In this document: piece after piece, positions 1 through 64,000 of the stretch
Layout of the letters: each line of letters begins with the position of its first letter
Numbering within the stretch: position 1 is the stretch's first letter
Virus record (IMG/VR): IMGVR_UViG_3300027759_004177
Coordinates: 186,001 to 250,000 of that record
DNA: 64,000 nucleotides
Direction: 5' to 3' (one strand)
The notes under the pieces: generated by a model
Database searches by the model: none
The model's input: only the letters and a program-made list of their open reading frames with translations
Told to the model about the DNA's origin: nothing
Translations under genes and position numbers: made by a program

Positions 1-12
1 TGATCCGGGGTT

Positions 13-1308
13 TTAATATCCAATACGTCGGAGAAAGTGTTTATATCTTGGTGCATAATCTAGTATCGTGTTGTTCCTGATTGTTTCAAAACTTTTTAAG
101 AAACTGACTAATTCTTTCAGTGATTCCTCTGCATCTGCAGGCGGGGTGTATGTTTTAACAAACTCCAGGTACTCAGTGGCCAACTGTGCAATAATCTCGT
201 GACTTAAATCACTTCTGCGAGTATTCACTTGCGGAGTATACGATCCTAATCGATCAACCACAGCCTGTAACTTTGCAACGGTTTCTTGTCTGATATCGTC
301 TGGCATCAGTTCCATACGCAAACAACGTGGTTGGTGCAATATGTTACAGCTCTCGGCGATAATGTTGTGTTCGATCATGAACTCAAAAACTTGGTCCAGT
401 TCGCTGATAGTAAACAAGTTAGGAGTGATACGTAGTTCTAGTTTTAATCCGGGATTACGATCACGCAAGGCCACAAACTTGAGAATGTTTGCCAAGATCT
501 GATCAGTAGGTCCTGGATAACGCACATAATCGTTTAATGACGTAACTGACTCTATACTGATACCTAGATGAAACTCTTGGAATCTAGGTATCAATTGTTC
601 TATACGTTCATCGTATATTGTGCCGTTGGTAGTTGTGCCAACTATTAGATCTTGTCCATCCAAGTGCTCGCAAATGTCGTAGAAGGCTTGATTATATAAT
701 GTTTCTCCACCCAGGAAGTGTATGTAACGTATGTATGGAAACGATTTTAACTCTGCAACAAAGCGATTGACTGTTGCTGAATCTTCAGTCCAAGACTGAT
801 ACGGCTTGGGTTCAGCAAATAATCGACTATCCAGCTTGTTTAATTTTTTATAGTCTGCAACAAGACGTGAGCTTGCTGTGGGGTCGCACATGATACAGGC
901 ACTATTACAAGTATTACCTAGGTCTATTTGTAAATCTGTTGGAAAATGTGGGCTGGCACCCGCATGACTGTTGCTGTATTCAAATACAGGCAAGTGTGGG
1001 CTAGAACGAAAGGTTAATGGAAACTCTGCAAGACCAATAGCACTTTTGTTTAGTTGTCTAACACGACCCGAAAGTTTTCCAAACTGATCTTGGTAGTAAC
1101 AAGGCTCACACTCTTTGGGTTTGTTGCCGGCTAATAGTTGTTGACGCAGGTCTCTCATGGGCCCACTGTTGTAAAAATCCATCAGCGAAGTTGTGCGTAT
1201 GTTGAAGGCGGTAGCACCGTTTTTGCTCCAGCGACACACATCATAACTACCATCGTAAGTTAATCTAATGTGGAACCAGGGACTTGAACAGAATGAGTCT
1301 TTTAACAT
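13..1308 (-). CDS. Radical SAM protein with N-terminal SPASM/twitch-like Cys cluster
   Basis: CxxxCxxC (CNSACIMC), GGE motif (FLGGETL), N-terminal CSSPW...C...CEPC. Confidence 0.85.
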   Translation of the reverse strand: MLKDSFCSSPWFHIRLTYDGSYDVCRWSKNGATAFNIRTTSLMDFYNSGPMRDLRQQLLAGNKPKECEPCYYQDQFGKLSGRVRQLNKSAIGLAEFPLTFRSSPHLPVFEYSNSHAGASPHFPTDLQIDLGNTCNSACIMCDPTASSRLVADYKKLNKLDSRLFAEPKPYQSWTEDSATVNRFVAELKSFPYIRYIHFLGGETLYNQAFYDICEHLDGQDLIVGTTTNGTIYDERIEQLIPRFQEFHLGISIESVTSLNDYVRYPGPTDQILANILKFVALRDRNPGLKLELRITPNLFTISELDQVFEFMIEHNIIAESCNILHQPRCLRMELMPDDIRQETVAKLQAVVDRLGSYTPQVNTRRSDLSHEIIAQLATEYLEFVKTYTPPADAEESLKELVSFLKSFETIRNNTILDYAPRYKHFLRRIGY

Positions 1309-1315
1309 AATTATA

Positions 1316-1405
1316 TGGCGGAGAGTGTGAGATTCGAACTCACGATAGTGTTGCCACTATGCCGGTTTAGTAGACCGGTGCCTTCAGCCGCTCGGCCAAC
1401 TCTCC
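1316..1405 (-). tRNA. tRNA-Ser with anticodon ACT (A34)
   Basis: Reverse complement GGAGAGTTGGCCGAGCGGCTGAAGGCACCGGT-CTACTAA-ACCGGCATAGTGGCAACACTATCGTGAGTTCGAATCTCACACTCTCCGCCA; long variable arm, G73, encoded CCA. Confidence 0.9.
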
Positions 1406-1432
1406 ATAAATACTTTTTTATAAAGGCAAAAC

Positions 1433-1708
1433 ATGAAAAAATTAATATTTCTATTGGCAACATTCTTTTGTGTTTCTGCCATGGCTTTTACTACTCAAAA
1501 ACCTGTTGACTGTTTTGGAACACCTGAAGTTACCAAAATGCTACGAGAAGAATTCAACGAAGTCATCATATTTGACAGTATCAACAACCTGACCGGCAAA
1601 AGCAGAATTTCTTTGTTTGTAAATTCTAAAACTGGAACATGGACCTTGGTTGAATACGACAACGACAATGCCTGCATTTTAGGTGCTGGTCAAAGTCGTT
1701 CCACCTGA
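1433..1708 (+). CDS. Small secreted/periplasmic hypothetical protein
   Basis: Signal peptide MKKLIFLLATFFCVSAMA, two further Cys; TAAATA at 1407-1412 upstream. Confidence 0.7.
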   Translation: MKKLIFLLATFFCVSAMAFTTQKPVDCFGTPEVTKMLREEFNEVIIFDSINNLTGKSRISLFVNSKTGTWTLVEYDNDNACILGAGQSRST

Positions 1709-2130
1709 CTGACTTCCACGCCCGACTTAGTTAAAAAATCAACGCCGGTGGTATCTCTGTAGGCTGTGCCAAACCACACCCGAGCTATACCACTTTGATA
1801 TATCAGTTTGGCACAGTCTAAGCAAGGGCTGTGAGTAACAAATAGATCAGCACCATGCCCAGACTCATTGCTACGTGCCAGTTTTGCAATAGCATTTGTT
1901 TCAGCATGGAGAACTTCTGGTTTGGTTTTAAGTTCATGATGTCCATCCTCTCTAAGTTCTATTATTTCTTCGCAGTCATTGTCCCAACCGGCGGGCATGC
2001 CATTATAACCAATACTGATGATCCTATCATCCTTGACCACAATAGCACCCACATGCAATCTACGAGCGTGACTGAGTTCAGCAAATGTTCTTGCTGTTTG
2101 CATGTAGGCTTGTACTAACTTGTCTTTCAT
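1690..2130 (-). CDS. dCMP deaminase (cytidine/deoxycytidylate deaminase family)
   Basis: VGAIVV...IISIGYNG, HAE and PCxxC (SPCLDC) zinc motifs. Confidence 0.9.
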   Translation of the reverse strand: MKDKLVQAYMQTARTFAELSHARRLHVGAIVVKDDRIISIGYNGMPAGWDNDCEEIIELREDGHHELKTKPEVLHAETNAIAKLARSNESGHGADLFVTHSPCLDCAKLIYQSGIARVWFGTAYRDTTGVDFLTKSGVEVSQVERL

Positions 2131-2345
2131 TTTACCTTGGCCAGATAATCGACTACATTTAAGTGGCCTTTTTGTGCTTCCAACAATGCGTCCACTGCTG
2201 TGACATGAGCTCCGGATTCTCTAGCACGGATTTTAAGTTCACGCACCCGCTGGGCGGCTGCAACAACTAGGTCAAACCGGCCAACACCTGTTTTGTCAAT
2301 ACATTTTTCAACATCTACTTCTGATGCACGAGTTTCTTTTCTCAT
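2127..2345 (-). CDS. rpoZ: RNA polymerase omega subunit homologue
   Basis: RFDLVVAAAQRVREL...ALLEAQKG matches the omega signature RFDLVLxAAxRARQ...ALxEIxxG; 72 aa. Confidence 0.75.
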   Translation of the reverse strand: MRKETRASEVDVEKCIDKTGVGRFDLVVAAAQRVRELKIRARESGAHVTAVDALLEAQKGHLNVVDYLAKVK

Positions 2346-2353
2346 TTTTTGCC

Positions 2354-3433
2354 TTAGTTTAAAAAATAATCATTTAGAATGGTTGTGTCTACTTTAAAGT
2401 TCTCTTTTATTATAACACGTTTATCTATATCTTGCAAGATCTTTATCAGATTACCGTAAGCTGAGTTAGCCACTTTTTGGAAGTGTAGTCTATTATGGTA
2501 GCTTGGTGCAGGATTGCCTGCTGTGAGCAAACTCTTAACTAGATGGTCTGCACGTTCTTGTGGATATGGTACACTATCGTAGGTTTCATCTATAGTATCG
2601 CCGAAGGTTTCAAATCCTAACTCTCGGATCTTGGCCAGGCTATGTTGTCCACCGTAGACCACAAACGGGTGACCTAGCATTAGACTCTTGTAGGTCTTTT
2701 CGGTTGGGAACCATTCGTTCTGTGTGGTTTCACTGGCTATGCTTATCGTGGTATTGTAGTAGTGACTAGGATAGTAGGCATAGAAACGAAAGTCCGGATG
2801 TACAAATGGATCAGGCCAATCTTGATCTGGTCCAAAGCCGTCTGCACTTTTACCTGACCTATGACTCCATATACTGGCATCAAGTAGCCCGGCTGTTTTA
2901 AATAATTCAAAGAATCGTTCTCTATTGGTGCGCCATTCTCCATTTAAGAACAGGAACCGGTGCGTCTTTACTGCTGTGTCAATTTGATTGCATGTGTACT
3001 CTAATCTGGCACGATTAAACTCATTGTTGATAATCCACGCAAAGAACTCGGGCATGTTATAGTTCTTTGCATAACCGTCAATATCCCAATCGCCACACTT
3101 GATTAAGTATCCATCAATATTTTTTGCTTGCAGTTGCTCTGCGGTTGGGCAAAAACTTGCCGATAAGGTTGCATAGCTTTCACTTGGATAATAAAATACA
3201 ATCTTGTTGTTGTGTCCTGCGGCACGATCAATTATGGCTTGAGCAATATCGTGTCCGGGATCACCACAGGCTGTCTCCATAACAAAGCAGTCTGTGACAA
3301 TGGTAGCACCGTCAGGTATTGCACTCACATCAGACTCCACGTAATCCACACCGTGCAGAGACAGAGTAGCACGTAATAAATCCGCTTGTTTTTCGGCTGG
3401 ACGTTTGAGTGGATGTAATATTAGATATAACAT
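2354..3433 (-). CDS. Glycosyltransferase-like protein (SET/TEKT family)
   Basis: SET...TEKTYKSLMLGHPFVVYG...LGFETF...DETYD, shared with 27914 and 29642 ORFs; resembles GT10-like C-terminal motif. Confidence 0.55.
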   Translation of the reverse strand: MLYLILHPLKRPAEKQADLLRATLSLHGVDYVESDVSAIPDGATIVTDCFVMETACGDPGHDIAQAIIDRAAGHNNKIVFYYPSESYATLSASFCPTAEQLQAKNIDGYLIKCGDWDIDGYAKNYNMPEFFAWIINNEFNRARLEYTCNQIDTAVKTHRFLFLNGEWRTNRERFFELFKTAGLLDASIWSHRSGKSADGFGPDQDWPDPFVHPDFRFYAYYPSHYYNTTISIASETTQNEWFPTEKTYKSLMLGHPFVVYGGQHSLAKIRELGFETFGDTIDETYDSVPYPQERADHLVKSLLTAGNPAPSYHNRLHFQKVANSAYGNLIKILQDIDKRVIIKENFKVDTTILNDYFLN

Positions 3434-3443
3434 GGATTTTTCA

Positions 3444-3453
3444 TAAATATTTA
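3444..3453. promoter_or_regulatory. Palindromic TAAATATTTA: overlapping T4-type late promoter cores for two divergent genes
   Basis: Lies between divergent starts at 3433 (-) and 3483 (+); same TAAATA core precedes many genes in the window. Confidence 0.55.
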
Positions 3454-3482
3454 ATCAAACATTCCCCGTTGGAAAATATTAT

Positions 3483-4112
3483 ATGAAAAATCTTGTCTAC
3501 TATCCAGATTTGCCCTCAATTCCTGAACACCTGTTGGTTGATGTTGAAAAAATAGTGTTAGAACGTATTGCCAATGATCCGCCACATCCAAATCCGTTGT
3601 GTCAAAGAGAAATGGCTGTTTCTCGCGGTGAAGAAAAAATTGTAGGTGGGCGATATCGCGGAGACGAAGCAGATGAACCACTACAATCTTGGGTTAGAGA
3701 AAATATTGGTGATGATCTAGCACCAAAAGCACGAGTACGGATTGCCAGCCACGGGGAACAAGGAAATTTAAGTGTTCCACACAGTGATGCTTCTAGAGAT
3801 TGGAGTCTGTTATATCTTGTCAATTTAGGTGGTGACAACGTGGAAACAATTTTTTGGCAAGAAAAAAATCAACCAGTGAGACGACCAAATGCAACTTTTC
3901 CTCCTAGCTATGATGATTTGATTGAACTAGAACGTGTGACATTCCCTAGTCATACTTGGGTCATGCTTGACTCATTGGTTTTACACAGCATAGAAAACAT
4001 GGAAAGTTTGCGTATAGCAGTACAGGTAGGATTCAAAGACGGTAGCACAACTCTACAAAAAATTTGGCCTGAAAGAGATTGGACTCAGCTAGAAATTCCC
4101 AGCTCTAATTGA
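3483..4112 (+). CDS. Putative Fe(II)/2-oxoglutarate oxygenase-like (DSBH) protein
   Basis: HxD (PHSD)...distal H (LHSIEN)...R (LRIAVQV) facial-triad pattern. Confidence 0.5.
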   Translation: MKNLVYYPDLPSIPEHLLVDVEKIVLERIANDPPHPNPLCQREMAVSRGEEKIVGGRYRGDEADEPLQSWVRENIGDDLAPKARVRIASHGEQGNLSVPHSDASRDWSLLYLVNLGGDNVETIFWQEKNQPVRRPNATFPPSYDDLIELERVTFPSHTWVMLDSLVLHSIENMESLRIAVQVGFKDGSTTLQKIWPERDWTQLEIPSSN

Positions 4113-5058
4113 TTTTTTGACCAATTGGTAACCAGGTGTTTCTCAAACGTTCTATGTGTTGATTAAATCCTGCGGTGGTTGCTTCGTCTGGGTTGGAAAA
4201 AATAAAATTTTCATTGTTAAATCTTTTTACTTCGTCAGTTTCTAATGCCCGGCTAAACTTTGTTTGATACCAAGCCACAATCTCAGGTGCTGTATCCGGC
4301 GGCAACATCAGTGCCCATGCTGCAAAAATATCAATACCCTTTCCATTGATCTTCAATGTTTCCACTGCCGGTAACTTGGCCAATCTTTTTTCTCCTGTGA
4401 TAGCAATAATTTTTACTTTGCCTGCTTCTACCAATGGGCGGGCAACACTGATTGGCATGATGCCAAACTCAATGTTGGATTCTGACGCCACTCCAGTTAC
4501 TGCCTGTAGCGGTCCTTGAAAGTTTACATGGCCGACTAAATTTTTATTTGCGCCACTGTTGAGCATAATATATTCAAATGCTAGGCGATGTACTGGACTA
4601 CCCACTGCAACATTAACTGGTTTTCCAGGACTTTTTATATATGATAAAAATTCAACAGGTGTATTTACACGACTACCGGGGTGTGCCACTATCGCTAATG
4701 GACTTTTTGCCATGCCCATCACATTGGTAAAACTGTTGTATTCCCATCGTTTTAGATCTTTTTGGAAGATATCGTTACCTACGTAGGTTGCAAAATAGCT
4801 GGGAACACTGATGGTGTATCCATCAGGTGCAGCTTCATACAATGCATTGCTGGCCAACACAGTATCTGCACCAGGTTTATGTTCTATCACGTATTGAAAG
4901 GTTGGATGATTTTTCTGTACTTGTGTGGCCAACAATCGAAACTGAACTTCGTTGCCACTGCCGGGAGCGAATCCAATTATTACTCTCACAGGTCTGGTAG
5001 GTTCCCATGCCCAGGCCATGAGAGGAGCCATAAGCAAAACAAACAATAATTTTTTCAT
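4105..5058 (-). CDS. Tripartite tricarboxylate transporter (Bug/TctC) substrate-binding protein
   Basis: Signal peptide; PTRPVRVIIGFAPGSGNE, VIEHKPGA, APDGYTI, LPPDTAPEIV. Confidence 0.9.
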   Translation of the reverse strand: MKKLLFVLLMAPLMAWAWEPTRPVRVIIGFAPGSGNEVQFRLLATQVQKNHPTFQYVIEHKPGADTVLASNALYEAAPDGYTISVPSYFATYVGNDIFQKDLKRWEYNSFTNVMGMAKSPLAIVAHPGSRVNTPVEFLSYIKSPGKPVNVAVGSPVHRLAFEYIMLNSGANKNLVGHVNFQGPLQAVTGVASESNIEFGIMPISVARPLVEAGKVKIIAITGEKRLAKLPAVETLKINGKGIDIFAAWALMLPPDTAPEIVAWYQTKFSRALETDEVKRFNNENFIFSNPDEATTAGFNQHIERLRNTWLPIGQKIN

Positions 5059-5080
5059 TTTTTCTCCGACTAATTGATTT

Positions 5081-5629
5081 TTACAACAAAAACAAATTTG
5101 ATATTTCAGTTGGTAACCAAGGTGTGTTCATACGTTCTGGATGCCAAACTACTCCTGCAATACGTTGATCAATCCAGGCTTCGCAGTGGCCATTGTTATC
5201 ATACACCAGTCCGGTTGCAGAAGAGTGTAACTGAGTAATAGCCTGAGTATGATACGAATTTACTGTGTGTTCTTGTCCAAAATATTCAACAGCGTGTTCT
5301 GTGTCCATGTGTCCTTCACATGCCTCAACCTGTCCGCCCAGTGCATCTGTAAGCAGAAATGCACCGTGACAAATTCCCAAGATTGGTTTCTGTTGTTTCA
5401 TCACAGCAGTGGCCAATTTAAATTCAACAGTTCGTCTGATTGCACTATCGTCGCCGCCGGTGATAATCAAACAGTCGTGACCGTCGGCTAATTGTTCAAA
5501 ATCTTGATCGAGTCTATTGGGAATAAAAGAAAGCGTGTGATTTTTTAAATAACGATACCAACCGTGTTCTATGCTATCGTATGCCCTACCTTTGTGATAC
5601 AGAACTCTTTGTGTAAGAGCTATCTTCAA
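5081..5629 (-). CDS. Class I glutamine amidotransferase (peptidase C26 / PuuD-like)
   Basis: IITGGDD, ILGICHG nucleophile elbow, VNSYH, WHPE; probable TTG start at 5629 just after upstream stop. Confidence 0.85.
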   Translation of the reverse strand: MKIALTQRVLYHKGRAYDSIEHGWYRYLKNHTLSFIPNRLDQDFEQLADGHDCLIITGGDDSAIRRTVEFKLATAVMKQQKPILGICHGAFLLTDALGGQVEACEGHMDTEHAVEYFGQEHTVNSYHTQAITQLHSSATGLVYDNNGHCEAWIDQRIAGVVWHPERMNTPWLPTEISNLFLL

Positions 5630-5630
5630 A

Positions 5631-6341
5631 TTACCAACCGTAGGCTTCTGCTGCCAATTCCCGAGCACCAGGACTGTCGCAAGTATTACCGACAATAATG
5701 TCGTATAATTCTTTACGCATTTTGGAGGCCATGGTCAATGCACGTTCAGCAACTTCTGGGTTTTCGTCTTGCAAGCGTTCTAAACGAAGTGCACCAATGT
5801 TGGCATGGAATGCTTCATCTTTGCCAATGCGATTGTATTTTTCAGCAACAAAAGAATCATAGGCACCAATTTCACTCATTGTTAACCAGCTGGTACTGGC
5901 ACGACCTTCGGCAATTATTTGATAAACAGCCAAGGCCACTTCGTCTTGGGCAGTTTCGTACGATTTCATTGTGGCAGCACCTTTGTCGTTGGCTTTGCGA
6001 CTAAATTCACGATCTAAATATTCTTGAGTGTTGACTTCTGCACCGGTAATGTGCTCTAACACTTCCTTGACCAAACGGAAGTGTGTCGCTTCATCTTGAG
6101 CTTGTTTGGCCAACAGCAACATTTCTTCAGCAGGAGCTGAAGTTGGAAGATTGGCAATTGCTTCAGCGACACCGACCATGTTCATGTATTCATTGGCTAA
6201 ACGACCTTGGAAATGCAACAGGTATTCTTCTTTTGTGCGTGCCGGATCGTTGAACCAATGGCGAATGTTCATCATGCTGGCTTCAAATAATGGTTTGTTT
6301 TCTTCTTGTATTTTTAGTACTAGTTCTTTGCCGGTCAGCAT
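5631..6341 (-). CDS. Ferritin-like di-iron carboxylate protein
   Basis: Two DExxH motifs (QDEATHF, KDEAFHA), each with an upstream E (NEY, AEG); helical; SD GGAG. Confidence 0.8.
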   Translation of the reverse strand: MLTGKELVLKIQEENKPLFEASMMNIRHWFNDPARTKEEYLLHFQGRLANEYMNMVGVAEAIANLPTSAPAEEMLLLAKQAQDEATHFRLVKEVLEHITGAEVNTQEYLDREFSRKANDKGAATMKSYETAQDEVALAVYQIIAEGRASTSWLTMSEIGAYDSFVAEKYNRIGKDEAFHANIGALRLERLQDENPEVAERALTMASKMRKELYDIIVGNTCDSPGARELAAEAYGW

Positions 6342-6371
6342 AGGAATCTCTCCAAATTAATTCAGTATATG

Positions 6372-6407
6372 TATTTATGTTTATTTGCAATTTATAAAAC
6401 ATAAATA
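6372..6407. promoter_or_regulatory. Back-to-back late promoters in an 11-bp inverted repeat
   Basis: tatttatgttt (6372-6382) / aaacataaata (6397-6407); each arm contains TAAATA pointing at a divergent gene. Confidence 0.55.
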
Positions 6408-6416
6408 GTTTACTCA

Positions 6417-7010
6417 ATGGATAAAAAATGGTTTTTTTACGGCTGTGCTGACAATGAGTTTACTGTTACGTATGCTCTGTATGAGCACACTTCTGACTGT
6501 TTTTTTCTAGTAGATACAGACGAAAAATCCATGAAAGATTTGGCTTTTTTGTTTTCCAGTAGATATCAACTAACAATTTGCCAGCTTAACACCGCACACA
6601 ATTATTTACCTGAGCTAATAGACAATACAGTATGTGTAAATTGGACTTTGACCAACAAACAAGACATTCCTATCGCTAGATTTCCACGTCCACATATGAT
6701 TGTTTCCGCAGAAGGCCTGGTTGAAAAATCGAATAACAATTTGCCATGGAATTACAACAACGAACAAAATTACTTGATGGCTGCAAAACATTGGTTGTCC
6801 CACCCTGCACTCAAAGGATATCCTACTGCTCTTGCTCACTGGGGTGATTTTTACCACACTTCTTCAATGGTGCCAGGAGCACCATTTGAAAATCGATTTG
6901 TATATACATTGTCCCAAATTAAAAAAATAATTTATCAAGAATTCGATCTACCAACTGCTCACCAAAAAATTAATCAACTGTTGACGACATATGAATTTGA
7001 TATACATTAA
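6417..7010 (+). CDS. Hypothetical protein
   Basis: 197-aa ORF after TAAATA, overlapping the next gene. Confidence 0.7.
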   Translation: MDKKWFFYGCADNEFTVTYALYEHTSDCFFLVDTDEKSMKDLAFLFSSRYQLTICQLNTAHNYLPELIDNTVCVNWTLTNKQDIPIARFPRPHMIVSAEGLVEKSNNNLPWNYNNEQNYLMAAKHWLSHPALKGYPTALAHWGDFYHTSSMVPGAPFENRFVYTLSQIKKIIYQEFDLPTAHQKINQLLTTYEFDIH

Positions 7011-8142
7011 TAGCAGAGTCGATTTGACTGCATACGAAAAACAGCTAGGCATTCAGTTCTGTCAAGAGTTTACAAACTATCAAACTATTTCTCAACAGCT
7101 ATGGTATGAACAACATTTCCCACACAATCGTTCTGGAGTTGATCCAATTTGGAGTCTTCAAACCCCCAAAAAATACCAATTGTGTTTGCCCTCCTTTTGT
7201 CATAACAAAACATTTGAGGATATCACAGATCAACGTGCAATCGAATTAATCAATCGTTGCCAACAAAAAAATCAACCCATGTTTATTACGTGGTCGGGCG
7301 GGATTGACAGTACTTTGATAGTTGCTGCATTATTTAAACATGCCGATCGAGAATATCTAAAACAGATAACTGTGCTAATGAACAATTCCAGTTATTATGA
7401 GAATCCTGTATTTTTTGATCGTATAATTTCTCCTTATTTTTCCTACAACAATATTGATCATGCAATTTGTTATTGGAAAGATTCTGTTGTTGTTAGCGGA
7501 CAACCGGCAGATCAAATGTGGATTCACGCAGATATTGTCAAACTTGAAAATCGCTTTCCAGGGGCCGGAGATATTGACCCACACACTGATCCGGATTTGC
7601 TATTGGATTTTCTTTCAAAAAAAAGCAATAAGAATCATGCTGAATGGTTTTATTGGCTAGTTTTAAATACTGCTGCCGAAGCAAAAATTTCAATTGTTAG
7701 CTATAGAGATTTTTTCTGGTGGGCAAATTTTAATTTTTACACCGTGGGAAACTGTTTAAAATCATACCTGGCTGAAGCTGAATGTTTCAACAACGAACAG
7801 TTTTTATTGTATCAGCAAAATTACATACCCTGGTTCTTGACAGACGACTACCAATTTTGGAGCATACACAATAACAACACCGGAGTTAAAATGTTGCAGG
7901 GCTTGGGAAGCTACAAATTGGTTGCAAAAAAATATATACTGGAAGTAGATAATAATCAATACTACTATCATTACAAATACAAAACAGGCAGTCCCAACCA
8001 GCATTTGTTTGCACAGAAAAAAACTACCGAAGATAAAATTAAAAAAGTTTTTGCGTTATATGATGATGGATCTGCTGTTATGTCAGATGATTCCAAGTCA
8101 ATTGGTCAATTAATTTTGAACAATATCAATCTTTATCATTGA
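6991..8142 (+). CDS. PP-loop (N-type ATP pyrophosphatase) family protein
   Basis: ITWSGGIDST PP-loop; VSGQPADQM resembles the asparagine-synthetase SGEGADE motif. Confidence 0.75.
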   Translation: MNLIYINSRVDLTAYEKQLGIQFCQEFTNYQTISQQLWYEQHFPHNRSGVDPIWSLQTPKKYQLCLPSFCHNKTFEDITDQRAIELINRCQQKNQPMFITWSGGIDSTLIVAALFKHADREYLKQITVLMNNSSYYENPVFFDRIISPYFSYNNIDHAICYWKDSVVVSGQPADQMWIHADIVKLENRFPGAGDIDPHTDPDLLLDFLSKKSNKNHAEWFYWLVLNTAAEAKISIVSYRDFFWWANFNFYTVGNCLKSYLAEAECFNNEQFLLYQQNYIPWFLTDDYQFWSIHNNNTGVKMLQGLGSYKLVAKKYILEVDNNQYYYHYKYKTGSPNQHLFAQKKTTEDKIKKVFALYDDGSAVMSDDSKSIGQLILNNINLYH

Positions 8143-8165
8143 TCAAATAATAAATACCTATTCCC

Positions 8166-9461
8166 ATGCAAAACAAAATAGAACATACCTCCGTTGCCGG
8201 TGTTAACTTTGAACCTAATAAAAAACTGGGCTACTATTTGGTCGACAACCAAATCTATTACAACAAATATCATGCGTTATTAAACGCATCTAAACAGAAA
8301 CAATCTATAAAATGGTTCTTTAACGAAGATGTGTTTGTACGTTACCCGTGGCACATTGAACCAGAAGAATCTTTAGATGAGTTGTATCGTCAAAGAGCAC
8401 AACAACTTAGAGATGAATATGATTATATTCGAGTGGAGGCCAGTGGCGGCAGCGATAGCACTACAGTTATTTTTAGTTTTCTACTTAATAACATACCACT
8501 AGACGAAGTGGTATTTCGATATCCCAAAGGTGGAGACAAGGATGTAGTAGGAAATGCTCGAGACCTACGCAGTGAAAATACTCTAAGCGAATGGGAGTTT
8601 GCAGCAAAACCGTTGCTAGATTGGATTGCTACAAACTATCCTGGTGTTAAAATTACTGTGTATGATTACGCAGGAACTTTAGTGCGTGAAGCCGAAGAGA
8701 AGGATGAAAGTTGGGTGTTCCGTACTAGACACTATTTACAACCCGGTCACATAAACAAATACCAAGCCATAGCCATAGACGACCATAAACGGTTAGTTGA
8801 AAAGAACCTGCGGATTTGTGTGTTATGGGGTGTTGATAAACCTAAAATTACTGTCAAAGACGGAAAGTTTTTTTTATATTTTCATGACGGGCAAGCCAGT
8901 CATAGCGATCAAGCGATAGGCGAATACACCAACATAACCAATGAATTTTTTTATTGGAGCCCTGACGCCTGCAAATTATTGGCCAAACAAGCACATTCAA
9001 TAAAAAACTGGTTTGAAATGCCCGCCCACTATAATATGCAAAACGTATTACATTGGCCCAATTCAAACTTTAGTGGTAGAACTATCTACGAACAAATTGT
9101 TAAAAGTGTAATTTATTCTAAATACGATTTGCAAACATTTCAAACCAATAAGCCAACTAACAATATTTGGAACGAAATGGATTATTGGTTCCATCACAAT
9201 TTTAAAGATACTCAAGCATATCGTGTATGGGAATCTGGTATTGACTATTTGATCTCTACCTTGGATCCTGCATTTGTTGAAAACCTACACGGTCGACCGA
9301 CCAATATCATGATGTTTGAAACCCCAATGTATTATTTTGGAGATAGCAATATACCTAATTTGGCCTTGCCGTTCACTCCCGGGGCAGATCTTAAAGAGAA
9401 AAGAGTCGATTCTTCTAAGCAACATAGACACGTGATCAACGGACGCCTGGTAATTTATTAA
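8166..9461 (+). CDS. PP-loop (N-type ATP pyrophosphatase) family protein, paralogue of 13538..14725
   Basis: LYRQRAQQLRDEYDYIRVEASGGSDST; WGVDKP. Confidence 0.8.
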   Translation: MQNKIEHTSVAGVNFEPNKKLGYYLVDNQIYYNKYHALLNASKQKQSIKWFFNEDVFVRYPWHIEPEESLDELYRQRAQQLRDEYDYIRVEASGGSDSTTVIFSFLLNNIPLDEVVFRYPKGGDKDVVGNARDLRSENTLSEWEFAAKPLLDWIATNYPGVKITVYDYAGTLVREAEEKDESWVFRTRHYLQPGHINKYQAIAIDDHKRLVEKNLRICVLWGVDKPKITVKDGKFFLYFHDGQASHSDQAIGEYTNITNEFFYWSPDACKLLAKQAHSIKNWFEMPAHYNMQNVLHWPNSNFSGRTIYEQIVKSVIYSKYDLQTFQTNKPTNNIWNEMDYWFHHNFKDTQAYRVWESGIDYLISTLDPAFVENLHGRPTNIMMFETPMYYFGDSNIPNLALPFTPGADLKEKRVDSSKQHRHVINGRLVIY

Positions 9462-9462
9462 T

Positions 9463-9538
9463 TGGTGCCCTGGGTAGGATTCGAACCCACAATGTCCGCT
9501 CGGTAAAGCGGTGACTATACCATTTTGTCTACCAGGGT
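9463..9538 (-). tRNA. tRNA-like gene, undetermined identity (6-nt anticodon loop TTACCG, A1/C72 mismatch)
   Basis: ACCCTGG acceptor, D arm, CCGCT/AGCGG stem, GTTCGAATC T-loop, CCA end. Confidence 0.75.
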
Positions 9539-9540
9539 GT

Positions 9541-9615
9541 TGGTTGCGGGGGACAGATTCGAACTGTCGATCTCCAGGTTATGAGCCTGACGGGTTGCCT
9601 CTTCCCTACCCCGCG
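9541..9615 (-). tRNA. tRNA-fMet (CAT), initiator type
   Basis: CGCGGGG...CCCCGCA-A-CCA with C1/A72 mismatch; loop CTCATAA. Confidence 0.9.
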
Positions 9616-9618
9616 ATA

Positions 9619-10221
9619 TTACATTGTAGGACCGTTGCCGTTCCTAAATCCAATACTTCCACCCTCTGCTTCAATCCGTTTGATAACATCTTCGAACAAG
9701 ATAGGTGCAAAATCTGTCTGTTCCACGCATACGCAATGATAACGGACATCAATCCATTGCCTTACTCCGCGGGTCATAAACTCGTGTGTGGTTTGTGCTG
9801 TTTTCATCACGCGATTAGCATGGAGGTGACCGTGGATGTTGACACCAAAACGACCCAGGCTTTCCTCATGGATAGGGATATGACTGAGTATCATTCCGTT
9901 CATCACATGGTAAGCACGCAGTTCACGAAAGTGTTCACGATAGTCGGTATCCCGGAAGATGTCGTGATTACCGCGGATAAGAACTTTGTCACCGTTGAGC
10001 CTACGCATAATAGCAAGACTCTTACGGCTCATAACTACATCACCCAAGTGGTAAACTTTATCGTTGGGACGTACACGTTCGTTCCAACGCTCAACCATGG
10101 CTTCGTCCATTTCGTCTGCTGAGTCCCAAGGACGAAGTTTTGTTACACCATCGTTACGGACAAAGCGACATACACCTGCATGACCAAAGTGCGTGTCGCT
10201 GACTAAAAATACTGCTGGCAT
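9619..10221 (-). CDS. Calcineurin-like metallophosphoesterase
   Basis: SDTHFGH, HLGD, RGNHD, SHIP, HGHLH motifs; SD GGAGG. Confidence 0.9.
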   Translation of the reverse strand: MPAVFLVSDTHFGHAGVCRFVRNDGVTKLRPWDSADEMDEAMVERWNERVRPNDKVYHLGDVVMSRKSLAIMRRLNGDKVLIRGNHDIFRDTDYREHFRELRAYHVMNGMILSHIPIHEESLGRFGVNIHGHLHANRVMKTAQTTHEFMTRGVRQWIDVRYHCVCVEQTDFAPILFEDVIKRIEAEGGSIGFRNGNGPTM

Positions 10222-10246
10222 ACGTGCCTCCTTTCTTTTCTAAACA

Positions 10247-10320
10247 TGGCGCCGGTCCAGGGAATCGAACCCCGATCAGCGGTTTTGGAGACCGCTGTAA
10301 TGCCATTATACCAGACCGAC
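10247..10320 (-). tRNA. tRNA-Trp (CCA)
   Basis: Anticodon loop CTCCAAA, full cloverleaf, CCA end. Confidence 0.92.
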
Positions 10321-10321
10321 C

Positions 10322-10399
10322 TGGAAGTGAGGGTCGGATTTGAACCGACGGGGTTAGGGATTTGCAGTCCCTTGCATTGGGCCACTCTGCCACCTCACT
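10322..10399 (-). tRNA. tRNA-Cys (GCA)
   Basis: Loop CTGCAAA, U73, CCA end. Confidence 0.92.
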
Positions 10400-10407
10400 G
10401 CTGTTAC

Positions 10408-10481
10408 TGGAGCGGGATATCGGAATCGAACCGATGACGAAAGATTGGAAATCTTTAGTTTTGCCCCTAAACTAATCCCGC
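10408..10481 (-). tRNA. tRNA-Gly (TCC)
   Basis: GCGGGA acceptor, loop TTTCCAA, U73, CCA. Confidence 0.92.
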
Positions 10482-10490
10482 ATTATAATC

Positions 10491-10566
10491 TGGCGCTCCC
10501 GACCGGATTCGAACCGGTGTACTCGCCGTGAAAGGGCGATGTCCTAGGCCTCTAGACGACGGGAGC
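10491..10566 (-). tRNA. tRNA-Glu (TTC)
   Basis: Loop CTTTCAC, cloverleaf, CCA. Confidence 0.92.
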
Positions 10567-10572
10567 CTAACT

Positions 10573-10656
10573 TGGTGGAGAACACTGGGATCGAACCAGT
10601 CGTGCCATAGGCGCCGGATTTACAGTCCAGTGCATCACCATTGATGCTTCTTCTCC
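10573..10656 (-). tRNA. tRNA-Tyr (GTA)
   Basis: Loop CTGTAAA, long variable arm, CCA. Confidence 0.92.
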
Positions 10657-10662
10657 AAAACT

Positions 10663-10739
10663 TGGCGGAGTAGACGGGACTCGAACCCGCGACCCTCGGC
10701 GTGACAGGCCGATATTCTAACCAACTGAACTACCACTCC
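10663..10739 (-). tRNA. tRNA-Asp (GTC)
   Basis: GGAG acceptor, loop CTGTCAC, CCA. Confidence 0.92.
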
Positions 10740-10748
10740 AATACTACT

Positions 10749-10777
10749 ATTATACATTAAACGGATTTAATGGTCAA
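10749..10777 (-). promoter_or_regulatory. Sigma70-type promoter of the tRNA array
   Basis: TTGACC-17nt-TATAAT ending 9 nt upstream of tRNA-Asp. Confidence 0.8.
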
Positions 10778-10847
10778 TACTTACTGCTTATCGTAGATTG
10801 TTTGCCCAAAAAACGTACCAGTCATTTTCATGACCTCGAGCCATTTA

Positions 10848-11015
10848 TCAGTGTGAGGGGTATTTCAACCCCCTTGCAGAATTCTTTGCTGTTGCAAGTT
10901 CTGCCAACGCTTTTATTTGTGCTTCTACTCTTGCTACCTTTGCTTCTAGTAACGCCGCTTTATCTTCCGGTGAGAGGACAAAATGCGAAAACTCTTTTTT
11001 AATTTTGCGTTCCAT
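10848..11015 (-). CDS. 55-aa hypothetical protein (amphipathic/coiled-coil) downstream of the attenuator
   Basis: SD AAGGAG before ATG at 11015; MERKIKKEFSHFVLSPEDKAALLEAKVARVEAQIKALAELATAKNSARGLKYPSH. Confidence 0.7.
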   Translation of the reverse strand: MERKIKKEFSHFVLSPEDKAALLEAKVARVEAQIKALAELATAKNSARGLKYPSH

Positions 11016-11033
11016 TTGCTTCTCCTTTATAAA

Positions 11034-11067
11034 CAAAAAACCCCGGAGTGTTTAATTCCAGGGTTTT
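11034..11067 (-). terminator. Intrinsic terminator (attenuator)
   Basis: ACCCTGGA-ATTAAACAC-TCCGGGGT followed by a U-run. Confidence 0.8.
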
Positions 11068-11106
11068 GGTTAAAATACGGTAATATGTATGTCTATCCAA
11101 CACCCT
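11060..11106 (-). promoter_or_regulatory. Predicted antiterminator hairpin, mutually exclusive with the terminator
   Basis: AGGGTGTTGG-A-TAGA-C-ATAC [loop] GTAT-TTTA-A-CCAAAACCCT; the 3' arm takes up the terminator's 5' arm (AAAACCCT). Confidence 0.7.
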
Positions 11107-11200
11107 TCAAGTGCTCTAAATTGCGATCAAGCCAACGGCCTAGCACACACAGCACTACGGTCGCATAAATTTCATGAAGGTAATTTTTCATTGTTTTCAT
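11093..11200 (-). CDS. Putative 35-aa leader peptide (not in ORF track)
   Basis: MKTMKNYLHEIYATVVLCVLGRWLDRNLEHLKGVG*; second ATG at 11191; last codons overlap the antiterminator arm. Confidence 0.6.
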   Translation of the reverse strand: MKTMKNYLHEIYATVVLCVLGRWLDRNLEHLKGVG

Positions 11201-11229
11201 ATTATACAATTATTTATCTTTATTGTCAA
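11201..11229 (-). promoter_or_regulatory. Perfect sigma70 consensus promoter with an embedded TAAATA late core
   Basis: TTGACA-17nt-TATAAT; TAAATA at 11211-11216 inside the spacer. Confidence 0.85.
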
Positions 11230-11232
11230 CCT

Positions 11233-11529
11233 CTAGGCTGACATAATAGCGATAGTGCTTTTAACAAACCTATATTTGGCAACAAAGGCATTGATAAAAC
11301 TGATCCATTCTTCGGCGGCAGATTGATCAGTGAACAGCCTAGTCGATATCAATGATGAACCTTTGCTCTCAACCATCGTATCTGCGGACATTTTGCCAAC
11401 GGCAATCATTTCCGCAGTCTTTGCATCTAATTCGGCTAACGCTACAGAATCATTTTCATTTCTATCGTTTGGATTCGAGTTAATATAATTATCTCTTTGC
11501 CAGGTAATTTTAACTTTTTTTGTGTACAT
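11233..11529 (-). CDS. Hypothetical protein
   Basis: 98-aa ORF starting 3 nt after the upstream stop. Confidence 0.65.
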   Translation of the reverse strand: MYTKKVKITWQRDNYINSNPNDRNENDSVALAELDAKTAEMIAVGKMSADTMVESKGSSLISTRLFTDQSAAEEWISFINAFVAKYRFVKSTIAIMSA

Positions 11530-11532
11530 ATT

Positions 11533-12021
11533 TTAAGCCTTTTTAATCTTGTCAATCAAACCAGGTGAAAATGTTGGTTCAAACTTTTCATAAACTGCTT
11601 GAGCTTTATGTTTCCACTCAGCTGTTTCTTCTTTGGAAAGTTCAATAACATCAATACCATCAGCAACCAATTGCTGTTTGGCATCTTCACCATCCTGGAT
11701 CGTGACTTCACGTTCTCTACGTCCTGCTTTGATAGCAGCATCCTTGATCACGGCTTGAACCTCGGGACTCAATGTCTTCCAGAAGTCGTCACGCATGATC
11801 ATGGTTGTCAAAAACAAACTGTGCTTTGAGTCAATCACGCTTTTGGTAACGTCATTCTGCTTCAAGGGATAGATACGACTGTAAACAGTTTCTCCACCTT
11901 CGCAATCACCTTCGATGATGTGGGCACGAGTGTCTTCGGTTTCACAAACAAACACGTCGACACCACCCAAGACCTTGAATGTTTCTTGTGCCACTGGATT
12001 ACGATTGGTTCTTAGCTTCAT
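11533..12021 (-). CDS. TRAP substrate-binding protein (DctP-like), C-terminal half
   Basis: MKLR...ETFKVLGG, H-S-L-F, FWKTLSPEVQAVIKDAA, LVADGIDVIELSKEE typical of DctP C-terminus. Confidence 0.8.
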   Translation of the reverse strand: MKLRTNRNPVAQETFKVLGGVDVFVCETEDTRAHIIEGDCEGGETVYSRIYPLKQNDVTKSVIDSKHSLFLTTMIMRDDFWKTLSPEVQAVIKDAAIKAGRREREVTIQDGEDAKQQLVADGIDVIELSKEETAEWKHKAQAVYEKFEPTFSPGLIDKIKKA

Positions 12022-12488
12022 TTCTTGCCTAGATCATCTAGACCAGAGACTGGCTTGTCAACAATAATGTTACGGAAACCGCCTGAGTAAGTGAATGCCA
12101 TACCGCGAACATTGGACTTTTCAGTGATCTTCTCTAATAGACCTTCGCCAACTTCACCTTCTAGCACACGGGTTGCATGGTCGTGATCTTCAAAAATAAA
12201 TGGCATTTCTAGGGCTAACATATCGTGCTCAATATCTTCGGCCAACCATGTGGTGTACATTTGGCTCATTTCAATCTTGCCTTGTTCCATTAGATCTAGC
12301 AAATCGTGTTTAGTAACCAACACACCGTCGTTGTACTTCATGCTGTACTCGCTTAGTGTCATAACTTCAACTTCGATCTTTTCTGCACTTTGAGCTTCGT
12401 TTACAAAACGCTGAAAGTCTTCTGCTGCACGTACAAATAGGCTTAGTGGCTCGTGAGCAATTACCCAACGAATTTTAGTAGTTTTCAT
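12018..12488 (-). CDS. TRAP substrate-binding protein (DctP-like), N-terminal half, no signal peptide
   Basis: LEMPFIFEDHDHATRVLEGEVG, SGGFRNI, DDL; SD AAGGA before ATG 12488; ATGA overlap with the C-terminal half. Confidence 0.8.
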   Translation of the reverse strand: MKTTKIRWVIAHEPLSLFVRAAEDFQRFVNEAQSAEKIEVEVMTLSEYSMKYNDGVLVTKHDLLDLMEQGKIEMSQMYTTWLAEDIEHDMLALEMPFIFEDHDHATRVLEGEVGEGLLEKITEKSNVRGMAFTYSGGFRNIIVDKPVSGLDDLGKK

Positions 12489-12513
12489 GTGTATTTCCTT
12501 TATAATTTTTTTG

Positions 12514-12592
12514 GCGGCGTTCCGGTGTAACACACCGGTAAAAGGGTTTGCTACCCTAGGCGTCTGACGTCAACTGAATGTCGGCGTTGCTA
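12514..12592 (-). ncRNA. Candidate structured cis-regulatory leader RNA
   Basis: Between TAAATA (12597-12602) and SD: hairpins AGGGT-AGCAA-ACCCT and CCGGTGT-GTT-ACACCGG, ACGCC three times. Confidence 0.4.
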
Positions 12593-12612
12593 CAATTATT
12601 TAGCTTTTTGTT

Positions 12613-13527
12613 TTATTTGTCCAGTTTAACTGTAGCACTCAAACGGCGCCATAACACCAGCTGACTGTTGTACCAGTTGTCTAGCTCAGAATCTGGAATT
12701 TGATTGTTAGGAATACAAGTATCTGCGGCATTGGCATCACGTACACTTTTGCTACGTGCAGCTTCTACAAAAATCTTGCGAATTTCACGAAACTTTTCTT
12801 CAGGAAATTTGCGTGGAATAAAGATCTGTTGCGAGCTACTCATGTCTGCAATTGCCGGTGCAAATCCTTGATTTTTCAACAAGGGAATACCTTTAATACT
12901 TTCTTTGCCGGTCATGCCCAACCAATAAACCCGTTTGGTAGCGTCTGGCTTTGTGTACTGCTCGCTATCGCCAATGAATCCCACAGCAAAATCAGTTTGC
13001 CCACCCAAGACATTTAACAATGCTTCGTTGGTGCTTTTAAACGGAACAATCTGCATGTTTGGATATTGTGCAGCCACTTGCAAGGCTACCAGGTGCGTGG
13101 TTGCCCCAAGTCCACTGATACCAATGTTTAACTTGGCGTTTCGAGGAACATCCTTCCATGTTTTATACTTTGTGCTTGTGATAACAAACGGTGCAATACA
13201 CATGGGCATTAGGCTTCTAAAGTCGGCCATGTTATGACTTTCCGTTGGAAACAGGTTGGGACGGATAAATCCTGCCGAACTGTTGATCCAGATTGAGTTG
13301 GGAGTGTTTAACACATGGTTGGCTGCAACTGTGCCACCAGCACCAGGTTTGGCATCAAATACAAATGTGTATTTGCTTTGAAGTTTGTTGCTTTCATCAG
13401 CAAGTGTGCGATAGAAGTTTGCTGCTGTGTCTGCTGGCGACCAAGAATAAAACATAGTTACTGTTTCTTTCTGCGCCATGGCAGATAAACTGACCATGGT
13501 TAATAGTGTGGCTAATAATCGTTTCAT
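12613..13527 (-). CDS. Tripartite tricarboxylate transporter (Bug/TctC) substrate-binding protein
   Basis: Signal peptide; KPGAGGTVAANHV, SGLGATTHL, VPFKS...VLGGQTD. Confidence 0.88.
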   Translation of the reverse strand: MKRLLATLLTMVSLSAMAQKETVTMFYSWSPADTAANFYRTLADESNKLQSKYTFVFDAKPGAGGTVAANHVLNTPNSIWINSSAGFIRPNLFPTESHNMADFRSLMPMCIAPFVITSTKYKTWKDVPRNAKLNIGISGLGATTHLVALQVAAQYPNMQIVPFKSTNEALLNVLGGQTDFAVGFIGDSEQYTKPDATKRVYWLGMTGKESIKGIPLLKNQGFAPAIADMSSSQQIFIPRKFPEEKFREIRKIFVEAARSKSVRDANAADTCIPNNQIPDSELDNWYNSQLVLWRRLSATVKLDK

Positions 13528-13537
13528 TTGATTTTCC

Positions 13538-14725
13538 TTAAAATTTGTAGTGTACGTTACGACCTGAATCTTGGTATGCTGCTTCGCCTAGGTAGTAGAA
13601 GGGACTGATAAATCCCACAAAACCCACCGGGCGACCCATTTCATAATTGAAATACTTGGCATCTATCGAATCAGTTAATAATTTATGCCCGGCTTGCCAT
13701 GCCCGATAAGCATGAGTATCCTGAAAGTTTGTGTAAAACCAATAGTCCATTTCGTTATAAAAACTGTTGGTGGGCTTGCTGGTTTGGAACGTTGTAGGAT
13801 CGTAGTCGGGATAAATTAAGGGTTTAACAATGTGTTCGAATGTGGTACGTTGTGCAAAACTGTAGTTGGGCCAACGTACCAAGTGCTGTAGATATTTATT
13901 TGATTCTTGGTTGAACCAGTTTTTTATTGTGTGTGCTTGTTTGTTGACCAGGTCTGGCAAGTCTGGCGCCCAAAAGAAATACACATTGGCAATGTTGGTG
14001 TAGTGTTTGATGTCAGGGTTGGCAGCATTGGCCTGGATGTCCATGAAGTACAGGTACCACTTTGAATCCCGGATACAGACCTTGGGTTTGTCAACACCCC
14101 ATAACATACATATTCGCTTACCAGAGTCTAGCAATAGTTTATGTTCGTGTACTGCATCAACTGTGTGTTTGAACGGATGCCCGGGTTGGAAATAGTCTCT
14201 AGTTTTAAACACCCATGACTCATCATGTTCACTGGCCAGCATGTCCGCACTATAATCGTGTACTGTAATTTTGACTCTGGGATAGTTGGTAGCAATCCAT
14301 TCTAGTGTAGGTCTGGCAGCATACTCCCATTCACTCAGTGTGTTCTCCGGTTTGGTGTTGAATGGATCTGCTGATACATTCTTTTCACCTGTTTTGGGAT
14401 AACGAAATACCACTTCGTCTAACGGAATGTTATTGAGTAAAAACGCATACAATACTGTGTTGCCATCAGCACCGCCACTTAGTTCTAAACGAATGTAATC
14501 GTATTCATCTCTAATTTGCTGTGCCCGTTGCCGATACAACTGTTGTAGATCAGTTTCAGGTTCTGTTAGCCAATCATGTGCGTCAAATACTGTGCGGTTA
14601 AAATGCCACTCAGGAAAGACGTTGGTTTTTGTACCCGCAATTAGGGCTTCTACCTTGCTGTAGTATCGGGTATCTCCAACTTGGTAAAAGCCTAATTTAG
14701 GGTTTTGTTCAATAGTGTACTGCAT
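13538..14725 (-). CDS. PP-loop family protein, paralogue of 8166..9461
   Basis: LSGGADG PP-loop; long identical blocks with the 8166 ORF (FLLNNIPLDEVVFRYPK, ENTLSEWE, NEMDYWF). Confidence 0.8.
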   Translation of the reverse strand: MQYTIEQNPKLGFYQVGDTRYYSKVEALIAGTKTNVFPEWHFNRTVFDAHDWLTEPETDLQQLYRQRAQQIRDEYDYIRLELSGGADGNTVLYAFLLNNIPLDEVVFRYPKTGEKNVSADPFNTKPENTLSEWEYAARPTLEWIATNYPRVKITVHDYSADMLASEHDESWVFKTRDYFQPGHPFKHTVDAVHEHKLLLDSGKRICMLWGVDKPKVCIRDSKWYLYFMDIQANAANPDIKHYTNIANVYFFWAPDLPDLVNKQAHTIKNWFNQESNKYLQHLVRWPNYSFAQRTTFEHIVKPLIYPDYDPTTFQTSKPTNSFYNEMDYWFYTNFQDTHAYRAWQAGHKLLTDSIDAKYFNYEMGRPVGFVGFISPFYYLGEAAYQDSGRNVHYKF

Positions 14726-14736
14726 TAATTGTAGAA

Positions 14737-15243
14737 TTAACTGTTCAAAACTTTGGCAACACTATTCATAACACTAGCAATACGTCCGATGTCACGTAGG
14801 TTTTCTACTGTGTATCCTTCTTGCTTGAGTGTTTCATAGTGTGCTTTCACACAGAAGTGGCACTTGCCAACAATACTAGCTGCCAGGCTAAATGCTTCAA
14901 AGTTTGACTTGGTAGTTCCGCCATGACTAGCAATAGCGTTCATGCGTAACTGTGCTGGCAGGCCTTTAAGAGCAGGATCGTCAGCCATTTCAACATATGG
15001 ATACCACACATTGTTTTGTGCCATAATACTTGCGGCAGTCATTGCTGACTCTGCATGTACAGGTGCGTCTGCTAAAATCAAACTGACTAGTTTGCCGTTG
15101 CCTGTTGCGGCTAGTGCGGCTACAGCACAACCCATAGCCACATCCGCATCCAATGTGCTACGCACTAGAACAGCATCAAGATTTAACTTGGTGTCCTTTG
15201 CGTAGTCTGGCAACGCTTCTTTGACGGCGTCGTTGAAAGCCAT
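14737..15243 (-). CDS. ahpD: Alkyl hydroperoxide reductase AhpD
   Basis: LPDYAKDTKLNL, MAQNNVWYPY, CHFCVKAH (CxxC). Confidence 0.92.
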   Translation of the reverse strand: MAFNDAVKEALPDYAKDTKLNLDAVLVRSTLDADVAMGCAVAALAATGNGKLVSLILADAPVHAESAMTAASIMAQNNVWYPYVEMADDPALKGLPAQLRMNAIASHGGTTKSNFEAFSLAASIVGKCHFCVKAHYETLKQEGYTVENLRDIGRIASVMNSVAKVLNS

Positions 15244-15782
15244 TATAGTGTTTCTCCGCCCACTGTACGATTACATGCACACAGTTCGCCAGTTTGTAAC
15301 GCATCTAATACACGCAATGTTTCTTCTGGTGAGCGACCAACATTCAAGTTGTTGACAGTAACGTGTTGAATTTCGTTGTTGGGATCAACAATAAATGTGG
15401 CACGAAGTGCGGCACCTGCTGGCGCATAAAATACACCAAGTTGCTCGATCAAGCTCAACTCACCACGCTGTGTGTCAGCAAACTGGGTGTGAGTAATTTT
15501 CTTCAAATCCGCATGTGCGTTTTGCCATGCTACCTTGCAGAACTCATTGTCTGTGCTACCTGTTAGCAGGACTGCATCACGATCTGCAAAGTCACCTGCT
15601 AGTTTATCGTATGCAACAATTTCTGTTGGGCATACGAATGTGAAGTCTTTTGGATAGTAAACAATTACTTTCCACTTGCCTTCAAATGATTTTTCTGTAA
15701 TATCAAAGAAAGCGTCTTCTGGTTGTCCTGGCCGGACGCCTGTTACTACAAAAGGATCTAATTTTTGACCTACTGTTTTCAT
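15243..15782 (-). CDS. ahpC: Peroxiredoxin AhpC
   Basis: YPKDFTFVCPTEI peroxidatic motif; DALQTGELC. Confidence 0.95.
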   Translation of the reverse strand: MKTVGQKLDPFVVTGVRPGQPEDAFFDITEKSFEGKWKVIVYYPKDFTFVCPTEIVAYDKLAGDFADRDAVLLTGSTDNEFCKVAWQNAHADLKKITHTQFADTQRGELSLIEQLGVFYAPAGAALRATFIVDPNNEIQHVTVNNLNVGRSPEETLRVLDALQTGELCACNRTVGGETL

Positions 15783-15819
15783 GTGCTTCTCCTTTAAGTT
15801 AATATGAAATTATTTTGAT

Positions 15820-15904
15820 TGGTGCCCAGAAAGAGACTCGAACTCTTAAGCCTTGCGGCACTGGCTTCTAAGACCAGCGTGTATACCAATTCCACCATCT
15901 GGGC
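15820..15904 (-). tRNA. tRNA-Leu (TAG)
   Basis: GCCCAGATGGTGGAATTGG..., loop CTTAGAA, long variable arm, CCA. Confidence 0.92.
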
Positions 15905-15910
15905 AATACT

Positions 15911-15987
15911 TGGTGGGCCTTGTCAGATTTGAACTGACCACCCAACGATTATGAGTCGTTTGCTCTAACCTAATGAGCTAAAGGCCC
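15911..15987 (-). tRNA. tRNA (CAT), probably Ile2 (lysidine type) rather than elongator Met
   Basis: GGGCCTT acceptor, loop CTCATAA, A73, CCA. Confidence 0.85.
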
Positions 15988-15996
15988 TATGCTCGT

Positions 15997-16025
15997 ATTA
16001 TATACTAATTGTGTTTAAAGGTCAA
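15997..16025 (-). promoter_or_regulatory. Sigma70-type promoter for tRNA(CAT)-tRNA-Leu-ahpC-ahpD
   Basis: TTGACC-17nt-TATAAT ending 9 nt before the tRNA. Confidence 0.8.
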
Positions 16026-16030
16026 ACGAT

Positions 16031-17761
16031 TTAACGGCGCGGTCTGACCGGTTGTGCAGCAGTTCTACGTTGTCTTGGCGCAGGTGTTGTTGAATCAATT
16101 TCTGGTTCTTCTACGTCTGGCTCAATATCGGGAACAGCTGGTGTTGGCATTGCTGGTGCAACCGGTTCTGGTGTTGCCTTAGCGGGTATTTTTGTTGGAG
16201 CAACTTTTTGTTGCGGTGCTGGTGTGGCTTGAACTTGTGGCGTTTCTAATTTTTGAACATCAGCAAGATCTTTTAAAAGACCACCGATTTCAACTACGTT
16301 TCTAGCTGCACCATCTTGCAAATAAGAACGCATTTGTACAAACATACTTTTATCATTGTTGACTCGTTTGGCTTTTTGATCTTTTGGATAGCCATAAACT
16401 AATAATTTATAATTGGTTTTTTCTACATCAAGCACAGGAACTAGATCATAGGACTCTAATGCTTTGTATAACTCTGTACCAAATTGTAATTCTGTATAGG
16501 CTTTTTTTGCACTGGGGCTAATAACTACAACTCTGATATCCTCACCCAAGGTAGCATGGTGCACAACTCCTTTGGTGACTTCTGTTACAAAGTCGTACTC
16601 GCTCTTGGTATTATCGCCTTTGAGGCGACGATTAATTTCCTTATATACCCAAGTATAAACAGCTTTAAGTGCTGTATAGTTATAATTCATTGCTGTTTGG
16701 ATTACTGCCGAGCGTTCAGCTTGAGACATTTTAACATATTCTGGGTTTGGTTGAGTCTTGTCTGCTTTGCCATCTGGGCCGGGTAGGTATTGTGTTGGAG
16801 GAGCTTTTTTAAATTTTTTACGGAACTCGTCCGGCAAATCAAAATTAACTACACTTCTAAAGAATTTATCAACGTGATCAAATTCGTATCCACTTACTGC
16901 ACCAATATGTTTTACTGTTGCGGTTTTAATACTTAACAGTCGTTCTTTCTTTCCACCAAGAGCGATCCATAAATCTGCCTTGGTACTGTGTTGAGCTTCA
17001 GCCGTAGCGCCATCGGCAGTGACTTCAATGACATCGTTTGCATTTGCCTGTCGTATTTTTTCTATGGCGGTAAAAACATTCGACGAATCGTTTACATAAG
17101 TTGCACAATCTTCGTACAACCTGTATATTTCAGTTGAGTTTTCAAATTTAATAAACTCTTGAGGTTGTTTAGCCGACATCTCTAATGCACGATAATCATT
17201 GCGACTTAAAACAATACGTAATTGTAATTTTTTACCAAATGATTTTGTAAGATAGTTACCTTCTGTTATTTTTTGCACAGTTTTAAATACATCCTGGCCT
17301 TGCAACTGTTTAGTGGGATTTTCAAATTTGGTAATGACCGCACAACTCATAATACCTTCTGCAACGTTACCTTTGTTCCACCATTTACTATTTGATTCTT
17401 CGCCTTCGGCACCAATTTTTTGTTTTATATCTTTGGTTTTTTCAATTTGATTTAATTTATATGCGTCACCAGCGGAATCTATCATGCGGAATGCTTGCAT
17501 TTGAGATATTTGGTTCGGCGTTGCTGTTTCTTTTGGATCTGTGCCGGTTGGGTTCCAAATATTTTCTAGTTGTTTGGCAACAGGGGCAGGAAATGTTACA
17601 TCAATAATCTCATCGGGGATACCTTTACCTTTTTTAATTCTCAAGGTAACTGGCTGTTTATTTTTAATAAGATTGATTAGGTTCCGCCAATAATTAGGAT
17701 TTCGTGATTCAAAATTTTCTAAATTTATTGCGGCTTCGGGTAAAATTTGTTTGTATCTCAT
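16031..17761 (-). CDS. Hypothetical protein, possible PD-(D/E)xK nuclease-like domain, Pro-rich tail
   Basis: GNVAEG...KADL...LLSIK pattern; start probably MRYKQILPE at 17761, 7 nt after TAAATA. Confidence 0.55.
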   Translation of the reverse strand: MRYKQILPEAAINLENFESRNPNYWRNLINLIKNKQPVTLRIKKGKGIPDEIIDVTFPAPVAKQLENIWNPTGTDPKETATPNQISQMQAFRMIDSAGDAYKLNQIEKTKDIKQKIGAEGEESNSKWWNKGNVAEGIMSCAVITKFENPTKQLQGQDVFKTVQKITEGNYLTKSFGKKLQLRIVLSRNDYRALEMSAKQPQEFIKFENSTEIYRLYEDCATYVNDSSNVFTAIEKIRQANANDVIEVTADGATAEAQHSTKADLWIALGGKKERLLSIKTATVKHIGAVSGYEFDHVDKFFRSVVNFDLPDEFRKKFKKAPPTQYLPGPDGKADKTQPNPEYVKMSQAERSAVIQTAMNYNYTALKAVYTWVYKEINRRLKGDNTKSEYDFVTEVTKGVVHHATLGEDIRVVVISPSAKKAYTELQFGTELYKALESYDLVPVLDVEKTNYKLLVYGYPKDQKAKRVNNDKSMFVQMRSYLQDGAARNVVEIGGLLKDLADVQKLETPQVQATPAPQQKVAPTKIPAKATPEPVAPAMPTPAVPDIEPDVEEPEIDSTTPAPRQRRTAAQPVRPRR

Positions 17762-17771
17762 AGTGTAGTAT

Positions 17772-18530
17772 TTATCTACGCTCGATATCTTGTTCCACAC
17801 AGGCTGTGCCGTACTGTATTTCCACCAGTTTGCAAGGCTCTTTAAATGGATTTGTTAGCTGGTGCCATTCGCCGACTCCCACCCTATAGGTATCGTGTGT
17901 ATGTAGATGTTTAGGTGGTAATGAATATCCATTTTCCATAGCAGAATTTACTACAGCTTGTCCACTGGTAACTAACCAATATTCTGCACGTAGCTGATGG
18001 CGTTGCATACTTAGGCTTTGCCCCGGCTCTACTGTGAGTTCCTTGACTTTGGTGCCTGCAACTTCGTGTAGCACACGATAATATCCCCAAGGACGCTGGG
18101 TTTTAGGTGCTTTCCACTCCTCAAGGATCCAACTACTGCTGTTGGCTTTGTTTTCGCCACCAACACCAAATGCAAATTCAATGTTGGTATCTTGCACATC
18201 CATCTCAGGGATATTATCTTTTGTTCTATCGCCACCATTGGCAAAAACCAGAGTTGCTGCAGGATAGTGTGCTCTGACCTGTTGGATAAAATGTCGAGCT
18301 GATCCATCTTCATCATCAAAGGTGTAAACTTCATCTATCATGGCAAGATTGTTGACAACGCACAAGCGTTCGTTCCAAGGCATAAATGCACGGCCCTTCT
18401 TGCGTTCTAGCCATTCGTCGCTGTTTAGGCCAACAATTAATAGGTCGCCTAGAGATCGGGCTGCTTTGAAATAAGCGATATGTCCAGAGTGTACAGGATC
18501 AAACCCGCCGGTTGCCATTACTATTTTCAT
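17772..18530 (-). CDS. Cytidylyl/adenylyltransferase (RfaE/TagD-like) fused to a mannose-6-phosphate-isomerase-type cupin
   Basis: GGFDPVHSGH (HxGH), GLNSD, NGGDR; RPWG...LSMQRH...EYW...WHQL...VEIQYG. Confidence 0.88.
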   Translation of the reverse strand: MKIVMATGGFDPVHSGHIAYFKAARSLGDLLIVGLNSDEWLERKKGRAFMPWNERLCVVNNLAMIDEVYTFDDEDGSARHFIQQVRAHYPAATLVFANGGDRTKDNIPEMDVQDTNIEFAFGVGGENKANSSSWILEEWKAPKTQRPWGYYRVLHEVAGTKVKELTVEPGQSLSMQRHQLRAEYWLVTSGQAVVNSAMENGYSLPPKHLHTHDTYRVGVGEWHQLTNPFKEPCKLVEIQYGTACVEQDIERR

Positions 18531-19285
18531 CAGTCTGTGATCTTGTAGTAGTCTTTGTCTAGCCAGGTCACAACTAAATCTTCCAGTCTAGCATAGCCGT
18601 GCTGGCTTACGCTGTTGATTAAGCTGTCGTTGATGAGATTGCGTTCAGCCAAATCGTACCAGGTGGCCTGTTGTGTCAAGGACTCGTGGCCGCTGGCATA
18701 TACTGCTGCATACAACCAAGGCGTGCCACGTTTACGATAAAAATATGCATCTCTGCAATCAAATCCCGAGATGGCCAACATGTAAATTAGATTTAAAATA
18801 TTGTAATTGTAATATTGGTGACTATGTTGTTCAACCACTAAACTGCTGTTTTTCACATAGGTGCCCTGAGGTACTGTCAAGATCAGCATGCCATTTTCTT
18901 GCAAGGTTTCTTTCCATATCCGCAAACACTTGAATGGATCTAGAGCATATTGAAAACTATCGTGTGCCCAGATTAGATCCACTTGTCTGGGTACTACCCG
19001 TTCTTCGAAATTTCGCTCAATCGGTATCAAGTTTGGGTTACGGGCTAATATGTCAGGATCAATCTTGTTCAAATCTTGGTCTATGGCATATACTGTGTAA
19101 TTTCTAGGCTCGGCCGGTTCATCTCTGGTCATAAGGCTGGCCCACCATTCGGCATCAAGGCCGGCTCCACAACCCATGTCTGCTACACTGGTCAAACTAT
19201 CAAGAAAACTGTCGTAGCCGTACAACAAGTTTAATACTTCTAAACTGTGTTCGTGACTTAGGTAGGGATTTTTAAATAGACCCAT
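18530..19285 (-). CDS. Class I SAM-dependent methyltransferase
   Basis: VADMGCGAG; DLIWAHDSFQY; L...GMLILTVP. Confidence 0.85.
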   Translation of the reverse strand: MGLFKNPYLSHEHSLEVLNLLYGYDSFLDSLTSVADMGCGAGLDAEWWASLMTRDEPAEPRNYTVYAIDQDLNKIDPDILARNPNLIPIERNFEERVVPRQVDLIWAHDSFQYALDPFKCLRIWKETLQENGMLILTVPQGTYVKNSSLVVEQHSHQYYNYNILNLIYMLAISGFDCRDAYFYRKRGTPWLYAAVYASGHESLTQQATWYDLAERNLINDSLINSVSQHGYARLEDLVVTWLDKDYYKITD

Positions 19286-19526
19286 GTTGTAGAATTTCCA
19301 TCACCAATTTTTCTTTTAATTGCGTGAGTCTAAATTCCAATTGATGGCATGCTTCGGCTACTTCGGCATCTGTGCCCCAACCACGCTGTGTATTTAGATG
19401 GTATGCAAATTTTGCTACTGTGTCTTTTTCTAACTGTATATTTACAGCATCGTGCTTAGGTTTGGCTTGACAACAAAGTTCAAACTCTCGCAACAACTCA
19501 TCGGCACGTTGACGCCAATCCGTCAT
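19272..19526 (-). CDS. Hypothetical protein
   Basis: 84-aa ORF, ATGA-coupled to the upstream gene. Confidence 0.65.
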   Translation of the reverse strand: MTDWRQRADELLREFELCCQAKPKHDAVNIQLEKDTVAKFAYHLNTQRGWGTDAEVAEACHQLEFRLTQLKEKLVMEILQHGSI

Positions 19527-19975
19527 ACCACAATGTCTTCCATTCCGGCTGTGCGTAGTCTGACCACATGTCCCAACATGAAGTTCTTTGACTCAATGCC
19601 TTTCATGACGCCCAGCCAGCGATTGCGTAACAAGGCTACTTCATTGATAATAGTTTCCATGTCGACCACTTCATCCTCGGCTTCGGCATACTTTTCGGCA
19701 TCTCTTGATGTTAATGCTCTAGCATAGGCTTCTAAATACTTTTTATAATGACGTTGGCGGATTTTACGTAATTGTATGTTAAGAAATTCTAGCACAGCTT
19801 CAATCTCTTGCAGTTGATTAAATCTGTGTTCAGTCATGCCTGGCAAGTCGGACAACTCTTTTTCTACGCGACCACGTATTTTAATTTCTGTTTTGGCTGA
19901 CGTCATCTCGCCTTCGTAGTAGTCGATGAATTCAGGAATAACGCTTAGGTCAGCTACAATTCGATTATAAAACAT
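19523..19975 (-). CDS. uvsY: Recombination mediator protein, UvsY-like
   Basis: About 150-aa helical protein (KYLEAY...RDAEKYAEAEDEV) near uvsX and gp32. Confidence 0.6.
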   Translation of the reverse strand: MFYNRIVADLSVIPEFIDYYEGEMTSAKTEIKIRGRVEKELSDLPGMTEHRFNQLQEIEAVLEFLNIQLRKIRQRHYKKYLEAYARALTSRDAEKYAEAEDEVVDMETIINEVALLRNRWLGVMKGIESKNFMLGHVVRLRTAGMEDIVV

Positions 19976-21212
19976 CAAGGACTCCGGTTAGCCAAGGAAA
20001 AGTTTCACGCCAGTTGGTGTTGCGTCTACGATCAAGTTCGTCAAGATAAGTACGCAACTTGTTGATTTCGGTGGGATTTTTTTTGGTACTAGCAATTTGT
20101 TGTCTAACACCTTGCATATACTTACGTGCTTCCTGTTGTTGCCAAGTGTCTGCAGGCATAACTTCTAGCACCTGTGCAAAGTACGGATCTAGCAGTTCGG
20201 AATCAAAGATGTCTGGGTTCATGTAAGTGGGTGTGTTTGCGGTTATCAAATGATGCCCTATTTCTCTATGTGGTCTAAATGTGTTTATGTAATTGATCAA
20301 TGCTGGCATGGTAGGCACAGCCAATGCAGTGACCACTTGGTTTATGTTCAAAGTTATCCAACGTTGATTGACCAAATATTCAAAATTCTTTTTCCATTTT
20401 TCTAAATCCAAGCCCGATCTAATATACTCTTGTTCTGGACCCCAACAATCTATACTGGCAGTCACTTCAAAACGTTTGATCTTGCGTTCAGCAACCAAAT
20501 GTTTGATACGTTCTACATGCTCTTGCAATCGTTTATTATCGATCATCAAGTTACTTACTACATTAAATTCCAAATCTTTGTTACTATGATTATACAGGAA
20601 ATCCAAACAAGTGTCAAATTGTGCTTGATAAAATGGTTCTCCGCCCAACACATGAAATCTGCGTACAGTCAAATAATTATCGTCTAGCCAGGCCCATAAC
20701 TGTTCAGTCAGCAGGGCCTTGTCTGGATGCGGCCGATATTGGTTGTCAATTACAACACCGCCCAATTCAAATCTGCCGTGTTGATCATTTTCGTGTTTGA
20801 TGCGACTGCTAAACCCATCGTGGCAATATATACATCGTAGATTACAGGTATTGTCAAAATACACTTCTACAATTCTAGGGGTGACCATGATGGCCTCAGG
20901 ATCTGTGTCTAGTTCTGGCGGTGTTAGGTCTGGTATTGCCAGGTGTAGCATACGATCACTACTACCACCCGCACGTTCTATTTTTTCACAGTAATCGCAA
21001 CCACCTGAGGGCCATGCACCCAACAACATGGTTTGCCGATCTTGTAATTTTTTAGCAGTATTATGAAACTGATCAAACGATTCAGTTGATAGCGAACTTT
21101 TTTCTACTCTATGACAACTGTTGGTAGTTCCTTCGTACAAATAGATACTGCTCCAGGTCCATTTGAGCTGGCATGCAGTCGCTGTCTGTATTGGAAAATA
21201 CTTGTGTTGCAT
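19965..21212 (-). CDS. Radical SAM protein (N-terminal twitch-like)
   Basis: CQLKW..SCH..CDYC; CNLRCIYC; LGGEPF. Confidence 0.85.
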   Translation of the reverse strand: MQHKYFPIQTATACQLKWTWSSIYLYEGTTNSCHRVEKSSLSTESFDQFHNTAKKLQDRQTMLLGAWPSGGCDYCEKIERAGGSSDRMLHLAIPDLTPPELDTDPEAIMVTPRIVEVYFDNTCNLRCIYCHDGFSSRIKHENDQHGRFELGGVVIDNQYRPHPDKALLTEQLWAWLDDNYLTVRRFHVLGGEPFYQAQFDTCLDFLYNHSNKDLEFNVVSNLMIDNKRLQEHVERIKHLVAERKIKRFEVTASIDCWGPEQEYIRSGLDLEKWKKNFEYLVNQRWITLNINQVVTALAVPTMPALINYINTFRPHREIGHHLITANTPTYMNPDIFDSELLDPYFAQVLEVMPADTWQQQEARKYMQGVRQQIASTKKNPTEINKLRTYLDELDRRRNTNWRETFPWLTGVLDVL

Positions 21213-21445
21213 TACCAGTTGGAATCTTCGCCTTCGTCATCATCTTGTTCGTCATCGGCGGTGTATTCTTTGAGAGCTTTTTTCAAGGTGCTGTCTGTTG
21301 TACCAAACTCTTTAAGCTCTTGATCGCCCAACATATCAACCATGACACTCATTAGGTTATCGGCACACTCTTGACGATCCTTTGCAGGAACATACTGTTT
21401 CATAATGGTATATAGTTCGCTTAAAACTTCTGTATCGATGGTCAT
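21212..21445 (-). CDS. Small acidic hypothetical protein
   Basis: 77 aa, acidic tail, SD GAGG, coupled overlaps on both sides. Confidence 0.7.
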   Translation of the reverse strand: MTIDTEVLSELYTIMKQYVPAKDRQECADNLMSVMVDMLGDQELKEFGTTDSTLKKALKEYTADDEQDDDEGEDSNW

Positions 21446-22578
21446 ACTTTTTCCTCTTTGTTAATCCACGTTGTAAAATTTTCTGGAAATACGTCTAACA
21501 AAAGTGATCTGCGATGAGCAAATTCTGTTAGATAATGCTTTAACTTGGTTTTTTGTTCCATTGTTGATTCTACTGCTAAAGTTTCTTTGATTTCTTGGTC
21601 ATGATATTTATATTCAATTTGACATAACTGTGTCTTGGACTCAGGATCTAACACACTGGCACTTAGATATGCAGGATCGTTGCAGGGATTTAACAAATCT
21701 TTGTCAGTTGAATATTCCCGTTGAAAATCATCGAATCCATGCACAGTTAAATTACTCAACACACTACAAAATCTATAGTCAAACTGTGCGGCTATCAAAT
21801 CCAAGTTACGTCTAAACTGATCCCAGGTATTACCATGCCTGTTAAATTCGTATAATGCACCTGTGTTTTCTGCACTGACAGTAAATGTAGTGCTTTTAGG
21901 TAACTGTGACAATATCTGCGTTAATCGCTTGGTATTAACTCCTAGGCCTGTAAAAATATCAACGGATCCTGTTAGTCCTGTTACCAACTCTGTTAGTCCA
22001 TTGTATAAAAATGGCTCGCCACCGGTAATTTCTATTTGCTTGACTGTTTTAAATCTTTTTATTTCTGACAAAATAGTTTGGTAACTATCGCTGGCTTTTA
22101 TAGCAGGTTGTCCTAGTTGTAACACAATTCTATCGTTGGCTGTGATTTGATATCTTGGCTCATCAAAATATGCACCGTGATCTTTAACATCACGTAACCA
22201 AGCAGTACTGTACTGTTTACAGCAATAACTACAGGTTAGATTGCAATCGCTACCAACATTGATGTGTAACACTTGAGGACCAGCATAGATATCTGTGTGT
22301 GTTCTTTCTCCAGAATTCATCAGAGTACGTCGGCTGGGCAATCCACGACGTTCAGCTGACCAACAAGTATCTTCGCAACTTGCCACAGGCTCGTTGTTTA
22401 ACATTGCTTGTCGTTCTTGTATTAGTACGGGCGTGTTAAACAACTGTCCTGGGTTATTTCTAAGCCAGGACAAGTCAATCTTGGTAGCTGTAGCAGCACA
22501 GCACGAATTCATAGTTCTTCGTTCAGGCTCTACAGTTAACCACCAAAATTTTTGCGAGCAATAATTACTCTGCGACAT
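21442..22578 (-). CDS. Radical SAM protein (N-terminal twitch-like)
   Basis: CSQKF..SCC..CEDTC; CNLTCSYC; TGGEPF; start probably ATG 22578 after GAGG. Confidence 0.85.
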   Translation of the reverse strand: MSQSNYCSQKFWWLTVEPERRTMNSCCAATATKIDLSWLRNNPGQLFNTPVLIQERQAMLNNEPVASCEDTCWSAERRGLPSRRTLMNSGERTHTDIYAGPQVLHINVGSDCNLTCSYCCKQYSTAWLRDVKDHGAYFDEPRYQITANDRIVLQLGQPAIKASDSYQTILSEIKRFKTVKQIEITGGEPFLYNGLTELVTGLTGSVDIFTGLGVNTKRLTQILSQLPKSTTFTVSAENTGALYEFNRHGNTWDQFRRNLDLIAAQFDYRFCSVLSNLTVHGFDDFQREYSTDKDLLNPCNDPAYLSASVLDPESKTQLCQIEYKYHDQEIKETLAVESTMEQKTKLKHYLTEFAHRRSLLLDVFPENFTTWINKEEKV

Positions 22579-23686
22579 CAACCTCTTTTTTAGACTTCTT
22601 TGGCTTGTCTTCAACCACTGCGTCTAATTCAGCTTCTAGTTCTTCAATGTCCACTGACTTCTGATGTGGATTGGCAACAAAATCTACCATGGCCTTGTCC
22701 AAGCATGAATCTTCGTTGCGTTCCCATGCCTTGCGAAACTTCTTGATAATTTCACCTGTAGCCAGTGTATACACCAGGCTGTTGCCTTCTTTCTTCAGCA
22801 AGTCTTTGCCTTCAAATAGGTCAACCAAACCCGAGTAAGGATTCATACCTTCTTCGTACGGAATCTTGACCTGAACAGATTCAAATGGTTTGGCATAGCG
22901 TGTTTTCATGATCTTGCAAGCGGCACGGATGCCTTTTACTTCTGAAATCTTGTTGCCATCCTCATCTTCTTTGAGTTTTAACTTACGCATAGCTACAACA
23001 ATAGAGCTTGCATAGATAAAACCTTGTCCTCCTGATATTTTGTCGTCCGGATCAAACATGTCCTGTGACGCATAAGTGTGTGCTGTTGTTACTAGGCCAA
23101 TATTCAAGCTACCAAACATGTTTACGCAATTACGTACCAGGGCGGCCAGTGCCTTGGGCTTACGACCCATGTCACCTTTCATGTCCCCTGCTTCGAATTG
23201 ATTTACATCCGTGGGGGTAAGTAGCATACCCAACGAATCTACTACAAATAGTACTTTGGGACGTTGATCTTCTGGTAGTGTTTTGTATTCTTTGACAAAC
23301 TCCGAGATCATCTTGCCCACATCATCGATCATGGCCATGTTTAGTTTGAGTAACTTGTCCTCACTGGTATCTACATTTAATGCATGTAGCCATTTCTCGT
23401 CGAGTGCGTTTTCGCTATCAACCAGGATCACATAAATGCCTTGCTTTTGTGCATTGGCTACCAAGTTGCCCGAACAAATAAAACTTTTACCTGCGCCAGA
23501 CTCGCCAGCAAACACAGTAACTTTACCTAGTGGAACACCTTTGTTAAAGTCTCCTGAAATTAGATAGTTGAGAGCATAGTTATTTGTACTGATCCAATCT
23601 GTGGGATCGGTAAAGCCAACGCTGATACCGTCAATACTTTTGGTAATGCTCTTGCGAAATTTTGATACGTCAAATGGTTTAGCCAT
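22565..23686 (-). CDS. uvsX: RecA-like recombinase UvsX
   Basis: Walker A GESGAGKS, DSENALD, VVDSLG, SGGQG. Confidence 0.93.
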   Translation of the reverse strand: MAKPFDVSKFRKSITKSIDGISVGFTDPTDWISTNNYALNYLISGDFNKGVPLGKVTVFAGESGAGKSFICSGNLVANAQKQGIYVILVDSENALDEKWLHALNVDTSEDKLLKLNMAMIDDVGKMISEFVKEYKTLPEDQRPKVLFVVDSLGMLLTPTDVNQFEAGDMKGDMGRKPKALAALVRNCVNMFGSLNIGLVTTAHTYASQDMFDPDDKISGGQGFIYASSIVVAMRKLKLKEDEDGNKISEVKGIRAACKIMKTRYAKPFESVQVKIPYEEGMNPYSGLVDLFEGKDLLKKEGNSLVYTLATGEIIKKFRKAWERNEDSCLDKAMVDFVANPHQKSVDIEELEAELDAVVEDKPKKSKKEVDVAE

Positions 23687-24833
23687 GATAGTTTTCCTTG
23701 ATGTTATATAAATCTTTAAATATTTTACTGCTGTCTACTTTACGTCTTTGATCCAATGTATATAGCTCTGCCATTGAACCTAAGAAATCTTTTTCGAATG
23801 GTTGCTCAATGTAATGTAGCATGTTACGGTAACTATCTTCTAATAGATAGCCCGGGCTTTCATTGATCCTAGTTTCCAAAGTGCTCTTAACTGATTGTAA
23901 CACAGAGTCTGGCAAATGTCTAATGTTTAGGTATTCTGGCTCTAATAGTGCACCAATCACAAATGCATTATTATGGAATCCCTGTGCTTTTAGGAGATCC
24001 ACACAACCAAATATGCTTTGGTAGTTTAATAGGAAGTGTAGCATATTAAACGTAATTTTATGATCAAGTGAGTTTATGTGTTTTAAATTGTCTTGGAAAT
24101 CTTGCCAACGACCACCGTGTCTAACGTACTCAAACTCATCTTCCGTAGTTTCTACACTCACTGTCCAGTGTACATTACGAAACTCACATATACGCTCAAA
24201 TACTCGGGTATCTACTTTACTTAGATTTGTGTTGATACGTAAGTTTACATCAGGATCTAACAGGTCTAGCAACTCTAAGTTTTCCCGCATCAGCAGAGGC
24301 TCGCCGCCAGCTAGATAAACATGCTCAAGTTGATCGGCACGGTCAAATATATACTGTTTAAAATTGGCACGTTGTTCTTGTGTCGGTGTTTGTTGTTTGA
24401 TATCCAATTCATCTGCCCAACGGCTGCTAAACTCTGGATTACAATATACACAAGCAAAGTTACACAAGTTGGTCCAACGTACATCAATGGTTTTTAAATC
24501 AAAGTTTCCAGCACGATATGTATCCAAGCTGACATTTTTTAATTCTCGTATGTAAAACTTACGATCGCTGATAATATCAAATCCTTTTTTACCATGCTCT
24601 AAATCATAGCATGTGCGGCACGAAGGTACCGCAACATCTGATACAATTTTATTTTGTATCAGTACATTGGTGTTGCCATGTACTACTTGTTCTATTGGAG
24701 TGTCTTTGATATTGCCAATAGTACCAGCACTACGAATACAATTTTTGACTGTACCATCAAATCCGTTGTACATGAGGCCAGTCCAAGGTATAGGACAAAA
24801 ATATGGATTAGTTAATACGTCCTTGGGTGTCAT
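23679..24833 (-). CDS. Radical SAM protein (N-terminal twitch-like)
   Basis: CPIPW..NC..CRTC; CNFACVYC; AGGEPL. Confidence 0.85.
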   Translation of the reverse strand: MTPKDVLTNPYFCPIPWTGLMYNGFDGTVKNCIRSAGTIGNIKDTPIEQVVHGNTNVLIQNKIVSDVAVPSCRTCYDLEHGKKGFDIISDRKFYIRELKNVSLDTYRAGNFDLKTIDVRWTNLCNFACVYCNPEFSSRWADELDIKQQTPTQEQRANFKQYIFDRADQLEHVYLAGGEPLLMRENLELLDLLDPDVNLRINTNLSKVDTRVFERICEFRNVHWTVSVETTEDEFEYVRHGGRWQDFQDNLKHINSLDHKITFNMLHFLLNYQSIFGCVDLLKAQGFHNNAFVIGALLEPEYLNIRHLPDSVLQSVKSTLETRINESPGYLLEDSYRNMLHYIEQPFEKDFLGSMAELYTLDQRRKVDSSKIFKDLYNIKENYHG

Positions 24834-25321
24834 GTCAATGAGATGTCCGGTATAATAAATCCGTTAGCTTCTGCTGTAGAAAAAAGTTTAACTAGTGTAC
24901 GTGCCCATTCTGCTGGATTGATTACTTTACCTGGACGCACCAAAGTTATATTTGGACCGGCGGCATTCATATAACGCAATTGATGTACTGCTTGTTCTAG
25001 TGCAACCTTTTGCAATCGATATTGATCCATGCCTTCTATAACACTAACTGGTTGCTGTGCCATCATTGTGCTAATAACAATAATATGCTTTTGCGTATTA
25101 TTCCAGCGACGATACACTTCAAACAACAATTCAGTTTGTGCAAAACCTGCTTGTGCATTGTTAATAAACACATCGCACGGCTCAATCAAGCTGGCAATCT
25201 TGGGAGTGTTGCGTATGTTGTTACCTTCGCGAGTGCTCAAACCAACAATCTCGTTGCCATAGTATGCTTCGGCCAGAGCTTGACCAATGCCTGCTGTGTG
25301 TCCTGTGATTGCTATTTTCAT
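24830..25321 (-). CDS. Short SDR-like Rossmann-fold protein
   Basis: TGHTAGIG, FINNA, YxxxK (YRLQK). Confidence 0.75.
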   Translation of the reverse strand: MKIAITGHTAGIGQALAEAYYGNEIVGLSTREGNNIRNTPKIASLIEPCDVFINNAQAGFAQTELLFEVYRRWNNTQKHIIVISTMMAQQPVSVIEGMDQYRLQKVALEQAVHQLRYMNAAGPNITLVRPGKVINPAEWARTLVKLFSTAEANGFIIPDISLT

Positions 25322-26202
25322 TCGATACCCCGTAATTGTTTTTGTTGTTGTATATATGCTTGTACTTGTTCTTGATTCTTATTATTGACATCTAATTCTT
25401 TGGGCTCTTTTAAATAAGCATAGCCATGATCGATTCCGTGTTCCTCGGCAAACTTTTTTATATTGGGCAAATCGTGCAAGTTCAACACACTAACTGTGGT
25501 CCACAAGTTTAGTTTCACAGGCATGGTTTTATATCGCATTAAGTTTTGATAAAATGTCGCCCACTTGATAGGCCAACGCACATATTCAAACACTGAACCG
25601 ATACCATCACAACTCGCTGTGACCGTGACTTCTATGCCACGGCCGGCAATCTCTGTTAGCTCTTCTAACACCACGTTACAATTGGTATTAAGTCTCAGTG
25701 TACGCAAGTTCGAAGGCAAGTTGGCCAATAGTCTTCGATAGTTTTTGCTATAACTGGGTTCGCCGCCGTTGATATCCAAATGCACAATACGATCTTGTGG
25801 CAAATCCCAAAAACGATTACTGTTATCTATTATAGTAAAAGTGCCACTGGTCAACGCACCTATCCTGGTGCTACATTCAGGACTGCAAGTCAGACAAGCG
25901 GCATTGCACACATTGTCTAATACTCCGCCTACTTGTAAATAATCCCTCTGCGTTTCTAGGGCATCCACAGCAATGGCGTGTATTCTTATACTGCTAGGCG
26001 ACTCTTGCTCGACTTCTTGACAACGTCGACATTCTACCGGCCACTCACCTTGTTCAAACTGTTCACGTATTTTACGCAACCAGCGACTGTTATTCATTTC
26101 TTCAAGGCTATCAAACTGTGCAGGATTGACCATGTGACCACAGCGGCTTACTGTGCCATTGGGGTTAAAGCGAACAAAGTGATCTAGTCTAGGACATTGC
26201 AT
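25318..26202 (-). CDS. Radical SAM protein (N-terminal twitch-like)
   Basis: CPRL..RCGH..CRRC; CNAACLTC; NGGEPS. Confidence 0.85.
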   Translation of the reverse strand: MQCPRLDHFVRFNPNGTVSRCGHMVNPAQFDSLEEMNNSRWLRKIREQFEQGEWPVECRRCQEVEQESPSSIRIHAIAVDALETQRDYLQVGGVLDNVCNAACLTCSPECSTRIGALTSGTFTIIDNSNRFWDLPQDRIVHLDINGGEPSYSKNYRRLLANLPSNLRTLRLNTNCNVVLEELTEIAGRGIEVTVTASCDGIGSVFEYVRWPIKWATFYQNLMRYKTMPVKLNLWTTVSVLNLHDLPNIKKFAEEHGIDHGYAYLKEPKELDVNNKNQEQVQAYIQQQKQLRGIE

Positions 26203-26795
26203 ATTTGAATGCTCCGATCAATAACTTCATCGTACAAAGCATGATGATTGTCTTGAACGAATCTAACGATTTGTTTGAGTGGAACTGTTTGTCCCATAAA
26301 ATCTTCGTAAAGTATTTTATCTAATTGTAGATAATATTTTAATTTTTGATTGGTGCCGAAATAGTCTATCAGCGTTCGATCTCGTGCCAGCACATTCCAT
26401 GTGTGTTCTGTGGCCGTGTGTAATTCTTCTATGGGTCTAAAGTACATCCAAGCATCGGTAAACTTTTGCAGATTGACGATCCAATGGAACTGCAAACTAA
26501 AATGACTGTTTAAAAACAAATACTGGTCGATCATGGTCAGTGCAGTTGCACGATCAAGGTGTGGATTTTGTCTTAGGTATGTTTGCACTCCGCTGACATA
26601 GCGTTCAAAAGGTTCACGTAAAAATATTTCAACTGTACGCAACTCCCGCATTTCAAAGTAATTGAGTTTTCTAGGGTTGGCAGCAAGTAAACTACTGCTA
26701 CCATTTTTAAAAATAGGATAGACATAGCGATCGGTCCCTACTTCAAGGATCTCGCATTGGTCTGGAAAGAGTATGGGGTCTAGATAAGACAGCAT
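26184..26795 (-). CDS. Sulfotransferase-family-like protein
   Basis: IFKNGSSSL (5'-PSB-like) and LREPFERYVSG (3'-PB-like), NSHFSLQ. Confidence 0.55.
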   Translation of the reverse strand: MLSYLDPILFPDQCEILEVGTDRYVYPIFKNGSSSLLAANPRKLNYFEMRELRTVEIFLREPFERYVSGVQTYLRQNPHLDRATALTMIDQYLFLNSHFSLQFHWIVNLQKFTDAWMYFRPIEELHTATEHTWNVLARDRTLIDYFGTNQKLKYYLQLDKILYEDFMGQTVPLKQIVRFVQDNHHALYDEVIDRSIQICNVLD

Positions 26796-26802
26796 AGGAA
26801 AT

Positions 26803-26823
26803 GTGGGGGACCGTCTCCCCCAC
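26803..26823 (-). terminator. Strong hairpin after the gp32 gene (terminator or stability element)
   Basis: GTGGGGGA-GACGG-TCCCCCAC followed by ATTTCC (weak U-tract). Confidence 0.55.
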
Positions 26824-26837
26824 TGACACAAGCAATA

Positions 26838-27812
26838 TTACTGTTTCTGACGGTTACGAATCATTGCCAAAATGTCTTCAGCACGTTGGCTGGATGGTTT
26901 GGCTTCTGCAGCCGGAGTTGCTATCGGTGCAGTTGGAGCAGGTACATCATCTTCTTCCGCTGGTTCTGCCGCCACAGCTGGTGCTGGTGCACTTTCTGCG
27001 GCTGGTGCAACGTTAGGAACATCCAAGCCATATGGCTTGTAGTAAGCACCCCAACGATCTGGATCGTATGGTTGGCCATCTACTGATGCTTCAAACATTT
27101 CTTTGAGAACCTTGAGCTCTACTTCGCTGGGTTTCTTAGGCAAGAAGTCTGACAAGTTGAACAGGCCATGCTCATCAATTGCGGCTTGTTCTTCTGCTGT
27201 CAATGCTGACTCTTTGCGGCTCCACTTAGAAGTTGAGTAGTCTGCGTAGCCACCTTTGCTTGTTTTAACGATTTGGAAATCCAAACCACGTTGCAAGTCT
27301 GTTGGCAACTCTTCCATTTCTGGATCCATCAATGCAGCCTTGATGATGTTAAAAATCTGTGGGCTGATTGTAAAGCGACGGATTGGGTTGGCTGGAACCT
27401 TGTCGTCACTCAGTGCGTTTTCACGTACAAAGCCTTGGAACACATAAGATTTTTTCTTCCAGTACTTGCGACCCATTTCCTCTAGGCTAGGATCTTTGAA
27501 CCACGGACGAACTTCTGCCAAGATTGGGCAAGCTTCGCCGTACATTTCCATACATGGAACTTGTACAACCACAGGCTTACTATCTGCTTGACCTTTGACA
27601 CCAGCAAATGGTAGTCGGATCATTGCACGTTCAGCCCAAAAGAAGCTGTTCTTGGTGTTGCCGTCTGGGAGGAATCTAATGCGTGTTGTGGAACCTTCTG
27701 CAATGTTCCAGTGTGGATAGATAGCGTTGTCGCCACCTGATTGTCTGTTACCGCCTTTACCGCCTTCTGATGCTTGGAGCTTTGCTCTAATTTCTGCTAA
27801 TGTTGTAGCCAT
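26838..27812 (-). CDS. Single-stranded DNA-binding protein, T4 gp32-like
   Basis: IRFLPD, C...CPI, YWKKKSY, GYADYSTSKW, low-complexity tail; beside uvsX/uvsY. Confidence 0.88.
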   Translation of the reverse strand: MATTLAEIRAKLQASEGGKGGNRQSGGDNAIYPHWNIAEGSTTRIRFLPDGNTKNSFFWAERAMIRLPFAGVKGQADSKPVVVQVPCMEMYGEACPILAEVRPWFKDPSLEEMGRKYWKKKSYVFQGFVRENALSDDKVPANPIRRFTISPQIFNIIKAALMDPEMEELPTDLQRGLDFQIVKTSKGGYADYSTSKWSRKESALTAEEQAAIDEHGLFNLSDFLPKKPSEVELKVLKEMFEASVDGQPYDPDRWGAYYKPYGLDVPNVAPAAESAPAPAVAAEPAEEDDVPAPTAPIATPAAEAKPSSQRAEDILAMIRNRQKQ

Positions 27813-27876
27813 GATAATTTCCTTTTATAAAATGTGCCATAATATTTTTACTGCTTTGCCATGTTGCACATACCAC

Positions 27877-27906
27877 AGTATATGCTAATATATTTAGTCC
27901 TGTCAA
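27877..27906 (-). promoter_or_regulatory. Sigma70-type promoter with embedded TAAATA upstream of gp32
   Basis: TTGACA-18nt-TATACT. Confidence 0.6.
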
Positions 27907-27913
27907 ATGTTTT

Positions 27914-28888
27914 TTAAGACTTTTTTACAGTTTGGATATATTTGTTGTAGAGCTCGCAATTTTTGGATGCCAATTGATACAATGCGTCCATATGTTGTTG
28001 CCTACTAGGACTAGTATACAACACTTGTAGGCTATGCGTCAACCTTTTTATTCGATCATATGGATGTTGGGCTTGATCATATGATTCATCGATAATGCTA
28101 TCAAATGTTTGGAATCCCATGTTGCGTAATCTAGCCAAACTGCCTTCGCCGCTGACCAATACAAATGGTTTTCCGGTTGCCAAACAGTTGGCAGTCTTTT
28201 CAGTAAACCAAAAATCACTGATGCTGTCTGTTTCGCTTATGATTTCGATTTGGTATCGATTCCATACGTTGTTGTAGTTGCGACAAGCATCATACCAATC
28301 AATCATGCCCATGAAATGGGTACTGTTTAAATCTCGATCAAAAGTTTTTTGTTCGAGCCAGGCCAATTCTTTGGTGTACTGATTGTTAAAGTGTTTTAAT
28401 GAGTCTTGTATAAAAGAAACTTTGGGTTGAAATGTTATGTAAGTATCATCGGGAAATGCTTGATCTAATTCATATGCCAAGCGAAATCTATTTAAATTGT
28501 ATCGGCCAAGCAAACTGCCCACAAACTTTGCGTTGCTAATATTGCGGTCAAATTCCTTAGGCAAGTATTGATTGACACTGACAAAGATGCCCAAAGACAA
28601 ACAATCAATTTTAAAATTGCTATCAGGATCAGGATCGTGTGTTTCTATTGTTATTTTATTGTGTGGTATACCAACCTTGTTGCAGAGAAATTCAATAAAC
28701 TGACCAAATCCGCTAAAATCAAAATTTTCCCCATCCCATAATCTAATTAATACTTGTTGTCCAGTATACTGTTGCCCAAGTATGTCTAATAGTATGTCTT
28801 TTCTGGTGATAGAATAATCTTTATGTACAAAAAATTGTCCAAGTATTAAAATGTCTGTATCGGTTACGGTAACTGCTTGTTCTATCAT
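27914..28888 (-). CDS. Glycosyltransferase-like protein (SET/TEKT family)
   Basis: IEIISET...FTEKTANCLATGKPF...GFQTF..IIDESYD. Confidence 0.55.
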   Translation of the reverse strand: MIEQAVTVTDTDILILGQFFVHKDYSITRKDILLDILGQQYTGQQVLIRLWDGENFDFSGFGQFIEFLCNKVGIPHNKITIETHDPDPDSNFKIDCLSLGIFVSVNQYLPKEFDRNISNAKFVGSLLGRYNLNRFRLAYELDQAFPDDTYITFQPKVSFIQDSLKHFNNQYTKELAWLEQKTFDRDLNSTHFMGMIDWYDACRNYNNVWNRYQIEIISETDSISDFWFTEKTANCLATGKPFVLVSGEGSLARLRNMGFQTFDSIIDESYDQAQHPYDRIKRLTHSLQVLYTSPSRQQHMDALYQLASKNCELYNKYIQTVKKS

Positions 28889-29649
28889 ATTTGTTTTAGC
28901 AAGTAGTTGGCCCAAAGTTCATGACCATACTCTGTGGGATGACGGCTATCTTCTTTGTAAGTGTATTTGCAGGCGTCTAAAATATCAACTCTAGCCAATG
29001 CTTGATCAATCACAGCTGGAGTATCCGGATAGGTGTAATTGTAGTTTAGTTGTTTGATGTGCTCGCTGACCACTATGTGTGTGTCGTTTTGTATGCGATT
29101 GTTGGTTATAACTTCTAGCCAATTGCGATCACACACGTTTAATTTTGTTGGGCGACTATCAGTAAAGTTGTGTGCTACAACAAATTTTATACTGGGATAT
29201 TTTTTTTCCAGTTGCTCAATGTCACTGTAAGTACGATCTAACATTGCAATCAGATTGTTGTGTAATGTATCTAGTTCAGGTTTTAGCCAATTTATTTCTT
29301 CGTGGCGTCCCGATTCTGTTAGAGTGATAATGCACACGGTATTTTTGCCATGCACATGTCTTGACAACAGTTGTGCCAACCAGGCGCACATCATATGGTT
29401 ACTAATGCCTGGCAAGGCCAAATTGATCCAATCTGCCCCAATTTCTTCTGCTATTAACCCGCCATACACATGGCATAATCTATGTTCTGGGTCATCGCGG
29501 CCATCACGTACTCGTGTTTGGCCTAGGCTATCTCCGTATGTCCAACTATCGCCTACAGTTATAAGTAGTTGTTCGCTGTCAACACAACGATAATGATACG
29601 GATTATTGACCTGGGACCATTTGGGAATATCAACTATAGTATTAAACAT
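28885..29649 (-). CDS. SGNH/GDSL hydrolase-like protein
   Basis: VGDSWTYG, NLALPGISN, DSRHP. Confidence 0.75.
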   Translation of the reverse strand: MFNTIVDIPKWSQVNNPYHYRCVDSEQLLITVGDSWTYGDSLGQTRVRDGRDDPEHRLCHVYGGLIAEEIGADWINLALPGISNHMMCAWLAQLLSRHVHGKNTVCIITLTESGRHEEINWLKPELDTLHNNLIAMLDRTYSDIEQLEKKYPSIKFVVAHNFTDSRPTKLNVCDRNWLEVITNNRIQNDTHIVVSEHIKQLNYNYTYPDTPAVIDQALARVDILDACKYTYKEDSRHPTEYGHELWANYLLKQI

Positions 29650-30670
29650 AGCTGGTTAAATCTAATTCATACAATCTTTTCCACTGATCGTATGCATACT
29701 TCCTAAAATGATTTTTGTTGTATTGACAACGACCAAAATATTTTTGTTGATATTCTTGTGCAGGATTACCAACAGCATTTATAGCGGCAATAGCCACTTG
29801 AGCATATTGATACTGTCTACGTGGGTCGCCGGTGTTTTCATCAATAGTGGTATAGTTAAATACATCATCAAACACATCAAATCCCTGTTGCTTAAGGTGT
29901 TTACGTAAAGGTGCTTGTCCGTAGACAAAAAATGGTCGCATGCCAAGTATGGGCTTGAATGTTTTTTCACTGGCAAAAAAATTCTTGGGATAATAGTTGT
30001 TGAATTCTGTTTCAGTAACCAAACATAACAAACTATTTTGCCAAATATTCATATCGCCTAGGCTAAAAATATCGTTGCGTATTTTATGACTGACCCAAGT
30101 TTCGTCAGCGCCAAGTTGGCCGTATTCATCGTGTATGCCCTGTACATCGTCAAATGTTTCGTTTAATGTTATGGCACGATCACCCGGCAAGCCAAGACTT
30201 ACAAATCCTTGTTGTTGTAGGCCAGCGGCCAACAATTCATTTACCAACGACACTCTGTGCGGATGTGGTTTGCGATTCAAGCATATAAACTTACGAGCTG
30301 TGTCCATAACAGGAACATGATATTCTTCGTAGTTTTGAAAATACAAATCACACACCATGGCCCAGAAGTCCAAACGATATTGGTCAGCATTGCCCAATAT
30401 AAGATACGGGCGACCCGATTGTTCAATGGTTCTAAATATTCTAGGCACAGCAGGATCTACAAAATTATGACAGATAATAAAATCAGGGTCAGCGGCTTCA
30501 ATTTTTTTGGCTATGTCATTTTCGTGTAGCCAGGTAGGATTGATAAACATCACACGTTCGCAACCAAGCTGTTGTTGTGCTTTGTTTTCTAGTATGTTAC
30601 GTATTAGTTGTTCAACTCGGCCGGCTTTCCATGCATAGGGAAACCCGTTGGTATCTTTGATAATTTGCAT
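29642..30670 (-). CDS. Glycosyltransferase-like protein (SET/TEKT family)
   Basis: CLNRKPHPHR...LVTET...SEKTFKPILGMRPFFVYG...GFDVF. Confidence 0.55.
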   Translation of the reverse strand: MQIIKDTNGFPYAWKAGRVEQLIRNILENKAQQQLGCERVMFINPTWLHENDIAKKIEAADPDFIICHNFVDPAVPRIFRTIEQSGRPYLILGNADQYRLDFWAMVCDLYFQNYEEYHVPVMDTARKFICLNRKPHPHRVSLVNELLAAGLQQQGFVSLGLPGDRAITLNETFDDVQGIHDEYGQLGADETWVSHKIRNDIFSLGDMNIWQNSLLCLVTETEFNNYYPKNFFASEKTFKPILGMRPFFVYGQAPLRKHLKQQGFDVFDDVFNYTTIDENTGDPRRQYQYAQVAIAAINAVGNPAQEYQQKYFGRCQYNKNHFRKYAYDQWKRLYELDLTSYV

Positions 30671-30692
30671 TTTGGATAACTTGTTTAATAAG

Positions 30693-32162
30693 TTATTTAC
30701 GAATTCCTGCTAGACTACGAATAAAATCTAGGTCGGTGTTTTCCATGGTCATGTTGCTGACGTTTGGATGATCGGGTTGTGATCCGTATTGATCTTGAGG
30801 ATCGGCTTGTCTTGGACTCACTGGCAATGCCTGAGCTGTTTGTGCCGCATCTGCGTTGTTACGACCAAACTCAATTTGATTCAACAATGCGGGCATGTTG
30901 TCATTGATCCAGGTTTTGATCAAGGGTCTTGCATCAGCATCGGGCCCTTGACTGTCTGCCAAGTGATACACAGCATCATACAAGTCATCATCACCAATGA
31001 GCGGTTGCAATGCAGATACTGCATCAACTCCGTCTATGCCAACAGGCACACTGGATTGCAACAATGCTTTTAATGCCAAAACTTTGTCTTTGTTGTCAGG
31101 GGTAGACCAAGTGCCTTCTGTGACTGTGTCGGCCCATTCTTCCAGTTCTGCACCCAACTGCTCGGCCGATTCTGACTTGTATTTTTTGTAGGCTTTGAAC
31201 ACGATAGGAAGTGCTTCTGTAAAACGATCATCATAGATTTTTTTAACAAAACGTTCACGCAAGGCATCCACATCTACTTCGTCTTCGATAATGGTGTTTT
31301 CTGCTTGCCAATTTTCAAAGTAGCTACGATAGCCGCGTGCTCCACGCATTTGACGTAGTGTACGTTTTAATTCATCGTAATGATGAACAGCAGATTTAGT
31401 CATGTCCATTGTTTCTTTATCTTCAAATTGACGATGTTTAGTGCTGCGAACAAAATGTCGCATGTCGGCCATTTCTTTTACAATACCGTTGATGTGTTCA
31501 GCTATTTGATCATACATGGTGCCGCCGGCGTTTAGGTGTTCGGCCATGGCGTAGGCACCATGCAAATTTGTATGATTTAATAAGAAGCGTTCGCCGCGGT
31601 CAGTTTCTAAGAAGATTTCTTGTATGCGTCGTGCCCGAGCACCATGTATATCGTCGTTTACTTTGTCTTTGTGACGGATTAAAATTTTGGTTGCGCCTTT
31701 GTCAGCAAAGCTGTTGTAAGGACGTCCCGGAGTTCCGTATAATCTGCTTTCGGTTACAGCAACATCTTTGCTCGAGAATGTGTCATCTGCTTTGCTTTGT
31801 TGTTTAACGTCTTTGAGATCTAGGTTAGATTTGTTAATATCACGTGTGTCAAATGTCAGCAAGTTACGCTTGGCAAACTTGCGTAGGCCGCGTAAAAATC
31901 CATACCATTCTTTGCGTTGTTCTCTATCCATCTCGCCTGAGATGTTCTGTCCAAAATATACTTTCAATGTGGTTTCATCAATAAGACTGATTGTCACTGT
32001 GCCAAATTCTGCACCATCTTCGCCGGTATAGGTAAAGTTAAAAAAACGAGCCTTAGAAGGGTCTGAGCTAGCCTTGGCTTTTTCGTCGCCCAGCGTTACA
32101 TTGCTGAAGCGTGAGCGAATTTTGTCAAATAGTGCAGAGGAGATTGATTCAATTTCTTTCAT
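30693..32162 (-). CDS. Hypothetical (probably structural) protein downstream of terminase
   Basis: 489 aa, late TAAATA 5 nt upstream, C-terminal IRSLAGI motif. Confidence 0.7.
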   Translation of the reverse strand: MKEIESISSALFDKIRSRFSNVTLGDEKAKASSDPSKARFFNFTYTGEDGAEFGTVTISLIDETTLKVYFGQNISGEMDREQRKEWYGFLRGLRKFAKRNLLTFDTRDINKSNLDLKDVKQQSKADDTFSSKDVAVTESRLYGTPGRPYNSFADKGATKILIRHKDKVNDDIHGARARRIQEIFLETDRGERFLLNHTNLHGAYAMAEHLNAGGTMYDQIAEHINGIVKEMADMRHFVRSTKHRQFEDKETMDMTKSAVHHYDELKRTLRQMRGARGYRSYFENWQAENTIIEDEVDVDALRERFVKKIYDDRFTEALPIVFKAYKKYKSESAEQLGAELEEWADTVTEGTWSTPDNKDKVLALKALLQSSVPVGIDGVDAVSALQPLIGDDDLYDAVYHLADSQGPDADARPLIKTWINDNMPALLNQIEFGRNNADAAQTAQALPVSPRQADPQDQYGSQPDHPNVSNMTMENTDLDFIRSLAGIRK

Positions 32163-32173
32163 AGTTATATTTA

Positions 32174-33736
32174 TCAGATCATTATAAACGGCATGGGTTC
32201 AATAAACTCACCAGCGTCTTTGATTTCAGCATCTAAATTGGCATCATAGTTTTGTAGGGTTTGCATCATGCGTAGGGCCAACAGGGTTGACATGACTAGG
32301 TCGTCAGTTTCGCCTATTTTGGCTGCAAAACTATTGCCGTGTGCAACAAAGGTTTTTAACTCTGACACCAGAGCTTTACTAGCAATAATCATACGGCGGG
32401 TTTCTACTAGACTCTTGAGCTTGGAACAAGCAGTTAATTTTGATTTGTTGGTAGTGTTAAATCCTTTGCGGAATCTGCGTACATTGCCGGCTCGGGCAGT
32501 TTCACTTAGGAATACCCCACGTATGTTTTCTTCGCCAATTTCTTCGATCACGACCAATGCGGCTTCGCCTAAGGTGTTGTTCTCTACGCTGTAGTAAACA
32601 TTGTTTGGTGATCCGCTGGCATCAGATATATACTGACAAATTTCTTGCAAGATACGTACCTGACGCTGTATAGGAGTTTTGTTATCACGCCACTCGGCCA
32701 CTTGTTTAAGTCCAGGCATTTCAAATACTTGTAAGGCCGCAGGATCTCCACCGGTACCTAAACTGGGATCAAGTGCTACAAAGTAAGTGTGATCTCGTTC
32801 AGGACGTTTGTACCAACGCACTTGGCCCTGTCGTTCAAACGGATCGATGCCCGACATCTCAGCCAGGTGTAAGGGATTGATTAAGGTCTCATCAAAGATA
32901 ATAAATTCACATTCCATCTCACGACGGAAACGTTCTTCACCCAGTTGTGCTCGCATGTTTGCAGCCCAGGCTTCATCTCGTTCAGGATGTTCTTCCCATT
33001 TGCTACGGAATGCTTTGAATCCGTTGACACCCACTTCTGTTTCATTGCCATTGATGTCTATACACTTGTTGGCTCCTCGCCAGATCTGTGCAAATTGATC
33101 TTCGTCACTGTTTGGTGTTGATGTGATAATACATTTACCACCAGTGGCCAAGGTAGGAGTAATGGAAGTCCAAAAGTCTGTGGCAATAGTAGGCCGAACG
33201 AAAGCAAACTCATCACAATATAATAATGATATACTCATACCTCGTCCGGTGTTTTCTGTTGTGGTTTGACTTACTATGCGGCTACCATTTTCAAAGTCTA
33301 AGCTACCTTTGTTGTAACTGGTTACACCTGCTCGGATATAATCTGGACAGTTTTCATAAGCATAACGGACACGTTGCATGATCTCTTGAGCGCCTAGGTA
33401 TTTGTGTGCGGCAACCAATATGGTTGAATCCGGCACAAACATGGCGTACCATAACAGGTAGCCGGCGGCCGTAGTGGATTTGCCCGTTTGTCTTGGCATT
33501 AGGCTTATACTGAATCTATAATGATGATAAGACTCAATCAATCGTTCTTGGTATTCAAAAGGATGATATTGTATGGCACCGCGGGTAGGGTGTTGTATAA
33601 AGAAATAGTTCTTCATAAAGTAATCTGGGCCTGTTACAGGATCAGCACAGCGGGCTAACTCTAAGATCTGTTGCTCAGTGTAAGACATCCGTTTGTACGG
33701 TGCCTTGATAATTGCAGTCTCTAACTCTTTACTCAT
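32174..33736 (-). CDS. Terminase large subunit (T4 gp17-like)
   Basis: PRQTGKST Walker A, LYCDEFAF Walker B, TSTPN, DPSLG, DDLVM. Confidence 0.95.
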   Translation of the reverse strand: MSKELETAIIKAPYKRMSYTEQQILELARCADPVTGPDYFMKNYFFIQHPTRGAIQYHPFEYQERLIESYHHYRFSISLMPRQTGKSTTAAGYLLWYAMFVPDSTILVAAHKYLGAQEIMQRVRYAYENCPDYIRAGVTSYNKGSLDFENGSRIVSQTTTENTGRGMSISLLYCDEFAFVRPTIATDFWTSITPTLATGGKCIITSTPNSDEDQFAQIWRGANKCIDINGNETEVGVNGFKAFRSKWEEHPERDEAWAANMRAQLGEERFRREMECEFIIFDETLINPLHLAEMSGIDPFERQGQVRWYKRPERDHTYFVALDPSLGTGGDPAALQVFEMPGLKQVAEWRDNKTPIQRQVRILQEICQYISDASGSPNNVYYSVENNTLGEAALVVIEEIGEENIRGVFLSETARAGNVRRFRKGFNTTNKSKLTACSKLKSLVETRRMIIASKALVSELKTFVAHGNSFAAKIGETDDLVMSTLLALRMMQTLQNYDANLDAEIKDAGEFIEPMPFIMI

Positions 33737-33749
33737 ATAAGTATATTTA

Positions 33750-34277
33750 ATGTCAGATACATTGTTACTCAATCAAAATTACCAACCAATTAGTGTGCTA
33801 CCCCTTAGTGTTATCAATTGGCAACACGCAATCAAACTCATGTACCTGGGTCGTGTTCATGTGTTGGAAACCTATCCCAATTGGATAGTACACTCAGAAC
33901 GCCTGGCTCTAAATGTGCCCAGTGTTTGTGTGACCCGAGACTACTTTCACTACAAACAGGCTGTTAAATTCAGCAGATATAATCTTTACATGCGAGACTT
34001 ATTCAAGTGTCAATATTGTGATGATGTGTTTGACTACGAAGATCTGACCATTGATCATGTGAAACCTCGTAGCCTGGGTGGCAAAACAGTCTGGGAAAAT
34101 TGTGTTACCAGTTGTAAAACTTGTAATCATGCCAAAGGCAGTCATTTGCTATTGCCCAAGGTAAAACCGTACAAACCAGATTATTATAGTCTAGTTGGAC
34201 AATGGAAGAAAATGCCGTTTACAGTTAAACAAGATTCGTGGAATCAATACTTGGGGTTAGATAAGCGAGTAGCTTAA
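33750..34277 (+). CDS. HNH endonuclease (McrA/HNH_5-like)
   Basis: LLLN..Y.P; RDLFKCQYC, TIDHVKPRSLGG..WENCVTSCKTCNHAKG. Confidence 0.9.
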   Translation: MSDTLLLNQNYQPISVLPLSVINWQHAIKLMYLGRVHVLETYPNWIVHSERLALNVPSVCVTRDYFHYKQAVKFSRYNLYMRDLFKCQYCDDVFDYEDLTIDHVKPRSLGGKTVWENCVTSCKTCNHAKGSHLLLPKVKPYKPDYYSLVGQWKKMPFTVKQDSWNQYLGLDKRVA

Positions 34278-34289
34278 AGGAAAATAAAA

Positions 34290-34847
34290 ATGAAAATAGC
34301 CATTACCGGACATACCATGGGAATTGGAAAAGCCTTGGCAGAAGTATATCAACAACACGGACATGCTGTAGTTGGGTTTAGTCGATCCACAGGTCACGAC
34401 ATTTCGACTATTGATGGTCGCACACGTATTATTACAGAATCAGCCGATTGTGATTTATTTTTCAACAATGCTCATGCCGACTTTTCACAATGTGATTTAT
34501 TATTTGAGTTATGGATGTCTTGGAAAAATCAAAAAAAATATATTGTAAACATTTCATCTGCTCACAGCGTAAAATGGGTATATTTTTTAAAAGATCAGGT
34601 CAGTGATATCAAGTATTGTAGCGTTAAAAAAGCACTAGAGGAATCTGCAGAATTTTTGTGGAACCAATTGGATTGGCCCGCAGTATCAATCGTTTCTCCG
34701 TGTCGTACAGATACTCCCAGAGTAGCACATAGAGATTGGAGTAACAAAGTTGATCCGACGGAATTTGCTAACCTGGTATATACCACGTTGATTCAGAATA
34801 ATTTTAGAGTGCAGAGATTAAGCCTGGCCAACAGACCCATCGATTAG
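34290..34847 (+). CDS. Short SDR-like Rossmann-fold protein, paralogue of 24830..25321
   Basis: MKIAITGHTMGIG, FFNNA, YCSVK. Confidence 0.75.
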   Translation: MKIAITGHTMGIGKALAEVYQQHGHAVVGFSRSTGHDISTIDGRTRIITESADCDLFFNNAHADFSQCDLLFELWMSWKNQKKYIVNISSAHSVKWVYFLKDQVSDIKYCSVKKALEESAEFLWNQLDWPAVSIVSPCRTDTPRVAHRDWSNKVDPTEFANLVYTTLIQNNFRVQRLSLANRPID

Positions 34848-35239
34848 TTGTTGTTAGGGAAACTTCTGGGACGATACTCAGGATGTTTGGTTAGATATTC
34901 TTCTACCTTGTCACGCAGGCTACCTGTCATATAAGGCAAACTAAAATTAATCAAGAACCATAGATCAGTTCCAGGCATGACATGATATTCTTTTAATAGG
35001 TCATTGCGTTCTTTGGCGGTATAACTGATGTTACTGCCCACAGGACTCTGTATGCCTGCTTCGGCAGCTTGTGGTACTGTGTTATGACCGGTGTACATGC
35101 CAGCACCAGCTTCTAGCAAGCCTGTTATCCCAGCAAGACGTTTAATTTCTGCCAGATCGTTTGTATCCATGACAGTATCGGCATCGCCAGACTCACCGGG
35201 TAGTACAAAATCTTCTTGTGTTATACGATACTGTTTCAT
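34844..35239 (-). CDS. Hypothetical protein
   Basis: 131 aa; IKRLAGI motif similar to those in the 30693 and 36459 ORFs. Confidence 0.65.
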   Translation of the reverse strand: MKQYRITQEDFVLPGESGDADTVMDTNDLAEIKRLAGITGLLEAGAGMYTGHNTVPQAAEAGIQSPVGSNISYTAKERNDLLKEYHVMPGTDLWFLINFSLPYMTGSLRDKVEEYLTKHPEYRPRSFPNNN

Positions 35240-35583
35240 TTTAGTTTACGGATAGGACCACGTGCTGTGACTGGACTTTGATGATTGATAACATCTAGTT
35301 CAGAAGAATCTTTGCCGGTGTTGTTTCTACTGGTGTAGCCCATGTTTTTGGCTGCACCTTGTATTATTTCACGCTCAGCGTCGGTATAAGCCACTGTTAC
35401 TAATTCTGGGCCAGTTGGGCCTTCGGTGTCTGTGTCACGATGTGGTTGTGCTGCCATGCTTAGACCAAATCTATAAGCGGCATACGGGTTGTTATTGGTT
35501 TCTGGCCAACTGGCTAGATCAGGGATTGCGTTTATCGCAGCTTTGCGAAACTTACTTTCCTGGACAATTTCGACAATTTTCAT
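35236..35583 (-). CDS. Hypothetical protein (tandem paralogue A), possible internal head protein
   Basis: MKIVEIVQE start; NNNPYAAYRFG; ends GPIRKLK. Confidence 0.7.
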   Translation of the reverse strand: MKIVEIVQESKFRKAAINAIPDLASWPETNNNPYAAYRFGLSMAAQPHRDTDTEGPTGPELVTVAYTDAEREIIQGAAKNMGYTSRNNTGKDSSELDVINHQSPVTARGPIRKLK

Positions 35584-35954
35584 TTTGGTTTACGGATAGG
35601 ACCTTGAGCTTTAACTGGACTCTTGATGTTAATCAAATCTGTTTCAAACGATCCATCACCGGTTTCATTGTTTGGTTTTATACCCAGGTAGTTTTGTGCG
35701 GCACGTATTTTGTCATTGTCAGCGTCACTATAACCAATGGTAGTAAATCTACCGCCAATTGGTCCATACGGTTTCATTGGCAAGTCAGGTGCACCTGCTA
35801 GTGCAAGACCATAACGATAGGCAGCATAAGCATTGTTATTGTTGTCTAGTTCGTCCCAAGTTTTCAAGTTTGGTATAGAACGTCTGGCACTGGGACGTAA
35901 TTTTTCACGACCCGTTTTTACTTGACCTTCTTGAACGATTTCTTTTATTTTCAT
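35580..35954 (-). CDS. Hypothetical protein (tandem paralogue B), possible internal head protein
   Basis: MKIKEIVQE start at 35954; NNNAYAAYRYG; ends GPIRKPK. Confidence 0.7.
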   Translation of the reverse strand: MKIKEIVQEGQVKTGREKLRPSARRSIPNLKTWDELDNNNNAYAAYRYGLALAGAPDLPMKPYGPIGGRFTTIGYSDADNDKIRAAQNYLGIKPNNETGDGSFETDLINIKSPVKAQGPIRKPK

Positions 35955-35955
35955 A

Positions 35956-36459
35956 TTACCAGGCCCTGCATGACCAATAACGTGCCTTGGTGCGTGGGCC
36001 AGGATTGGCGCAGTTGTGTCTGGCACGAAAACTCTTGCGACGCTTGGGATTGGATTTTTTGATTTTCATGGTTTTGTCACCAAAGTTTACTTTGACAACT
36101 TTACCAGTTTTAGGATTTTTTACATACACTTTAGATTTTTTAACATCGCCTGCCATAGGCTTGCCTAGTGCAACTTCACGGCCCTGATACTTGGCTTCGG
36201 GTACATCATCTTCTTCCACTGCTTCTTCTTCTGAGTGAAGGTTGATATGATCGTAGTGTGTGTTGTGATCTCTTGAGTAAGTTTCTAATAGAGAAACCAC
36301 AGAATCTGTGCCGGCGATCACAATGCCGTCTTCCGTAATAGCAATTACTTCAGATTCAATCACTTCAGTTGGGCTCAGCTCAAGATCAAACAAATCGCCT
36401 ACAACTGGGTTGTTGTAGGCGTGTTCTGCATCAGAGACATAGTCCTTGAACGTTTTCAT
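35956..36459 (-). CDS. Hypothetical protein with basic C-terminal domain
   Basis: MKTFKDYV start; EAKYQGREVALGKP...RRKSFRARHNC...KARYWSCRAW. Confidence 0.7.
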   Translation of the reverse strand: MKTFKDYVSDAEHAYNNPVVGDLFDLELSPTEVIESEVIAITEDGIVIAGTDSVVSLLETYSRDHNTHYDHINLHSEEEAVEEDDVPEAKYQGREVALGKPMAGDVKKSKVYVKNPKTGKVVKVNFGDKTMKIKKSNPKRRKSFRARHNCANPGPRTKARYWSCRAW

Positions 36460-38267
36460 TAGCTGACTTTCTTGATACTCTCGTATTCAGCAGCTAGTTG
36501 AGATTCTAATGAAAGTGTTGCTTCGCTTACACGGCTACCTTTGTTGGTAAAAGGGTTTGCGGCCTTGTTAGCAGTAGCAGGATCTTGACTCTTTTCACGA
36601 TTCATGTCGTCACCTTGTGTGGTGATTGTTTTGATACTGGCATACTTGGGACGAGGCTTGTTGACTGCTTCGGGAGCATCAGCAACATCAACCTTAGCTT
36701 CATCAATGTCTTTGGTTTTGATAGCATTGGTGCCAGGAATCTTGTCGCCAATTTTGACATCGTCGTCTGCTAGGCCCGCTGTAAATGCGTTGCCTTCGTT
36801 GGGTTCTTCTGTGATTTCATCTGTGTTAAAAATTTGACCAAATGCATTGAACTTGTCTTTGCCTGACTTCTCTGCAGCAGCATCTTGTTGTTTGATATAT
36901 TCGCCACGACTGACTTCGCTTAGTCCAGCCAATTTGGCCAGTTCATCCAGTTCAGACTCTAATGAATCTTCTTCGTAATAGTTACGACCTTGGCCTTTTA
37001 ACAATGCCGATTTGCCTGGGATTTGACTTGCTGGCAAGTTGCCTGGAATACCCATTGGTGGCTTAGGAGCATCTTTGACATAGGCAAATGGATCAGGGTT
37101 ACTTGGACGTTGTACTGGCTCGGAGCCTTCGTCGGCCATCATTTTGCCATGATAACCTTTGATCTCCATACAGTCACGCAACAATTCACTGCAATGACCT
37201 GTTTCTTTAAATACCTTCATGTCGTTGCTGAGTTCAGCCAACATTTCGTCAACTGTTTGATGTTTTTCTTTTAACAGGTTAGCAAAGTTTACACCTTCGG
37301 TGAGTCTACGTGCTAGATTGTCCATGCTTTCTGCCACTGATTTTTTGGAGTCTTTTTTTGCAACGGTTTTTTCAGCGTCTGGTTTAACACGACCAAATGG
37401 ATCATGACCCATTTTGTTTTTGCTGGAGAATGGCAAACTGTCTTTGCTACTTTTCTCACCGGTGCTGTGTTTGCTTGGACGACCACGACCACGCTTTTCA
37501 CCTGTTTCTTTTTTCTTGGCATGCTTGCGTGGACGACCACGTTTGCCTTTGTTTTCATCTTCTTCGTCATCATCAAGATCATCACTTGGATAACCAGGGA
37601 AGTCAGTTTTACGATGTTTGGTTACACCATCTTTGTGTGTGGTTTCACCTTCGTTGTACTGATCGTGCTGGTCACGAATTGTATCTAATTCTTTTTCGCT
37701 AGCGCCTTCGCGACCAGCTTTGGCCAAGGCTTCCATGCCTTTTTTGCCATACTTCTCGTAGCCTTTGGCTGCACGGCTCATGTCTTCGTTGGTATGATCA
37801 CAACTGCATTTGCTTTCATACATGCCACACTCATTACACTTGCTTTCGTTTGTTGGGCACTCGCATGGCTCACAATCACACTTGGAGCAATGACCTTCTG
37901 CTACGTGTTGTGGCAAACCTTTGTGCTTGGTAGCGGCAAAGTCGCGAGCATCTTTCTTGCCCATTGACTTGGCAACTTTGGCTACAGCCGGACTTGCGGC
38001 CTTTTCACCTTTTTGTGCGGCATGGACCATGCCCATAAATTTTTGTTGAGCTTGGCTAACTGCCTTCTCTTCAATTTTGCTTTTGGCAAACTGTTCAGCT
38101 AGACGTTGTTGTACTGAATCAACTCCGGCAATGATTGATCCTTGTGCCTCAACACTTTCGCGGATTTCTTTTACAAGAGCAAAACGCTTTTCTTCTGCGG
38201 TTGGCTTTAGTGCTTCTAGTTTGCCTAGAATACTGTAGATGTTATCGTGTGAATGATTGTTGCTCAT
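36459..38267 (-). CDS. Large low-complexity protein with AT-hook-like motifs, possible head core/internal protein
   Basis: KRGRPRK and RGRGRPSK, Cys/His cluster, many xE/ExE junctions. Confidence 0.65.
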   Translation of the reverse strand: MSNNHSHDNIYSILGKLEALKPTAEEKRFALVKEIRESVEAQGSIIAGVDSVQQRLAEQFAKSKIEEKAVSQAQQKFMGMVHAAQKGEKAASPAVAKVAKSMGKKDARDFAATKHKGLPQHVAEGHCSKCDCEPCECPTNESKCNECGMYESKCSCDHTNEDMSRAAKGYEKYGKKGMEALAKAGREGASEKELDTIRDQHDQYNEGETTHKDGVTKHRKTDFPGYPSDDLDDDEEDENKGKRGRPRKHAKKKETGEKRGRGRPSKHSTGEKSSKDSLPFSSKNKMGHDPFGRVKPDAEKTVAKKDSKKSVAESMDNLARRLTEGVNFANLLKEKHQTVDEMLAELSNDMKVFKETGHCSELLRDCMEIKGYHGKMMADEGSEPVQRPSNPDPFAYVKDAPKPPMGIPGNLPASQIPGKSALLKGQGRNYYEEDSLESELDELAKLAGLSEVSRGEYIKQQDAAAEKSGKDKFNAFGQIFNTDEITEEPNEGNAFTAGLADDDVKIGDKIPGTNAIKTKDIDEAKVDVADAPEAVNKPRPKYASIKTITTQGDDMNREKSQDPATANKAANPFTNKGSRVSEATLSLESQLAAEYESIKKVS

Positions 38268-38269
38268 GT

Positions 38270-38854
38270 TTACTTTCCTTTTGCCTTGTATACTTTGTTT
38301 TGGTTTGTGCCAACTGGACTGGTGGTGCCAACATTTTCTGCTGTCATTACGCCAGTGGTTTTTTCAGTAGCGGCAAAATCAAATTTGCGACTTTCCAATT
38401 CTTTGATCAAACTACCAATACGAAGTTGTCCGGCTAACTCTTGACCGCCTTCGTCAGCTTTTAACTCTTCTTCATCCAGCAAAGCACCTTCATGATCTTT
38501 GCCACGTGCTTCTGCTTCGTCTGTGTTGACTGCGTCACCTAAGGTACGTACACAGATCCAGTCTGGATTCAATTGAGCACGTTCTTTGATTGTTTGGCGG
38601 ATTGCAGGAACCGTAACAGGGTATGCAACTTTGATGTCAAATGTCCAACACTCGCAAGGACCCCATTGTGGGAATTCACGGTGTTCTTGTATGGGCAAAC
38701 TTTTAACAGCACTGACGCTTTCTAACTGATAAGTTTCCAGTGCATGTTTAATGCGGTCCATTACTTCCCCTTTGGGGTTAATGGTAGCTAGTTTGATACG
38801 AAACTCGTATGGCTTGTTTAATTCGGCGATGTAAGTTTGGAATGGTTTCATCAT
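38270..38854 (-). CDS. Hypothetical virion protein
   Basis: MKPFQTYIAE start; TAAATA 38872-38877 and SD. Confidence 0.7.
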   Translation of the reverse strand: MMKPFQTYIAELNKPYEFRIKLATINPKGEVMDRIKHALETYQLESVSAVKSLPIQEHREFPQWGPCECWTFDIKVAYPVTVPAIRQTIKERAQLNPDWICVRTLGDAVNTDEAEARGKDHEGALLDEEELKADEGGQELAGQLRIGSLIKELESRKFDFAATEKTTGVMTAENVGTTSPVGTNQNKVYKAKGK

Positions 38855-38874
38855 TATAATCCTATATTCAGTAT

Positions 38875-39357
38875 TTATACTTTTTTGTTTAATATTTGTT
38901 TTAGCAATTCGTTGCGATCCAGCACAACTCCTTGCCCGTCTATGGCTGCTTCCACTGGATCTTTGGCATCTTTTTTGATCTGGTGATCCAGCTTGGCTTT
39001 GGCCAACTGTAACTGTACCATTTTTAACTTTTTATCTAGCTTGGCAGTTTTGGCTGTGATAGCGTGTCCCAACATTACACCAGCTGTTTGTAAGATAACA
39101 CCCGAAAAGCGTGGCTCTACATTCATGCCCAGATCTATCAGATCTTCAGCTTTGCTCTGTGCCAACTGTGCCAATTCATCCAGCTCGGTATCACCGGTGT
39201 CTAAATTGTGTACTGTGGGTAGTGCAGCATCAATCTTATCTATAGCAAGATTAACTTCGGTGATTATGTCGCGGTTTTCTTCAATTATCTGCTCGGCTTC
39301 TTCGGCAGTAGCATCCGTGGATGGTAGGTTAAACAGCTCTTCTAATTTTTTAGTCAT
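38875..39357 (-). CDS. Putative terminase small subunit
   Basis: 160-aa helical/coiled-coil protein ending DRNELLKQIL; position beside the gp4-like gene (inference). Confidence 0.45.
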   Translation of the reverse strand: MTKKLEELFNLPSTDATAEEAEQIIEENRDIITEVNLAIDKIDAALPTVHNLDTGDTELDELAQLAQSKAEDLIDLGMNVEPRFSGVILQTAGVMLGHAITAKTAKLDKKLKMVQLQLAKAKLDHQIKKDAKDPVEAAIDGQGVVLDRNELLKQILNKKV

Positions 39358-39365
39358 AGCAATAT

Positions 39366-39800
39366 TTATTTGCTACGGCCTTGGTGGAAAATCATATCTT
39401 CGGTGACAACTCTAAAGGTCATTCCGTGTGCTCGAGCCCAAGCACGAGCAGCCTCCCATTTGGCCATGTTCAATATGGCACTGGCTTGATCACGTATGTT
39501 TTTGGCGCCTTCTAGCGTGGTTTCTTTTTTGGGTTTGACTTCGACCAATTCAGCACGTTGGGCACCGCCAGCATCTTGATAGGTAATCAAAAAGTCTGGA
39601 ACATAAATGGTATTTTTACCTGTCAACGGATTGCGATAGTTGATATGTACTGCCTCGCTAGCCCAGTTGATTATGCTGGGATTGTTGTCGCAAAATTGCA
39701 TAAAAACAAATTCCCAGCTGGATCTATAGGTAGGTGTTTTGTTGCCCACATACTTGGCAGGGTTCTGTATTTGAAATTTGCCTTGCGAGTATTTGCTCAT
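39366..39800 (-). CDS. Head completion nuclease (T4 gp4-like, TnsA fold)
   Basis: NPAKYVG..YRSSWE..CDNNP..WASE..YVPDF..VEVKP..KWEAA..TE. Confidence 0.9.
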   Translation of the reverse strand: MSKYSQGKFQIQNPAKYVGNKTPTYRSSWEFVFMQFCDNNPSIINWASEAVHINYRNPLTGKNTIYVPDFLITYQDAGGAQRAELVEVKPKKETTLEGAKNIRDQASAILNMAKWEAARAWARAHGMTFRVVTEDMIFHQGRSK

Positions 39801-40180
39801 ATCAATACTGTGCGAGAAACCAGGGGATTAGTATTGTTTGTTCGTTTGACGCCAATGGTACTAGTAGGTGCTCGATTGGCGTTTAAGAATGCAGCAAGAT
39901 AGTTGTTGAGTTCACCAGCTGGTAATTTTTGAAACTCGCTCAGCACCATCATTGGATCCAAGTCTTGTGCTTGTGCTGTGTACAACACCACCGCAGCTAA
40001 ATTTTTAGCTGAAGTTTTGTTCTGTGTGCGTTTTTCAAAGAATGCCACGATAGCATCATCGGCTGGGCCTGATGCAAATTCTTTAGAATAGAAATTATTA
40101 AAATATTTTCTAGCGTCATTGACAGCAACCGAAGTGTCTGGTGGTGCTAAATTAGTTGCGGTAGAGATTTGATTGTTCAT
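39797..40180 (-). CDS. Hypothetical protein
   Basis: 127-aa ORF, ATGA-coupled within the structural operon. Confidence 0.7.
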   Translation of the reverse strand: MNNQISTATNLAPPDTSVAVNDARKYFNNFYSKEFASGPADDAIVAFFEKRTQNKTSAKNLAAVVLYTAQAQDLDPMMVLSEFQKLPAGELNNYLAAFLNANRAPTSTIGVKRTNNTNPLVSRTVLI

Positions 40181-41652
40181 ATGAGATTGGTCACACGTTC
40201 AGCCAAAGCGTCGGTGGAGAATGATGCACTAAATTCGTTAGCAATGTCTCTCGCGAAATCACCAAACGCTATTGAAATATCACCGACTACACTTCCAACT
40301 TGGTCCTTGATAAATCCTGATGCTTGATCAATTAATGGCTGTGTTAGCTCAGTCACATAGGATCCAACCTGTTGCATAGCATAGGTGGCTGCCATGTTGG
40401 TCACTGTGGCCAGAGCCGCTTGAGGGTTTTGTATAGCTGACGCAATTAGATTAATAGTGGCTCCGCCATTGGGCCCAAGTCCAGCAGCCAATCCACCAAT
40501 CAGTCCATTGGCCGCGGAGCTTACTACGCCGCCCACGATATTAGACGCTTGTGCTTGTATCTGTTGCTGTATTTGTGCGGCACTGGTAATGCCCTGTGTT
40601 AAACTGCCAAGACTTGGCACACTGAATCCACCGGCATTGACTCCGCCCACACCTGCAGAAATTGATGTGCCAGTACCAAACAATCTTCCAAACACACTGG
40701 GTTGTGCTGATGTTGTACCGGCACCAAAATTTATGGGTGCGGTTGCATCGGTGTATAGTGGACTAATGCCTGCCAGGTCAGTGATTTGATCTGGCGCACG
40801 GTTATATCCACCTTGGCCATTGTCTACCAGGTCTGTTCCGTCTCTTGGAGCAATAGGACTTGGCATCTTGTCATAGTGCAAATCAATAAATCCGCCGGCG
40901 TTGTTGGCAGTGGTATAGCCTGTTAGATATTTTACTGTTTCATACTGTATGGTCATTTCGTGACTTAACAAACTGGTTTCGCCATTCACATGATCACCGT
41001 GTTTGAACGCAGTGATAGTGGGATTGACCAATTGGTATTCACTAAAATTCTTTTGATACAAGCTGTAAATTCTTATAGCTTGTATGTATTGATAGGCCTG
41101 TTGCCCATTTAGGTTGGTACCAACTGTGGGACGTCTTGGACTATAACCCCAATCAAAGCTGGGACGACTGGCATACTTGTGTGGAGTATTATAGGTGGCG
41201 TCAGCATAGTCAGGGTCACGAAAAAAGAAACTGTAGTAGTCATACCAGAAATTTCTTACATTGTCGCTTTGGTCATCGTGGAATGATATTTGCACAGGAT
41301 CATACTTGATGCTATTTTGCACAATGTTTTTACGATTGTAAGCATTGTGTGTTTTGGTGTCGATAGTAAACTTTGGTAGCGTGGCACTTTTGACCAACAT
41401 GCCTAATTCTCTTGCTGGAGCATTGCCACTACCCATGCTTTTGTATTGCAAGGTTTGATCGGAGATATTTGTAATCAATGGATTAAAATCAAATTCCACA
41501 TAAAACAAAAATCCATATTTGGGACTTAGTCGGAAATTGTCGTCGGTGAATATTCTTGCCGCATGGCGGTAGTCATACATTTGCCCGCGAGGATTTGTAA
41601 CTGTATTTGGGTAATTAACTTGAGACGATGATAAATGTTTATTAATGCTCAT
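40177..41652 (-). CDS. Tail-tube-like / baseplate tube initiator protein
   Basis: LVKSATLPKF..YDPVQISFHDD..MTIQYE gp19/gp54-like N-domain, Gly/Ala-rich tail. Confidence 0.6.
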   Translation of the reverse strand: MSINKHLSSSQVNYPNTVTNPRGQMYDYRHAARIFTDDNFRLSPKYGFLFYVEFDFNPLITNISDQTLQYKSMGSGNAPARELGMLVKSATLPKFTIDTKTHNAYNRKNIVQNSIKYDPVQISFHDDQSDNVRNFWYDYYSFFFRDPDYADATYNTPHKYASRPSFDWGYSPRRPTVGTNLNGQQAYQYIQAIRIYSLYQKNFSEYQLVNPTITAFKHGDHVNGETSLLSHEMTIQYETVKYLTGYTTANNAGGFIDLHYDKMPSPIAPRDGTDLVDNGQGGYNRAPDQITDLAGISPLYTDATAPINFGAGTTSAQPSVFGRLFGTGTSISAGVGGVNAGGFSVPSLGSLTQGITSAAQIQQQIQAQASNIVGGVVSSAANGLIGGLAAGLGPNGGATINLIASAIQNPQAALATVTNMAATYAMQQVGSYVTELTQPLIDQASGFIKDQVGSVVGDISIAFGDFARDIANEFSASFSTDALAERVTNLI

Positions 41653-41669
41653 ACTAATATTTATCCAAT

Positions 41670-41698
41670 AAAAAACCCGAGGTTTTTAAGCTCGGGTT
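41670..41698 (-). terminator. Intrinsic terminator after the tail tube gene
   Basis: AACCCGAG-CTTAAAAAC-CTCGGGTT followed by a U-run. Confidence 0.8.
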
Positions 41699-41717
41699 AG
41701 TTGATAAAATTTATCAA

Positions 41718-42329
41718 TTAGTTAACGCTGTCACCTCTTGGGAAAGTAACAGTAGTACCAACACCGCCACCGATTGTTTGTACAGCATTGTCAAAGCGGA
41801 TGTTGACTGCAATTTGCACAGGATCATTACTGTTATAAGCCATGTCGCCATAGTCAACTGAACTTAGGAAACAACCTTCTAGGTCCCACTGCTCAAGAAT
41901 CACCGGAGTTGTTTGACCATTGCCACCGTCTAGGATGTCGAATTCCATACGGAACTTGTAATCAACACCACTTGGTGCAGAGCTTTGTTCCATAAAGTCA
42001 AACTGCTTCTGGATCTGTTCACCAATAAGTTTACTGACTTGACCAGTTGCATCATCACGGAAGTTGATTGTGGTTTCTTGCCACTCTGGCTTGCCTTGCA
42101 AGTATACTTTGCTGTTATAAACATCAATAGTAACAGGTGCAAATGTTACGTTTGGACGCTTGATATCCACTACTTGCTTGGTTAGTTCTGTGGTTGGGTT
42201 AGTTACACCAAGATTATAAAAGCTCGCACGGAAGCGATACTTTAACTTGGGCATCAAAAGACCTTGGCTACTTGCACTTTGGTCATTTGATAGTGGAACT
42301 GTAAATTTGCTTAAACTTGCTACGGCCAT
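41718..42329 (-). CDS. Tail tube protein (gp19-like)
   Basis: PKLKYRFR, RPNVTF, W.ETTINFRDD, GCFL, IRFDNA; directly after sheath; strong SD. Confidence 0.85.
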   Translation of the reverse strand: MAVASLSKFTVPLSNDQSASSQGLLMPKLKYRFRASFYNLGVTNPTTELTKQVVDIKRPNVTFAPVTIDVYNSKVYLQGKPEWQETTINFRDDATGQVSKLIGEQIQKQFDFMEQSSAPSGVDYKFRMEFDILDGGNGQTTPVILEQWDLEGCFLSSVDYGDMAYNSNDPVQIAVNIRFDNAVQTIGGGVGTTVTFPRGDSVN

Positions 42330-42362
42330 GTTATTCTCCTATACTCTTATTTATCTATATTC

Positions 42363-45300
42363 TTAAGTTGACGATGTACCTAGGCTTGCTAATGCACCTG
42401 GGTTATACAACGCGATAGGAATGTAAATAAACTCAACATCACGTGCTGGCTCAATCGCAACATCAACATACAGTTGGTTGTTAGCAATGGTGCTAGAAGT
42501 GTTATTACTGCTATCACATACCACCAAGAAATCGTAAATACCACGTTTGCTCAAAATGTCGTTTAATGCACTTTCAATTTGAGTTGAGATTGACTTACGT
42601 GTGACTTGATCGTTTGGCTCAAACAAGTAACCATTGGATATGGATTTAAATATGGTTCTTAGATAGTTTTCTAAACGAACCACGTTTACACGATTACGTG
42701 CTGTACTTGTACCCGACTTGGTCTCTTGACCCCATACCACAATACCAACTCCTGGTAACTGTGTGATTGGGTTGATGTTCATGGTATACAAACTGTCACG
42801 TAGACCTTGTCCAATTGAGTTGTGAGTCCATGCGCCTGTGTTGGCATCAACATAACCAACATCTTGAATGTTGCTTACTAGACCACGATGTGTTCCAGCT
42901 GGAGCAAACCAAGGATAGCTGACGTTGTCACTGTACAAGAATGTGCGTAACACTGAATAACTTGCAGGAACTGCTACGGTGTTACCAGTCAAGTCGGTTG
43001 TTACACCGCTTGGATAGTAAACAGCCAGGTATGGACTTGCTGTTGCTAGACCATTACCGTCTGTGTTGCTGTTCCAATTATTAATTGCTGTGCTTGTAGC
43101 AGCCAATGTCATTGGTGTGTCGCCAATAACAAAACCTGTGTCGCCACGATCTGAGTTCAATGTTACTAAATTGTCAATCAACTCTGGGTAACCAGGAGCT
43201 ACCAACAAGTTAAATTGATACAGGTCTTCGCGAACTTCTAAATTGCTGTCAATAGCACTAGACATAGCAGCAACAACAATGGCTCGTTGTGCAGCTGTAC
43301 CAGCTTTCATTGATCCATCTGTGTTCAATCCACTGGAGCTAACCCATGCACCAGCTTCTGCTGGCAAACTGGTTGGTAAGCCAATACTGTTAGCACCAAC
43401 ATCTGGGAAACTTACATCATTGTAGTAGTTTGATCTGTACTGTTTGACATTGTAGCCTGAGCGACGTGTGTTAAACAATAGTGCGCCACGCGGATATAAG
43501 CGATAGTCTGGAGCATCTAGATCAAGATAGTTACTGGTTAACAAACTGGTGATTGCTGGCAAATCATCAACGATCGGATCTTTGGTGCCATCTGTGTCCC
43601 AACGTGCATCAGCAAACACAATACCATTGCTGGTTGTTTGATCTGATGTGTTAATAGCAGCCCAGGCTGTGCCTGTGTAGCGATATAGTTTAGGATAATT
43701 AATTAGATCACTAGTATCTAACCACAAATCGCCTGCTACCAATGCACTGGCATCGCTTTGTGTGAGTGGTTCTGTGGCAGTAACAATAACGCCGGCTGGA
43801 TCTGTGTTGCCCAGGTTGTAACCACGACTGTCACTGCTTACGTTTTGATAGCCTTTCCAACCATTGTTGTTGATCATGATGTCAACATCAGCAGCACTAC
43901 TGTAATACCAGTATGTGCCATTGGCTGGAGCAGCATATGGAGCTGAATCGGTTATTTCAAGTTGACTTTCATGTGTCAAATTATTGAACGCAGAAATTAC
44001 AAAAGCGCCGGTCACGGTATTTTGTATATATCCAGACCCTTTTGTAGCTTCTCCATCTGCATCTGCTGCAAATCCAGCAGCAGTCAATGGAGTTCCACTA
44101 ACATCTAACAGTATCAATTGACCACCAGTTTGATGAGTAATTTTAATTGTGCCGTTGCTTTCAAGGCTGGCTGTCACATAAGGAATGTTGGCAGATAAAA
44201 TGTCAGTCACAAATGAAGCAGTTGTTGTGCCTGATAAGGTGATTGTTATAGGTGCACCAACTTCTTCAACGCCAGGTGTGGTGTAGTCAATACTGAAGCT
44301 GTTACCTGCGGTAAATGCTGTAGGAGTTCCTGTAAAGGCAACCGATTCTCCGTTGGGTTCGTAGGCATTACGAGCTCTGTGATTGTAAAATCTTAGACCG
44401 TTGCTGGTGGTATCATTTACACTATAAGTTACAATGGTTTGACCTTCGGCAATGTTTACGCCACCGCCTATAGGATCAAGACCATAAACAGCATTGTCGG
44501 TGTTTAAAAACGCTGGCACATTTAATGCTTGGAAAGTACCTGTGGCTGAACTGTATTTTTTCATTATAGGATTTAGACCAGCGCCGGTAGATCCCAATTT
44601 CCACCAGATACTGCCGGTTGGACGTGGTTGGGAGTCTGTGGTAAACCAACCACCACTGGGAGTTTCAGCATAATCACCGTAGAACAAGTATGGTGCAAAA
44701 TAAGTACCAGGAGTAATTCCCAGTACTGTACTTACGTTCATTGTTCCGCTGGCCACTGTGACTCTGCCGCTAGTGGCAGCACTTGTACAGAATAATGTAA
44801 GTTTACCGCCAACTGCAGCCGCTTTAACACCTGTGATAGCCGCTGTATTAATATCGCTGGCCAAGGTGGTAGATGTTATACCTGTTGCAGTAACGGTGCT
44901 TCCGTTAAGAACCAATGTTTGTCCGATTGTAACGCCCGGGGTAGCAATAGTGCCGGTTACAGCCGGTGTTGACAACTGCCAAGCAGTAGATCCTACTTGT
45001 ACCCAGACATTTGATCCGGGTCCACCAGTTCCTGTAGCAACTGAATCGGTTCCAGTCTTTTTCCATAGACGCAATACATTAGGGTTTGTACCATCGGTGT
45101 CTACTGCTACAATGGCGTAGGTACCAATTGCACCAACAGATTGTTTGGGTTTTGGTACATTGTAAGCAAAAGCATTGTCGTTTTCAACTTGAGTAGAATC
45201 TGTGATCACTAAAGGAGTAACGTGGTCAAAATCGACATCAGTGCGATTCAAACTGTAAATACCCCATTCTGTATTAACTGAGTCTAACCAGTATGTTCCA

Positions 45301-45689
45301 TCAGCAGGTGTGTTGCTTGGACGCACACTGGTACCGACCAATTGATCCAGGTCAATGTCGGCACGAATAGCATATAACTGATTGCCTAGGCCCAAGGCAC
45401 TATAAGCTGTCATTAATCCGTATTCGTTTAGTTCGCCAGCGTGTATTGGTGTACCCGCAGAACTTAGTCGGAATGTGGGTGTGCCCATTGCTGTCACCAA
45501 GTCACGCTGACTGGTAAAGCTCTGCAATTTGCCTGCATTGGCTGCAGATGTACCCGATGCTATTGCACCGTTATAAGTCTTATCTTGTGCTGTTGCTAAT
45601 ACCACTAGTGGTACTGATCCAACTGCGTTAGATACGTATTGACTCTGATCGTTAATGGAAATTTGAATTCCTGGGGAAACTAGTGCCAT
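42363..45689 (-). CDS. Contractile tail sheath protein (gp18-like) with large insertion domains
   Basis: LVSPGIQI..D.S, PWFAPAG..RG, LY..NINPI, WGQET, RVNVVRL, LFEPND, PARDVEFIYI. Confidence 0.93.
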   Translation of the reverse strand: MALVSPGIQISINDQSQYVSNAVGSVPLVVLATAQDKTYNGAIASGTSAANAGKLQSFTSQRDLVTAMGTPTFRLSSAGTPIHAGELNEYGLMTAYSALGLGNQLYAIRADIDLDQLVGTSVRPSNTPADGTYWLDSVNTEWGIYSLNRTDVDFDHVTPLVITDSTQVENDNAFAYNVPKPKQSVGAIGTYAIVAVDTDGTNPNVLRLWKKTGTDSVATGTGGPGSNVWVQVGSTAWQLSTPAVTGTIATPGVTIGQTLVLNGSTVTATGITSTTLASDINTAAITGVKAAAVGGKLTLFCTSAATSGRVTVASGTMNVSTVLGITPGTYFAPYLFYGDYAETPSGGWFTTDSQPRPTGSIWWKLGSTGAGLNPIMKKYSSATGTFQALNVPAFLNTDNAVYGLDPIGGGVNIAEGQTIVTYSVNDTTSNGLRFYNHRARNAYEPNGESVAFTGTPTAFTAGNSFSIDYTTPGVEEVGAPITITLSGTTTASFVTDILSANIPYVTASLESNGTIKITHQTGGQLILLDVSGTPLTAAGFAADADGEATKGSGYIQNTVTGAFVISAFNNLTHESQLEITDSAPYAAPANGTYWYYSSAADVDIMINNNGWKGYQNVSSDSRGYNLGNTDPAGVIVTATEPLTQSDASALVAGDLWLDTSDLINYPKLYRYTGTAWAAINTSDQTTSNGIVFADARWDTDGTKDPIVDDLPAITSLLTSNYLDLDAPDYRLYPRGALLFNTRRSGYNVKQYRSNYYNDVSFPDVGANSIGLPTSLPAEAGAWVSSSGLNTDGSMKAGTAAQRAIVVAAMSSAIDSNLEVREDLYQFNLLVAPGYPELIDNLVTLNSDRGDTGFVIGDTPMTLAATSTAINNWNSNTDGNGLATASPYLAVYYPSGVTTDLTGNTVAVPASYSVLRTFLYSDNVSYPWFAPAGTHRGLVSNIQDVGYVDANTGAWTHNSIGQGLRDSLYTMNINPITQLPGVGIVVWGQETKSGTSTARNRVNVVRLENYLRTIFKSISNGYLFEPNDQVTRKSISTQIESALNDILSKRGIYDFLVVCDSSNNTSSTIANNQLYVDVAIEPARDVEFIYIPIALYNPGALASLGTSST

Positions 45690-45801
45690 GGTTATAATCC
45701 TTTATATATCATGTTAAAGTTATTTATTACGAAGTGGCATTTTTTGGGCACAATGGTGCCCTTATTTAAGGTTTGTTAATGCGTTTGCGGTTAAATACAG
45801 T

Positions 45802-46149
45802 ATGACCAGACCGTTATGCCCGACTTGTAATGCCAGACCCGTAGCTATCAATTGCTATCGTGGTGAACACACCTACTATCGTCGGCAATGCGACGCTTGT
45901 TTACGTATAGGGAAAAAATTAAAACCCAAACCGCCAGCTTGGGCCCAGAGTGGTTATAAGAAAAAAGAACGTTGCGAACTATGCAACTTCAAAGCCAAAC
46001 ATATAAAACAGTTGTTTGTGTATCATGTGGATGGCAATTTAAAAAATACCAACACGTTCAATTTGAAAACTGTGTGTGCCAATTGCACCATTGAATTAGC
46101 CGTTAGTCAGATGCCGTGGCGGCAGGCTCCGCTAGTACCAGATTTTTAA
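45802..46149 (+). CDS. Zinc-binding HNH-like protein
   Basis: Four CxxC pairs; YHVDGNLKN...NLKTVCANC. Confidence 0.7.
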   Translation: MTRPLCPTCNARPVAINCYRGEHTYYRRQCDACLRIGKKLKPKPPAWAQSGYKKKERCELCNFKAKHIKQLFVYHVDGNLKNTNTFNLKTVCANCTIELAVSQMPWRQAPLVPDF

Positions 46150-46744
46150 TGTTTGTGTACAACTCATCAATGGTGCCGTTGTTGTCAATTTCATAATCAA
46201 ATCGAGTACCTACCCAGGCAGTTTCACTGATGTGAACACCTTGTGCCAGTAAGTATGCCACAGCACTTTGCACCTGTTGATTGGCTGCCACTGCTGAATC
46301 ATACCAGTATGGCAATATACCGCGTTTGACCCAGACAATTTTACCGCCGGCGTTGCGTATGCTTTGTATTTCATTAGGGAATCGCACATCACTGATGACA
46401 GTATTGTCGCTACGACGGCTTAGACGTGCTTCTAGTGCAGCAATCCAGATATCATCATGGAATGCTCGACGACATACCTCAGTACCCCAGTATTGCAACA
46501 CCCAACGTGGGGTAAGATTTGGCATATTTAAACGCTTTGCCCACCAGGCATCCACCTGTTCTCTCCAGGCTCTAGCTTCTGGAGTACGACCTTCTAATAG
46601 CTCTCGGTCCCATCCAAACACAGCCGCCACAGCATCTTTGAGTGTGCCAGCAAAGCTGTCTCTACGATAGCCGTGAAACCCAACCAAATAGTCAGCAATG
46701 GTATCTTTACCGCTACCAATAAACCCACATACGCCGATGATCAT
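46103..46744 (-). CDS. Deoxynucleoside monophosphate kinase (T4 gp1-like)
   Basis: GFIGSGKDT P-loop, SFA..LK, TPRWVLQYWGTE, ISDVRFPNE, HISE. Confidence 0.9.
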   Translation of the reverse strand: MIIGVCGFIGSGKDTIADYLVGFHGYRRDSFAGTLKDAVAAVFGWDRELLEGRTPEARAWREQVDAWWAKRLNMPNLTPRWVLQYWGTEVCRRAFHDDIWIAALEARLSRRSDNTVISDVRFPNEIQSIRNAGGKIVWVKRGILPYWYDSAVAANQQVQSAVAYLLAQGVHISETAWVGTRFDYEIDNNGTIDELYTNIKNLVLAEPAATASD

Positions 46745-46748
46745 AAAA

Positions 46749-46798
46749 ATGCTCCGTGTTATAGGAGCATTGTAACATGTTTCGTCGTAGTGTGTCAA
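46749..46798 (-). promoter_or_regulatory. Sigma70-type promoter plus SD-occluding hairpin for dNMP kinase
   Basis: TTGACA-18nt-TACAAT; ATGCTCC-TATAACAC-GGAGCAT hairpin contains the GGAG SD. Confidence 0.6.
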
Positions 46799-46799
46799 G

Positions 46800-47756
46800 T
46801 TAGCCGGTTACCCAGGTTAGTGGCTGACTTCCATCTACGTAGGTTTTTAATTCTTCTTCTAGTTTTTCCATTTCGGCCAAGGCTTCTTGTTTGAGAGCAT
46901 CGCCATTTAGACTTGCTCCACCTTGTGGTCCGGCAATTTGGCTGAACTTGCTACGTGCTTCTCCCAAAATACGCTTGCAGAAGCTATAGGCGTACTCTTG
47001 AATCCAAGGAAAAGCATAGGTGTCATTGAGAATCATTTGGTCTGGTTTGGTATTGTACATCCAAAGCAGTACACTTTCTTGTTGATCTATTGGGGGATTA
47101 ACACCCTGGAACGGCATTTTACGAACCACTGTTAATTTTTTAGTTGTGGGATTGAATGTGTAATTCATAAAGCCACCAAACATCTTCATGGCCAATTTTT
47201 GATAGTCTACAAATAGCTCGTAACTTGTTAGTCCTCCCACACGACCTGCTACCAGCATGTATGTGTTCAAGTATCCGGACGCAAACGGTTCAAATTGGCT
47301 AGCAGTTGTACCTGTCACGCTGCCGATACCACGACGATAAACAGCACGGACTGTTTGTACTTCTTTAGGTAAAATATATTCCTGCGTTTCAGGCATCAAC
47401 TGTAAATGACAGTAACTTTCTTCTACGCTATTCTGTGCTTTTTGACGATACTTGATCAAGGCCTGTGTAATGCCCATTTCATAGTGTTCTTTGTCTAGCT
47501 CAACATCAACAATGCCATCGCCTAGACGCATACGAACATAATCAGTGATTGCGGCTCGTAGACTGTTGGTGGTGCTGCCGTATTCCCAGTTAGGATCTGT
47601 GACGCCGCTTTGACTTACAGTGGCACTTCCTGGAAAAGCTATGTGTGCGCCGGACTGTGTACCTGTGTTGGCGTTGAACAGGCTGGCTGTATCTATGTTG
47701 TTCTTAGCGTCGTATCCAGCTTCAGCTGTTACGTTACCTGCAAATGGTGTGGCCAT
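46800..47756 (-). CDS. Neck protein (gp13-like)
   Basis: RLGDGIVDVEL, LGEARSKF..IAGPQGGASLNG..LK.EA..E. Confidence 0.75.
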   Translation of the reverse strand: MATPFAGNVTAEAGYDAKNNIDTASLFNANTGTQSGAHIAFPGSATVSQSGVTDPNWEYGSTTNSLRAAITDYVRMRLGDGIVDVELDKEHYEMGITQALIKYRQKAQNSVEESYCHLQLMPETQEYILPKEVQTVRAVYRRGIGSVTGTTASQFEPFASGYLNTYMLVAGRVGGLTSYELFVDYQKLAMKMFGGFMNYTFNPTTKKLTVVRKMPFQGVNPPIDQQESVLLWMYNTKPDQMILNDTYAFPWIQEYAYSFCKRILGEARSKFSQIAGPQGGASLNGDALKQEALAEMEKLEEELKTYVDGSQPLTWVTG

Positions 47757-47781
47757 TGATTACTCCGTTATACAGTATTTA

Positions 47782-48963
47782 TTACTGTACACGAAGTAAG
47801 ATGGTTTCTAGATTGATGCGTCCGTTGAGCTTGGTTTCTGTGGCTTTGATATTGTCCAAGAACTTACGCAACTCCACTTTGGTAGCACGAGCAAACTCCT
47901 TGAGCTTTTCCTCGGGTTTACGTAGTGTTTTTGACGTAGATCTGTGTTCATCGTAGCCAATAATGCCGGTTCCTTTGACGTTTAAGGGTCCTTTTAAACT
48001 GTCAGCTATGTACTTGCCCAGCTTGCGTGTTTTGGTATTATAAACCCATAGCTCTTGTGCGCCAATGATGTCTGCGGGATTGACGCTGATCAGTCGCATG
48101 ACCTTGTCTTCTCGGGCATACTTGAGCTTGCTGACTACTTTTTCTTTGCTTACCGATTTAGGAGCACGTACCTTCTTGGTGGCTTTTTTAACTCCGCGAT
48201 ATTGAATAATGTCGTTTAGGATTTGATCAATAAAAGCAAATATACGTTTGAAGTCTGCGGTTTTATAATGGCTGTATCCTTCTTGTAGCTGTTCGTCGGC
48301 TCGTTCAAATGCCAGTTTAAGTTCATCGAACCTGGCTTGATATACTGCTTCGTACTTGCTTAACTGACTTTGAGGGACATTGTTGGCCACAAGATAATCA
48401 TAAGGCTTGAACTGATACTTGGGATTTGCAATAAATTCATCATAGTGTCCTTCTAGTTCGCCGATGGTGTCGGCTGTTTTTTCGTTTAGTCTGTCCTGGA
48501 TGGTAGGAACATGGGCTCGGGGTTTTTCTTCTACCACAACTTCAACAACTTCTTCTGCACTTTTACTGTTGATGCTTTCAAGTATGTTGGCATCAATGAA
48601 CTCGATGTGTCGTTCCTGTAAAGGCATGCCTTGGCGATGTGCCATGATGAGTCCGCAAGTGGTCATGCTTACTGTACGGTCGCTGGCACGTTCGAATGCT
48701 CGGATTTCATCGGCATCGAAGTCCTTGACCACTTTCATCCAGGCAACCACGTGCTTTTTTAAATCCTTTTGAGTATAGAAATAATTGTAATAGGTCAAGC
48801 TCTTACGCATGAAGTGGTCAAATTCTTCGAACGACATGGCCTTGGCACGTTCAGTGTCCCACTTGGGTTCTTCGCCTATGTACTTTTCATCAAGTAATAA
48901 ACTGTTTCTGGGTGCTGCTTTTTTAGTCTTGCTTGTTTTACCGTTGATTTTGATATTTGCCAT
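47782..48963 (-). CDS. Hypothetical protein
   Basis: 393-aa basic ORF; C-terminal LWVYNTKTRKL...KTLRKP...NGRIN. Confidence 0.75.
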   Translation of the reverse strand: MANIKINGKTSKTKKAAPRNSLLLDEKYIGEEPKWDTERAKAMSFEEFDHFMRKSLTYYNYFYTQKDLKKHVVAWMKVVKDFDADEIRAFERASDRTVSMTTCGLIMAHRQGMPLQERHIEFIDANILESINSKSAEEVVEVVVEEKPRAHVPTIQDRLNEKTADTIGELEGHYDEFIANPKYQFKPYDYLVANNVPQSQLSKYEAVYQARFDELKLAFERADEQLQEGYSHYKTADFKRIFAFIDQILNDIIQYRGVKKATKKVRAPKSVSKEKVVSKLKYAREDKVMRLISVNPADIIGAQELWVYNTKTRKLGKYIADSLKGPLNVKGTGIIGYDEHRSTSKTLRKPEEKLKEFARATKVELRKFLDNIKATETKLNGRINLETILLRVQ

Positions 48964-48972
48964 AGTGAATCC

Positions 48973-49224
48973 TTAGTTTAATAGTGTGGCTAAAACAATA
49001 TACTGTTCCAGTGTTGTCAATGTTTCTAATAATTTATCATTAAGTTCTTTGTATTGTACAGTATTTTTTCCTACTTTGCGACAGTTAATTTCTTCTTTAC
49101 TTATTTCACGCTGTATATCATGGCAATTCTTCCAGATCTTTTTCAAATCTGTGCTTTGATGTCCGGGCAATTTAACTATAGTGAAAAAAGCCTGGTCCAA
49201 ACGATACTTGATATCCGGGTCCAT
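48973..49224 (-). CDS. Hypothetical protein
   Basis: ATG 49224 just downstream of a sigma70 promoter. Confidence 0.65.
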   Translation of the reverse strand: MDPDIKYRLDQAFFTIVKLPGHQSTDLKKIWKNCHDIQREISKEEINCRKVGKNTVQYKELNDKLLETLTTLEQYIVLATLLN

Positions 49225-49230
49225 AACAAC

Positions 49231-49259
49231 ATTATACATTAAAAGGATTTATGGGTCAA
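49231..49259 (-). promoter_or_regulatory. Sigma70-type promoter, near-identical to the tRNA-array promoter
   Basis: TTGACC-17nt-TATAAT; 26 of 29 positions match 10749-10777. Confidence 0.75.
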
Positions 49260-49293
49260 GCCACGATAAATACTACAATTAACAGGATTCTAT

Positions 49294-50664
49294 ATGCCAC
49301 GTTTAAGCCTTTGGCAAGATGGTAAACACTCAAATGATTACAAGTTCATGGATAGACGCATATCCGAAATGTTTACCATTGGTGGTACGGGTATCCTGGT
49401 CAACAAATACCTGGGCGTAAATACCCAGGGCACCAACAAAGCCACCAGCGCCGCACAAGCATCTGAAGATTTTGATTTGAGTTTTTCCAATACTACTGGA
49501 ATTAATGTCAAAGATTTTGCATTTGGGCCTGGCATTCCTGCTGGAGCACAGGTAGCCAGCAAAACCGCAACCACAGTAACATTAAACACAGTGACCACAT
49601 CTGCTGTGGCCAGCGGAACAACTGTTGGCTTTGGCCCGGATGCTACCAAACCCAGTTACGCTAACCAAAGTGAACAAAACATACAAGACTTGCTGTGGTT
49701 AGAAAATCGTGATCGCAAGTATGATCGTGATGTTTATAAAATGCGTGGTATCTATCAACGTGCTGATCAAGACTTTGATCTAAGCCAATTTGGCCTGTTC
49801 CTGCAAACTGGTACAATCTTCATGGTGTTTCATTTGCGTGACATGGTTGATCAGATTGGTCGTAAGCTCATAGCCGGCGATGTGCTAGAGCTACAACACC
49901 TAAAAGATTACGATGCCTTAGACGGAGATTTGCCTGCGGCATTAAAACGTTACTATGTGGTTGGTGATGCCAGTTTTGCAAGCGAAGGATTCAGTCCCAC
50001 TTGGTGGCCACACCTGTGGAGAGTTAAACTTAACCCGCTGGTAGACAGTCAAGAGTACAAAGATATCTTGGATAATATTGCAGCCAGCGATACCACAGAT
50101 ACTCCAGTGGGACAAATTTTAAGTACCTACAACACATTCTTGGATATCAATCAAAGTATTATTACTCAGGCCGAGATCGACGTACCCAAAAGTGGTTACG
50201 ATACCAGTCCAATTTTTACTTTGCCGACCACTGCACGTGGCAGTGATCCAATCGGTGCTCCCATCACTGCTGACAATGCCAGTATCAACTCCGGCAATAC
50301 TAGTCCTACCGCGGATTCAGGTGTGTCAAGTCCATTACGCAAGGTGTCTGGTTATTTAACTGGCGATGGTGTTGCTCCAAATGGTTTAGCCACTGGTGCC
50401 GGTGTTGCATTTCCTGCCAATCCAACCGAGGGGGAATATTTCTTGCGTTTGGATTACTTACCAAATCGTTTATTTCGTTATAGTGGACGTCATTGGGCTC
50501 GTGTAGAAGATAGTGTAAGAACTTCATTAACTCCAGGCACAGATAATAAAACACAACGTGGTAGTTATGTAAATAATACTAACACTTACACAGACGCTGA
50601 CGGCGTGACGCATAATGAGCGTCAACCGCTGAGTCGTGTACTAACACCGAAAGCAGATAATTAA
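49294..50664 (+). CDS. Neck/head-closure protein (gp14-like)
   Basis: IQDLLWLENRDRKY, DLSQFGLF, GDVLEL; TAAATA and SD; precedes gp15-like gene. Confidence 0.65.
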   Translation: MPRLSLWQDGKHSNDYKFMDRRISEMFTIGGTGILVNKYLGVNTQGTNKATSAAQASEDFDLSFSNTTGINVKDFAFGPGIPAGAQVASKTATTVTLNTVTTSAVASGTTVGFGPDATKPSYANQSEQNIQDLLWLENRDRKYDRDVYKMRGIYQRADQDFDLSQFGLFLQTGTIFMVFHLRDMVDQIGRKLIAGDVLELQHLKDYDALDGDLPAALKRYYVVGDASFASEGFSPTWWPHLWRVKLNPLVDSQEYKDILDNIAASDTTDTPVGQILSTYNTFLDINQSIITQAEIDVPKSGYDTSPIFTLPTTARGSDPIGAPITADNASINSGNTSPTADSGVSSPLRKVSGYLTGDGVAPNGLATGAGVAFPANPTEGEYFLRLDYLPNRLFRYSGRHWARVEDSVRTSLTPGTDNKTQRGSYVNNTNTYTDADGVTHNERQPLSRVLTPKADN

Positions 50665-52040
50665 TGCCAGTTCAATTTGCCTATGATGGCCAAATACGCC
50701 GTTTTGTCCTGCAGTTTGTACGCATGGTATCAAACTTCCAAGTAGAATTTGGAAAAAATGCCGACGGTGATCGTACCTTACAAACTGTTCCTGTGTACTA
50801 TGGAGATATCAGTCGCCAGGCTGCAATGATTTTAAACAATGGTAGTGAAAATACACTTAATGCTGTGCCAGCCATGGCCTGTTATATCAGTGGCTTGTCA
50901 TACGATCAATCAAGACTACAAAATCCTTACTACGAAGGTGTTGTTCGTATTCGTGAACGTGTGTATAACGATGTTGATCAAGAATACGAACGCAGTCAAG
51001 ATGGCATCTATACTGTGGAACGACTAATGCCGGCTCCATATAAACTGACCATGAAGTTGGACATATGGACCAGCAATACAGAACAAAAACATCAGATGAT
51101 TGAACAAATGATGCCCCTGTTTAATCCTGGCCTAGAAATACAAAGCACAGATAATTATGTAGACTGGTCAAGTCTAAGCGTTGTTCTGCTAACAGATGTG
51201 CAGTATTCTAGTAGAACTGTGCCGCAAGGCGGAGAAGAAAACATTGATGTTGCTACACTGACATTTGAAATGCCCATATGGCTCAGTCTACCTGCCAAGG
51301 TCAAGAAGATGGGCGTTGTTGCACAAATTATTGCCAGTATCTATGACGCACAAGGCGATCTCAGTCCCGAAGTTGTGTTTGCAACACAGGGTCTAATGAG
51401 TCAGCAAAGGTTTACTCCAATGAGTTACGAATTGGTCTATGTGGGCAACACATTAACATTATACAAAAACAATGCCACCGAGGCTGAAGATGGTGTCATA
51501 TATGGTACCAAAGTGCGTTGGGCCAACTTGGTTAATTTATACGGCAAGCTGACCAATGGTATCAGTGAAGTTAGACTAACGTTTGCATATCCAGACGGCC
51601 CGCATGAAATTGCTGGGACAGTTGCATTTAGTCCCACAGACGAAACACAGTTGTTGTTTACTCCGTTTGAAGCCACATTGCCGGCCAATACCTTAGATGC
51701 GGTTGATGCCATTATTGATCCAAGAAACGTTACTGTAGACAGCAACATACTGAGTCCTGCCGCAGGTACTAGATATTTGATATTGAATTCAATTGGCGAC
51801 ATTGCCACTGAAAGTCCTGTTGCATGGGCCGGTGAACCAGGGACCAATTTGGTTGCTCGTGCCAATGATATCATTGAATGGAATGGTAGTTATTGGACAG
51901 TGGCGTTTGACAGTAGAGAACCTGCTGTGCAATATGTGTCTAACTTGACTACCACTGTACAATATCGCTGGACCGGATCAGAATGGGTCAAGAGTTACGA
52001 AGGCTTGTATGGATCAGGCGAGTGGAGTTTGGTACTGTAA
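50664..52040 (+). CDS. Tail terminator / sheath stabilizer (gp15-like)
   Basis: YDGQIRRF, VPVYYGD, PAPYKL...QKHQMIEQMMPLFNP, LTFEMPIWLSLP. Confidence 0.75.
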   Translation: MPVQFAYDGQIRRFVLQFVRMVSNFQVEFGKNADGDRTLQTVPVYYGDISRQAAMILNNGSENTLNAVPAMACYISGLSYDQSRLQNPYYEGVVRIRERVYNDVDQEYERSQDGIYTVERLMPAPYKLTMKLDIWTSNTEQKHQMIEQMMPLFNPGLEIQSTDNYVDWSSLSVVLLTDVQYSSRTVPQGGEENIDVATLTFEMPIWLSLPAKVKKMGVVAQIIASIYDAQGDLSPEVVFATQGLMSQQRFTPMSYELVYVGNTLTLYKNNATEAEDGVIYGTKVRWANLVNLYGKLTNGISEVRLTFAYPDGPHEIAGTVAFSPTDETQLLFTPFEATLPANTLDAVDAIIDPRNVTVDSNILSPAAGTRYLILNSIGDIATESPVAWAGEPGTNLVARANDIIEWNGSYWTVAFDSREPAVQYVSNLTTTVQYRWTGSEWVKSYEGLYGSGEWSLVL

Positions 52041-52468
52041 TGGCCGCACACACCGAGGGCGTTGGTGCATTAATTTACGCTCGATCATCCAATCGTTACT
52101 TGTTCTTGTTGAGAAACAAAAGCCGACATGCTGGATCCTGGGGCATTGTGGGTGGAAAAATTGAAACAGGTGAGACTGTCATACACGGGCTAGTTAGAGA
52201 AATACGTGAAGAAATTGGTGTTGACTATTCTGCTCGTAAATTTATTCCATTAGAAACGTTTACCGCAGACAATCGTAAATTTGTTTATTATACATTTGTG
52301 GTCAGTGTAGAAGAAGAATTTGTGCCACGCTTGAATGATGAGCATCGTGGATATTGCTGGGTAGGATTAAATGATCATCCGATGCCGTTGCATCCAGGAC
52401 TTTGGCGAAGTTTTAATTTTGACATTGTCAAAAAGAAAATTAAAACTTTAGAATCAATCTTAAAATAA
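52040..52468 (+). CDS. Nudix hydrolase
   Basis: Nudix box GGKIETGETVIHGLVREIREEIG. Confidence 0.9.
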   Translation: MAAHTEGVGALIYARSSNRYLFLLRNKSRHAGSWGIVGGKIETGETVIHGLVREIREEIGVDYSARKFIPLETFTADNRKFVYYTFVVSVEEEFVPRLNDEHRGYCWVGLNDHPMPLHPGLWRSFNFDIVKKKIKTLESILK

Positions 52469-52469
52469 A

Positions 52470-53153
52470 TTAACCAATATCTGCTTCAAGCACAAAATCA
52501 CGGAAACTGATTTGTCTAAAATTTAATTTATTAACAAGAGCACCCGAACAGTCTGCTGCAGCCGACATCATAATACGTACAAATTCTACATCAGAATAAA
52601 CATCCATCACAGTTGATAGTGTTTTTACATAAAAAGTATCTTCGGTTGCATTGGTATAACCGTCATAGCCCATCAGATAAACTTTTTTGTGTCCGTCAAA
52701 GCAGGCCAGGTATGCAGCCAAGGCTCCAGCATCGTATGTTGGGTTTTGTGGGGTTAAATAAAACTTACCTGGGTATTGTACAATATATTGAGCATTGGTG
52801 TAAACGATATGATCGTCACAATAGCCAGACTCTGCAATGGTTTTAACTTTTTCTGCGTCAACTGCAACTAAAAAATCTGGAGTAAACTCTTGATATATCA
52901 AATTACAGGCATAACTTTGTAACTTGTCTCTGGCCAATATTCCGCCTCTGTGATTGGCAATATGTGCCAAATCAAAATCTTGACGACTGGGTCCATTACC
53001 TATTGCAATAGCCTGTGTTGTTGTAAACGAATTAAACACGCTGTTGGCAATATATTCTGTGCTGGGTTGCCATTCATTGTTGCCAAGTACTAGTTCGGTA
53101 ACAATGGATTCGCCGGCATAGTTACTGCGATAAAGTTTTTTTATAATTTGCAT
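52470..53153 (-). CDS. Hypothetical protein, MAF/GT29-like Rossmann motif
   Basis: AIGNGPS, YACN, PDFLVAVD, VYLMGYD. Confidence 0.55.
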   Translation of the reverse strand: MQIIKKLYRSNYAGESIVTELVLGNNEWQPSTEYIANSVFNSFTTTQAIAIGNGPSRQDFDLAHIANHRGGILARDKLQSYACNLIYQEFTPDFLVAVDAEKVKTIAESGYCDDHIVYTNAQYIVQYPGKFYLTPQNPTYDAGALAAYLACFDGHKKVYLMGYDGYTNATEDTFYVKTLSTVMDVYSDVEFVRIMMSAAADCSGALVNKLNFRQISFRDFVLEADIG

Positions 53154-53155
53154 GA

Positions 53156-53845
53156 TTAATGTTTTCCAACTACTATTTCAATAGTTTTTATATCATTGGC
53201 ATCAACAGAGTCCAGTGCCTTTCCTAAAATACATCCAGGCGCAAAAGAATCATTGTCAATCAACTGTGCTACGCCAGGCATATTGCTGGTTACCAATATA
53301 TCGCCTTTGGCAACTGGTCCTTGTACACGACAAGGAACACGACCAGTCAATGCCACTGACACCACTGTGTCGCCTTTCAATGTACCGTTCATTAGATATG
53401 CAGGATTTGTACTCACTACACCGGCTACAGCAGTACTGTGTGTTTGTTTGGAAATGGTAACTTCGTGTTCGCCACCAAATACAACCACTGTGGCAGGCTC
53501 ATATGGAGCATCGGCTACATAATTTTCTGCTAGGTCGGCGTATTTGGACTGAGAACTTACGCCATAAAAGGTGCCAAACCAAGCACTGGAACTGCCAATG
53601 TTTACTGCATTGTTGGATGTAGGCAACACGCTGGTTGACACATTAAGTATTGGTACTGTAAGGTTGGCCGTGGCATGAATCTGTGGCGCACTTACTTTGG
53701 CACTCAATGTGACTGAATTTGCTGTTAGATCAAAACTGGCCACACCAGTGGATCTGACCCATGCACCTTTGGTACTGTTATAGGTATAGATAACATTGTT
53801 TATTGTGGTTGTTTGATTGTTTGTTGGACTTGATGGAAATGCCAT
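53156..53845 (-). CDS. Short fibre protein with C-terminal intramolecular chaperone (peptidase G2/IMC-like)
   Basis: MAFPSSP N-terminal repeat; ADLAENY...GVVSTNPAYLMN...VALTGRVPC. Confidence 0.75.
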   Translation of the reverse strand: MAFPSSPTNNQTTTINNVIYTYNSTKGAWVRSTGVASFDLTANSVTLSAKVSAPQIHATANLTVPILNVSTSVLPTSNNAVNIGSSSAWFGTFYGVSSQSKYADLAENYVADAPYEPATVVVFGGEHEVTISKQTHSTAVAGVVSTNPAYLMNGTLKGDTVVSVALTGRVPCRVQGPVAKGDILVTSNMPGVAQLIDNDSFAPGCILGKALDSVDANDIKTIEIVVGKH

Positions 53846-53847
53846 GA

Positions 53848-55977
53848 TTAATATCTCCCTACTGCTATTTCGATAGTTGTTATATCATTGCCGTCATAGT
53901 CTTCAAGACTTTTTGCAATTATACAACCTGGTTCATATTTTGTTTTGTCTAAACGTTCTGCTACACCTGGAATATTGCTGGTAACCAGTCTATCGCCTTT
54001 GGCTACTGGTCCACGCACCTGACATGGTACACGGCCTGTGAGTGCCACTGGCAAGCCAGGTTTGGCAGCATTCATCAGGTATGCTGGATCGGTGCTTACT
54101 ACTCCAGCTGTTCGCGGATCGTGGCTAACGTCTGTGGTTGTTATTTCTGCGGATCCACCAAACACAACTACTGTGCCTGGAGCATATTCCGCATCAGCCA
54201 CATAGTGTTCTGCTAGGTCAGCATACTTGGCTTGGACGCTGACACCGTACACGTTGTTCCACCAAGCTGTGGTGGATCCAAGATTGACGGCCAAATTAGA
54301 TGATGGTACAACAAAACCAGATACTGTGATGTTAGCACAGGTCACTGCACCCAATGATGTGGCGCCGGTTACTGTTATGCCTGAAGAAAATGTGTTGGCC
54401 TGTGATGCCACAAAACCGCTGGTGTCAACCCACTGGGAGCCAGTGCCATCATATAGGTATTGGAATACAGTATCACTGGCGCTGTCATACCAGGTGTCGC
54501 CAGAATATGGATTGGCTGGTGATGTGGTTCCTGTAAAGTTTGTGACTAATGGTCTAGTATTACGGAATGCTCCACTACCTACGTTGAGGTTTCCTGTGAT
54601 TGCAGCTCCACCAGACACCTGCAATGCACCGGTAACGTTGCTGGTACTGGCTGTGGTATTGGATAGCACCAAGCTACCAAAAATCACATTGCCACGTGTG
54701 CCAGAGTTGACGCCTCCAGAAGTTTCAGTGGCATCTGCCAGATATTCCAATGCTCCTGTGGAATTTTCCCATCCCAGGAACGCATGTTTGTCTGCACCTT
54801 TGTAGTAGTGGAATCGAACACCGATGTCACGACCATCATCTGACGACAATGCTGCCAAATTGGCAAATGTGTGTAATTCAATAACTGAGTCAGTGACCGT
54901 CAAGTTGTTGGAACCAATGGTCACTGTGTTACCCAGCACAGTCAAGTTTCCTTGAACTGTCAGCCCGCTTGCATTCCATCCACCAGCTTTGGTTGTTGCT
55001 GTACCGGCAAGATTTTCTACGTAAAATTCTAATTCACCGTTGCTGGCGCCTGCACTGGTTTCTGCCAGAATATAAGTGAATCCGTCAACTGATTTGACTC
55101 CACCCAACGAACTCCATGCACCCGATGCATAGCCTTCAAAACTGCTGATAGTGGTATTGTATCGAACCATACCTAACGCAGGACCACTTGGTCGTTGTGC
55201 GGTATTGCCCACTGGCAAGGTCAAGTAGTTGTAACTGTTGGCACTCATTACTATGTTGCCAAGTACGTACACGTTACCGCCAACACCCACACCGGCTGCT
55301 ACAGTCAATGCTCCTGTACCAGGGCTGGTACTGGTTGTGTTTCCATTGATACCAATACTGGATAAACCTGTGATTGAGGCAGTATTGCCGCCCAAGGCCA
55401 CTGTGGTGTTACCAAATCTTACGTCAGCTGTGGCCCAACTTGGTGCATATCCTGCACCTTCTGAACGCAAGAATGTACCAATTGCACCTGCTGTAATGAA
55501 AGTGGTCACGTTGGTGTCTTGCTGAATCATCAACTGACCAGCTGATCCGCCTGTAATGTTTGTGGCACTGGTTGCTGTGGTAGCTGTACCAACAGTCAGT
55601 GCTGAACCTGAAACCCAGGTTGGTGAACTAGTACCACCCGAAATAAGAAATTGTCCAGCTGTACCTGCTAGACTTAGGCCCAGTCCAGTTGCAGTACTGT
55701 AAGGGACGGCCCCTGCGGCAGCAGTTAATACACTACCAGTTCCGCCATAGGCCAATGCCACAGCATTACCTTGCCAGAATGATCCACTACTAAAAGTTTT
55801 GTTTAATACAGTTTGTGTAGCACCTGTGGTTAATACTGTGGCGCCGCCGCCTGCTGTAGTTCCGTCGTGTAAACGTAGGGTTTTGGCGTCAGTATCGTAG
55901 GTAATTTCACCGGCGGCACCAGTAAAAGCGTTGTTTTGTGTTGTAGTTCCTCGTCTAAACTGTACTTGGGTTGCCAT
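53848..55977 (-). CDS. Tail fibre protein (Mtd-N-like N-terminus, C-terminal IMC chaperone)
   Basis: QVQFRRGTT..N..FTGAAGEITYDTD..LRLHDG; Gly/Thr-rich shaft; ADLAEHY. Confidence 0.8.
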   Translation of the reverse strand: MATQVQFRRGTTTQNNAFTGAAGEITYDTDAKTLRLHDGTTAGGGATVLTTGATQTVLNKTFSSGSFWQGNAVALAYGGTGSVLTAAAGAVPYSTATGLGLSLAGTAGQFLISGGTSSPTWVSGSALTVGTATTATSATNITGGSAGQLMIQQDTNVTTFITAGAIGTFLRSEGAGYAPSWATADVRFGNTTVALGGNTASITGLSSIGINGNTTSTSPGTGALTVAAGVGVGGNVYVLGNIVMSANSYNYLTLPVGNTAQRPSGPALGMVRYNTTISSFEGYASGAWSSLGGVKSVDGFTYILAETSAGASNGELEFYVENLAGTATTKAGGWNASGLTVQGNLTVLGNTVTIGSNNLTVTDSVIELHTFANLAALSSDDGRDIGVRFHYYKGADKHAFLGWENSTGALEYLADATETSGGVNSGTRGNVIFGSLVLSNTTASTSNVTGALQVSGGAAITGNLNVGSGAFRNTRPLVTNFTGTTSPANPYSGDTWYDSASDTVFQYLYDGTGSQWVDTSGFVASQANTFSSGITVTGATSLGAVTCANITVSGFVVPSSNLAVNLGSTTAWWNNVYGVSVQAKYADLAEHYVADAEYAPGTVVVFGGSAEITTTDVSHDPRTAGVVSTDPAYLMNAAKPGLPVALTGRVPCQVRGPVAKGDRLVTSNIPGVAERLDKTKYEPGCIIAKSLEDYDGNDITTIEIAVGRY

Positions 55978-56008
55978 GTTCTTCCTCTGTTTCTATATTT
56001 ATGCTCGA

Positions 56009-58873
56009 TTACGCCTGTGCTTCCGACCAGAACAAGTTAACATTGACTGACGCAGTATTTGTACTGCTTAGATTTTTTACAACCACTGCTAATACGTCTG
56101 GGCCGTCAGGGAAATTACTGTATCCGCCAATGGCAGAGTTTGTTAATTCTTTCAGCTGACTTAGGTCAATCTCAGAAAAACCATTAGGTTGTCCCAAAGT
56201 ACTAAAGTTTTGTTCTCCGGGCGTGGCAGCTGTGCTGGTACTGGTGCTGATCTGAGCAAAACTTGGCTGACTTCCCAGTGCTGTACTATTAACTGCTGTC
56301 CAGGTCAATGAGCTGGCATCAATGTTTCCTGGATTTAAAATACCGTATACCTGAACAGATTGATCAGCTTGCACCTGCAATTTTTGTAGCAACAACTGTG
56401 AACGGTTAATAAGATCTCTGTCTCCAAATGCACCTGCAATTGAGTTTGATACGCTGGGCGCCAAACGCAAGAAAAATGCTGTTTCGCTTTGGCTGGCAAG
56501 AATGGTGTTGTTCAATGAGGTATAGTTAAAGTAGTATCCGCGATCACTGTCATAACTACCGTCCATAATATAACTGGAGCCCCAGTGGTTAACAATTGGG
56601 GAACAGGTACAACTAATCAATGTAACCGCTGTGTAACCGTTACCTATGGCATGACTGGCAGCTGTTCCGCCGGTGAAAGTTTTGTTAGATCCGCCCACAA
56701 ACATCTGAAAGCTGGCACCACGAGTTAACCCAGTTAACGTATTAACGTTTTTTCCTGTATATGTCATAACTTCGTTATCTACCATTATGGTTCCCCCGGT
56801 GGCTGGAAAGCGGCTGGCATCGTATAAATCAATTGATGTAACACTGGAATTCATTGCTGTGGCCAATCGATCTCTAGCACTTTCGTTGATGGCTTGATAA
56901 CGTACTGTTGAGTTACCGGTACGCATGTATGCTTCATCATTGATGTTGTTTTGTTTCATACGATGGGCAAGAATCATGTTGCCGTCAGGACCACGTAGCA
57001 TAAAATCAATAAAGCCAGCACCGTACCAACTGAAACTGATTCCCAACATCTGCATTTTGTTTAGGTTAATATCATAACCACTAATACCGTTGCCATCTAA
57101 GGTATCAAAATTAAATTGACTTTGTGGTGTGCGGCGATCAATAACTGCAGCTATCTTGACACTACTTGCATTGTTGACTCCGCGATATTCTGGATTGATA
57201 GTCATGGTATTGTCGTCGGTAATGCTGCCAACCATATAAGTCATACCACGTATGACTATGCGATCGCCTGTTTTTAACTGTTGCGTAAAACGACAGTTGG
57301 TTCCAGCCACTGACTGACTGCCGGCGGTGACACTGACAAAACCCGACAACTGATAGGTGGCACTACGTTTGACCACTGCCAATTCAATACCGTCATATTC
57401 CCAAAACAATCCGTTTTGATCATCGAATGCACCAACACGGGTTGTAGCTCCGTGCCAATTTTTTACAGTCACACGTGGTAAGTTGGTAATTACCGCCGAT
57501 GTACTACCCAAAGTCGTTGTAGCTGTAAGAGTGAACACGCTTTCACTAGTGACACCAACCACACCATAGGTACCGTTGTAACCCGAAGTGACCACACCAG
57601 ATATTTCTATCGTGGCACCGGCCTGTAGGCCGTGATCAGTTTCTGTGGTCACTGTGATTGTGCTTCCAGCTGAGGTTCCTGTTGCACTGATTTGATCAAG
57701 ATTGATAACTGGATTAAACAACACCCCCGATGTCCAAAGAATACCCTTACCAGACTGGTAACGCATGTATTTTTTGGTTTGACGTGATACTGACGCACCA
57801 TGGCTAGGCAAGAATGTGCCTACGTTAATACCGCCATCAAATGGTCTGTGTTGAATAAACGCATCACTTCGTGTGTATGTTGTCGCGGTGATTGATAAAT
57901 TTTGCACGGCGCCGCCCACTCGTGCAGTAAATGTAAATGTGGTTGCAGTGGGAACTGTTTCAACAAAGAAATTGCCGCCCATTAACGCATGATTGGTTCC
58001 GGAACTTGTGACAACGTTGACAATTGGTGCACCCGGAACCAGCCCGTGTGCTGCTGAGGTAGTCACTGTGATTGTGCTTGGACTTGATGCGTTGCTGACA
58101 TATCCTGAAACTGGCATGGCTGATCCGGCATAAAAACCTCCGCGTCGCCCATATGTACTGCCTGTGAATATAGAAGCTCCTGCGGTGCCCACAAGGCCTT
58201 TGGCAAAATATGTAAATGATGTTGAATCAGGAACTGTGGCTACCACAAACGCACCTTCGGCACGTGCGGCATTACTAACATTGCCAAGACCGTGTGTTAT
58301 CACTGGCTGTGCAACACTTAGTCCATGATCAGCACTACAAGTCACTGTGATAATACTGGGGTTTCCGCCATCGGTGACGATAGCAGTGACAAACAAATCT
58401 AGACCAGGTCTTTCATATATACCTGGAATATTACGGATGTCGGTGTAGTTTTGCCACTTGGTTGGTTGCAGGCCGTATTCAAAGTCAGCATCAATCAAAC
58501 TTTGTGGATTGGCCACACGTTGGCGTTCAATGGCATCAACACCGAAAGCATAAGGTCTAACCACATTACCAATCTGTTTTGGAGCATCAGAGTAGATAGC
58601 AATGGCATCCGAACTCAACATGGCCGATGTGTCAGCACTGAATGTCACTGTGCTTACTCCGTTCTGTTCTGAATAGAACGTGGTATTGTCATCGGGGTCG
58701 TAACTGATGGTTCCATTTTTGGTAGGATCTCCAATGGCGTAGATATTGGTCTGTTGTGTTTTGTTGGCAATGATCAACAGCTGAGTTAGATCAACTTTGC
58801 CCGGAAACTTTAATGTTCCTGCCCCTGCTGTGTTGGGACTAAAAATATACTTTTCTATCAGTTGGCGTGCCAT
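56009..58873 (-). CDS. Large virion/receptor-binding protein
   Basis: Three ITVT...HGL beta-repeats, RYQSGKG and WYGAG motifs, within the fibre cluster. Confidence 0.65.
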   Translation of the reverse strand: MARQLIEKYIFSPNTAGAGTLKFPGKVDLTQLLIIANKTQQTNIYAIGDPTKNGTISYDPDDNTTFYSEQNGVSTVTFSADTSAMLSSDAIAIYSDAPKQIGNVVRPYAFGVDAIERQRVANPQSLIDADFEYGLQPTKWQNYTDIRNIPGIYERPGLDLFVTAIVTDGGNPSIITVTCSADHGLSVAQPVITHGLGNVSNAARAEGAFVVATVPDSTSFTYFAKGLVGTAGASIFTGSTYGRRGGFYAGSAMPVSGYVSNASSPSTITVTTSAAHGLVPGAPIVNVVTSSGTNHALMGGNFFVETVPTATTFTFTARVGGAVQNLSITATTYTRSDAFIQHRPFDGGINVGTFLPSHGASVSRQTKKYMRYQSGKGILWTSGVLFNPVINLDQISATGTSAGSTITVTTETDHGLQAGATIEISGVVTSGYNGTYGVVGVTSESVFTLTATTTLGSTSAVITNLPRVTVKNWHGATTRVGAFDDQNGLFWEYDGIELAVVKRSATYQLSGFVSVTAGSQSVAGTNCRFTQQLKTGDRIVIRGMTYMVGSITDDNTMTINPEYRGVNNASSVKIAAVIDRRTPQSQFNFDTLDGNGISGYDINLNKMQMLGISFSWYGAGFIDFMLRGPDGNMILAHRMKQNNINDEAYMRTGNSTVRYQAINESARDRLATAMNSSVTSIDLYDASRFPATGGTIMVDNEVMTYTGKNVNTLTGLTRGASFQMFVGGSNKTFTGGTAASHAIGNGYTAVTLISCTCSPIVNHWGSSYIMDGSYDSDRGYYFNYTSLNNTILASQSETAFFLRLAPSVSNSIAGAFGDRDLINRSQLLLQKLQVQADQSVQVYGILNPGNIDASSLTWTAVNSTALGSQPSFAQISTSTSTAATPGEQNFSTLGQPNGFSEIDLSQLKELTNSAIGGYSNFPDGPDVLAVVVKNLSSTNTASVNVNLFWSEAQA

Positions 58874-58881
58874 GTTTTTCC

Positions 58882-59805
58882 TTAAAATCCAAAAATAATT
58901 GAGTAACCCAAATAATCCGACTTGATTGATTGGTCTATGTTATTTAACGAAATAATACCTGTGAAACTTAAAACACCCAGGTCGTAGATGTTGTTGGTTA
59001 CATCCGCAACCGATCCTTCATCTTCTGTGATAGTCAACACCAAATCAGTGACATAACCCAAATCGCTTTGACTTGACGCAAACACCGCAGATGCTACTAC
59101 AGCATTTGAGTCAGCATTGACCCAGTTGGTACCATCGTAGGTTAAAACTTGTTGTACCTGTGGGCTACTTAAATTAACATCAGTTAAACTGTCTAAAGTT
59201 CCGGTATCTCTAGTGACCCATTGTACCCCAGATCCAGTACTGACCAACAGTTGTCCGTTTAGGCCTGCGTTGCCGGTGTAATCTCTCAGTCTAGCACTCA
59301 CTATCAGATTGCCAGTGGCAGTTACGTTGGCAAACGACGGAGTTGCTGTGGTATGTAGATTTTGATTGAGGTTTACAGTTTGATTTGGAGCATATATGGT
59401 TATACCACTGCTGTGTGCTTGGATATTGGCTTGGCCAAGAACTAGGGTATTACCGCTTAGATACAAATCTTTCCACCGCTGTGTTGGACTACCTAAATCA
59501 TATGTTACGTTGGCACTGGGTAATACATGTCCAGTTACAGTTATGTTACCGCCAACAGATAATACATTGCCAGTGGGATTAAAAGTTAGACCAGCACTAT
59601 TGACCAACACATTGGCTGTGCCTAGATAAGCAAGGCCGTTGACGGTGCTTCCGCTGACAGCAGAATTGATTCTGGTGATTGTGTTTGCTGAAGTTTTATA
59701 CCAGAGTACACCGTCGGTGTAGTTGATTGTGACTTCACCGTACTCTAATGTTGTCGGGACCTTGCCGGCCACCGAACTGCGTTTTAATAAAACTGTGTTT
59801 GGCAT
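58882..59805 (-). CDS. Tail fibre-like protein
   Basis: MPNTVLLKRSS..GKVP..GE N-terminus; LPSANVTYDLGS; LDSLTDV..QVLTYDGTNWVN. Confidence 0.7.
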   Translation of the reverse strand: MPNTVLLKRSSVAGKVPTTLEYGEVTINYTDGVLWYKTSANTITRINSAVSGSTVNGLAYLGTANVLVNSAGLTFNPTGNVLSVGGNITVTGHVLPSANVTYDLGSPTQRWKDLYLSGNTLVLGQANIQAHSSGITIYAPNQTVNLNQNLHTTATPSFANVTATGNLIVSARLRDYTGNAGLNGQLLVSTGSGVQWVTRDTGTLDSLTDVNLSSPQVQQVLTYDGTNWVNADSNAVVASAVFASSQSDLGYVTDLVLTITEDEGSVADVTNNIYDLGVLSFTGIISLNNIDQSIKSDYLGYSIIFGF

Positions 59806-59882
59806 CTATTAACCTAAAAAGGCCCGTTATATGTTGGTAAAAAAACCAACGGCCCGAGGATAAAAATCCCCTGGCTCAAATT

Positions 59883-62417
59883 TTAATAAGTACCACCATC
59901 AATGGTAGCACTGGTACTCAATGCATCAGTAATTCCATAACCAGTCAATGTGGTTGGTATTGCTGTCAAAGAAGCAAACGGTAAACTAATAGCTGTGTTG
60001 GCCAAAGTTGCCACACGACCATATGCATCTGTTGTTATAACTGGTATGTAGTTTGCACTACCAACTGTGGTTGCACCTGGTCCAGCGGCTGTTAAATTGA
60101 TTGCTCCAGCGGAAATAGTCAGATTACCAGCACCACTACTGGTACTGACTACACGATTGCTGCTGTCATATAAAGTCTGAGCATACAGGCTACTATTGAT
60201 AGCTGTGTTACCACCCACCGTCAATACTGTGGCAGCAGTATTGCTCAGAGTCAAGCTACCAAATTGTACGTTACCTAGTGTTCCTGTGACATTACTGCTG
60301 ACTTCGTTTGCATTGGAAAAATACACCAAAGTTTCAGTGCCGTTTTCCCAACCTAGGAATGCATGTTTATCTGCACCTTTGTAGTAGTGGAAGCGTAAAC
60401 CAATGTCTCTGCCGTCATCTGATATCAATGGTGCACCATTGGCAAATGTATGTAGGCCAATGATTGAATCGGTGACTGTCAAGTTGTTGGAACCAATGGT
60501 TACTGTGTTACCTTGTATGGTCAAGTTTCCGCCAACAGTGACATCGCCTGTTGTGGTCAAACTAGACAATGTACCTACGCTTGTGATATTGGGTTGTGCA
60601 GCTGTACTTAATGTGCCTGTTAATGTAGCACCCGAGTTACCAATTGTACCTGCCTGTACTGTGCTGGCAATAATTGTTCCACTGCTGGTTACAGCACCAA
60701 CAGCCAAACTTGTCAGTGTACCAACTGAGGTGATATTTGTTTGCGCCGCAGTACTTAATGTACCTGTTAGGGTGGCACCAGCATTACCAATGGTACCAGC
60801 TTGTACTGTACTTGCGATGATTGTGCCACTACTAGTAACTGCTCCAACTGCCAAACTGGTCAGTGTACCAACCGAGGTGATATTTGTTTGTGCGGCTGTG
60901 CTTAGTGTACCGGTTAACGTAGCACCCGAGTTACCGATTGTGCCTGCCTGTACTGTGCTGGCAATAATTGTTCCACTGCTGGTTACAGCACCAACAGCCA
61001 GTGACGTTAATGTACCAACTGCGGTAATACTAGTGTAAGATCCAGATATTCGAGCACTTGGAACTGTGCCGCTGGACAAGTTACTTGCATTTAATGATGT
61101 GAGATATGTACCGGTACCAATCAGATTGGCACCAATGTTACCAATTGTACCTGCTTGTACTGTACTTGCAATTATGGTTCCACTACTTGTGACTGCCCCG
61201 ACTGCTAAACTTGTTAGTGTACCAACTGCGGTAATATTTGTTTGTGATGCTGTACTCAACGTACCTGTTAAAGTTGCGCCTGTGTTACCAATGGTACCAG
61301 CTTGCACGGCACTGGCAATGACTGTTCCACTGCTAGTTACAGCACCAACTGCCAAACTTGTCAGTGTACCAACCGAGGTGATGTTGGTTTGAGCTGCTGT
61401 GCTTAATGTACCTGTTAAGGTAGCACCTGAGTTACCAATAGTGCCTGCGTTTACTGTTGTAGCTGTTACTGTGGTAAAACGTCCGGTGTTTGGAGTAGTG
61501 GCACCAACGGTTGTGTTGTTTAAAGAACCGCCACTTATGACTGCATTACCTGTGCTGAAGTTTGTGGCTACCTCTGTGGTACTACTTAATTGTGTAGCTG
61601 TCAGTAAACCAGTGCTGGGGTTATACGTGAGTGTACTTGCTGAAAAACTTCCAGTATTACCGTCGGTCTTGTCCGACAGCATGGGATAGAATGTGGCATT
61701 GGTGGTTGATGCTGTAACACTTTCGTATAGACTTACGTTGGCTGTTAGAACTGTTCCGTTGCCTGATATAGTGATGGTACTGCCAGCCACGCTGGTAGCA
61801 ATACCATTCGATCCATTGACAGTTAATGTGCCACCACCGGCTACACTTCCAGATCCAGTGTTGCCCGCCAGGCTGATTGTGGTGCTGACTGCATTGGTTG
61901 TTAGGCTGGTGACACGTCCTTTGGCATCAACCACAATAGTGGGAATACTTGTGGCGCTACCATAATTGCCGGCAGATACGCCGGTGTTTGTTAAACTGAA
62001 TCCAACTGTGCCGACTGTGGCGTTGGCAGTGATTTCTGTTGTGTTTGCTGCATTGGTCACTGCCACTGTGTTGACAGCAATGTTACCAGCAGCTGTTATT
62101 AAACCTTTGCCGTTGACAGTGACAAAAGGAATCTGGCCATTTGCGCCACCCCAAGTGCCTGTGTTTGAGTTTACTGTGGCTAAAGTTACTGCCAAATTAC
62201 TATAGTTACCGCCAGCAGCAGGATTAGTACTTGTGCCTGTGGCATCACCGCTGAGCGTGATTTTGTCATTTTGTGTCAGGTCTACGATTGCACTACCGGT
62301 GGTGGTGTATAAACGCCCGTCTGTGCTGTTTATGCTTAACTCGCCCAGTGACAAGTTTGCCGTGACGGGAACCTTTCCTGCGGTGCTAGCTCTTTTTAAT
62401 AATATTGTATTTGGCAT
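59883..62417 (-). CDS. Long tail fibre protein with 49-aa tandem repeats
   Basis: Thr/Gly/Ala/Ser-rich; VDAKGRVT phage-fibre repeats; ends IDGGTY. Confidence 0.8.
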   Translation of the reverse strand: MPNTILLKRASTAGKVPVTANLSLGELSINSTDGRLYTTTGSAIVDLTQNDKITLSGDATGTSTNPAAGGNYSNLAVTLATVNSNTGTWGGANGQIPFVTVNGKGLITAAGNIAVNTVAVTNAANTTEITANATVGTVGFSLTNTGVSAGNYGSATSIPTIVVDAKGRVTSLTTNAVSTTISLAGNTGSGSVAGGGTLTVNGSNGIATSVAGSTITISGNGTVLTANVSLYESVTASTTNATFYPMLSDKTDGNTGSFSASTLTYNPSTGLLTATQLSSTTEVATNFSTGNAVISGGSLNNTTVGATTPNTGRFTTVTATTVNAGTIGNSGATLTGTLSTAAQTNITSVGTLTSLAVGAVTSSGTVIASAVQAGTIGNTGATLTGTLSTASQTNITAVGTLTSLAVGAVTSSGTIIASTVQAGTIGNIGANLIGTGTYLTSLNASNLSSGTVPSARISGSYTSITAVGTLTSLAVGAVTSSGTIIASTVQAGTIGNSGATLTGTLSTAAQTNITSVGTLTSLAVGAVTSSGTIIASTVQAGTIGNAGATLTGTLSTAAQTNITSVGTLTSLAVGAVTSSGTIIASTVQAGTIGNSGATLTGTLSTAAQPNITSVGTLSSLTTTGDVTVGGNLTIQGNTVTIGSNNLTVTDSIIGLHTFANGAPLISDDGRDIGLRFHYYKGADKHAFLGWENGTETLVYFSNANEVSSNVTGTLGNVQFGSLTLSNTAATVLTVGGNTAINSSLYAQTLYDSSNRVVSTSSGAGNLTISAGAINLTAAGPGATTVGSANYIPVITTDAYGRVATLANTAISLPFASLTAIPTTLTGYGITDALSTSATIDGGTY
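60583..61460 (-). repeat. 147-bp (49-aa) intragenic tandem repeat, about 6 units
   Basis: Registers at 60583, 60730, 60877, 61024, 61231, 61378 (one unit has a 60-bp insertion); unit TVQAGTIGNSGATLTGTLSTAAQTNITSVGTLTSLAVGAVTSSGTIIAS. Confidence 0.9.
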
Positions 62418-62432
62418 CTTCTAATCCTGTTT

Positions 62433-64000
62433 TTAAAAACTACCGCCATCCATCACTTCTGACCCGTTGATTATCTTTACCCACGTGGTCCATGCACTTG
62501 TACTATACTTGCTACGAGTCCAAAAAACATTGGGCCCAGTGGCGTTATCGTACGGTCTATAATTCTGTGTTATACTCACATTTCCTGTGTTTATAACTTC
62601 TAGTTGTCCAGTAAAATTCAACGTGTTTAGCGGTGTATTGCTAGTTCCTGTCCAGCTATCTCTATTTATCAAATATACGCCCATAACAGTCAGCGTGTTC
62701 CAGTCGTTTATGTCGTTGCCGCGATCCTGGAATATGTTTGTGGCTGAAATATTGCCACCAACGTTGAGATTGCCCGAGATGCCGGCACCGCCTACTACTA
62801 CCAGGGCACCTGTGCTGGTATTTGTTGATACAGTAGCCGAGTTTGCTATTAAATTTCCGCCTACTATTTCTGTACCCAACACCAACTCTGTTTGTGTTTG
62901 TACCACAGAGTTGGTAAAAGTCACAGTTCCGGCCACACTCAAATTGCCTTGTACTTCAAGATTGCCTGTGGTTTGTACGTTGGCAAAAGTTGTGAGTGCT
63001 GCTGCTGCTGCTGCATTGGCCACTGCGGCAATGTTGGCAGAAGCTACAGTACCACTTTGTGTTTGAATGGCGCTGATTGTGCCTGCTGGAGAAACAACAA
63101 TGGCCGTTGGGTTCGGAACTTGGACTGTGGGAATTGGTATGATCACAACAGCGCCAGATACTGCATCAGTTTTAATAGTTGCACCAGCTAGGTCAATGGT
63201 ATTGCCACTGAGGTACAAGCTACGGAAACGCTGGGTAGGACTACCAATATCGTAGGTTACATTGGCGCTGGGTAATATGTTTCCAGTGACTGTTATGTTG
63301 CCACCTATGTACAGGTTGCCAGCAACACCTGCCCCGCCTTTGACTACCAATGCACCGGTTATATTTGATGTTGATGCAGTTGTGCTTGTGACATTAATAG
63401 AGTCAGTGCTAATAACTTGACTGTATGAAATAGCTGCCAGTGATGTACCACCAAATGTGGAGTTTGCTTTGTCGTATACAGAGTGTAAGATAGAATAAAA
63501 ACCACCAAAACTGTTTCTTGCCACATTTGATAGATCGGGTATCAGTGTCTGACTGTTGTTTAATGTCAACACTGATCCAGCACTTTGTGTTATGGCGTTG
63601 GCCGTATTAGTGGCCGCGTAAACCAGCGTATCGGAAATCTGTAGCGTTCCTGCTGTCAAAACCACTGATCCCATGGTAGTAACTGCTTTGACCAAAACAC
63701 CAGCCGCGGCATTGTTTACAGTGACATTACCATAATTACCACCAACCATCACTGTTGTGCCAGTGCCAGTGATACTTAATGTAGATGAAGATAAATCACA
63801 TCCTCTAAAAACTGTATATGCACTTGATGTTTTTGTTGTTGCTGTGGATACTGTACAACCGATAATATCAACTGAACCAACCGATGAGTTTGCCGAGATA
63901 ACAAGATTGGTCATCTTTAGGCCTTCAATGGTACAACCTTTGGTTATGGTCAAATTGCCAGTTAAGGTTGTATTTTTGCCCACCAATTCGTGTGTGGTTA
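62433..64000 (-). CDS. Tail fibre/spike protein, 5' end outside the window
   Basis: Beta-helix-like N-terminal part, TGALVV.GGAG..GNL repeats, ends MDGGSF; frame open at the window edge. Confidence 0.75.
   Translation of the reverse strand, partial: TTHELVGKNTTLTGNLTITKGCTIEGLKMTNLVISANSSVGSVDIIGCTVSTATTKTSSAYTVFRGCDLSSSTLSITGTGTTVMVGGNYGNVTVNNAAAGVLVKAVTTMGSVVLTAGTLQISDTLVYAATNTANAITQSAGSVLTLNNSQTLIPDLSNVARNSFGGFYSILHSVYDKANSTFGGTSLAAISYSQVISTDSINVTSTTASTSNITGALVVKGGAGVAGNLYIGGNITVTGNILPSANVTYDIGSPTQRFRSLYLSGNTIDLAGATIKTDAVSGAVVIIPIPTVQVPNPTAIVVSPAGTISAIQTQSGTVASANIAAVANAAAAAALTTFANVQTTGNLEVQGNLSVAGTVTFTNSVVQTQTELVLGTEIVGGNLIANSATVSTNTSTGALVVVGGAGISGNLNVGGNISATNIFQDRGNDINDWNTLTVMGVYLINRDSWTGTSNTPLNTLNFTGQLEVINTGNVSITQNYRPYDNATGPNVFWTRSKYSTSAWTTWVKIINGSEVMDGGSF

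What the first reader, a model, noticed from the sequence alone, without database searches (positions are those of the whole stretch)
2127..2345. Phage-encoded RNAP omega subunit lacking the ppGpp-binding N-terminus
Seen: omega core motif RFDLVVAAAQRVREL. Established: in proteobacterial RNAP the omega N-terminal MAR residues form part of ppGpp site 1. By eye MARVTV aligns to ASEVDV here (Arg replaced by Glu) behind a short extension. Inference: replacing host omega could blunt the stringent response and keep stable-RNA-type promoters, such as the phage tRNA promoters, active. That would fit with the attenuator and tRNA set.
Basis: partly seen in the sequence, partly recalled or inferred. Interest (0 to 1): 0.62.

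Follow-up and report, generated by a model that had tools for sequence, protein, structure and literature searches.

The report
Phage-encoded omega subunit for host RNA polymerase
A 357-kb freshwater phage that has no RNA polymerase of its own encodes a small omega-like subunit, one of a large, so far undescribed viral family usually embedded in phage tRNA gene arrays, whose altered N-terminus sits where the host enzyme binds the starvation signal ppGpp.

Summary
Window 2127..2345 (-) is an intact 72-aa gene under purifying selection (dN/dS 0.07-0.24). It is a diverged RpoZ/omega homologue. Alone it scores below the curated cut-offs (Pfam 20.4/26 bits; TIGR00690 21.5/23.6). A profile of its family hits solved proteobacterial omegas at E 2e-11. 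The fold model matches 27 omega chains (Z 4.5-7.1), and a co-fold places it on the omega site of E. coli beta' (0.75; best control 0.01).

The genome is a complete phage with no detectable beta, beta' or sigma-70 gene, so the target should be host RNA polymerase.

The N-terminus is replaced, not missing. About 200 viral clusters share a 6-9-residue extension carrying a conserved Ser-Arg. In 38 of 44 viral loci the gene lies within 100 nt of a same-strand tRNA gene. No cultured phage, PHROG or paper found carries it.

Loss of ppGpp site-1 control is the most likely mechanism, but it is inferred, not shown. The conserved Arg6 might substitute for Arg3, and DksA-dependent site 2 would remain.

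The parts
2127..2345 (-). Phage omega-like (RpoZ/Rpb6-fold) gene, 72 aa (P0001). Residues 1-8 are the viral N-terminal extension with conserved Thr5-Arg6. Residues 9-13 correspond to canonical omega residues 3-7. Residues 22-37 are the conserved GRFDL...R.REL core.
   Evidence: homology; fold; dN/dS 0.07-0.24; co-fold with beta'; the only such gene in the genome.
2352..2355 (-). Shine-Dalgarno-like AAGG 7 nt upstream of the ATG, overlapping the stop codon of the upstream ORF.
   Evidence: The same AAGG/GGAG placement is seen in all 44 related loci.
2127..2130 (-). ATGA overlap of the omega stop codon with the dCMP deaminase start codon, which suggests translational coupling within one operon.
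1690..2130 (-). dCMP deaminase gene, immediately downstream in the same operon. It is also a neighbour of the omega-like gene in 12 related viral loci.
   Evidence: (phrog_174, E 3e-52).
2354..3433 (-). 359-aa ORF of unknown function, immediately upstream on the same strand with an 8-nt gap. It is syntenic in the 359-kb relative L008.
   Evidence: no Pfam or PHROG match.
1316..1405 (-). tRNA-Ser gene, 722 nt downstream of omega on the same strand. It is the nearest tRNA. In closer relatives L005 and L006 tRNA genes abut the omega gene at 6-31 nt.
9463..10739 (-). Main tRNA array of the window (7 tRNA genes) with a metallophosphoesterase gene inside it (9619..10221). In relatives this is the module in which the omega-like gene is normally embedded.
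   Evidence: metallophosphoesterase 75% identical to the one in L051.

Best explanation
The gene encodes a virus-specific omega subunit. The phage has no detectable polymerase of its own, so the protein most likely docks on the host beta' subunit at the canonical omega site, replacing or out-competing host omega, mainly on newly assembled enzyme.

Its conserved core keeps the beta' contacts. Its N-terminus rebuilds the omega half of the beta'-omega pocket, which in proteobacteria is ppGpp site 1. Where canonical omega offers Ala2, Arg3 and Thr5 to the ppGpp 5'-diphosphate, the viral family offers small, acidic or neutral residues (Ser8, Glu/Gln9, Asp11) plus an extra segment (Thr5-Ser8) lying against beta' R362, R417 and K615.

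The most likely consequence is that polymerase carrying the phage omega stops responding to ppGpp through site 1. That would mean less ppGpp-induced pausing and slowing, and partial relief at stable-RNA-type promoters. Phage transcription, including the tRNA arrays with which the gene is normally co-located, would then continue when infection or starvation raises ppGpp.

Shown: homology, fold, conservation, residue substitutions, tRNA linkage, and absence of detectable phage beta/beta'.

Inferred: binding to host beta' (in-silico support only), loss of ppGpp binding, and the physiological benefit.
For: Homology:
- Family profiles hit only solved omegas at the top: A2 gives E 2.9e-5 and A3 gives E 2.3e-11.
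- Proteobacterial omegas score best. Firmicute omegas are weaker (E 5e-6 to 4e-5), and no omega of any other group reached E 0.001.
- 67 of 87 members hit PF01192.

Fold:
- The AF2 model has pLDDT 89.4.
- The 27 best VIA-align rows are all omega, with Z 4.5-7.1, rmsd 2.0-4.0 A and 53-66 residues aligned. The next row drops to Z 3.0.

Docking:
- ipSAE is 0.75 in three runs against a best control of 0.01. That mark was reached by 51 of 78 solved complexes and 2 of 108 mismatched pairs.
- The runs agree in at least 89% of contacts, and partner pLDDT is at least 76.
- The confident interface holds beta' 362, 417-420, 613-615, 474-488, 910-912 and 1360-1364, and omega 5-8, 10-13 and 22-54.

No phage polymerase: there is no PF04997, PF00562 or PF04542 match in the complete genome.

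Site-1 chemistry: omega residues 2-5, with Ala2 and Arg3, together with beta' R417 and K615, hold the ppGpp phosphates. Eliminating site 1 abolishes ppGpp-stimulated pausing (PMC7676912; PMC13192712).

Substitutions: the Arg3 position is E27/Q18/L11/D8 among 87 members, and the Thr5 position is D74/N11.

Selection: dN/dS is 0.07-0.24. The N-terminal residues T5, R6, D11, E13 and C15 are invariant among 25 close relatives.

tRNA linkage: 38 of 44 loci have a same-strand tRNA within 100 nt.

Host clue: the phage carries a beta-type permuted tmRNA, and the MAR motif is reported to be conserved in Betaproteobacteria (PMC6912228).
Against: - No experiment or direct measurement bears on ppGpp.
- The invariant Arg6 lies only three residues from the Arg3 position. 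Several structural alignments start at model residue 5-6 against omega residue 1-2, so it might replace Arg3 and preserve the site.
- In E. coli, site 2 (DksA) dominates initiation control, and a rpoZ deletion gives only a modest phenotype.
- An RNAP with omega residues 2-5 deleted plus three beta' substitutions still bound ppGpp only about 2-fold worse.
- The co-fold used E. coli beta' as a stand-in and may pass from memory of solved RNAP structures.
- The host is unknown.
- No RNA-library contig covers the gene itself.
- The phage-versus-host omega exchange rate on assembled enzyme is unknown.
Confidence: 0.4

Rival explanations
1. Docking handle. The phage omega binds host beta' normally, but its purpose is to present a virus-specific surface (the N-terminal Ser-Arg motif, the ALLE.Q helix, the short C-terminus). 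Through that surface a phage regulator, or a phage-directed modification, recognises 'converted' polymerase and steers it to phage promoters.
For: - Omega is a known regulator contact: the RcGTA activator GafA acts through direct interaction with omega (PMC9638019 abstract).
- The viral family has its own conserved surface motifs that differ from canonical omega.
- The phage has no recognisable sigma-70 region 2, so it needs some other way to redirect the host enzyme.
Against: - No partner has been identified.
- The conserved neighbours are enzymes (a Cys-phosphatase, a metallophosphoesterase, dCMP deaminase), not obvious transcription factors.
- The most conserved viral-specific residues are modelled against beta', not exposed to solvent.
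Confidence: 0.2
2. Dosage or assembly helper. The phage simply supplies more omega to chaperone beta' folding and stabilise core enzyme when host gene expression is shut off. The N-terminal differences would be neutral or would only tune affinity.
For: - Omega's established role is as a beta' folding and assembly chaperone (PMC5811629 and PMC7700224 abstracts).
- The conserved core and the predicted interface are the canonical ones.
Against: - The viral N-terminal motif is the most strongly conserved part across clusters that are only 30-40% identical. That argues for a specific function, not drift.
- A plain dosage gene would be expected to resemble host omega, including MAR. Canonical MAR-type omegas instead appear only at the bottom of the profile hit list.
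Confidence: 0.2
3. Site 1 is kept or re-tuned. The invariant Arg6, with Ser5, takes over the role of Arg3, so the phage omega preserves alarmone binding. It might even raise the affinity or change the ligand, for example to another nucleotide signal. Phage transcription would then stay coupled to host nutritional state.
For: - Arg6 is present in 114 of 148 representative clusters, as part of [ST]R-x3-[IVL][DN].
- Some structural alignments place model residues 5-6 on omega residues 1-2.
- Residues 5-8 are in the confident interface together with beta' R362, R417 and K615.
Against: - The positions homologous to Arg3 and Thr5 are acidic or neutral, with a near-invariant Asp at the Thr5 position. 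That should repel phosphates.
- The extension adds bulk where the ligand sits.
Confidence: 0.15
4. Not an RNA polymerase subunit in practice. It would be a small helical protein of omega ancestry recruited to another job, for instance in tRNA processing or repair, which would explain its place in tRNA arrays.
For: - The tight physical linkage to tRNA genes, a metallophosphoesterase and a Cys-phosphatase.
- The single protein is below the curated RpoZ cut-offs.
Against: - The beta'-contacting core is conserved.
- The co-fold passes with wide margins over its controls.
- All top fold and profile hits are omega.
Confidence: 0.05

Closest known systems
Bacterial RNA polymerase omega subunit (RpoZ; PF01192 RNA_pol_Rpb6, TIGR00690), proteobacterial type such as E. 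coli or V. cholerae omega
   Same: - Same fold: helices corresponding to alpha1-alpha4, Z up to 7.1.
- Same core motifs: G-N/G-R-F-D-L-V...A-x-R-A/V-R-E and A-L-x-E-I/A.
- Same predicted seat on beta', including the contacts with residues 474-488, 910-912 and the C-terminal 1360-1364.
   Different: - It is encoded by a virus that lacks beta and beta'.
- It has no M-A-R N-terminus. Instead there is a 6-9-residue extension with a conserved Ser/Thr-Arg.
- It has Glu/Gln and Asp at the Arg3 and Thr5 positions.
- The loop between alpha2 and alpha3 is shorter, and there is no C-terminal tail (72 aa against 91).
- Its genomic context is phage tRNA arrays, not gmk-rpoZ-spoT.
Rpb6/RpoK homologues of archaea, eukaryotes and large eukaryotic DNA viruses
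   Same: Same Pfam family, and in the viral cases also a virus-encoded copy (own knowledge for the eukaryotic viruses).
   Different: Those viral copies, from own knowledge, serve a virus-encoded multisubunit polymerase. Here no viral large subunits are detectable. The sequence is closest to proteobacterial omega, not to Rpb6.
Phage proteins that reprogram host RNA polymerase (T4 gp55/gp33/AsiA, T7 Gp2, Xp10 P7, P23-45 gp39)
   Same: The predicted logic is the same: a small phage protein binds host core enzyme and changes its regulation. P7 and gp39 complexes with RNAP are solved (one search lists 6j9e/6j9f; PMC3950348).
   Different: Those are non-homologous add-on factors or sigma-like proteins. 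This one is a homologue of a core subunit and would act by subunit replacement.
Phage interference with the stringent response (phage MazG, HD alarmone phosphodiesterases of jumbo phages)
   Same: - Same proposed target pathway.
- This phage also has a MazG-like ORF.
- Jumbo phages with HD-alarmone phosphodiesterases are described (PMC7824862).
   Different: Those act on the nucleotide pool. This would act at the receptor site on RNAP. No omega is mentioned in that jumbo-phage survey.
GafA-omega interaction controlling the gene transfer agent RcGTA
   Same: Omega is used as the regulatory entry point for a virus-like element (PMC9638019).
   Different: There the host omega is contacted by an element-encoded activator. 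Here the element encodes the omega itself.

Membership tests
RpoZ / RNA_pol_Rpb6 (bacterial omega subunit) | Sequence homology to the family profile | tested here: met
   The single protein is sub-threshold: PF01192 20.4 bits (cut-off 26) and TIGR00690 21.5 bits (cut-off 23.6). Family profiles settle it. A2 against PDB omegas gives E 2.9e-5, and A3 gives E 2.3e-11 with the top 23 hits all omega. 67 of 87 relatives hit PF01192 at E <= 1e-3.
RpoZ / RNA_pol_Rpb6 (bacterial omega subunit) | Score above the curated gathering or trusted cut-off for this individual protein | tested here: not met
   (20.1-21.5 bits, below 23.6 and 26). This is an operational threshold, not a biological feature. It is reported so that the divergence is clear.
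RpoZ / RNA_pol_Rpb6 (bacterial omega subunit) | Omega fold (short N-terminal segment, alpha1, long alpha2, alpha3, alpha4) | tested here: met
   The AF2 model has pLDDT 89.4, with helices at 12-19, 23-44, 50-58 and 64-69. Foldseek top hits are all omega (probability up to 0.96, TM 0.55-0.65), though the E-values are weak at 0.38 or more. In VIA-align the 27 best rows are all omega (Z 4.5-7.1, rmsd 2.0-4.0 A, 53-66 aligned), and the next row has Z 3.0.
RpoZ / RNA_pol_Rpb6 (bacterial omega subunit) | Binds beta' at conserved regions D and G and the C-terminal tail | tested here: inconclusive
   The co-fold with E. coli beta' 340-935 plus 1131-1407 gave ipSAE 0.75 against a best control of 0.01. 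That mark was reached by 51 of 78 solved complexes and 2 of 108 mismatched pairs. Contacts agree at 89% or more between runs, and partner pLDDT is at least 76. The interface includes beta' 474-488, 910-912 and 1360-1364. This is in-silico only, uses a stand-in beta', and may pass from memory of solved complexes.
RpoZ / RNA_pol_Rpb6 (bacterial omega subunit) | Is a stoichiometric component of core RNA polymerase and promotes its assembly | not testable with these tools
   This needs co-purification or reconstitution.
Proteobacterial ppGpp-site-1-competent omega ('MAR' type) | N-terminal Met-Ala-Arg, with residues 2-5 contacting the ppGpp phosphates (PMC6912228, PMC7676912, PMC13192712) | tested here: not met
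   The aligned residues are Ala7-Ser8-Glu9, behind a 6-residue extension. Family-wide the Arg3 position is E/Q/L/D and the Thr5 position is D/N. The invariant Arg6 upstream leaves functional substitution open.
Omega/Rpb6 subunit of a virus-encoded multisubunit RNA polymerase | Virus also encodes beta/beta'-like large subunits | tested here: not met
   PF04997 and PF00562 give no match at E <= 10 in the complete 357-kb genome, while the controls ring in 14 of 14 genomes. Very divergent phiKZ-like subunits could escape these Pfam models.

The most novel reading that the evidence does not exclude
A large, virus-specific branch of the omega family, carried inside phage tRNA operons, converts host RNA polymerase into an alarmone-blind (or alarmone-retuned) enzyme by subunit replacement. 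Its conserved Ser-Arg...Asp N-terminus would occupy or neutralise ppGpp site 1 as a built-in pseudo-ligand. That would free phage tRNA and long-operon transcription from stringent control. It would be the first case of a phage replacing a core subunit of the host polymerase.
Probability: 0.25. Interest if true: 0.85.

Novelty: new variant of a known kind. Interest (0 to 1): 0.66.

Why it matters
Phages are known to redirect host RNA polymerase with sigma-like factors, inhibitors and covalent modification. I found no report of a phage supplying its own version of a core subunit.

This family is large: about 200 clusters at 50% identity, mostly viral. It is seen in freshwater metagenomes from 11 studies. 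It is tied to phage tRNA arrays and is altered exactly at the residues that form the omega half of ppGpp site 1.

If it removes or retunes that site, it gives three things:
- a natural separation-of-function omega for studying site 1, whose role in pausing and elongation is only now being defined;
- a mechanism by which tRNA-rich large phages keep transcription going in starved or stringent hosts;
- a compact tool for making RNAP insensitive to ppGpp at site 1.

If it turns out to be only a chaperone copy, it is still a new class of auxiliary phage gene.

Tried and rejected
Searches that found nothing:
- tblastn of P0001 and of three diverse relatives against 50,697 phage records gave no phage hit. 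The only hits were mislabelled bacterial contigs with gmk-rpoZ-spoT.
- PHROGs gave no family for P0001 or for 10 relatives.
- Two genome-contig scans, with omega profile A2 and with the TctC protein, found no relative. No bacterial handle could therefore be obtained, and host or bacterial-genome surveys were not possible.

Searches that failed for technical reasons:
I replaced it with a DNA pattern for IDTEKCV.
- The look-up of encoding contigs for three distant clusters gave only contigs of 3.4 kb or less.

Expression:
- RNA-library contigs lie on the neighbouring deaminase and on the 359-aa ORF but not on omega. They could also be DNA carry-over, so there is no evidence either way.

Promoters and terminators:
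- The scan found no more sites than shuffled sequence, so no promoter is claimed.

Hypotheses considered and rejected:
- Omega belongs to a phage-encoded RNAP. No beta or beta' was found.
- The ORF is a chance or decaying frame. dN/dS is 0.07-0.24, and the gene is intact in an independent DNA run.
- A second omega copy sits in the tRNA array of this genome. There is none.

Other stringent-response genes in the genome:
- DksA/TraR and RelA/SpoT domains were not found.
- Only a weak MazG match was found.

Full report
**1. What is at the coordinates**

Window 2127..2345 on the minus strand is an ATG-to-TGA ORF of 72 codons (P0001). An AAGG lies 7 nt before the ATG and overlaps the stop of the upstream 359-aa ORF (2354..3433). 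The omega stop overlaps the start of the downstream dCMP deaminase gene (1690..2130) as ATGA. The gene therefore sits in a tight same-strand operon.

**2. The replicon is a phage without its own polymerase**

- The window is bases 186,001-250,000 of a single 356,865-bp virus record rated 100% complete. GC is 42.7%.
- The genome has 11 tRNA genes and a tmRNA. Ten of the tRNAs lie in the window.
- The window also carries a T4-type large terminase, a tail sheath and an Mtd_N-domain protein.
- Pfam models for beta' (PF04997), beta (PF00562) and sigma-70 region 2 (PF04542) find nothing in the genome at E <= 10, while they ring in the control genomes.
- A profile of the omega-like family finds exactly one copy in the genome (E 1.3e-25).
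- The same DNA is held by freshwater metagenome runs from 11 studies. An independent DNA contig covers 1816-2577 with one difference.

**3. Is it omega?**

By itself the protein is sub-threshold:
- PF01192: E 5e-4, 20.4 bits against a cut-off of 26.
- TIGR00690: E 1.8e-4, 21.5 bits against 23.6.
- E. coli omega by phmmer: E 0.006.

Relatives settle the question:
- A word search gave 33 homologues. Of these, 29 are 72 aa long and 75-92% identical, and they lie on contigs up to 359 kb with the same synteny.
- An exhaustive profile search gave 200 clusters at E <= 1e-3, of which 54 are at E <= 1e-10.
- A profile of 87 members hits solved omegas at E 2.3e-11 (V. cholerae) and 7e-11 (E. coli). All 23 hits are omega. 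Proteobacterial enzymes score best, and Firmicutes are weaker at E 5e-6 to 4e-5.
- 67 of the 87 members hit PF01192 individually.
- The AF2 model (pLDDT 89.4) has the omega helices. Foldseek's best rows are omega, although with weak E-values of 0.38 or more.
- In VIA-align the 27 best rows are all omega (Z 4.5-7.1, rmsd 2.0-4.0 A, 53-66 residues). The next row drops to Z 3.0.
- Pairwise dN/dS among five relatives is 0.07-0.24.

I conclude that it is a real, selected, diverged member of the omega family.

**4. The N-terminus**

Canonical M1-A2-R3-V4-T5-V6 corresponds to A7-S8-E9-V10-D11-V12, behind a 6-residue extension.

The N-terminus is not degenerate, however:
- In the close family M1, T5, R6, D11, E13 and C15 are invariant.
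- 114 of 148 representative clusters share [ST]-R-x3-[IVL]-[DN] about six residues from the Met.
- In the 87-member alignment the Arg3 position is E27/Q18/L11/D8, the Thr5 position is D74/N11, and the next-but-one position is E47/D20/Q10. The Ser-Arg columns are invariant in that alignment by construction, because I selected members on that motif.
- Canonical M-A-R omegas appear only at the bottom of the hit list, at E about 1e-5 to 1e-6.
- Structural alignments of the first residues are inconsistent. Model residues 5-9 are matched to omega residues 1-3 in different entries. I therefore cannot exclude that Arg6 reaches where Arg3 sits.

**5. Why that region matters**

[quoted passage not shown] The base is held by beta' R362, I619 and D622 (PMC7676912).
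- A 2026 preprint specifies Ala2 and Arg3 of omega plus Arg417 for the 5'-diphosphate. It also shows that eliminating site 1 abolishes ppGpp-stimulated pausing (PMC13192712).
- The MAR motif is reported to predict site 1 and to be conserved in Alpha-, Beta-, Gamma- and Deltaproteobacteria (PMC6912228).
- Two caveats come from the same literature. Site 2 with DksA has the larger effect on initiation. An RNAP with omega residues 2-5 deleted plus three beta' substitutions still bound ppGpp only about 2-fold worse.

**6. Docking**

I co-folded P0001 with E. coli beta' 340-935 and 1131-1407.
- The score was 0.75 in three runs, against a best control of 0.01. That mark was reached by 51 of 78 solved complexes and 2 of 108 mismatched pairs.
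- The runs agree in at least 89% of contacts, and partner pLDDT is at least 76.
- The confident interface contains the canonical omega seat (beta' 474-488, 910-912, 1360-1364). It also contains beta' 362, 417-420 and 613-615, together with phage residues 5-8 and 10-13.
- The viral extension is therefore modelled against three ppGpp-ligand residues.

Limits: the tool warns that a pass may come from memory of solved RNAPs, E. coli beta' is a stand-in, and no coordinates are returned.

**7. Genomic context across the family**

- A degenerate DNA pattern for IDTEKCV found 39 IMG/VR loci. With the other loci this makes 44 that encode a family member.
- In 38 of the 44, a same-strand tRNA gene lies within 100 nt of the ORF. 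In 22, tRNAs lie within 150 nt on both sides.
- Typical gaps are 14-30 nt upstream and 2-8 nt downstream, inside arrays of up to 32 tRNAs. An AAGG or GGAG lies 6-9 nt before every ATG.
- Several database 'proteins' of the family carry N-terminal extensions that look to me like read-through of an adjacent tRNA gene. I did not check this.
- In this window the deaminase separates omega from tRNA-Ser by 722 nt. In the 76-78% identical relatives L005 and L006, tRNAs abut the gene.
- Other recurrent neighbours are a DSP/PTP-type Cys-phosphatase (28 loci), a metallophosphoesterase (27 loci; window 9619..10221 is 75% identical to the one in L051) and dCMP deaminase (12 loci).
- These loci may largely be one deep viral lineage, so the linkage is partly shared ancestry.

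**8. Is it known?**

- JGI's pipeline labels some members 'subunit K/omega'.
- The nearest ESM-Atlas clusters are 63-96% viral and carry PF01192 in 44-60% of members.
- No PHROG matches.
- No genuine phage record in the 2025 GenBank phage set carries it.
- Four full-text searches and a jumbo-phage comparative survey gave no description of a phage omega.
- Absence from these libraries is not proof that it was never noted.

**9. Host**

The host is not identified. The phage carries a permuted tmRNA that matches the Betaproteobacteria model RF01850 (144.5 bits, E 7.7e-46; tag ANDEQFALAA). It also carries TctC/Bug-type binding proteins. Both fit a betaproteobacterial host, a group where MAR omegas are reported.

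**10. Verdict**

- The omega identity, the substitutions at the ppGpp-contacting positions and the tie to tRNA genes stand.
- 'Lacking the N-terminus' should read 'replaced by a conserved viral N-terminal motif'.
- My best mechanism is subunit replacement on host RNAP that disables ppGpp site 1. I put the omega/beta' docking part at about 0.85 and the ppGpp part at about 0.35, for 0.4 overall.
- The rivals are a regulator docking handle, a plain assembly helper, a retained or retuned site via Arg6, and a non-RNAP role.
- All can be separated by reconstitution, ppGpp-binding and pause assays.

Noticed in passing
G000:C1:71983-72379 (-), outside the window; locus L010 613-1001: The phage encodes a permuted (two-piece) tmRNA with tag ANDEQFALAA. 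It matches Rfam beta_tmRNA RF01850 (144.5 bits, E 7.7e-46) and tmRNA_permuted RF04321. This is a host-lineage clue and an unusual phage gene in its own right.
   Followed up: partly
window 4105..5058 (-), 12613..13527 (-), 11533..12533 (-): The phage carries periplasmic solute-binding proteins. There are two TctC/Bug-family genes. A DctP-family gene is split into two ORFs that overlap by 4 nt: 12018..12533 matches profile positions 11-134 and 11533..12021 matches 138-284. This could be a frameshift or a pseudogene.
   Followed up: no
window 1316..1405 (-) and 9463..9538 (-): ARAGORN calls a tRNA-Ser with anticodon ACT, and a tRNA whose anticodon it cannot assign ('ac', tRNA-???), next to a tRNA-Met.
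   Followed up: no
loci L014-L052 and window 9619..10221 (-): Recurrent module around the viral tRNA arrays: a metallophosphoesterase (27 loci; the window copy is 75% identical to the one in L051), a DSP/PTP-type Cys-phosphatase (28 loci; absent from this genome by tblastn) and a 2OG-Fe(II) oxygenase-like ORF. These might be tRNA repair or modification functions.
   Followed up: partly
loci L005, L006, L013, L014, L025, L028, L031, L039 and others: The omega-like ORF is packed between tRNA genes, with only 14-30 nt upstream and 2-8 nt downstream. Its mRNA would therefore have to be released by tRNA processing (a 'tRNA punctuation' layout).
   Followed up: partly
G000:C1:354229-354378 (-), locus L009: MazG-like ORF in a 113-codon open frame, PF03819 at 23.2 bits, just over the cut-off. 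It is the only other gene found with a possible link to alarmone or nucleotide-pool control. No DksA/TraR or RelA/SpoT domain was found.
   Followed up: no
window 53848..55977 (-): A 709-aa protein with an N-terminal Mtd_N domain (major tropism determinant; E 2.7e-13). Such proteins are targets of diversity-generating retroelements in some phages. I did not look for a template repeat or a reverse transcriptase.
   Followed up: no
phage collection records CAKLQH020000003.1, CAKLQF020000004.1, AFYI01000003.1, AGRM01000003.1: Records filed among phages are bacterial chromosome contigs. gmk-rpoZ-spoT was seen in CAKLQH020000003.1 and AFYI01000003.1, and an annotated rpoZ lies under the match in the other two. 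They give false 'phage rpoZ' hits.
   Followed up: yes
window 13..1308 (-): A radical SAM/SPASM-domain protein of 431 aa, syntenic with the omega operon in the 359-kb relative L008. Its substrate is unknown.
   Followed up: no

What the first reader, a model, noticed from the sequence alone, without database searches (positions are those of the whole stretch)
4105..9461. Divergent late-promoter module: ferritin-like di-iron enzyme, glutamine amidotransferase and Bug SBP opposite an unknown ORF and two PP-loop ATPases
Seen: two tightly packed operons firing outward from an inverted-repeat pair of TAAATA cores at 6372-6407. Established: a class I GATase plus a PP-loop ATP-pyrophosphatase is the two-part architecture of GMP synthase-type amidotransferases, and ferritin-like di-iron enzymes include the tRNA hydroxylase MiaE and N-oxygenases. 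Inference: an uncharacterised phage pathway that amidates and oxidises a small molecule, nucleotide or tRNA, with the SBP binding the substrate or product.
Basis: partly seen in the sequence, partly recalled or inferred. Interest (0 to 1): 0.65.

Follow-up and report, generated by a model that had tools for sequence, protein, structure and literature searches.

The report
Phage di-iron oxidase/amidohydrolase cassette
A 357-kb uncultivated jumbo phage carries a recurrent, uncharacterised gene cassette: a virus-specific di-iron oxidase coupled to a glutamine-amidotransferase-type hydrolase, often with a secreted carboxylate-binding protein, facing an unknown protein plus an asparagine-synthetase-like ATP enzyme. 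The sixth gene of the finding belongs to a separate gene family.

Summary
The six ORFs, their domain calls and the inverted ATAAATA pair are real. ATAAATA is a positional late-promoter-like motif: 53 of 83 genome copies lie within 60 nt, in sense, upstream of start codons, including tail tube and sheath genes.

The region is a mosaic, not one six-gene pathway.

1. Ferr (di-iron, 4 Glu/2 His) is followed directly by the class I GATase in 14 of 15 phage loci, spanning jumbo phages and T4-like phages. A TctC/TctA component is adjacent in 4 of them.
2. The unknown 197-aa ORF plus the 383-aa PP-loop protein form a divergent partner pair in 5 jumbo-phage contexts. Four of these lie within 1 kb of tRNA genes.
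3. The 431-aa PP-loop protein has an asparagine-synthetase-B-like fold and its own ATAAATA. It belongs to an expanded paralog family of the syntenic backbone, present in relatives that lack units 1 and 2.

The GATase's constant partner is therefore the di-iron protein, not a PP-loop enzyme, and its nearest family is a stand-alone gamma-glutamyl-amide hydrolase.

Best mechanistic guess, inferred only: oxidise a glutamine or gamma-glutamyl-linked nitrogen, hydrolyse it, then ligate the released nucleophile to an ATP-activated carboxylate. This works like DnfA/DnfC and TsnB6/7/9, but the phage proteins are not members of those families. No characterised homologue was found.

The parts
3483..4112 (+). 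o209: viral double-stranded beta-helix (2OG/Fe(II)-oxygenase-like) protein. It is a neighbour and possible accessory, with its own ATAAATA at 3443-3449, 33 nt upstream.
   Evidence: ESM Atlas structural neighbours include an Asp_Arg_Hydrox cluster (TM 0.61) and 2OG-FeII_Oxy_5 clusters, which are leads only. An HxD...H pattern is visible in the translation. A homologue lies 3 kb from the cassette in L015. Promoter motif.
4105..5058 (-). TctC/Bug-family periplasmic solute-binding protein with an N-terminal Sec-type signal peptide. It is the last gene of the Ferr-GATase-TctC operon.
   Evidence: PF03401, 3.4e-29, 102.7 bits against a cutoff of 27. The signal peptide is read from the translation. 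A 46%-identical orthologue sits in the L034 Ferr cluster. TctC follows Ferr-GATase on the P0198 contig, and TctA plus TctC-like genes flank Ferr in L020.
5081..5629 (-). Stand-alone class I glutamine amidotransferase-fold hydrolase (182 aa; true start TTG 5629, 1 nt after the Ferr stop).
   Evidence: PF00117 at 5.4e-15 and Peptidase_C26 at 3.7e-13. The best NCBIfam hit is gamma-glutamyl-CDP-amidate hydrolase at 2.4e-18, far below its equivalog cutoff. The Cys-His-Glu triad (GxCHG, HPE) is invariant in 11 homologues, which also fix the start.
5631..6341 (-). Ferr: virus-dominated ferritin-like di-iron carboxylate protein (236 aa). It is the first gene of the minus-strand operon, with a GGAG Shine-Dalgarno sequence and ATAAATA 30 nt upstream.
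   Evidence: Invariant E51, E84xxH87, E145 and E176xxH179 in 32 sequences. AF2 pLDDT 95.1. VIA-align Z 17.2 for CADD, 16.6 for HrmI, and 13.8-14.8 for ADO, PaaA, MMOH and R2lox. The three nearest ESM Atlas clusters are 95-100% viral. Only 127 representatives were found among 1.84 billion proteins. Of the 34 remote relatives, 21 hit DUF455.
6372..6407 (.). Divergent promoter region. ATAAATA lies on the minus strand (6372-6378) and the plus strand (6401-6407), inside a perfect 11-nt inverted repeat (6372-6382 / 6397-6407).
   Evidence: Genome-wide positional enrichment of ATAAATA.
6417..7010 (+). o197: conserved protein of unknown fold, translationally coupled to PP383 by a 20-nt overlap. Its start codon lies 9 nt after ATAAATA and has no Shine-Dalgarno sequence.
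   Evidence: There are no Pfam, PHROG or NCBIfam hits. Homologues sit in the same position in L015, L017, L019 and L033. The Atlas search gave no lead.
6991..8142 (+). PP383: PP-loop (adenine nucleotide alpha-hydrolase) protein of the asparagine-synthetase-like kind, without a glutaminase domain. It has the lowest G+C of any gene of 150 aa or more in the genome.
   Evidence: WSGGIDST is invariant in 22 sequences. Sub-threshold hits to Asn_synthase, ATP_bind_3, asn_synth_AEB and LarE. hhalign against the PP431 family gives 94% probability over 180 columns. G+C is 0.349 against a gene mean of 0.427, sd 0.029.
8150..8156 (+). Separate ATAAATA motif, 9 nt before the PP431 start codon.
8166..9461 (+). 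PP431: member of an expanded phage-specific PP-loop family with an asparagine-synthetase-B-like fold. It is not part of the conserved cassette.
   Evidence: 542 homologous clusters, all unannotated. There are 3 paralogs in this genome. AF2 pLDDT 84.3, pTM 0.88. VIA-align Z 11.2 for E. coli AsnB (294 residues aligned), 9.3 for beta-lactam synthetase and 9.1 for TilS. Two to three tandem copies occur in L004 and L005, which lack Ferr, GATase, o197 and PP383.
9463..10739 (-). tRNA gene cluster (8 Rfam tRNA matches) convergent with PP431. The first is an odd tRNA-like gene at 9463-9538.
   Evidence: tRNA genes also lie next to the cassette in L015, L017 and L033.

Best explanation
SHOWN.
The region is part of an accessory-gene island of a 357-kb jumbo myophage. 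It is transcribed from ATAAATA late-type promoters and is a mosaic of three units.
- Unit 1 is the operon Ferr -> GATase -> TctC. Ferr is a virus-dominated ferritin-like protein with the canonical 4-Glu/2-His di-iron ligand set. It is followed within 1 nt by a stand-alone class I GATase-fold hydrolase with an intact Cys-His-Glu triad, then by a secreted Bug/TctC carboxylate-binding protein.
- Unit 2, transcribed divergently, is o197 -> PP383. This is an unknown protein translationally coupled to an asparagine-synthetase-like PP-loop adenylating enzyme that lacks any glutaminase domain.
- Unit 3, PP431, is a paralog of a separate expanded AsnB-fold family. It has its own promoter motif and independent synteny.

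INFERRED MECHANISM.
Units 1 and 2 process an amide or gamma-glutamyl-linked nitrogen in three steps.
- Ferr uses O2 and its di-iron site to oxidise, most plausibly N-oxygenate or hydroxylate, glutamine's amide or a gamma-glutamyl-X compound.
- The GATase-fold enzyme then cleaves the gamma-glutamyl amide bond, releasing glutamate and the (oxidised) nitrogen nucleophile, NH2OH or NH3.
- PP383, with o197 as accessory or substrate-presenting subunit, adenylates a carboxylate and captures that nucleophile to give a hydroxamate or amide.

The TctC protein supplies or senses the carboxylate substrate through the host's TctAB membrane components. In T4-like phages the same Ferr-GATase(-TctC) core is combined instead with a cupin and two unknown families (here called X210 and Y240). 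The core therefore generates an intermediate, and lineage-specific partners consume it. The logic parallels DnfA/DnfC hydroxylamine formation and the TsnB6/7/9 hydroxamate module.
For: Anatomy and family or fold assignments.

Late-promoter motif.

Ferr-GATase coupling. GATase lies directly after a Ferr copy in 14 of 15 phage loci: the window, L009-L012, L015, L017, L019, L021, L023, L025, L033, L034 and the P0198 contig. Spacing is 1 nt or an overlap. L009 is a close relative (Ferr 87% identical) and has the pair at another genomic site without o197/PP383, so the pair moves as a unit.

o197-PP383 lies divergently beside it in 5 contexts with otherwise different flanks.

TctC or TctA is adjacent in 4 loci, and one of these proteins is a 46%-identical orthologue in a different phage lineage.

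The GATase is nearest to a stand-alone gamma-glutamyl-amide hydrolase family, with near full-length coverage.

PP431, with which the PP383 profile aligns, has its best structural matches in asparagine synthetase B, beta-lactam synthetase and carbapenam synthetase. The hydroxyamidotransferase TsnB9 is also among the hits at Z 7.5.

Precedent from the literature:
- Di-iron DnfA with class I GATase DnfC makes NH2OH via glutamate gamma-hydroxamate (PMC11160463).
- The TsnB6/7 amidooxygenase plus the AsnB-like TsnB9 form a minimal hydroxamate module (PMC13418202).

Nitrogen context: a relative (L033) encodes P-II and an ammonium transporter 3 kb from the cassette.
Against: - No substrate, product or activity is known for any of the four core proteins, so the chemistry is by analogy only.
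- Ferr is not an AurF-family protein. It has no PF11583 hit even at E<=10, and AurF, CmlI and DnfA are absent from the top 50 structural matches. Its remote relatives are mostly DUF455 (21 of 34), which is itself uncharacterised. Its 4-Glu/2-His ligand set is the hydroxylase, desaturase or R2 type.
- Bacterial Ferr homologues have no adjacent GATase (Janthinobacterium, Massilia, Tahibacter, Bdellovibrionales).
- L020 has Ferr with TctA and TctC-like genes but no GATase.
- o197 and PP383 are compositional outliers here, which may indicate separate acquisition.
- Four of the five jumbo-phage cassettes lie within 1 kb of tRNA genes. The small-molecule model does not explain this.
- Late-promoter timing is unusual for a metabolic gene set.
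Confidence: 0.35

Rival explanations
1. The class I GATase delivers ammonia to one or both PP-loop synthetases, as in two-subunit GMP synthase, NAD synthetase or Gat-QueC. Ferr is a separate tailoring oxygenase, and the target is a nucleotide or small molecule.
For: GATase and PP383 co-occur within 1.5 kb in 5 jumbo-phage contexts. PP383 and PP431 lack a glutaminase domain of their own. GMP synthase ATP-PPase domains are among the structural matches (Z 7.4-7.9). L010 has a PP383-like 491-aa gene in the same operon as Ferr-GATase.
Against: GATase is glued to Ferr, not to a PP-loop gene, in every context. It also occurs with Ferr where no PP-loop gene lies within 7-8 kb (L021, L034) or at the adjacent site (L009). 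GATase lies on the opposite strand from PP383. Its closest family is a stand-alone hydrolase rather than a synthase-coupled subunit. PP431 occurs in arrays without any GATase in L004 and L005.
Confidence: 0.2
2. tRNA (or other nucleic-acid) modification module. PP383, and perhaps PP431, act like TilS, MnmA, TtcA or NcsA-type PP-loop enzymes on the phage's own tRNAs. Ferr acts like a MiaE-type tRNA hydroxylase, and the GATase supplies nitrogen.
For: The cassette is flanked on both sides by tRNA arrays in L015 (34 tRNAs). tRNA genes lie 0.7 kb away in L017 and 173 nt away in L033, and in the window they begin 2 nt after PP431. TilS (Z 9.1), NcsA (8.4) and MnmA are among the PP431 matches. Four of the 34 remote Ferr relatives hit MiaE_2.
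Against: AsnB-type enzymes match better and over more residues (Z 11.2, 294 aligned, against 170 for TilS). Ferr-GATase occurs in T4-like phage and bacterial loci with no tRNA genes nearby, but with solute-binding proteins, cupins and sulfotransferases. A secreted TctC has no obvious role in tRNA modification. tRNA arrays are common insertion zones for accessory genes, so adjacency may be incidental.
Confidence: 0.12
3. Nutrient (nitrogen) scavenging auxiliary metabolism. The secreted TctC captures an external N-containing or gamma-glutamylated carboxylate. Ferr and the GATase-fold hydrolase degrade it to glutamate and ammonia for the infected cell. o197/PP383 would be unrelated neighbours.
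For: TctC or TctA recur next to Ferr. The GATase resembles gamma-glutamyl hydrolases such as Peptidase_C26 and PuuD-like proteins. P-II and an ammonium transporter lie near the cassette in L033. The phage carries further SBPs (DctP, a second TctC-like protein).
Against: The genes sit behind late-type promoters shared with virion genes, a timing when nutrient uptake gives little return. o197/PP383 accompany Ferr-GATase in 5 different genomic contexts, which argues against chance neighbours. Most loci (11 of 15) have no transporter component adjacent.
Confidence: 0.13
4. Peptide or protein modification (RiPP-like or virion protein maturation). The AsnB-fold proteins PP383 and PP431 form lactam or isopeptide bonds, as lasso-peptide cyclases and beta-lactam synthetase do. 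They would work with the phage's many radical SAM/SPASM enzymes, and o197 would be a substrate or chaperone.
For: Beta-lactam synthetase and carbapenam synthetase are among the top matches. The genome has 13 radical-SAM-like ORFs, several with SPASM domains, some adjacent to this island. Late expression coincides with virion genes.
Against: No precursor-peptide-like gene or leader peptidase was identified. o197 is 197-216 aa and well conserved, unlike RiPP precursors. The model does not explain Ferr-GATase-TctC. Radical SAM genes are not consistently adjacent to the four-gene cassette.
Confidence: 0.07

Closest known systems
DnfA/DnfB/DnfC system of Alcaligenes (hydroxylamine formation via glutamate gamma-hydroxamate; PMC11160463)
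   Same: It pairs a di-iron oxygenase with a stand-alone class I GATase-fold protein. That protein hydrolyses the oxidised glutamine amide instead of feeding a synthase. The genes are adjacent.
   Different: DnfA is an AurF-family protein (PF11583). Ferr has no such hit, is about 100 residues shorter than AurF-type enzymes, and is nearest to DUF455. No DnfB-like reductase was identified next to the phage genes. No activity has been tested.
TsnB6/TsnB7/TsnB9 hydroxamate-forming module of Streptomyces (trichostatin A, benzohydroxamic acid; PMC13418202, PMC11160463)
   Same: It combines an amide-oxidising di-iron enzyme with a small accessory subunit and an asparagine-synthetase-like ATP-dependent transferase that moves the nitrogen nucleophile onto a carboxylate. 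TsnB9 is among the structural matches of the PP431 model (Z 7.5).
   Different: TsnB9 carries its own Ntn glutaminase domain. PP383 has none, and a separate class I GATase-fold protein is present instead. There is no detectable sequence homology of Ferr to TsnB7 or of o197 to TsnB6 (not directly tested for TsnB6). The phage cassette is split into two divergent operons.
Asparagine synthetase B / beta-lactam synthetase / carbapenam synthetase family (Pfam Asn_synthase, PP-loop)
   Same: PP431's predicted fold aligns with E. coli AsnB over 294 residues (Z 11.2) and with beta-lactam synthetase (Z 9.3). Both PP431 and PP383 have the SGGxDS PP-loop.
   Different: Sequence scores stay below the Pfam and NCBIfam thresholds. 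There is no N-terminal catalytic Cys and no full glutaminase domain. PP431 is a multi-copy phage family.
Two-subunit GMP synthase (GuaAa GATase + GuaAb ATP-PPase)
   Same: It is a separate class I GATase plus a PP-loop ATP pyrophosphatase. Both folds are represented here.
   Different: Gene-neighbourhood evidence ties the GATase to the di-iron protein rather than to the PP-loop proteins. GMP synthase models score far below their cutoffs (42 bits against 172-198).
DUF455 / MiaE-like ferritin-clan proteins
   Same: They share the four-helix di-iron carboxylate core with E...ExxH twice. Remote Ferr relatives hit DUF455 (21 of 34) and MiaE_2 (4 of 34). A DUF455 cluster is the first non-viral structural neighbour in the ESM Atlas.
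   Different: Ferr itself scores 14 bits against a DUF455 cutoff of 34.3. DUF455 has no known function. Ferr is almost exclusively viral and is coupled to a GATase.
Cj1417 gamma-glutamyl-CDP-amidate hydrolase and Peptidase_C26/PuuD-type gamma-glutamyl hydrolases
   Same: They are stand-alone class I GATase-fold enzymes that remove a gamma-glutamyl carrier from a modified nitrogen. This is the best-scoring NCBIfam family for the phage GATase, with near full-length alignment.
   Different: The score is 67 bits against an equivalog cutoff of 250, so this is not the same enzyme. The other MeOPN pathway genes are not adjacent in this genome.

Membership tests
Class I glutamine amidotransferase (PF00117) | Pfam score above the gathering cutoff | tested here: met
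   56 bits against a cutoff of 22.8. Peptidase_C26 scores 50.2 against 20.5.
Class I glutamine amidotransferase (PF00117) | Cys-His-Glu catalytic triad (GxCxG nucleophile elbow, HPE) | tested here: met
   C109, H185 and E187 (long-ORF numbering) are invariant in 11 homologues.
Synthase-coupled GATase subunit (GMP-synthase-type two-part amidotransferase) | Conserved genomic coupling of the GATase with the PP-loop synthetase | tested here: not met
   The GATase follows Ferr in 14 of 15 phage loci. A PP383-type gene is nearby in only 6 of them, and on the opposite strand in 5 of those. PP431 arrays occur without a GATase.
Synthase-coupled GATase subunit (GMP-synthase-type two-part amidotransferase) | Physical GATase-synthetase interface and glutamine-dependent synthetase activity | not tested
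TctC/Bug solute-binding proteins (PF03401) | Pfam score above cutoff, and an export signal | tested here: met
   102.7 bits against a cutoff of 27. The N-terminal sequence reads as a Sec signal peptide ending AWA.
Ferritin-like di-iron carboxylate proteins (clan) | E...ExxH...E...ExxH ligands on a four-helix core | tested here: met
   E51, E84xxH87, E145 and E176xxH179 are invariant and lie on helices 37-63, 71-99, 134-158 and 163-193 of the model. Ferritin-like oxidases match at Z 13.8-14.8.
AurF/DnfA/TsnB7 N-oxygenases (PF11583) | Sequence membership in PF11583 | tested here: not met
   No hit at E<=10. Only 1 of 34 remote relatives touches AurF. AurF-type structures are not in the top 50.
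MiaE tRNA hydroxylase | Sequence membership in MiaE or MiaE_2 | tested here: not met
   Ferr has no hit. Four of 34 remote relatives hit MiaE_2 weakly.
DUF455 (PF04305) | Pfam score above the gathering cutoff | tested here: not met
   14 bits against a cutoff of 34.3. It is nevertheless the nearest family through remote relatives, 21 of 34.
Heme-oxygenase-like di-iron oxidases (CADD, UndA, HrmI, SznF) | HO-like fold with a 3-His/3-carboxylate ligand set | tested here: inconclusive
   These give the top Z scores (CADD 17.2, HrmI 16.6). The conserved ligands, however, are 4 Glu plus 2 His in the ferritin pattern, and the sequence neighbours are in the ferritin clan.
PP-loop ATP pyrophosphatases (adenine nucleotide alpha hydrolases) | SGGxDS motif after the first strand of a Rossmann-like domain | tested here: met
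   SGGIDST (PP383) and SGGSDST (PP431) are invariant in their families. The PP431 model matches AsnB, GMPS, NAD synthetase, LarE and TilS PP-loop domains.
Asparagine synthetase family (PF00733 / TIGR01536) | Score above curated cutoff, and an N-terminal Cys glutaminase domain | tested here: not met
   PP383 scores 14.6 bits against 21, and 15.1 against 267. PP431 has no hit. Neither protein has Cys2 or a roughly 190-aa Ntn domain. Only the fold is AsnB-like.
T4-type late promoter | TATAAATA-like element positioned upstream of late (virion) genes | tested here: met
   The relaxed form NATAAATA fits. 53 of 83 ATAAATA copies lie within 60 nt sense-upstream of starts, with modes at 17-27 nt and at 5 nt. 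The motif precedes the tail tube, sheath and virion proteins. The strict TATAAATA octamer is not enriched.
T4-type late promoter | Phage-encoded gp55-type late sigma factor, and mapped transcription starts | not tested
   gp55 was not searched for.

The most novel reading that the evidence does not exclude
Phages of at least two lineages encode a self-contained nitrogen-oxygenation pathway. A virus-specific di-iron enzyme would N-oxygenate glutamine's amide. A dedicated GATase-fold hydrolase would release hydroxylamine. In jumbo phages, a glutaminase-less AsnB-type enzyme would then install it on a carboxylate, so that infected cells make a hydroxamate or another N-O compound late in infection. 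Candidate roles are a metal chelator, an enzyme inhibitor or a nucleic-acid or virion modification. This would be the first phage-encoded hydroxylamine or hydroxamate chemistry, and a third, independently evolved version of the Dnf/Tsn logic.
Probability: 0.15. Interest if true: 0.8.

Novelty: new variant of a known kind. Interest (0 to 1): 0.55.

Why it matters
The Ferr-GATase pair is one of the few multi-gene accessory units shared between freshwater jumbo phages and T4-like phages. It is nevertheless entirely unannotated.

- The di-iron protein forms a small, sequence-isolated, almost exclusively viral family. Only 127 representatives were found among 1.84 billion proteins.
- Its constant coupling to a hydrolase-type GATase points to chemistry on amide nitrogen. 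That chemistry has only recently been recognised in bacteria (the Dnf and Tsn systems).
- Defining its product would assign function to several hundred viral dark-matter proteins. It could also reveal a new phage-made metabolite or modification, and might explain why these phages export their own solute-binding proteins.

The analysis also gives a usable late-promoter motif for this uncultivated phage clade, including an apparent leaderless-transcript class.

Tried and rejected
- Megablast and tblastn of the region and of both PP-loop proteins against 50,697 INPHARED phage records gave no match.
- PDB sequence-profile searches gave only noise or sub-threshold hits for the PP431, Ferr and PP383 families. 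The GATase profile gave only generic class I GATase matches.
- Co-folding of Ferr with the GATase returned no verdict (score 0.00 against a mark of 0.32, controls not run). It is evidence neither for nor against binding.
- ESM Atlas searches gave no lead for o197.
- Sigma-70 promoter and intrinsic terminator scans were at chance level.
- The strict T4 octamer TATAAATA is not enriched. Only the 7-mer is.
- The genome search could not draw relatives for a virus record, and it did not hold the records behind L004, L005, L015, L017 or L020. Absence of the cassette elsewhere in those genomes was therefore not checked.
No read or transcript evidence was obtained, and read laying was not used.
- Literature searches for the gene combination in phages and for DUF455 function found nothing relevant.
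- Considered and rejected as best explanation: 7-deazaguanine (Gat-QueC) DNA modification, because there are no QueC, QueD, QueE or DpdA signatures in these genes.
- Considered and rejected as best explanation: the C. jejuni phosphoramidate pathway. Only the hydrolase resembles it, far below cutoff. APS-kinase-like genes occur only in distant loci L020 and L021.

Full report
**Setting**

The window is bases 186,001-250,000 of a 356,865-bp IMG/VR virus record, rated complete. It encodes a large terminase, tail sheath, tail tube, sheath stabiliser and many virion proteins. It also carries at least 10 tRNA genes. It is therefore a jumbo myophage. No cultured relative was found: megablast and tblastn against 50,697 phage records gave nothing.

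Bases 1-26,000 of the window form an accessory island. The island holds:
- radical SAM/SPASM genes;
- a cytidine/dCMP deaminase;
- solute-binding proteins of the TctC and DctP families;
- PP-loop proteins;
- an AhpC/CMD pair;
- tRNA clusters.

**Checking the observation**

The six ORFs exist as described.

- TctC (PF03401, 102.7 bits) and class I GATase (PF00117, 56 bits; Peptidase_C26, 50 bits) pass their Pfam cutoffs.
- The 236-aa protein (Ferr) passes no cutoff. Across 32 homologues, E51, E84xxH87, E145 and E176xxH179 are invariant. Its AlphaFold model is a confident helical bundle (pLDDT 95.1).
- Both PP-loop proteins carry an invariant SGGxDST motif. They have only sub-threshold Asn_synthase, PP-loop and LarE hits.
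- Homologue alignment moves the GATase start to TTG 5629, one base after the Ferr stop codon. This gives 182 aa.

**Promoters**

The intergenic region 6342-6416 holds ATAAATA on both strands, inside a perfect 11-nt inverted repeat. The strict T4 octamer TATAAATA is not over-represented: 18 copies against about 28 expected.

ATAAATA, in contrast, is the second most enriched 7-mer upstream of genes, after the Shine-Dalgarno 7-mer TAAGGAG. In upstream non-coding regions of at least 30 nt it is 26-fold enriched.

Of the 83 copies in the genome, 53 lie within 60 nt, in sense, upstream of a called start codon. The spacings show a main mode at 17-27 nt and a second mode at exactly 5 nt, seen in seven genes. 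The 5-nt spacing is the geometry expected for leaderless transcripts if initiation lies about 6 nt after the motif, as in T4. That last point is my own knowledge and was not tested here.

The motif precedes the tail tube, tail sheath and virion protein genes. "Late-type promoter" is therefore a fair reading.

- Ferr has the motif 30 nt upstream, with a GGAG Shine-Dalgarno sequence.
- o197 has it 9 nt upstream, with no Shine-Dalgarno sequence.
- A third copy sits 9 nt before the PP431 start, in the 23-nt gap after PP383. PP431 probably has its own start.

**Is it one module?**

Gene-neighbourhood comparison says no.

(a) Two syntenic relatives of 358 and 364 kb (L004, L005) keep the flanks. The flanks are the radical SAM gene, the deaminase, o359, the metallophosphoesterase, the tRNAs, the DctP pieces, a TctC-like gene and PP395. 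Between o359 and the phosphoesterase, however, they have only two or three tandem PP431 paralogs. There is no o209, TctC, GATase, Ferr, o197 or PP383. PP431 also has two paralogs in this genome, at 53% and 32% BLASTP identity, and 542 unannotated homologous clusters. It is thus a backbone family.

(b) Ferr is followed directly by the GATase in 14 of 15 phage-type loci. Spacing is 1 nt or a short overlap. The loci are the window, L009, L010, L011, L012, L015, L017, L019, L021, L023, L025, L033, L034 and the P0198 contig. These span jumbo phages and T4-like phages; L010, for example, lies next to the gp14 neck and gp15 genes. L009 has a Ferr 87% identical to this one, yet carries the pair at a different genomic site without o197/PP383.

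(c) o197 plus PP383 lie divergently next to Ferr-GATase in five contexts whose outer flanks differ. The five are the window, L015 (322 kb), L017 (281 kb), L019 and L033.

(d) TctC recurs.
- The P0198 contig has Ferr-GATase-TctC.
- L034 has three Ferr copies, two TctC genes, a cupin and the GATase in 7 kb. One of its TctC proteins is 46% identical to the window's over the full length, with the same signal peptide.
- L020 has TctA-Ferr-TctC-like.

(e) In T4-like phages, and in Janthinobacterium and Massilia chromosomes, Ferr travels with a cupin and a roughly 210-aa unknown family. This genome lacks both. Bacterial loci have no GATase.

(f) Compositionally, PP383 (G+C 0.349) is the lowest of the 276 genes of 150 aa or more, and o197 (0.360) is among the five lowest. 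The gene mean is 0.427 with sd 0.029. Ferr, GATase and TctC are typical.

**What the proteins are**

*Ferr.* The best structural matches are heme-oxygenase-like di-iron oxidases and TenA proteins (CADD Z 17.2, HrmI 16.6). Ferritin-like oxidases follow at Z 13.8-14.8 (ADO-type, PaaA, MMOH, R2lox). For helical bundles such scores are only moderately specific.

The ligand pattern is the ferritin type. An exhaustive profile search found only 127 representatives among 1.84 billion proteins. Of 34 remote full-length relatives, 21 hit DUF455, 4 hit MiaE_2 and 1 hit AurF. The three nearest ESM Atlas clusters are 95-100% viral.

Ferr is therefore a sequence-isolated, virus-dominated branch of the ferritin clan nearest to DUF455. 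It is not an AurF- or MiaE-family member.

*GATase.* The triad is intact. The best family match is gamma-glutamyl-CDP-amidate hydrolase (2.4e-18, near full length, though 67 bits against a cutoff of 250). This is ahead of GMP synthase subunit A.

*PP431.* The model is good (pLDDT 84.3, pTM 0.88). VIA-align gives Z 11.2 with 294 aligned residues for E. coli asparagine synthetase B. Human ASNS scores 10.6-10.8, beta-lactam synthetase 9.3, TilS 9.1 and carbapenam synthetase 8.7. The hydroxyamidotransferase TsnB9 is also listed at 7.5. Viral structure neighbours beyond its own family are annotated as asparagine synthase.

*PP383.* It aligns with the PP431 profile over the PP-loop half (hhalign probability 94%). 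It is a distinct family of only 21 clusters.

*o197.* It has no detectable relatives outside its syntenic homologues.

*o209.* It looks like a double-stranded beta-helix oxygenase. This is a lead only.

**Mechanism**

What is shown is the coupling pattern and the folds. The rest is inference.

A GATase-fold enzyme that always follows a di-iron oxidase, and that resembles stand-alone gamma-glutamyl-amide hydrolases, fits the "oxidise on a glutamyl carrier, then hydrolyse" logic. There are two precedents.
- Alcaligenes DnfA (di-iron) hydroxylates glutamine's amide, and DnfC (class I GATase) releases hydroxylamine (PMC11160463).
- In Streptomyces, the TsnB6/7 amidooxygenase plus the AsnB-like TsnB9 form a minimal hydroxamate module (PMC13418202).

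The phage cassette contains an analogue of each part. Ferr stands for the oxidase, the GATase for the hydrolase, and PP383 for the ATP-dependent transferase without its own glutaminase domain. o197 is a possible accessory subunit.

I therefore propose the following. Ferr oxidises glutamine or a gamma-glutamyl-X compound. The GATase liberates the nitrogen nucleophile. PP383/o197 ligate it to an adenylated carboxylate. TctC is tied to that carboxylate.

I give this 0.35, because several facts weigh against it:
- Ferr is not AurF-like.
- No activity is known.
- Bacterial Ferr homologues lack the GATase.
- Proximity to tRNA genes in four of five jumbo-phage cassettes is unexplained. In L015 tRNA arrays flank the cassette on both sides; the other distances are 0.7 kb in L017, 173 nt in L033 and 2 nt after PP431 in the window.

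The rivals are listed with their evidence. They are classical GATase-to-PP-loop ammonia transfer, tRNA modification, nitrogen scavenging and peptide modification.

**Limits**

- Co-folding of Ferr with the GATase gave no verdict.
- Whole-record searches of relatives were not possible.

**Verdict**

It is wrong on the key pairing and on the unity of the six genes. The conserved core is a new variant of the di-iron-oxidase-plus-amidohydrolase theme, in a virus-specific form.

Noticed in passing
whole genome G000; in the window 13-1308, 19965-21212, 21442-22614, 23679-24833, 25318-26202: Thirteen ORFs show BLASTP similarity to the two radical SAM/SPASM queries. This is an unusually large radical-SAM paralog set for a phage, and some copies lie in tandem arrays (G000 318-325 kb).
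   Followed up: partly
window 13538-14725 (PP395) and 12613-13527 (o304): A PP431-family paralog is immediately followed by a weak TctC-like SBP with a signal peptide. The same PP-loop plus TctC-like pairing recurs in L004 and L017. PP395 lacks the Ser after the SGGxD motif.
   Followed up: partly
window 12018-12533 and 11533-12021: A DctP (TRAP) solute-binding protein is split into two abutting ORFs, covering profile positions 11-134 and 138-284. Relatives carry both 162-aa pieces and a 318-aa full-length form. This could be a frameshift, a programmed split or decay.
   Followed up: no
genome-wide; in the window genes 30693-32162, 38875-39357, 40177-41652: Seven genes have ATAAATA exactly 5 nt before the start codon and no Shine-Dalgarno sequence. 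This suggests a class of leaderless late transcripts. The only two cases with 9-nt spacing are o197 and PP431.
   Followed up: partly
window 9463-9538 (minus strand); L004 12616-12690: A tRNA-like gene with an anticodon loop ARAGORN cannot assign ('???'; Rfam tRNA 41 bits). It is conserved directly downstream of a PP431 paralog in a relative.
   Followed up: no
window 6417-8142: PP383 has the lowest G+C of any gene of 150 aa or more in the genome (0.349), and o197 (0.360) is among the five lowest. The gene mean is 0.427 with sd 0.029. This suggests acquisition from a lower-GC source or strong amino-acid bias.
   Followed up: partly
window 3483-4112: o209 belongs to a viral family whose predicted fold resembles Asp/Asn beta-hydroxylase and 2OG-Fe(II) oxygenases, with an HxD...H pattern. 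It has its own ATAAATA. A homologue lies 3 kb from the cassette in L015, and a paralog lies at G000 63130-63930.
   Followed up: partly
L033 11084-12798: A related jumbo phage encodes a P-II nitrogen regulator and an ammonium transporter 3 kb downstream of its Ferr-GATase pair.
   Followed up: no
L015 1-19146: A 322-kb relative packs 34 tRNA genes into 19 kb around the cassette. They include a CTA-anticodon (amber-reading) tRNA, and there is an RF-1-domain ORF of 125 aa. This is a possible hint of stop-codon manipulation.
   Followed up: no
window 14737-15782 and 1690-2130: The accessory island also holds an AhpC peroxiredoxin plus CMD (AhpD-like) pair and a cytidine/dCMP deaminase. An AhpC also lies near the Ferr homologue in Massilia (L024).
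   Followed up: no
window 2354-3433: o359 shares a roughly 70-100-aa C-terminal segment with at least nine other ORFs of 326-405 aa across the genome, several of them beside structural genes. This is a multi-copy family of unknown role.
   Followed up: no

Follow-up and report, generated by a model that had tools for sequence, protein, structure and literature searches.

The window analysed here is a 64,000-nucleotide stretch of a 356,865-bp uncultivated viral contig, a jumbo myovirus with tail sheath and terminase genes, whose terminase is 53% identical to those of Pseudomonas phage PA5oct and relatives, the nearest isolates by this gene. Read on the minus strand, the region begins with a sigma-70-type promoter (11229–11201) comprising TTGACA (11229–11224), a 17-nt spacer that holds TAAATA (11216–11211), and TATAAT (11206–11201), which is the only 12/12 match between 9 and 17 kb; promoter-like hits in general were no more frequent than in shuffled sequence. 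The promoter is followed by a 35-codon ORF (11200–11093) ending at TAG (11095–11093). The first ATG directly abuts the −10 box and is probably not in the transcript, whereas a second in-frame ATG (11191), 9 nt after the −10 box, is the likelier start and gives 32 aa, with the transcript probably starting about 3 nt before it. No Shine–Dalgarno precedes the ORF, and its start is therefore of the leaderless type. The last four codons and the stop form the 5′ arm (11106–11087) of an imperfect 17-bp hairpin (−14.5 kcal mol−1; loop 11086–11079, 3′ arm 11078–11060), which contains a G·A mismatch. An intrinsic terminator (11067–11031; −14.9 kcal mol−1) overlaps it, with 5′ arm AAAACCCTGGA (11067–11057), a 9-nt loop (11056–11048), 3′ arm TCCGGGGTTTT (11047–11037) and a T6-G-T3 tract to 11031, sharing 8 nt (11067–11060) with the 3′ arm of the hairpin; its stem has 11 bp and a GC core. 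A simple terminator scan missed it because of the 9-nt loop.

Directly behind the terminator lie a Shine–Dalgarno sequence, AAGGAG (11027–11022), and a 55-aa ORF (11015–10848), followed by a second promoter (10777–10749; TTGACC, 17-nt spacer, TATAAT; 11/12 match) immediately in front of an array of six tRNAs (10739–10247; Asp, Tyr, Glu, Gly, Cys and Trp) identified by ARAGORN, with Rfam adding the tRNA-Tyr at 10656–10576. The −35 box of this second promoter is degraded to CCGACC in a 98.4%-identical relative (locus L003). The original prediction placed the promoter, ORF, hairpin and terminator exactly where we find them, and gave the exact peptide; the observation is confirmed. In the window alone, however, the folding signal is modest (z = −2.1 and −2.3), and the terminator-containing fold is favoured (−23.7 against −16.9 kcal mol−1).

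Conservation in close relatives and in a wider family

We then investigated whether this arrangement occurs elsewhere. A blastn search of cultured phages with 10700–11600 hit only the tRNA-Asp, and tblastn searches with the 55-aa ORF and with the 98-aa ORF upstream of the element found nothing; no isolate was found to carry the element. The exact terminator pattern was absent from GTDB genomes, sampled as one genome per bacterial or archaeal species, and Rfam gave no match other than tRNAs at E ≤ 1 in 9–13 kb or at gathering score in the whole window. The upstream 98-aa ORF has 26 homologues at 53–93% identity, and their contigs yielded ten distinct versions of the region. In all ten, both promoter hexamers are invariant while the spacer varies at constant length, the ORF keeps its start, frame, length and stop, and the hairpin and terminator are kept, although the upstream gene is only about 55–65% identical. 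Variable columns by codon position (9/3/14) and a dN/dS of 0.20 indicate that the ORF evolves like a translated gene, and the untranslated stretch after the stop diverges far less (p = 0.06) than synonymous sites in the ORF (dS = 0.31), so that the RNA itself is also constrained. The hairpin remains paired in 97.8% of cells in these relatives, but with only one compensatory change, and 48 of 500 shuffles reached the observed score; variation at this depth was too small to be significant on its own. An RNAalifold analysis that included the promoter gave a meaningless fold.

A search of viral contigs with the terminator sequence gave 18 loci, and a looser pattern gave 50, most with entirely different leader peptides of 19–48 aa that fall into 15 clusters at 50% identity. 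The layout is nevertheless the same: a promoter of the form GGTTGACA ... ATAAATA ... TA(T/C)AAT, an ATG 6–11 nt after the −10 box with no Shine–Dalgarno, a long hairpin containing the stop codon, and an overlapping terminator. Of 65 distinct family promoters, 62 score at least 11/12, 63 have a 17-nt spacer and 60 contain TAAATA. Since this search presupposed the terminator, we repeated the sampling through the downstream protein, using a subset of its alignment; this gave 56 loci, 40 of them distinct, and all 40 have a promoter, a Trp-containing leader and a terminator, the latter with stem and loop variants that keep the stem. An apparently invariant terminator loop in the first sample was thus partly an artefact of the search pattern, and an apparently conserved UAG stop was likewise not general, as other subfamilies use TAA or TGA. 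In total the architecture occurs in more than 80 distinct uncultivated phage sequences (the close relatives and more than 70 further diverged ones), once per contig, with a single copy in the window at up to 3 mismatches and one covariance-model hit per locus.

A covariance model built on the hairpin structure aligned 62 distinct sequences. For the hairpin, 90.4% of cells are paired and 16 of 18 pairs show compensatory changes (157 cells), with a covariation score of 0.370 against 0.156 ± 0.009 in shuffles (0 of 500 reached it) and at most 0.057 when partners were slid. For the terminator, 98.8% of cells are paired and 6 of 11 pairs show compensatory changes (0 of 500 shuffles). The alignment was fitted to the structure by the model and the sequences are related to one another, so these values are not probabilities, yet the margins are large. 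These results refute a chance juxtaposition of promoter, ORF and terminator in an AT-rich intergenic region, for which only the modest folding scores and the background frequency of promoter-like hits could be cited.

Two exclusive folds and the leader reading frame

The hairpin and the terminator exclude each other, as 6–11 nt of the terminator 5′ arm are used by the hairpin, and across the family their energies are nearly equal (ddG(AT − T) = +0.33 ± 3.0 kcal mol−1); the full-leader MFE is the terminator fold in 25 elements and the antiterminator fold in 15. The stop codon starts 9–14 nt (mode 11) from the hairpin base in 40 of 43 elements, whatever the sequence, and 8–16 nt in 34 of 40 protein-anchored loci, a placement in which a terminating ribosome would mask the 5′ arm. 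The window copy may be a weak switch, as its terminator state is favoured by 4–5 kcal mol−1. Predicted barriers for refolding from hairpin to terminator are low (3.8–10.3 kcal mol−1, with the lowest value, about 3.8, in the window), and the terminator might displace the hairpin even without a ribosome, above all in the window. We found no conserved anti-antiterminator or pause hairpin: in nascent-RNA folds on average 5.3 of 12 arm nucleotides pair with upstream ORF sequence, but not consistently.

The leader frame is kept at 19–53 codons, and dN/dS is 0.2–0.45 in five subfamilies, from which translation is inferred. Such values mean that the peptide sequence itself is under moderate purifying selection, which a purely codon-sensing leader would not need, and the peptide may have a role of its own. 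A free-standing small-protein gene, with the 32–35 aa peptide as the product, a partly leaky terminator, constitutive read-through and a hairpin that only shapes the 3′ end or stability of the mRNA, is consistent with this selection, with the conserved residues (Trp, often Cys), with subfamily motifs such as PQPN...LW.IC and NSIPGDPG, and with gene callers annotating the ORF in some contigs. We consider it unlikely, since a 3′-end stabiliser does not need to exclude the terminator, yet the overlap is kept through covariation, the stop sits at a fixed depth, and the two folds are nearly equal in energy. Moreover, peptides differ almost completely between subfamilies, have no common physico-chemical character and match no Pfam or PHROG family. 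A type I toxin or membrane peptide was also rejected, because only the window subfamily has a hydrophobic core.

Alternatively, the terminated leader of about 165 nt could itself be a trans-acting small RNA, possibly with a dual function as for the attenuator-derived rnTrpL of Sinorhizobium (PMC6614838), with downstream read-through secondary. A strong promoter followed by a terminator would give a discrete short transcript, and the non-coding 3′ part is highly conserved; however, no target or seed was identified, the variable hairpin sequence argues against a conserved seed, and genes with a Shine–Dalgarno start 20 nt after the T tract and in some loci have no other promoter. This reading is very unlikely.

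Downstream genes, the Trp codon and interpretation

About 20 nt after the T tract there is nearly always a Shine–Dalgarno and a 52–59 aa ORF of one conserved family with at least 1808 cluster representatives in metagenomes and no relative in Pfam, PHROGs or PDB. AlphaFold predicts a single helix for the 55-aa protein (residues 16–51, mean pLDDT 79). A switch set by a factor, for example this protein or an RNA binding the terminator hairpin or the antiterminator, with the ribosome incidental, would account for a stem-loop, including much of its A-rich 9-nt loop (AAYTAAACAC), that is far better conserved than an ordinary terminator needs, even in the protein-anchored sample, and for the protein gene being almost always the next gene, which suggests a feedback loop. 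This too is improbable on present evidence: it does not explain the conserved open frame, the leaderless start spacing or the fixed stop position, one subgroup lacks the 57-aa gene but keeps the element, the predicted single helix is no known RNA-binding fold, and loop conservation was partly an ascertainment effect.

The element always sits upstream of tRNA genes and points toward them. In four relatives (loci L041, L046, L053 and L063) the first tRNA starts 7–10 nt after the 57-aa ORF, and in the type represented by locus L071 a tRNA-Gly starts 34 nt after the terminator, leaving no room for another promoter, so those tRNAs can only be transcribed through the terminator. In the window family and several others a consensus promoter sits immediately before the tRNAs; in the window the attenuator would therefore govern the 55-aa ORF directly and add to tRNA transcription. 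Several relatives have a terminator immediately upstream of the element's promoter, indicating that the leader starts its own transcription unit.

The original prediction further proposed that the leader, having codons for all six downstream tRNAs, is a general sensor of uncharged host tRNAs or of their cleavage by anti-phage anticodon nucleases; overall, its interpretation is only partly supported, in that the attenuator geometry holds and is conserved, while the six-tRNA argument is weak. A random 34-mer of this phage's composition meets that criterion with P about 0.05, and family-wide the excess of leader residues served by locus tRNAs is small (0.49 against 0.435, Wilcoxon p = 0.017, in samples that are not phylogenetically independent). 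The link to nucleases or defence has no evidence here and remains speculation. The conserved feature is instead a single Trp codon, often with one Cys and without any codon run, present in 14 of 15 leader clusters and 40 of 40 protein-anchored loci against about 0.39 expected per peptide. In the window it is W23 (11134–11132), 28 nt 5′ of the antiterminator base, and across the family it lies 24–64 nt upstream of the hairpin base, so that a ribosome stalled there would leave the hairpin free. tRNA-Trp is the tRNA most often found downstream (32 of 47 elements within 6 kb), is never found upstream, and is the first tRNA in about 12 distinct elements; the one leader type without Trp, that of locus L071, precedes an array in which no tRNA-Trp was found. 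As the sequences are related, this association is suggestive rather than proven.

Taken together, our best reading, to which we assign a probability of about 0.65, is a ribosome-coupled transcription attenuator belonging to a large family that has not been described. The analysis shows a strong host-type promoter placed to start a transcript at or within a few bases of the leader AUG, an RNA that can form either the hairpin, with the stop about 11 nt inside its 5′ arm, or the overlapping terminator, and the near-equal energy of these folds across the family. The behaviour of the ribosome and its effect on read-through, in contrast, are inferred from sequence alone. A ribosome that keeps pace with RNA polymerase and reaches the last codons or the stop would unwind and cover the 5′ arm, the terminator would form, and transcription would stop after about 165 nt; a ribosome that starts late or stalls earlier, most plausibly at the Trp codon, would leave the hairpin intact, and polymerase would read on into the ~55-aa protein gene and the tRNAs. 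Poor translation would thereby raise expression of the phage's own tRNAs, and good translation would shut it down.

A more specific and tentative possibility is that the Trp codon is the sensor of a feedback loop in which tRNA-Trp, often the first gene after the switch, and its neighbours are switched on when ribosomes stall for lack of charged tRNA-Trp, as could happen when host tRNAs decay or are cleaved during infection; one Trp codon is, however, a weak sensor compared with the codon runs of classical leaders. This would be the first case of tRNA genes regulated by ribosome stalling at their cognate codon, and the first leader-peptide attenuator family known in viruses. In a further variant, the selected peptide would act as a nascent-chain arrest or ligand sensor. 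Large phages carry tRNA arrays, but how and when these are expressed is almost unknown; a conserved translation-sensing switch of about 200 nt at their head would show that phages monitor the host's translation machinery and supply tRNAs on demand, that leader-peptide attenuation extends to viruses and to RNA genes, and that a large uncharacterised ~57-aa protein family is linked to that circuit.

Comparison with known systems

Full-text literature searches found no description of an attenuator in front of phage tRNA arrays. The element resembles the leader-peptide attenuators of enterobacterial amino-acid operons (trpL, hisL, pheL, leuL, thrL, ilvL) and of pheST (pheM) in its promoter-proximal short ORF, its intrinsic terminator in front of the regulated genes, and its mutually exclusive antiterminator whose 5′ arm lies at the end of the ORF, so that a ribosome at the stop would favour the terminator; pheM shows that translation-apparatus genes can be controlled in this way. 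It differs from these in having one conserved Trp codon instead of a run, a leaderless-type start instead of a Shine–Dalgarno, no demonstrable 1:2 pause or anti-antiterminator hairpin, a peptide under purifying selection, tRNAs and an unknown 55-aa protein as targets rather than biosynthetic enzymes, and a phage origin. In the polycysteine leaderless short-ORF attenuators of mycobacteria (Canestrari et al., bioRxiv 10.1101/834739), a leaderless short ORF is likewise the first cistron and ribosome position selects between alternative RNA structures, but those act on translation through Cys-codon runs, whereas here the alternative structure is an intrinsic terminator, the leader has a single Trp codon, sometimes with one Cys, and the context is a phage tRNA cluster.

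T-box riboswitches would match in logic, as a terminator/antiterminator switch that raises expression of translation-related genes when a tRNA is not adequately charged, yet they bind the uncharged tRNA directly through a specifier loop and have no leader ORF, and neither the T-box (RF00230) nor any other Rfam family except tRNAs matched in the searches above. Regulatory arrest peptides such as TnaC and SecM are also short leaders of conserved sequence, and in the window and several subfamilies the Trp lies 11–12 residues before the C-terminus, resembling Trp12–Pro24 of TnaC; however, the Trp-to-stop distance ranges from 12 to 26 codons across the family, so that no fixed tunnel geometry exists, C-terminal residues differ between subfamilies, no arrest motif is shared, and the control point is an intrinsic terminator rather than Rho. 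Finally, the PeSL (promoter-early stem-loop) cassettes of T4-type phages are stereotyped early-promoter and stem-loop modules in the plastic regions of large myovirus genomes, but they are multi-copy recombination cassettes in the order terminator then promoter, whereas this element is single-copy per contig, has the order promoter, ORF, switch, and covaries like a functional RNA.

The gene behind the terminator and its non-coding replacement

The 55-aa ORF behind the terminator (window 10848-11015, minus strand) belongs to a very large uncharacterised phage family of at least 1808 cluster representatives, with no Pfam, PHROG or PDB relative, and is predicted to be one long helix (residues 16-51). 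In one subgroup of loci, the 57-aa ORF between terminator and first tRNA is replaced by a conserved non-coding stretch of about 180-245 nt (relative loci L054:4672-4851, plus strand; L060:2876-3063, minus strand; L070:4730-4916, minus strand; L080:1803-1998, minus strand; L083:11271-11477, plus strand; and L068:4640-4885, minus strand). This stretch is predicted to fold into several helices, with 42 predicted pairs, of which 13 show compensatory changes in six sequences. It has no Rfam match, and is a candidate new structured RNA.

We also compared the window with L003 (3270-3790), a relative 98.4% identical to it. All 14 substitutions fall after codon 25 of the 55-aa ORF and in the spacer before the tRNAs, and the −35 box of the tRNA-array promoter is CCGACC instead of TTGACC; whereas, the attenuator is 100% identical.

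tRNA and tmRNA genes around the element

The tRNA-Tyr of the array (window 10576-10656, minus strand) was missed by ARAGORN and found only by Rfam, at a low score of 35.3 bits. At window 9463-9538 (minus strand), ARAGORN called a tRNA with an abnormal two-base anticodon ('ac'), which Rfam scored as a tRNA at 41 bits; this gene may be an odd or degenerate tRNA. In many relatives (L036, L037, L038, L040, L046, L048, L053, L055, L059, L062 and others), phage-encoded tmRNA genes and a tRNA-Met lie 1-3.5 kb upstream of the element, but none was found in this window.

Upstream genes and promoter spacer

Upstream of the element (window 11533-13527, minus strand, and relatives L024-L035) lie phage-borne solute-binding protein genes, consisting of one TctC/Bug-like gene and two or three short DctP-like ORFs, followed by a conserved 98-aa ORF of unknown function. 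Synteny is kept in relatives. However, some relatives that carry the 98-aa gene (L021:838-1359, L034:2800-3316, L010 and L033) lack the element at this position and have other genes there, for example a 169-aa ORF on the opposite strand, indicating that the module's position relative to that gene is not fixed.

Within the promoter itself, a TAAATA/ATAAATA motif (window 11211-11216, minus strand, and family promoters) is conserved in the spacer in 60 of 65 distinct promoters, 9-12 nt upstream of the start of the −10 box, while the rest of the spacer varies. This motif could be a second, late-type promoter core or another promoter element.
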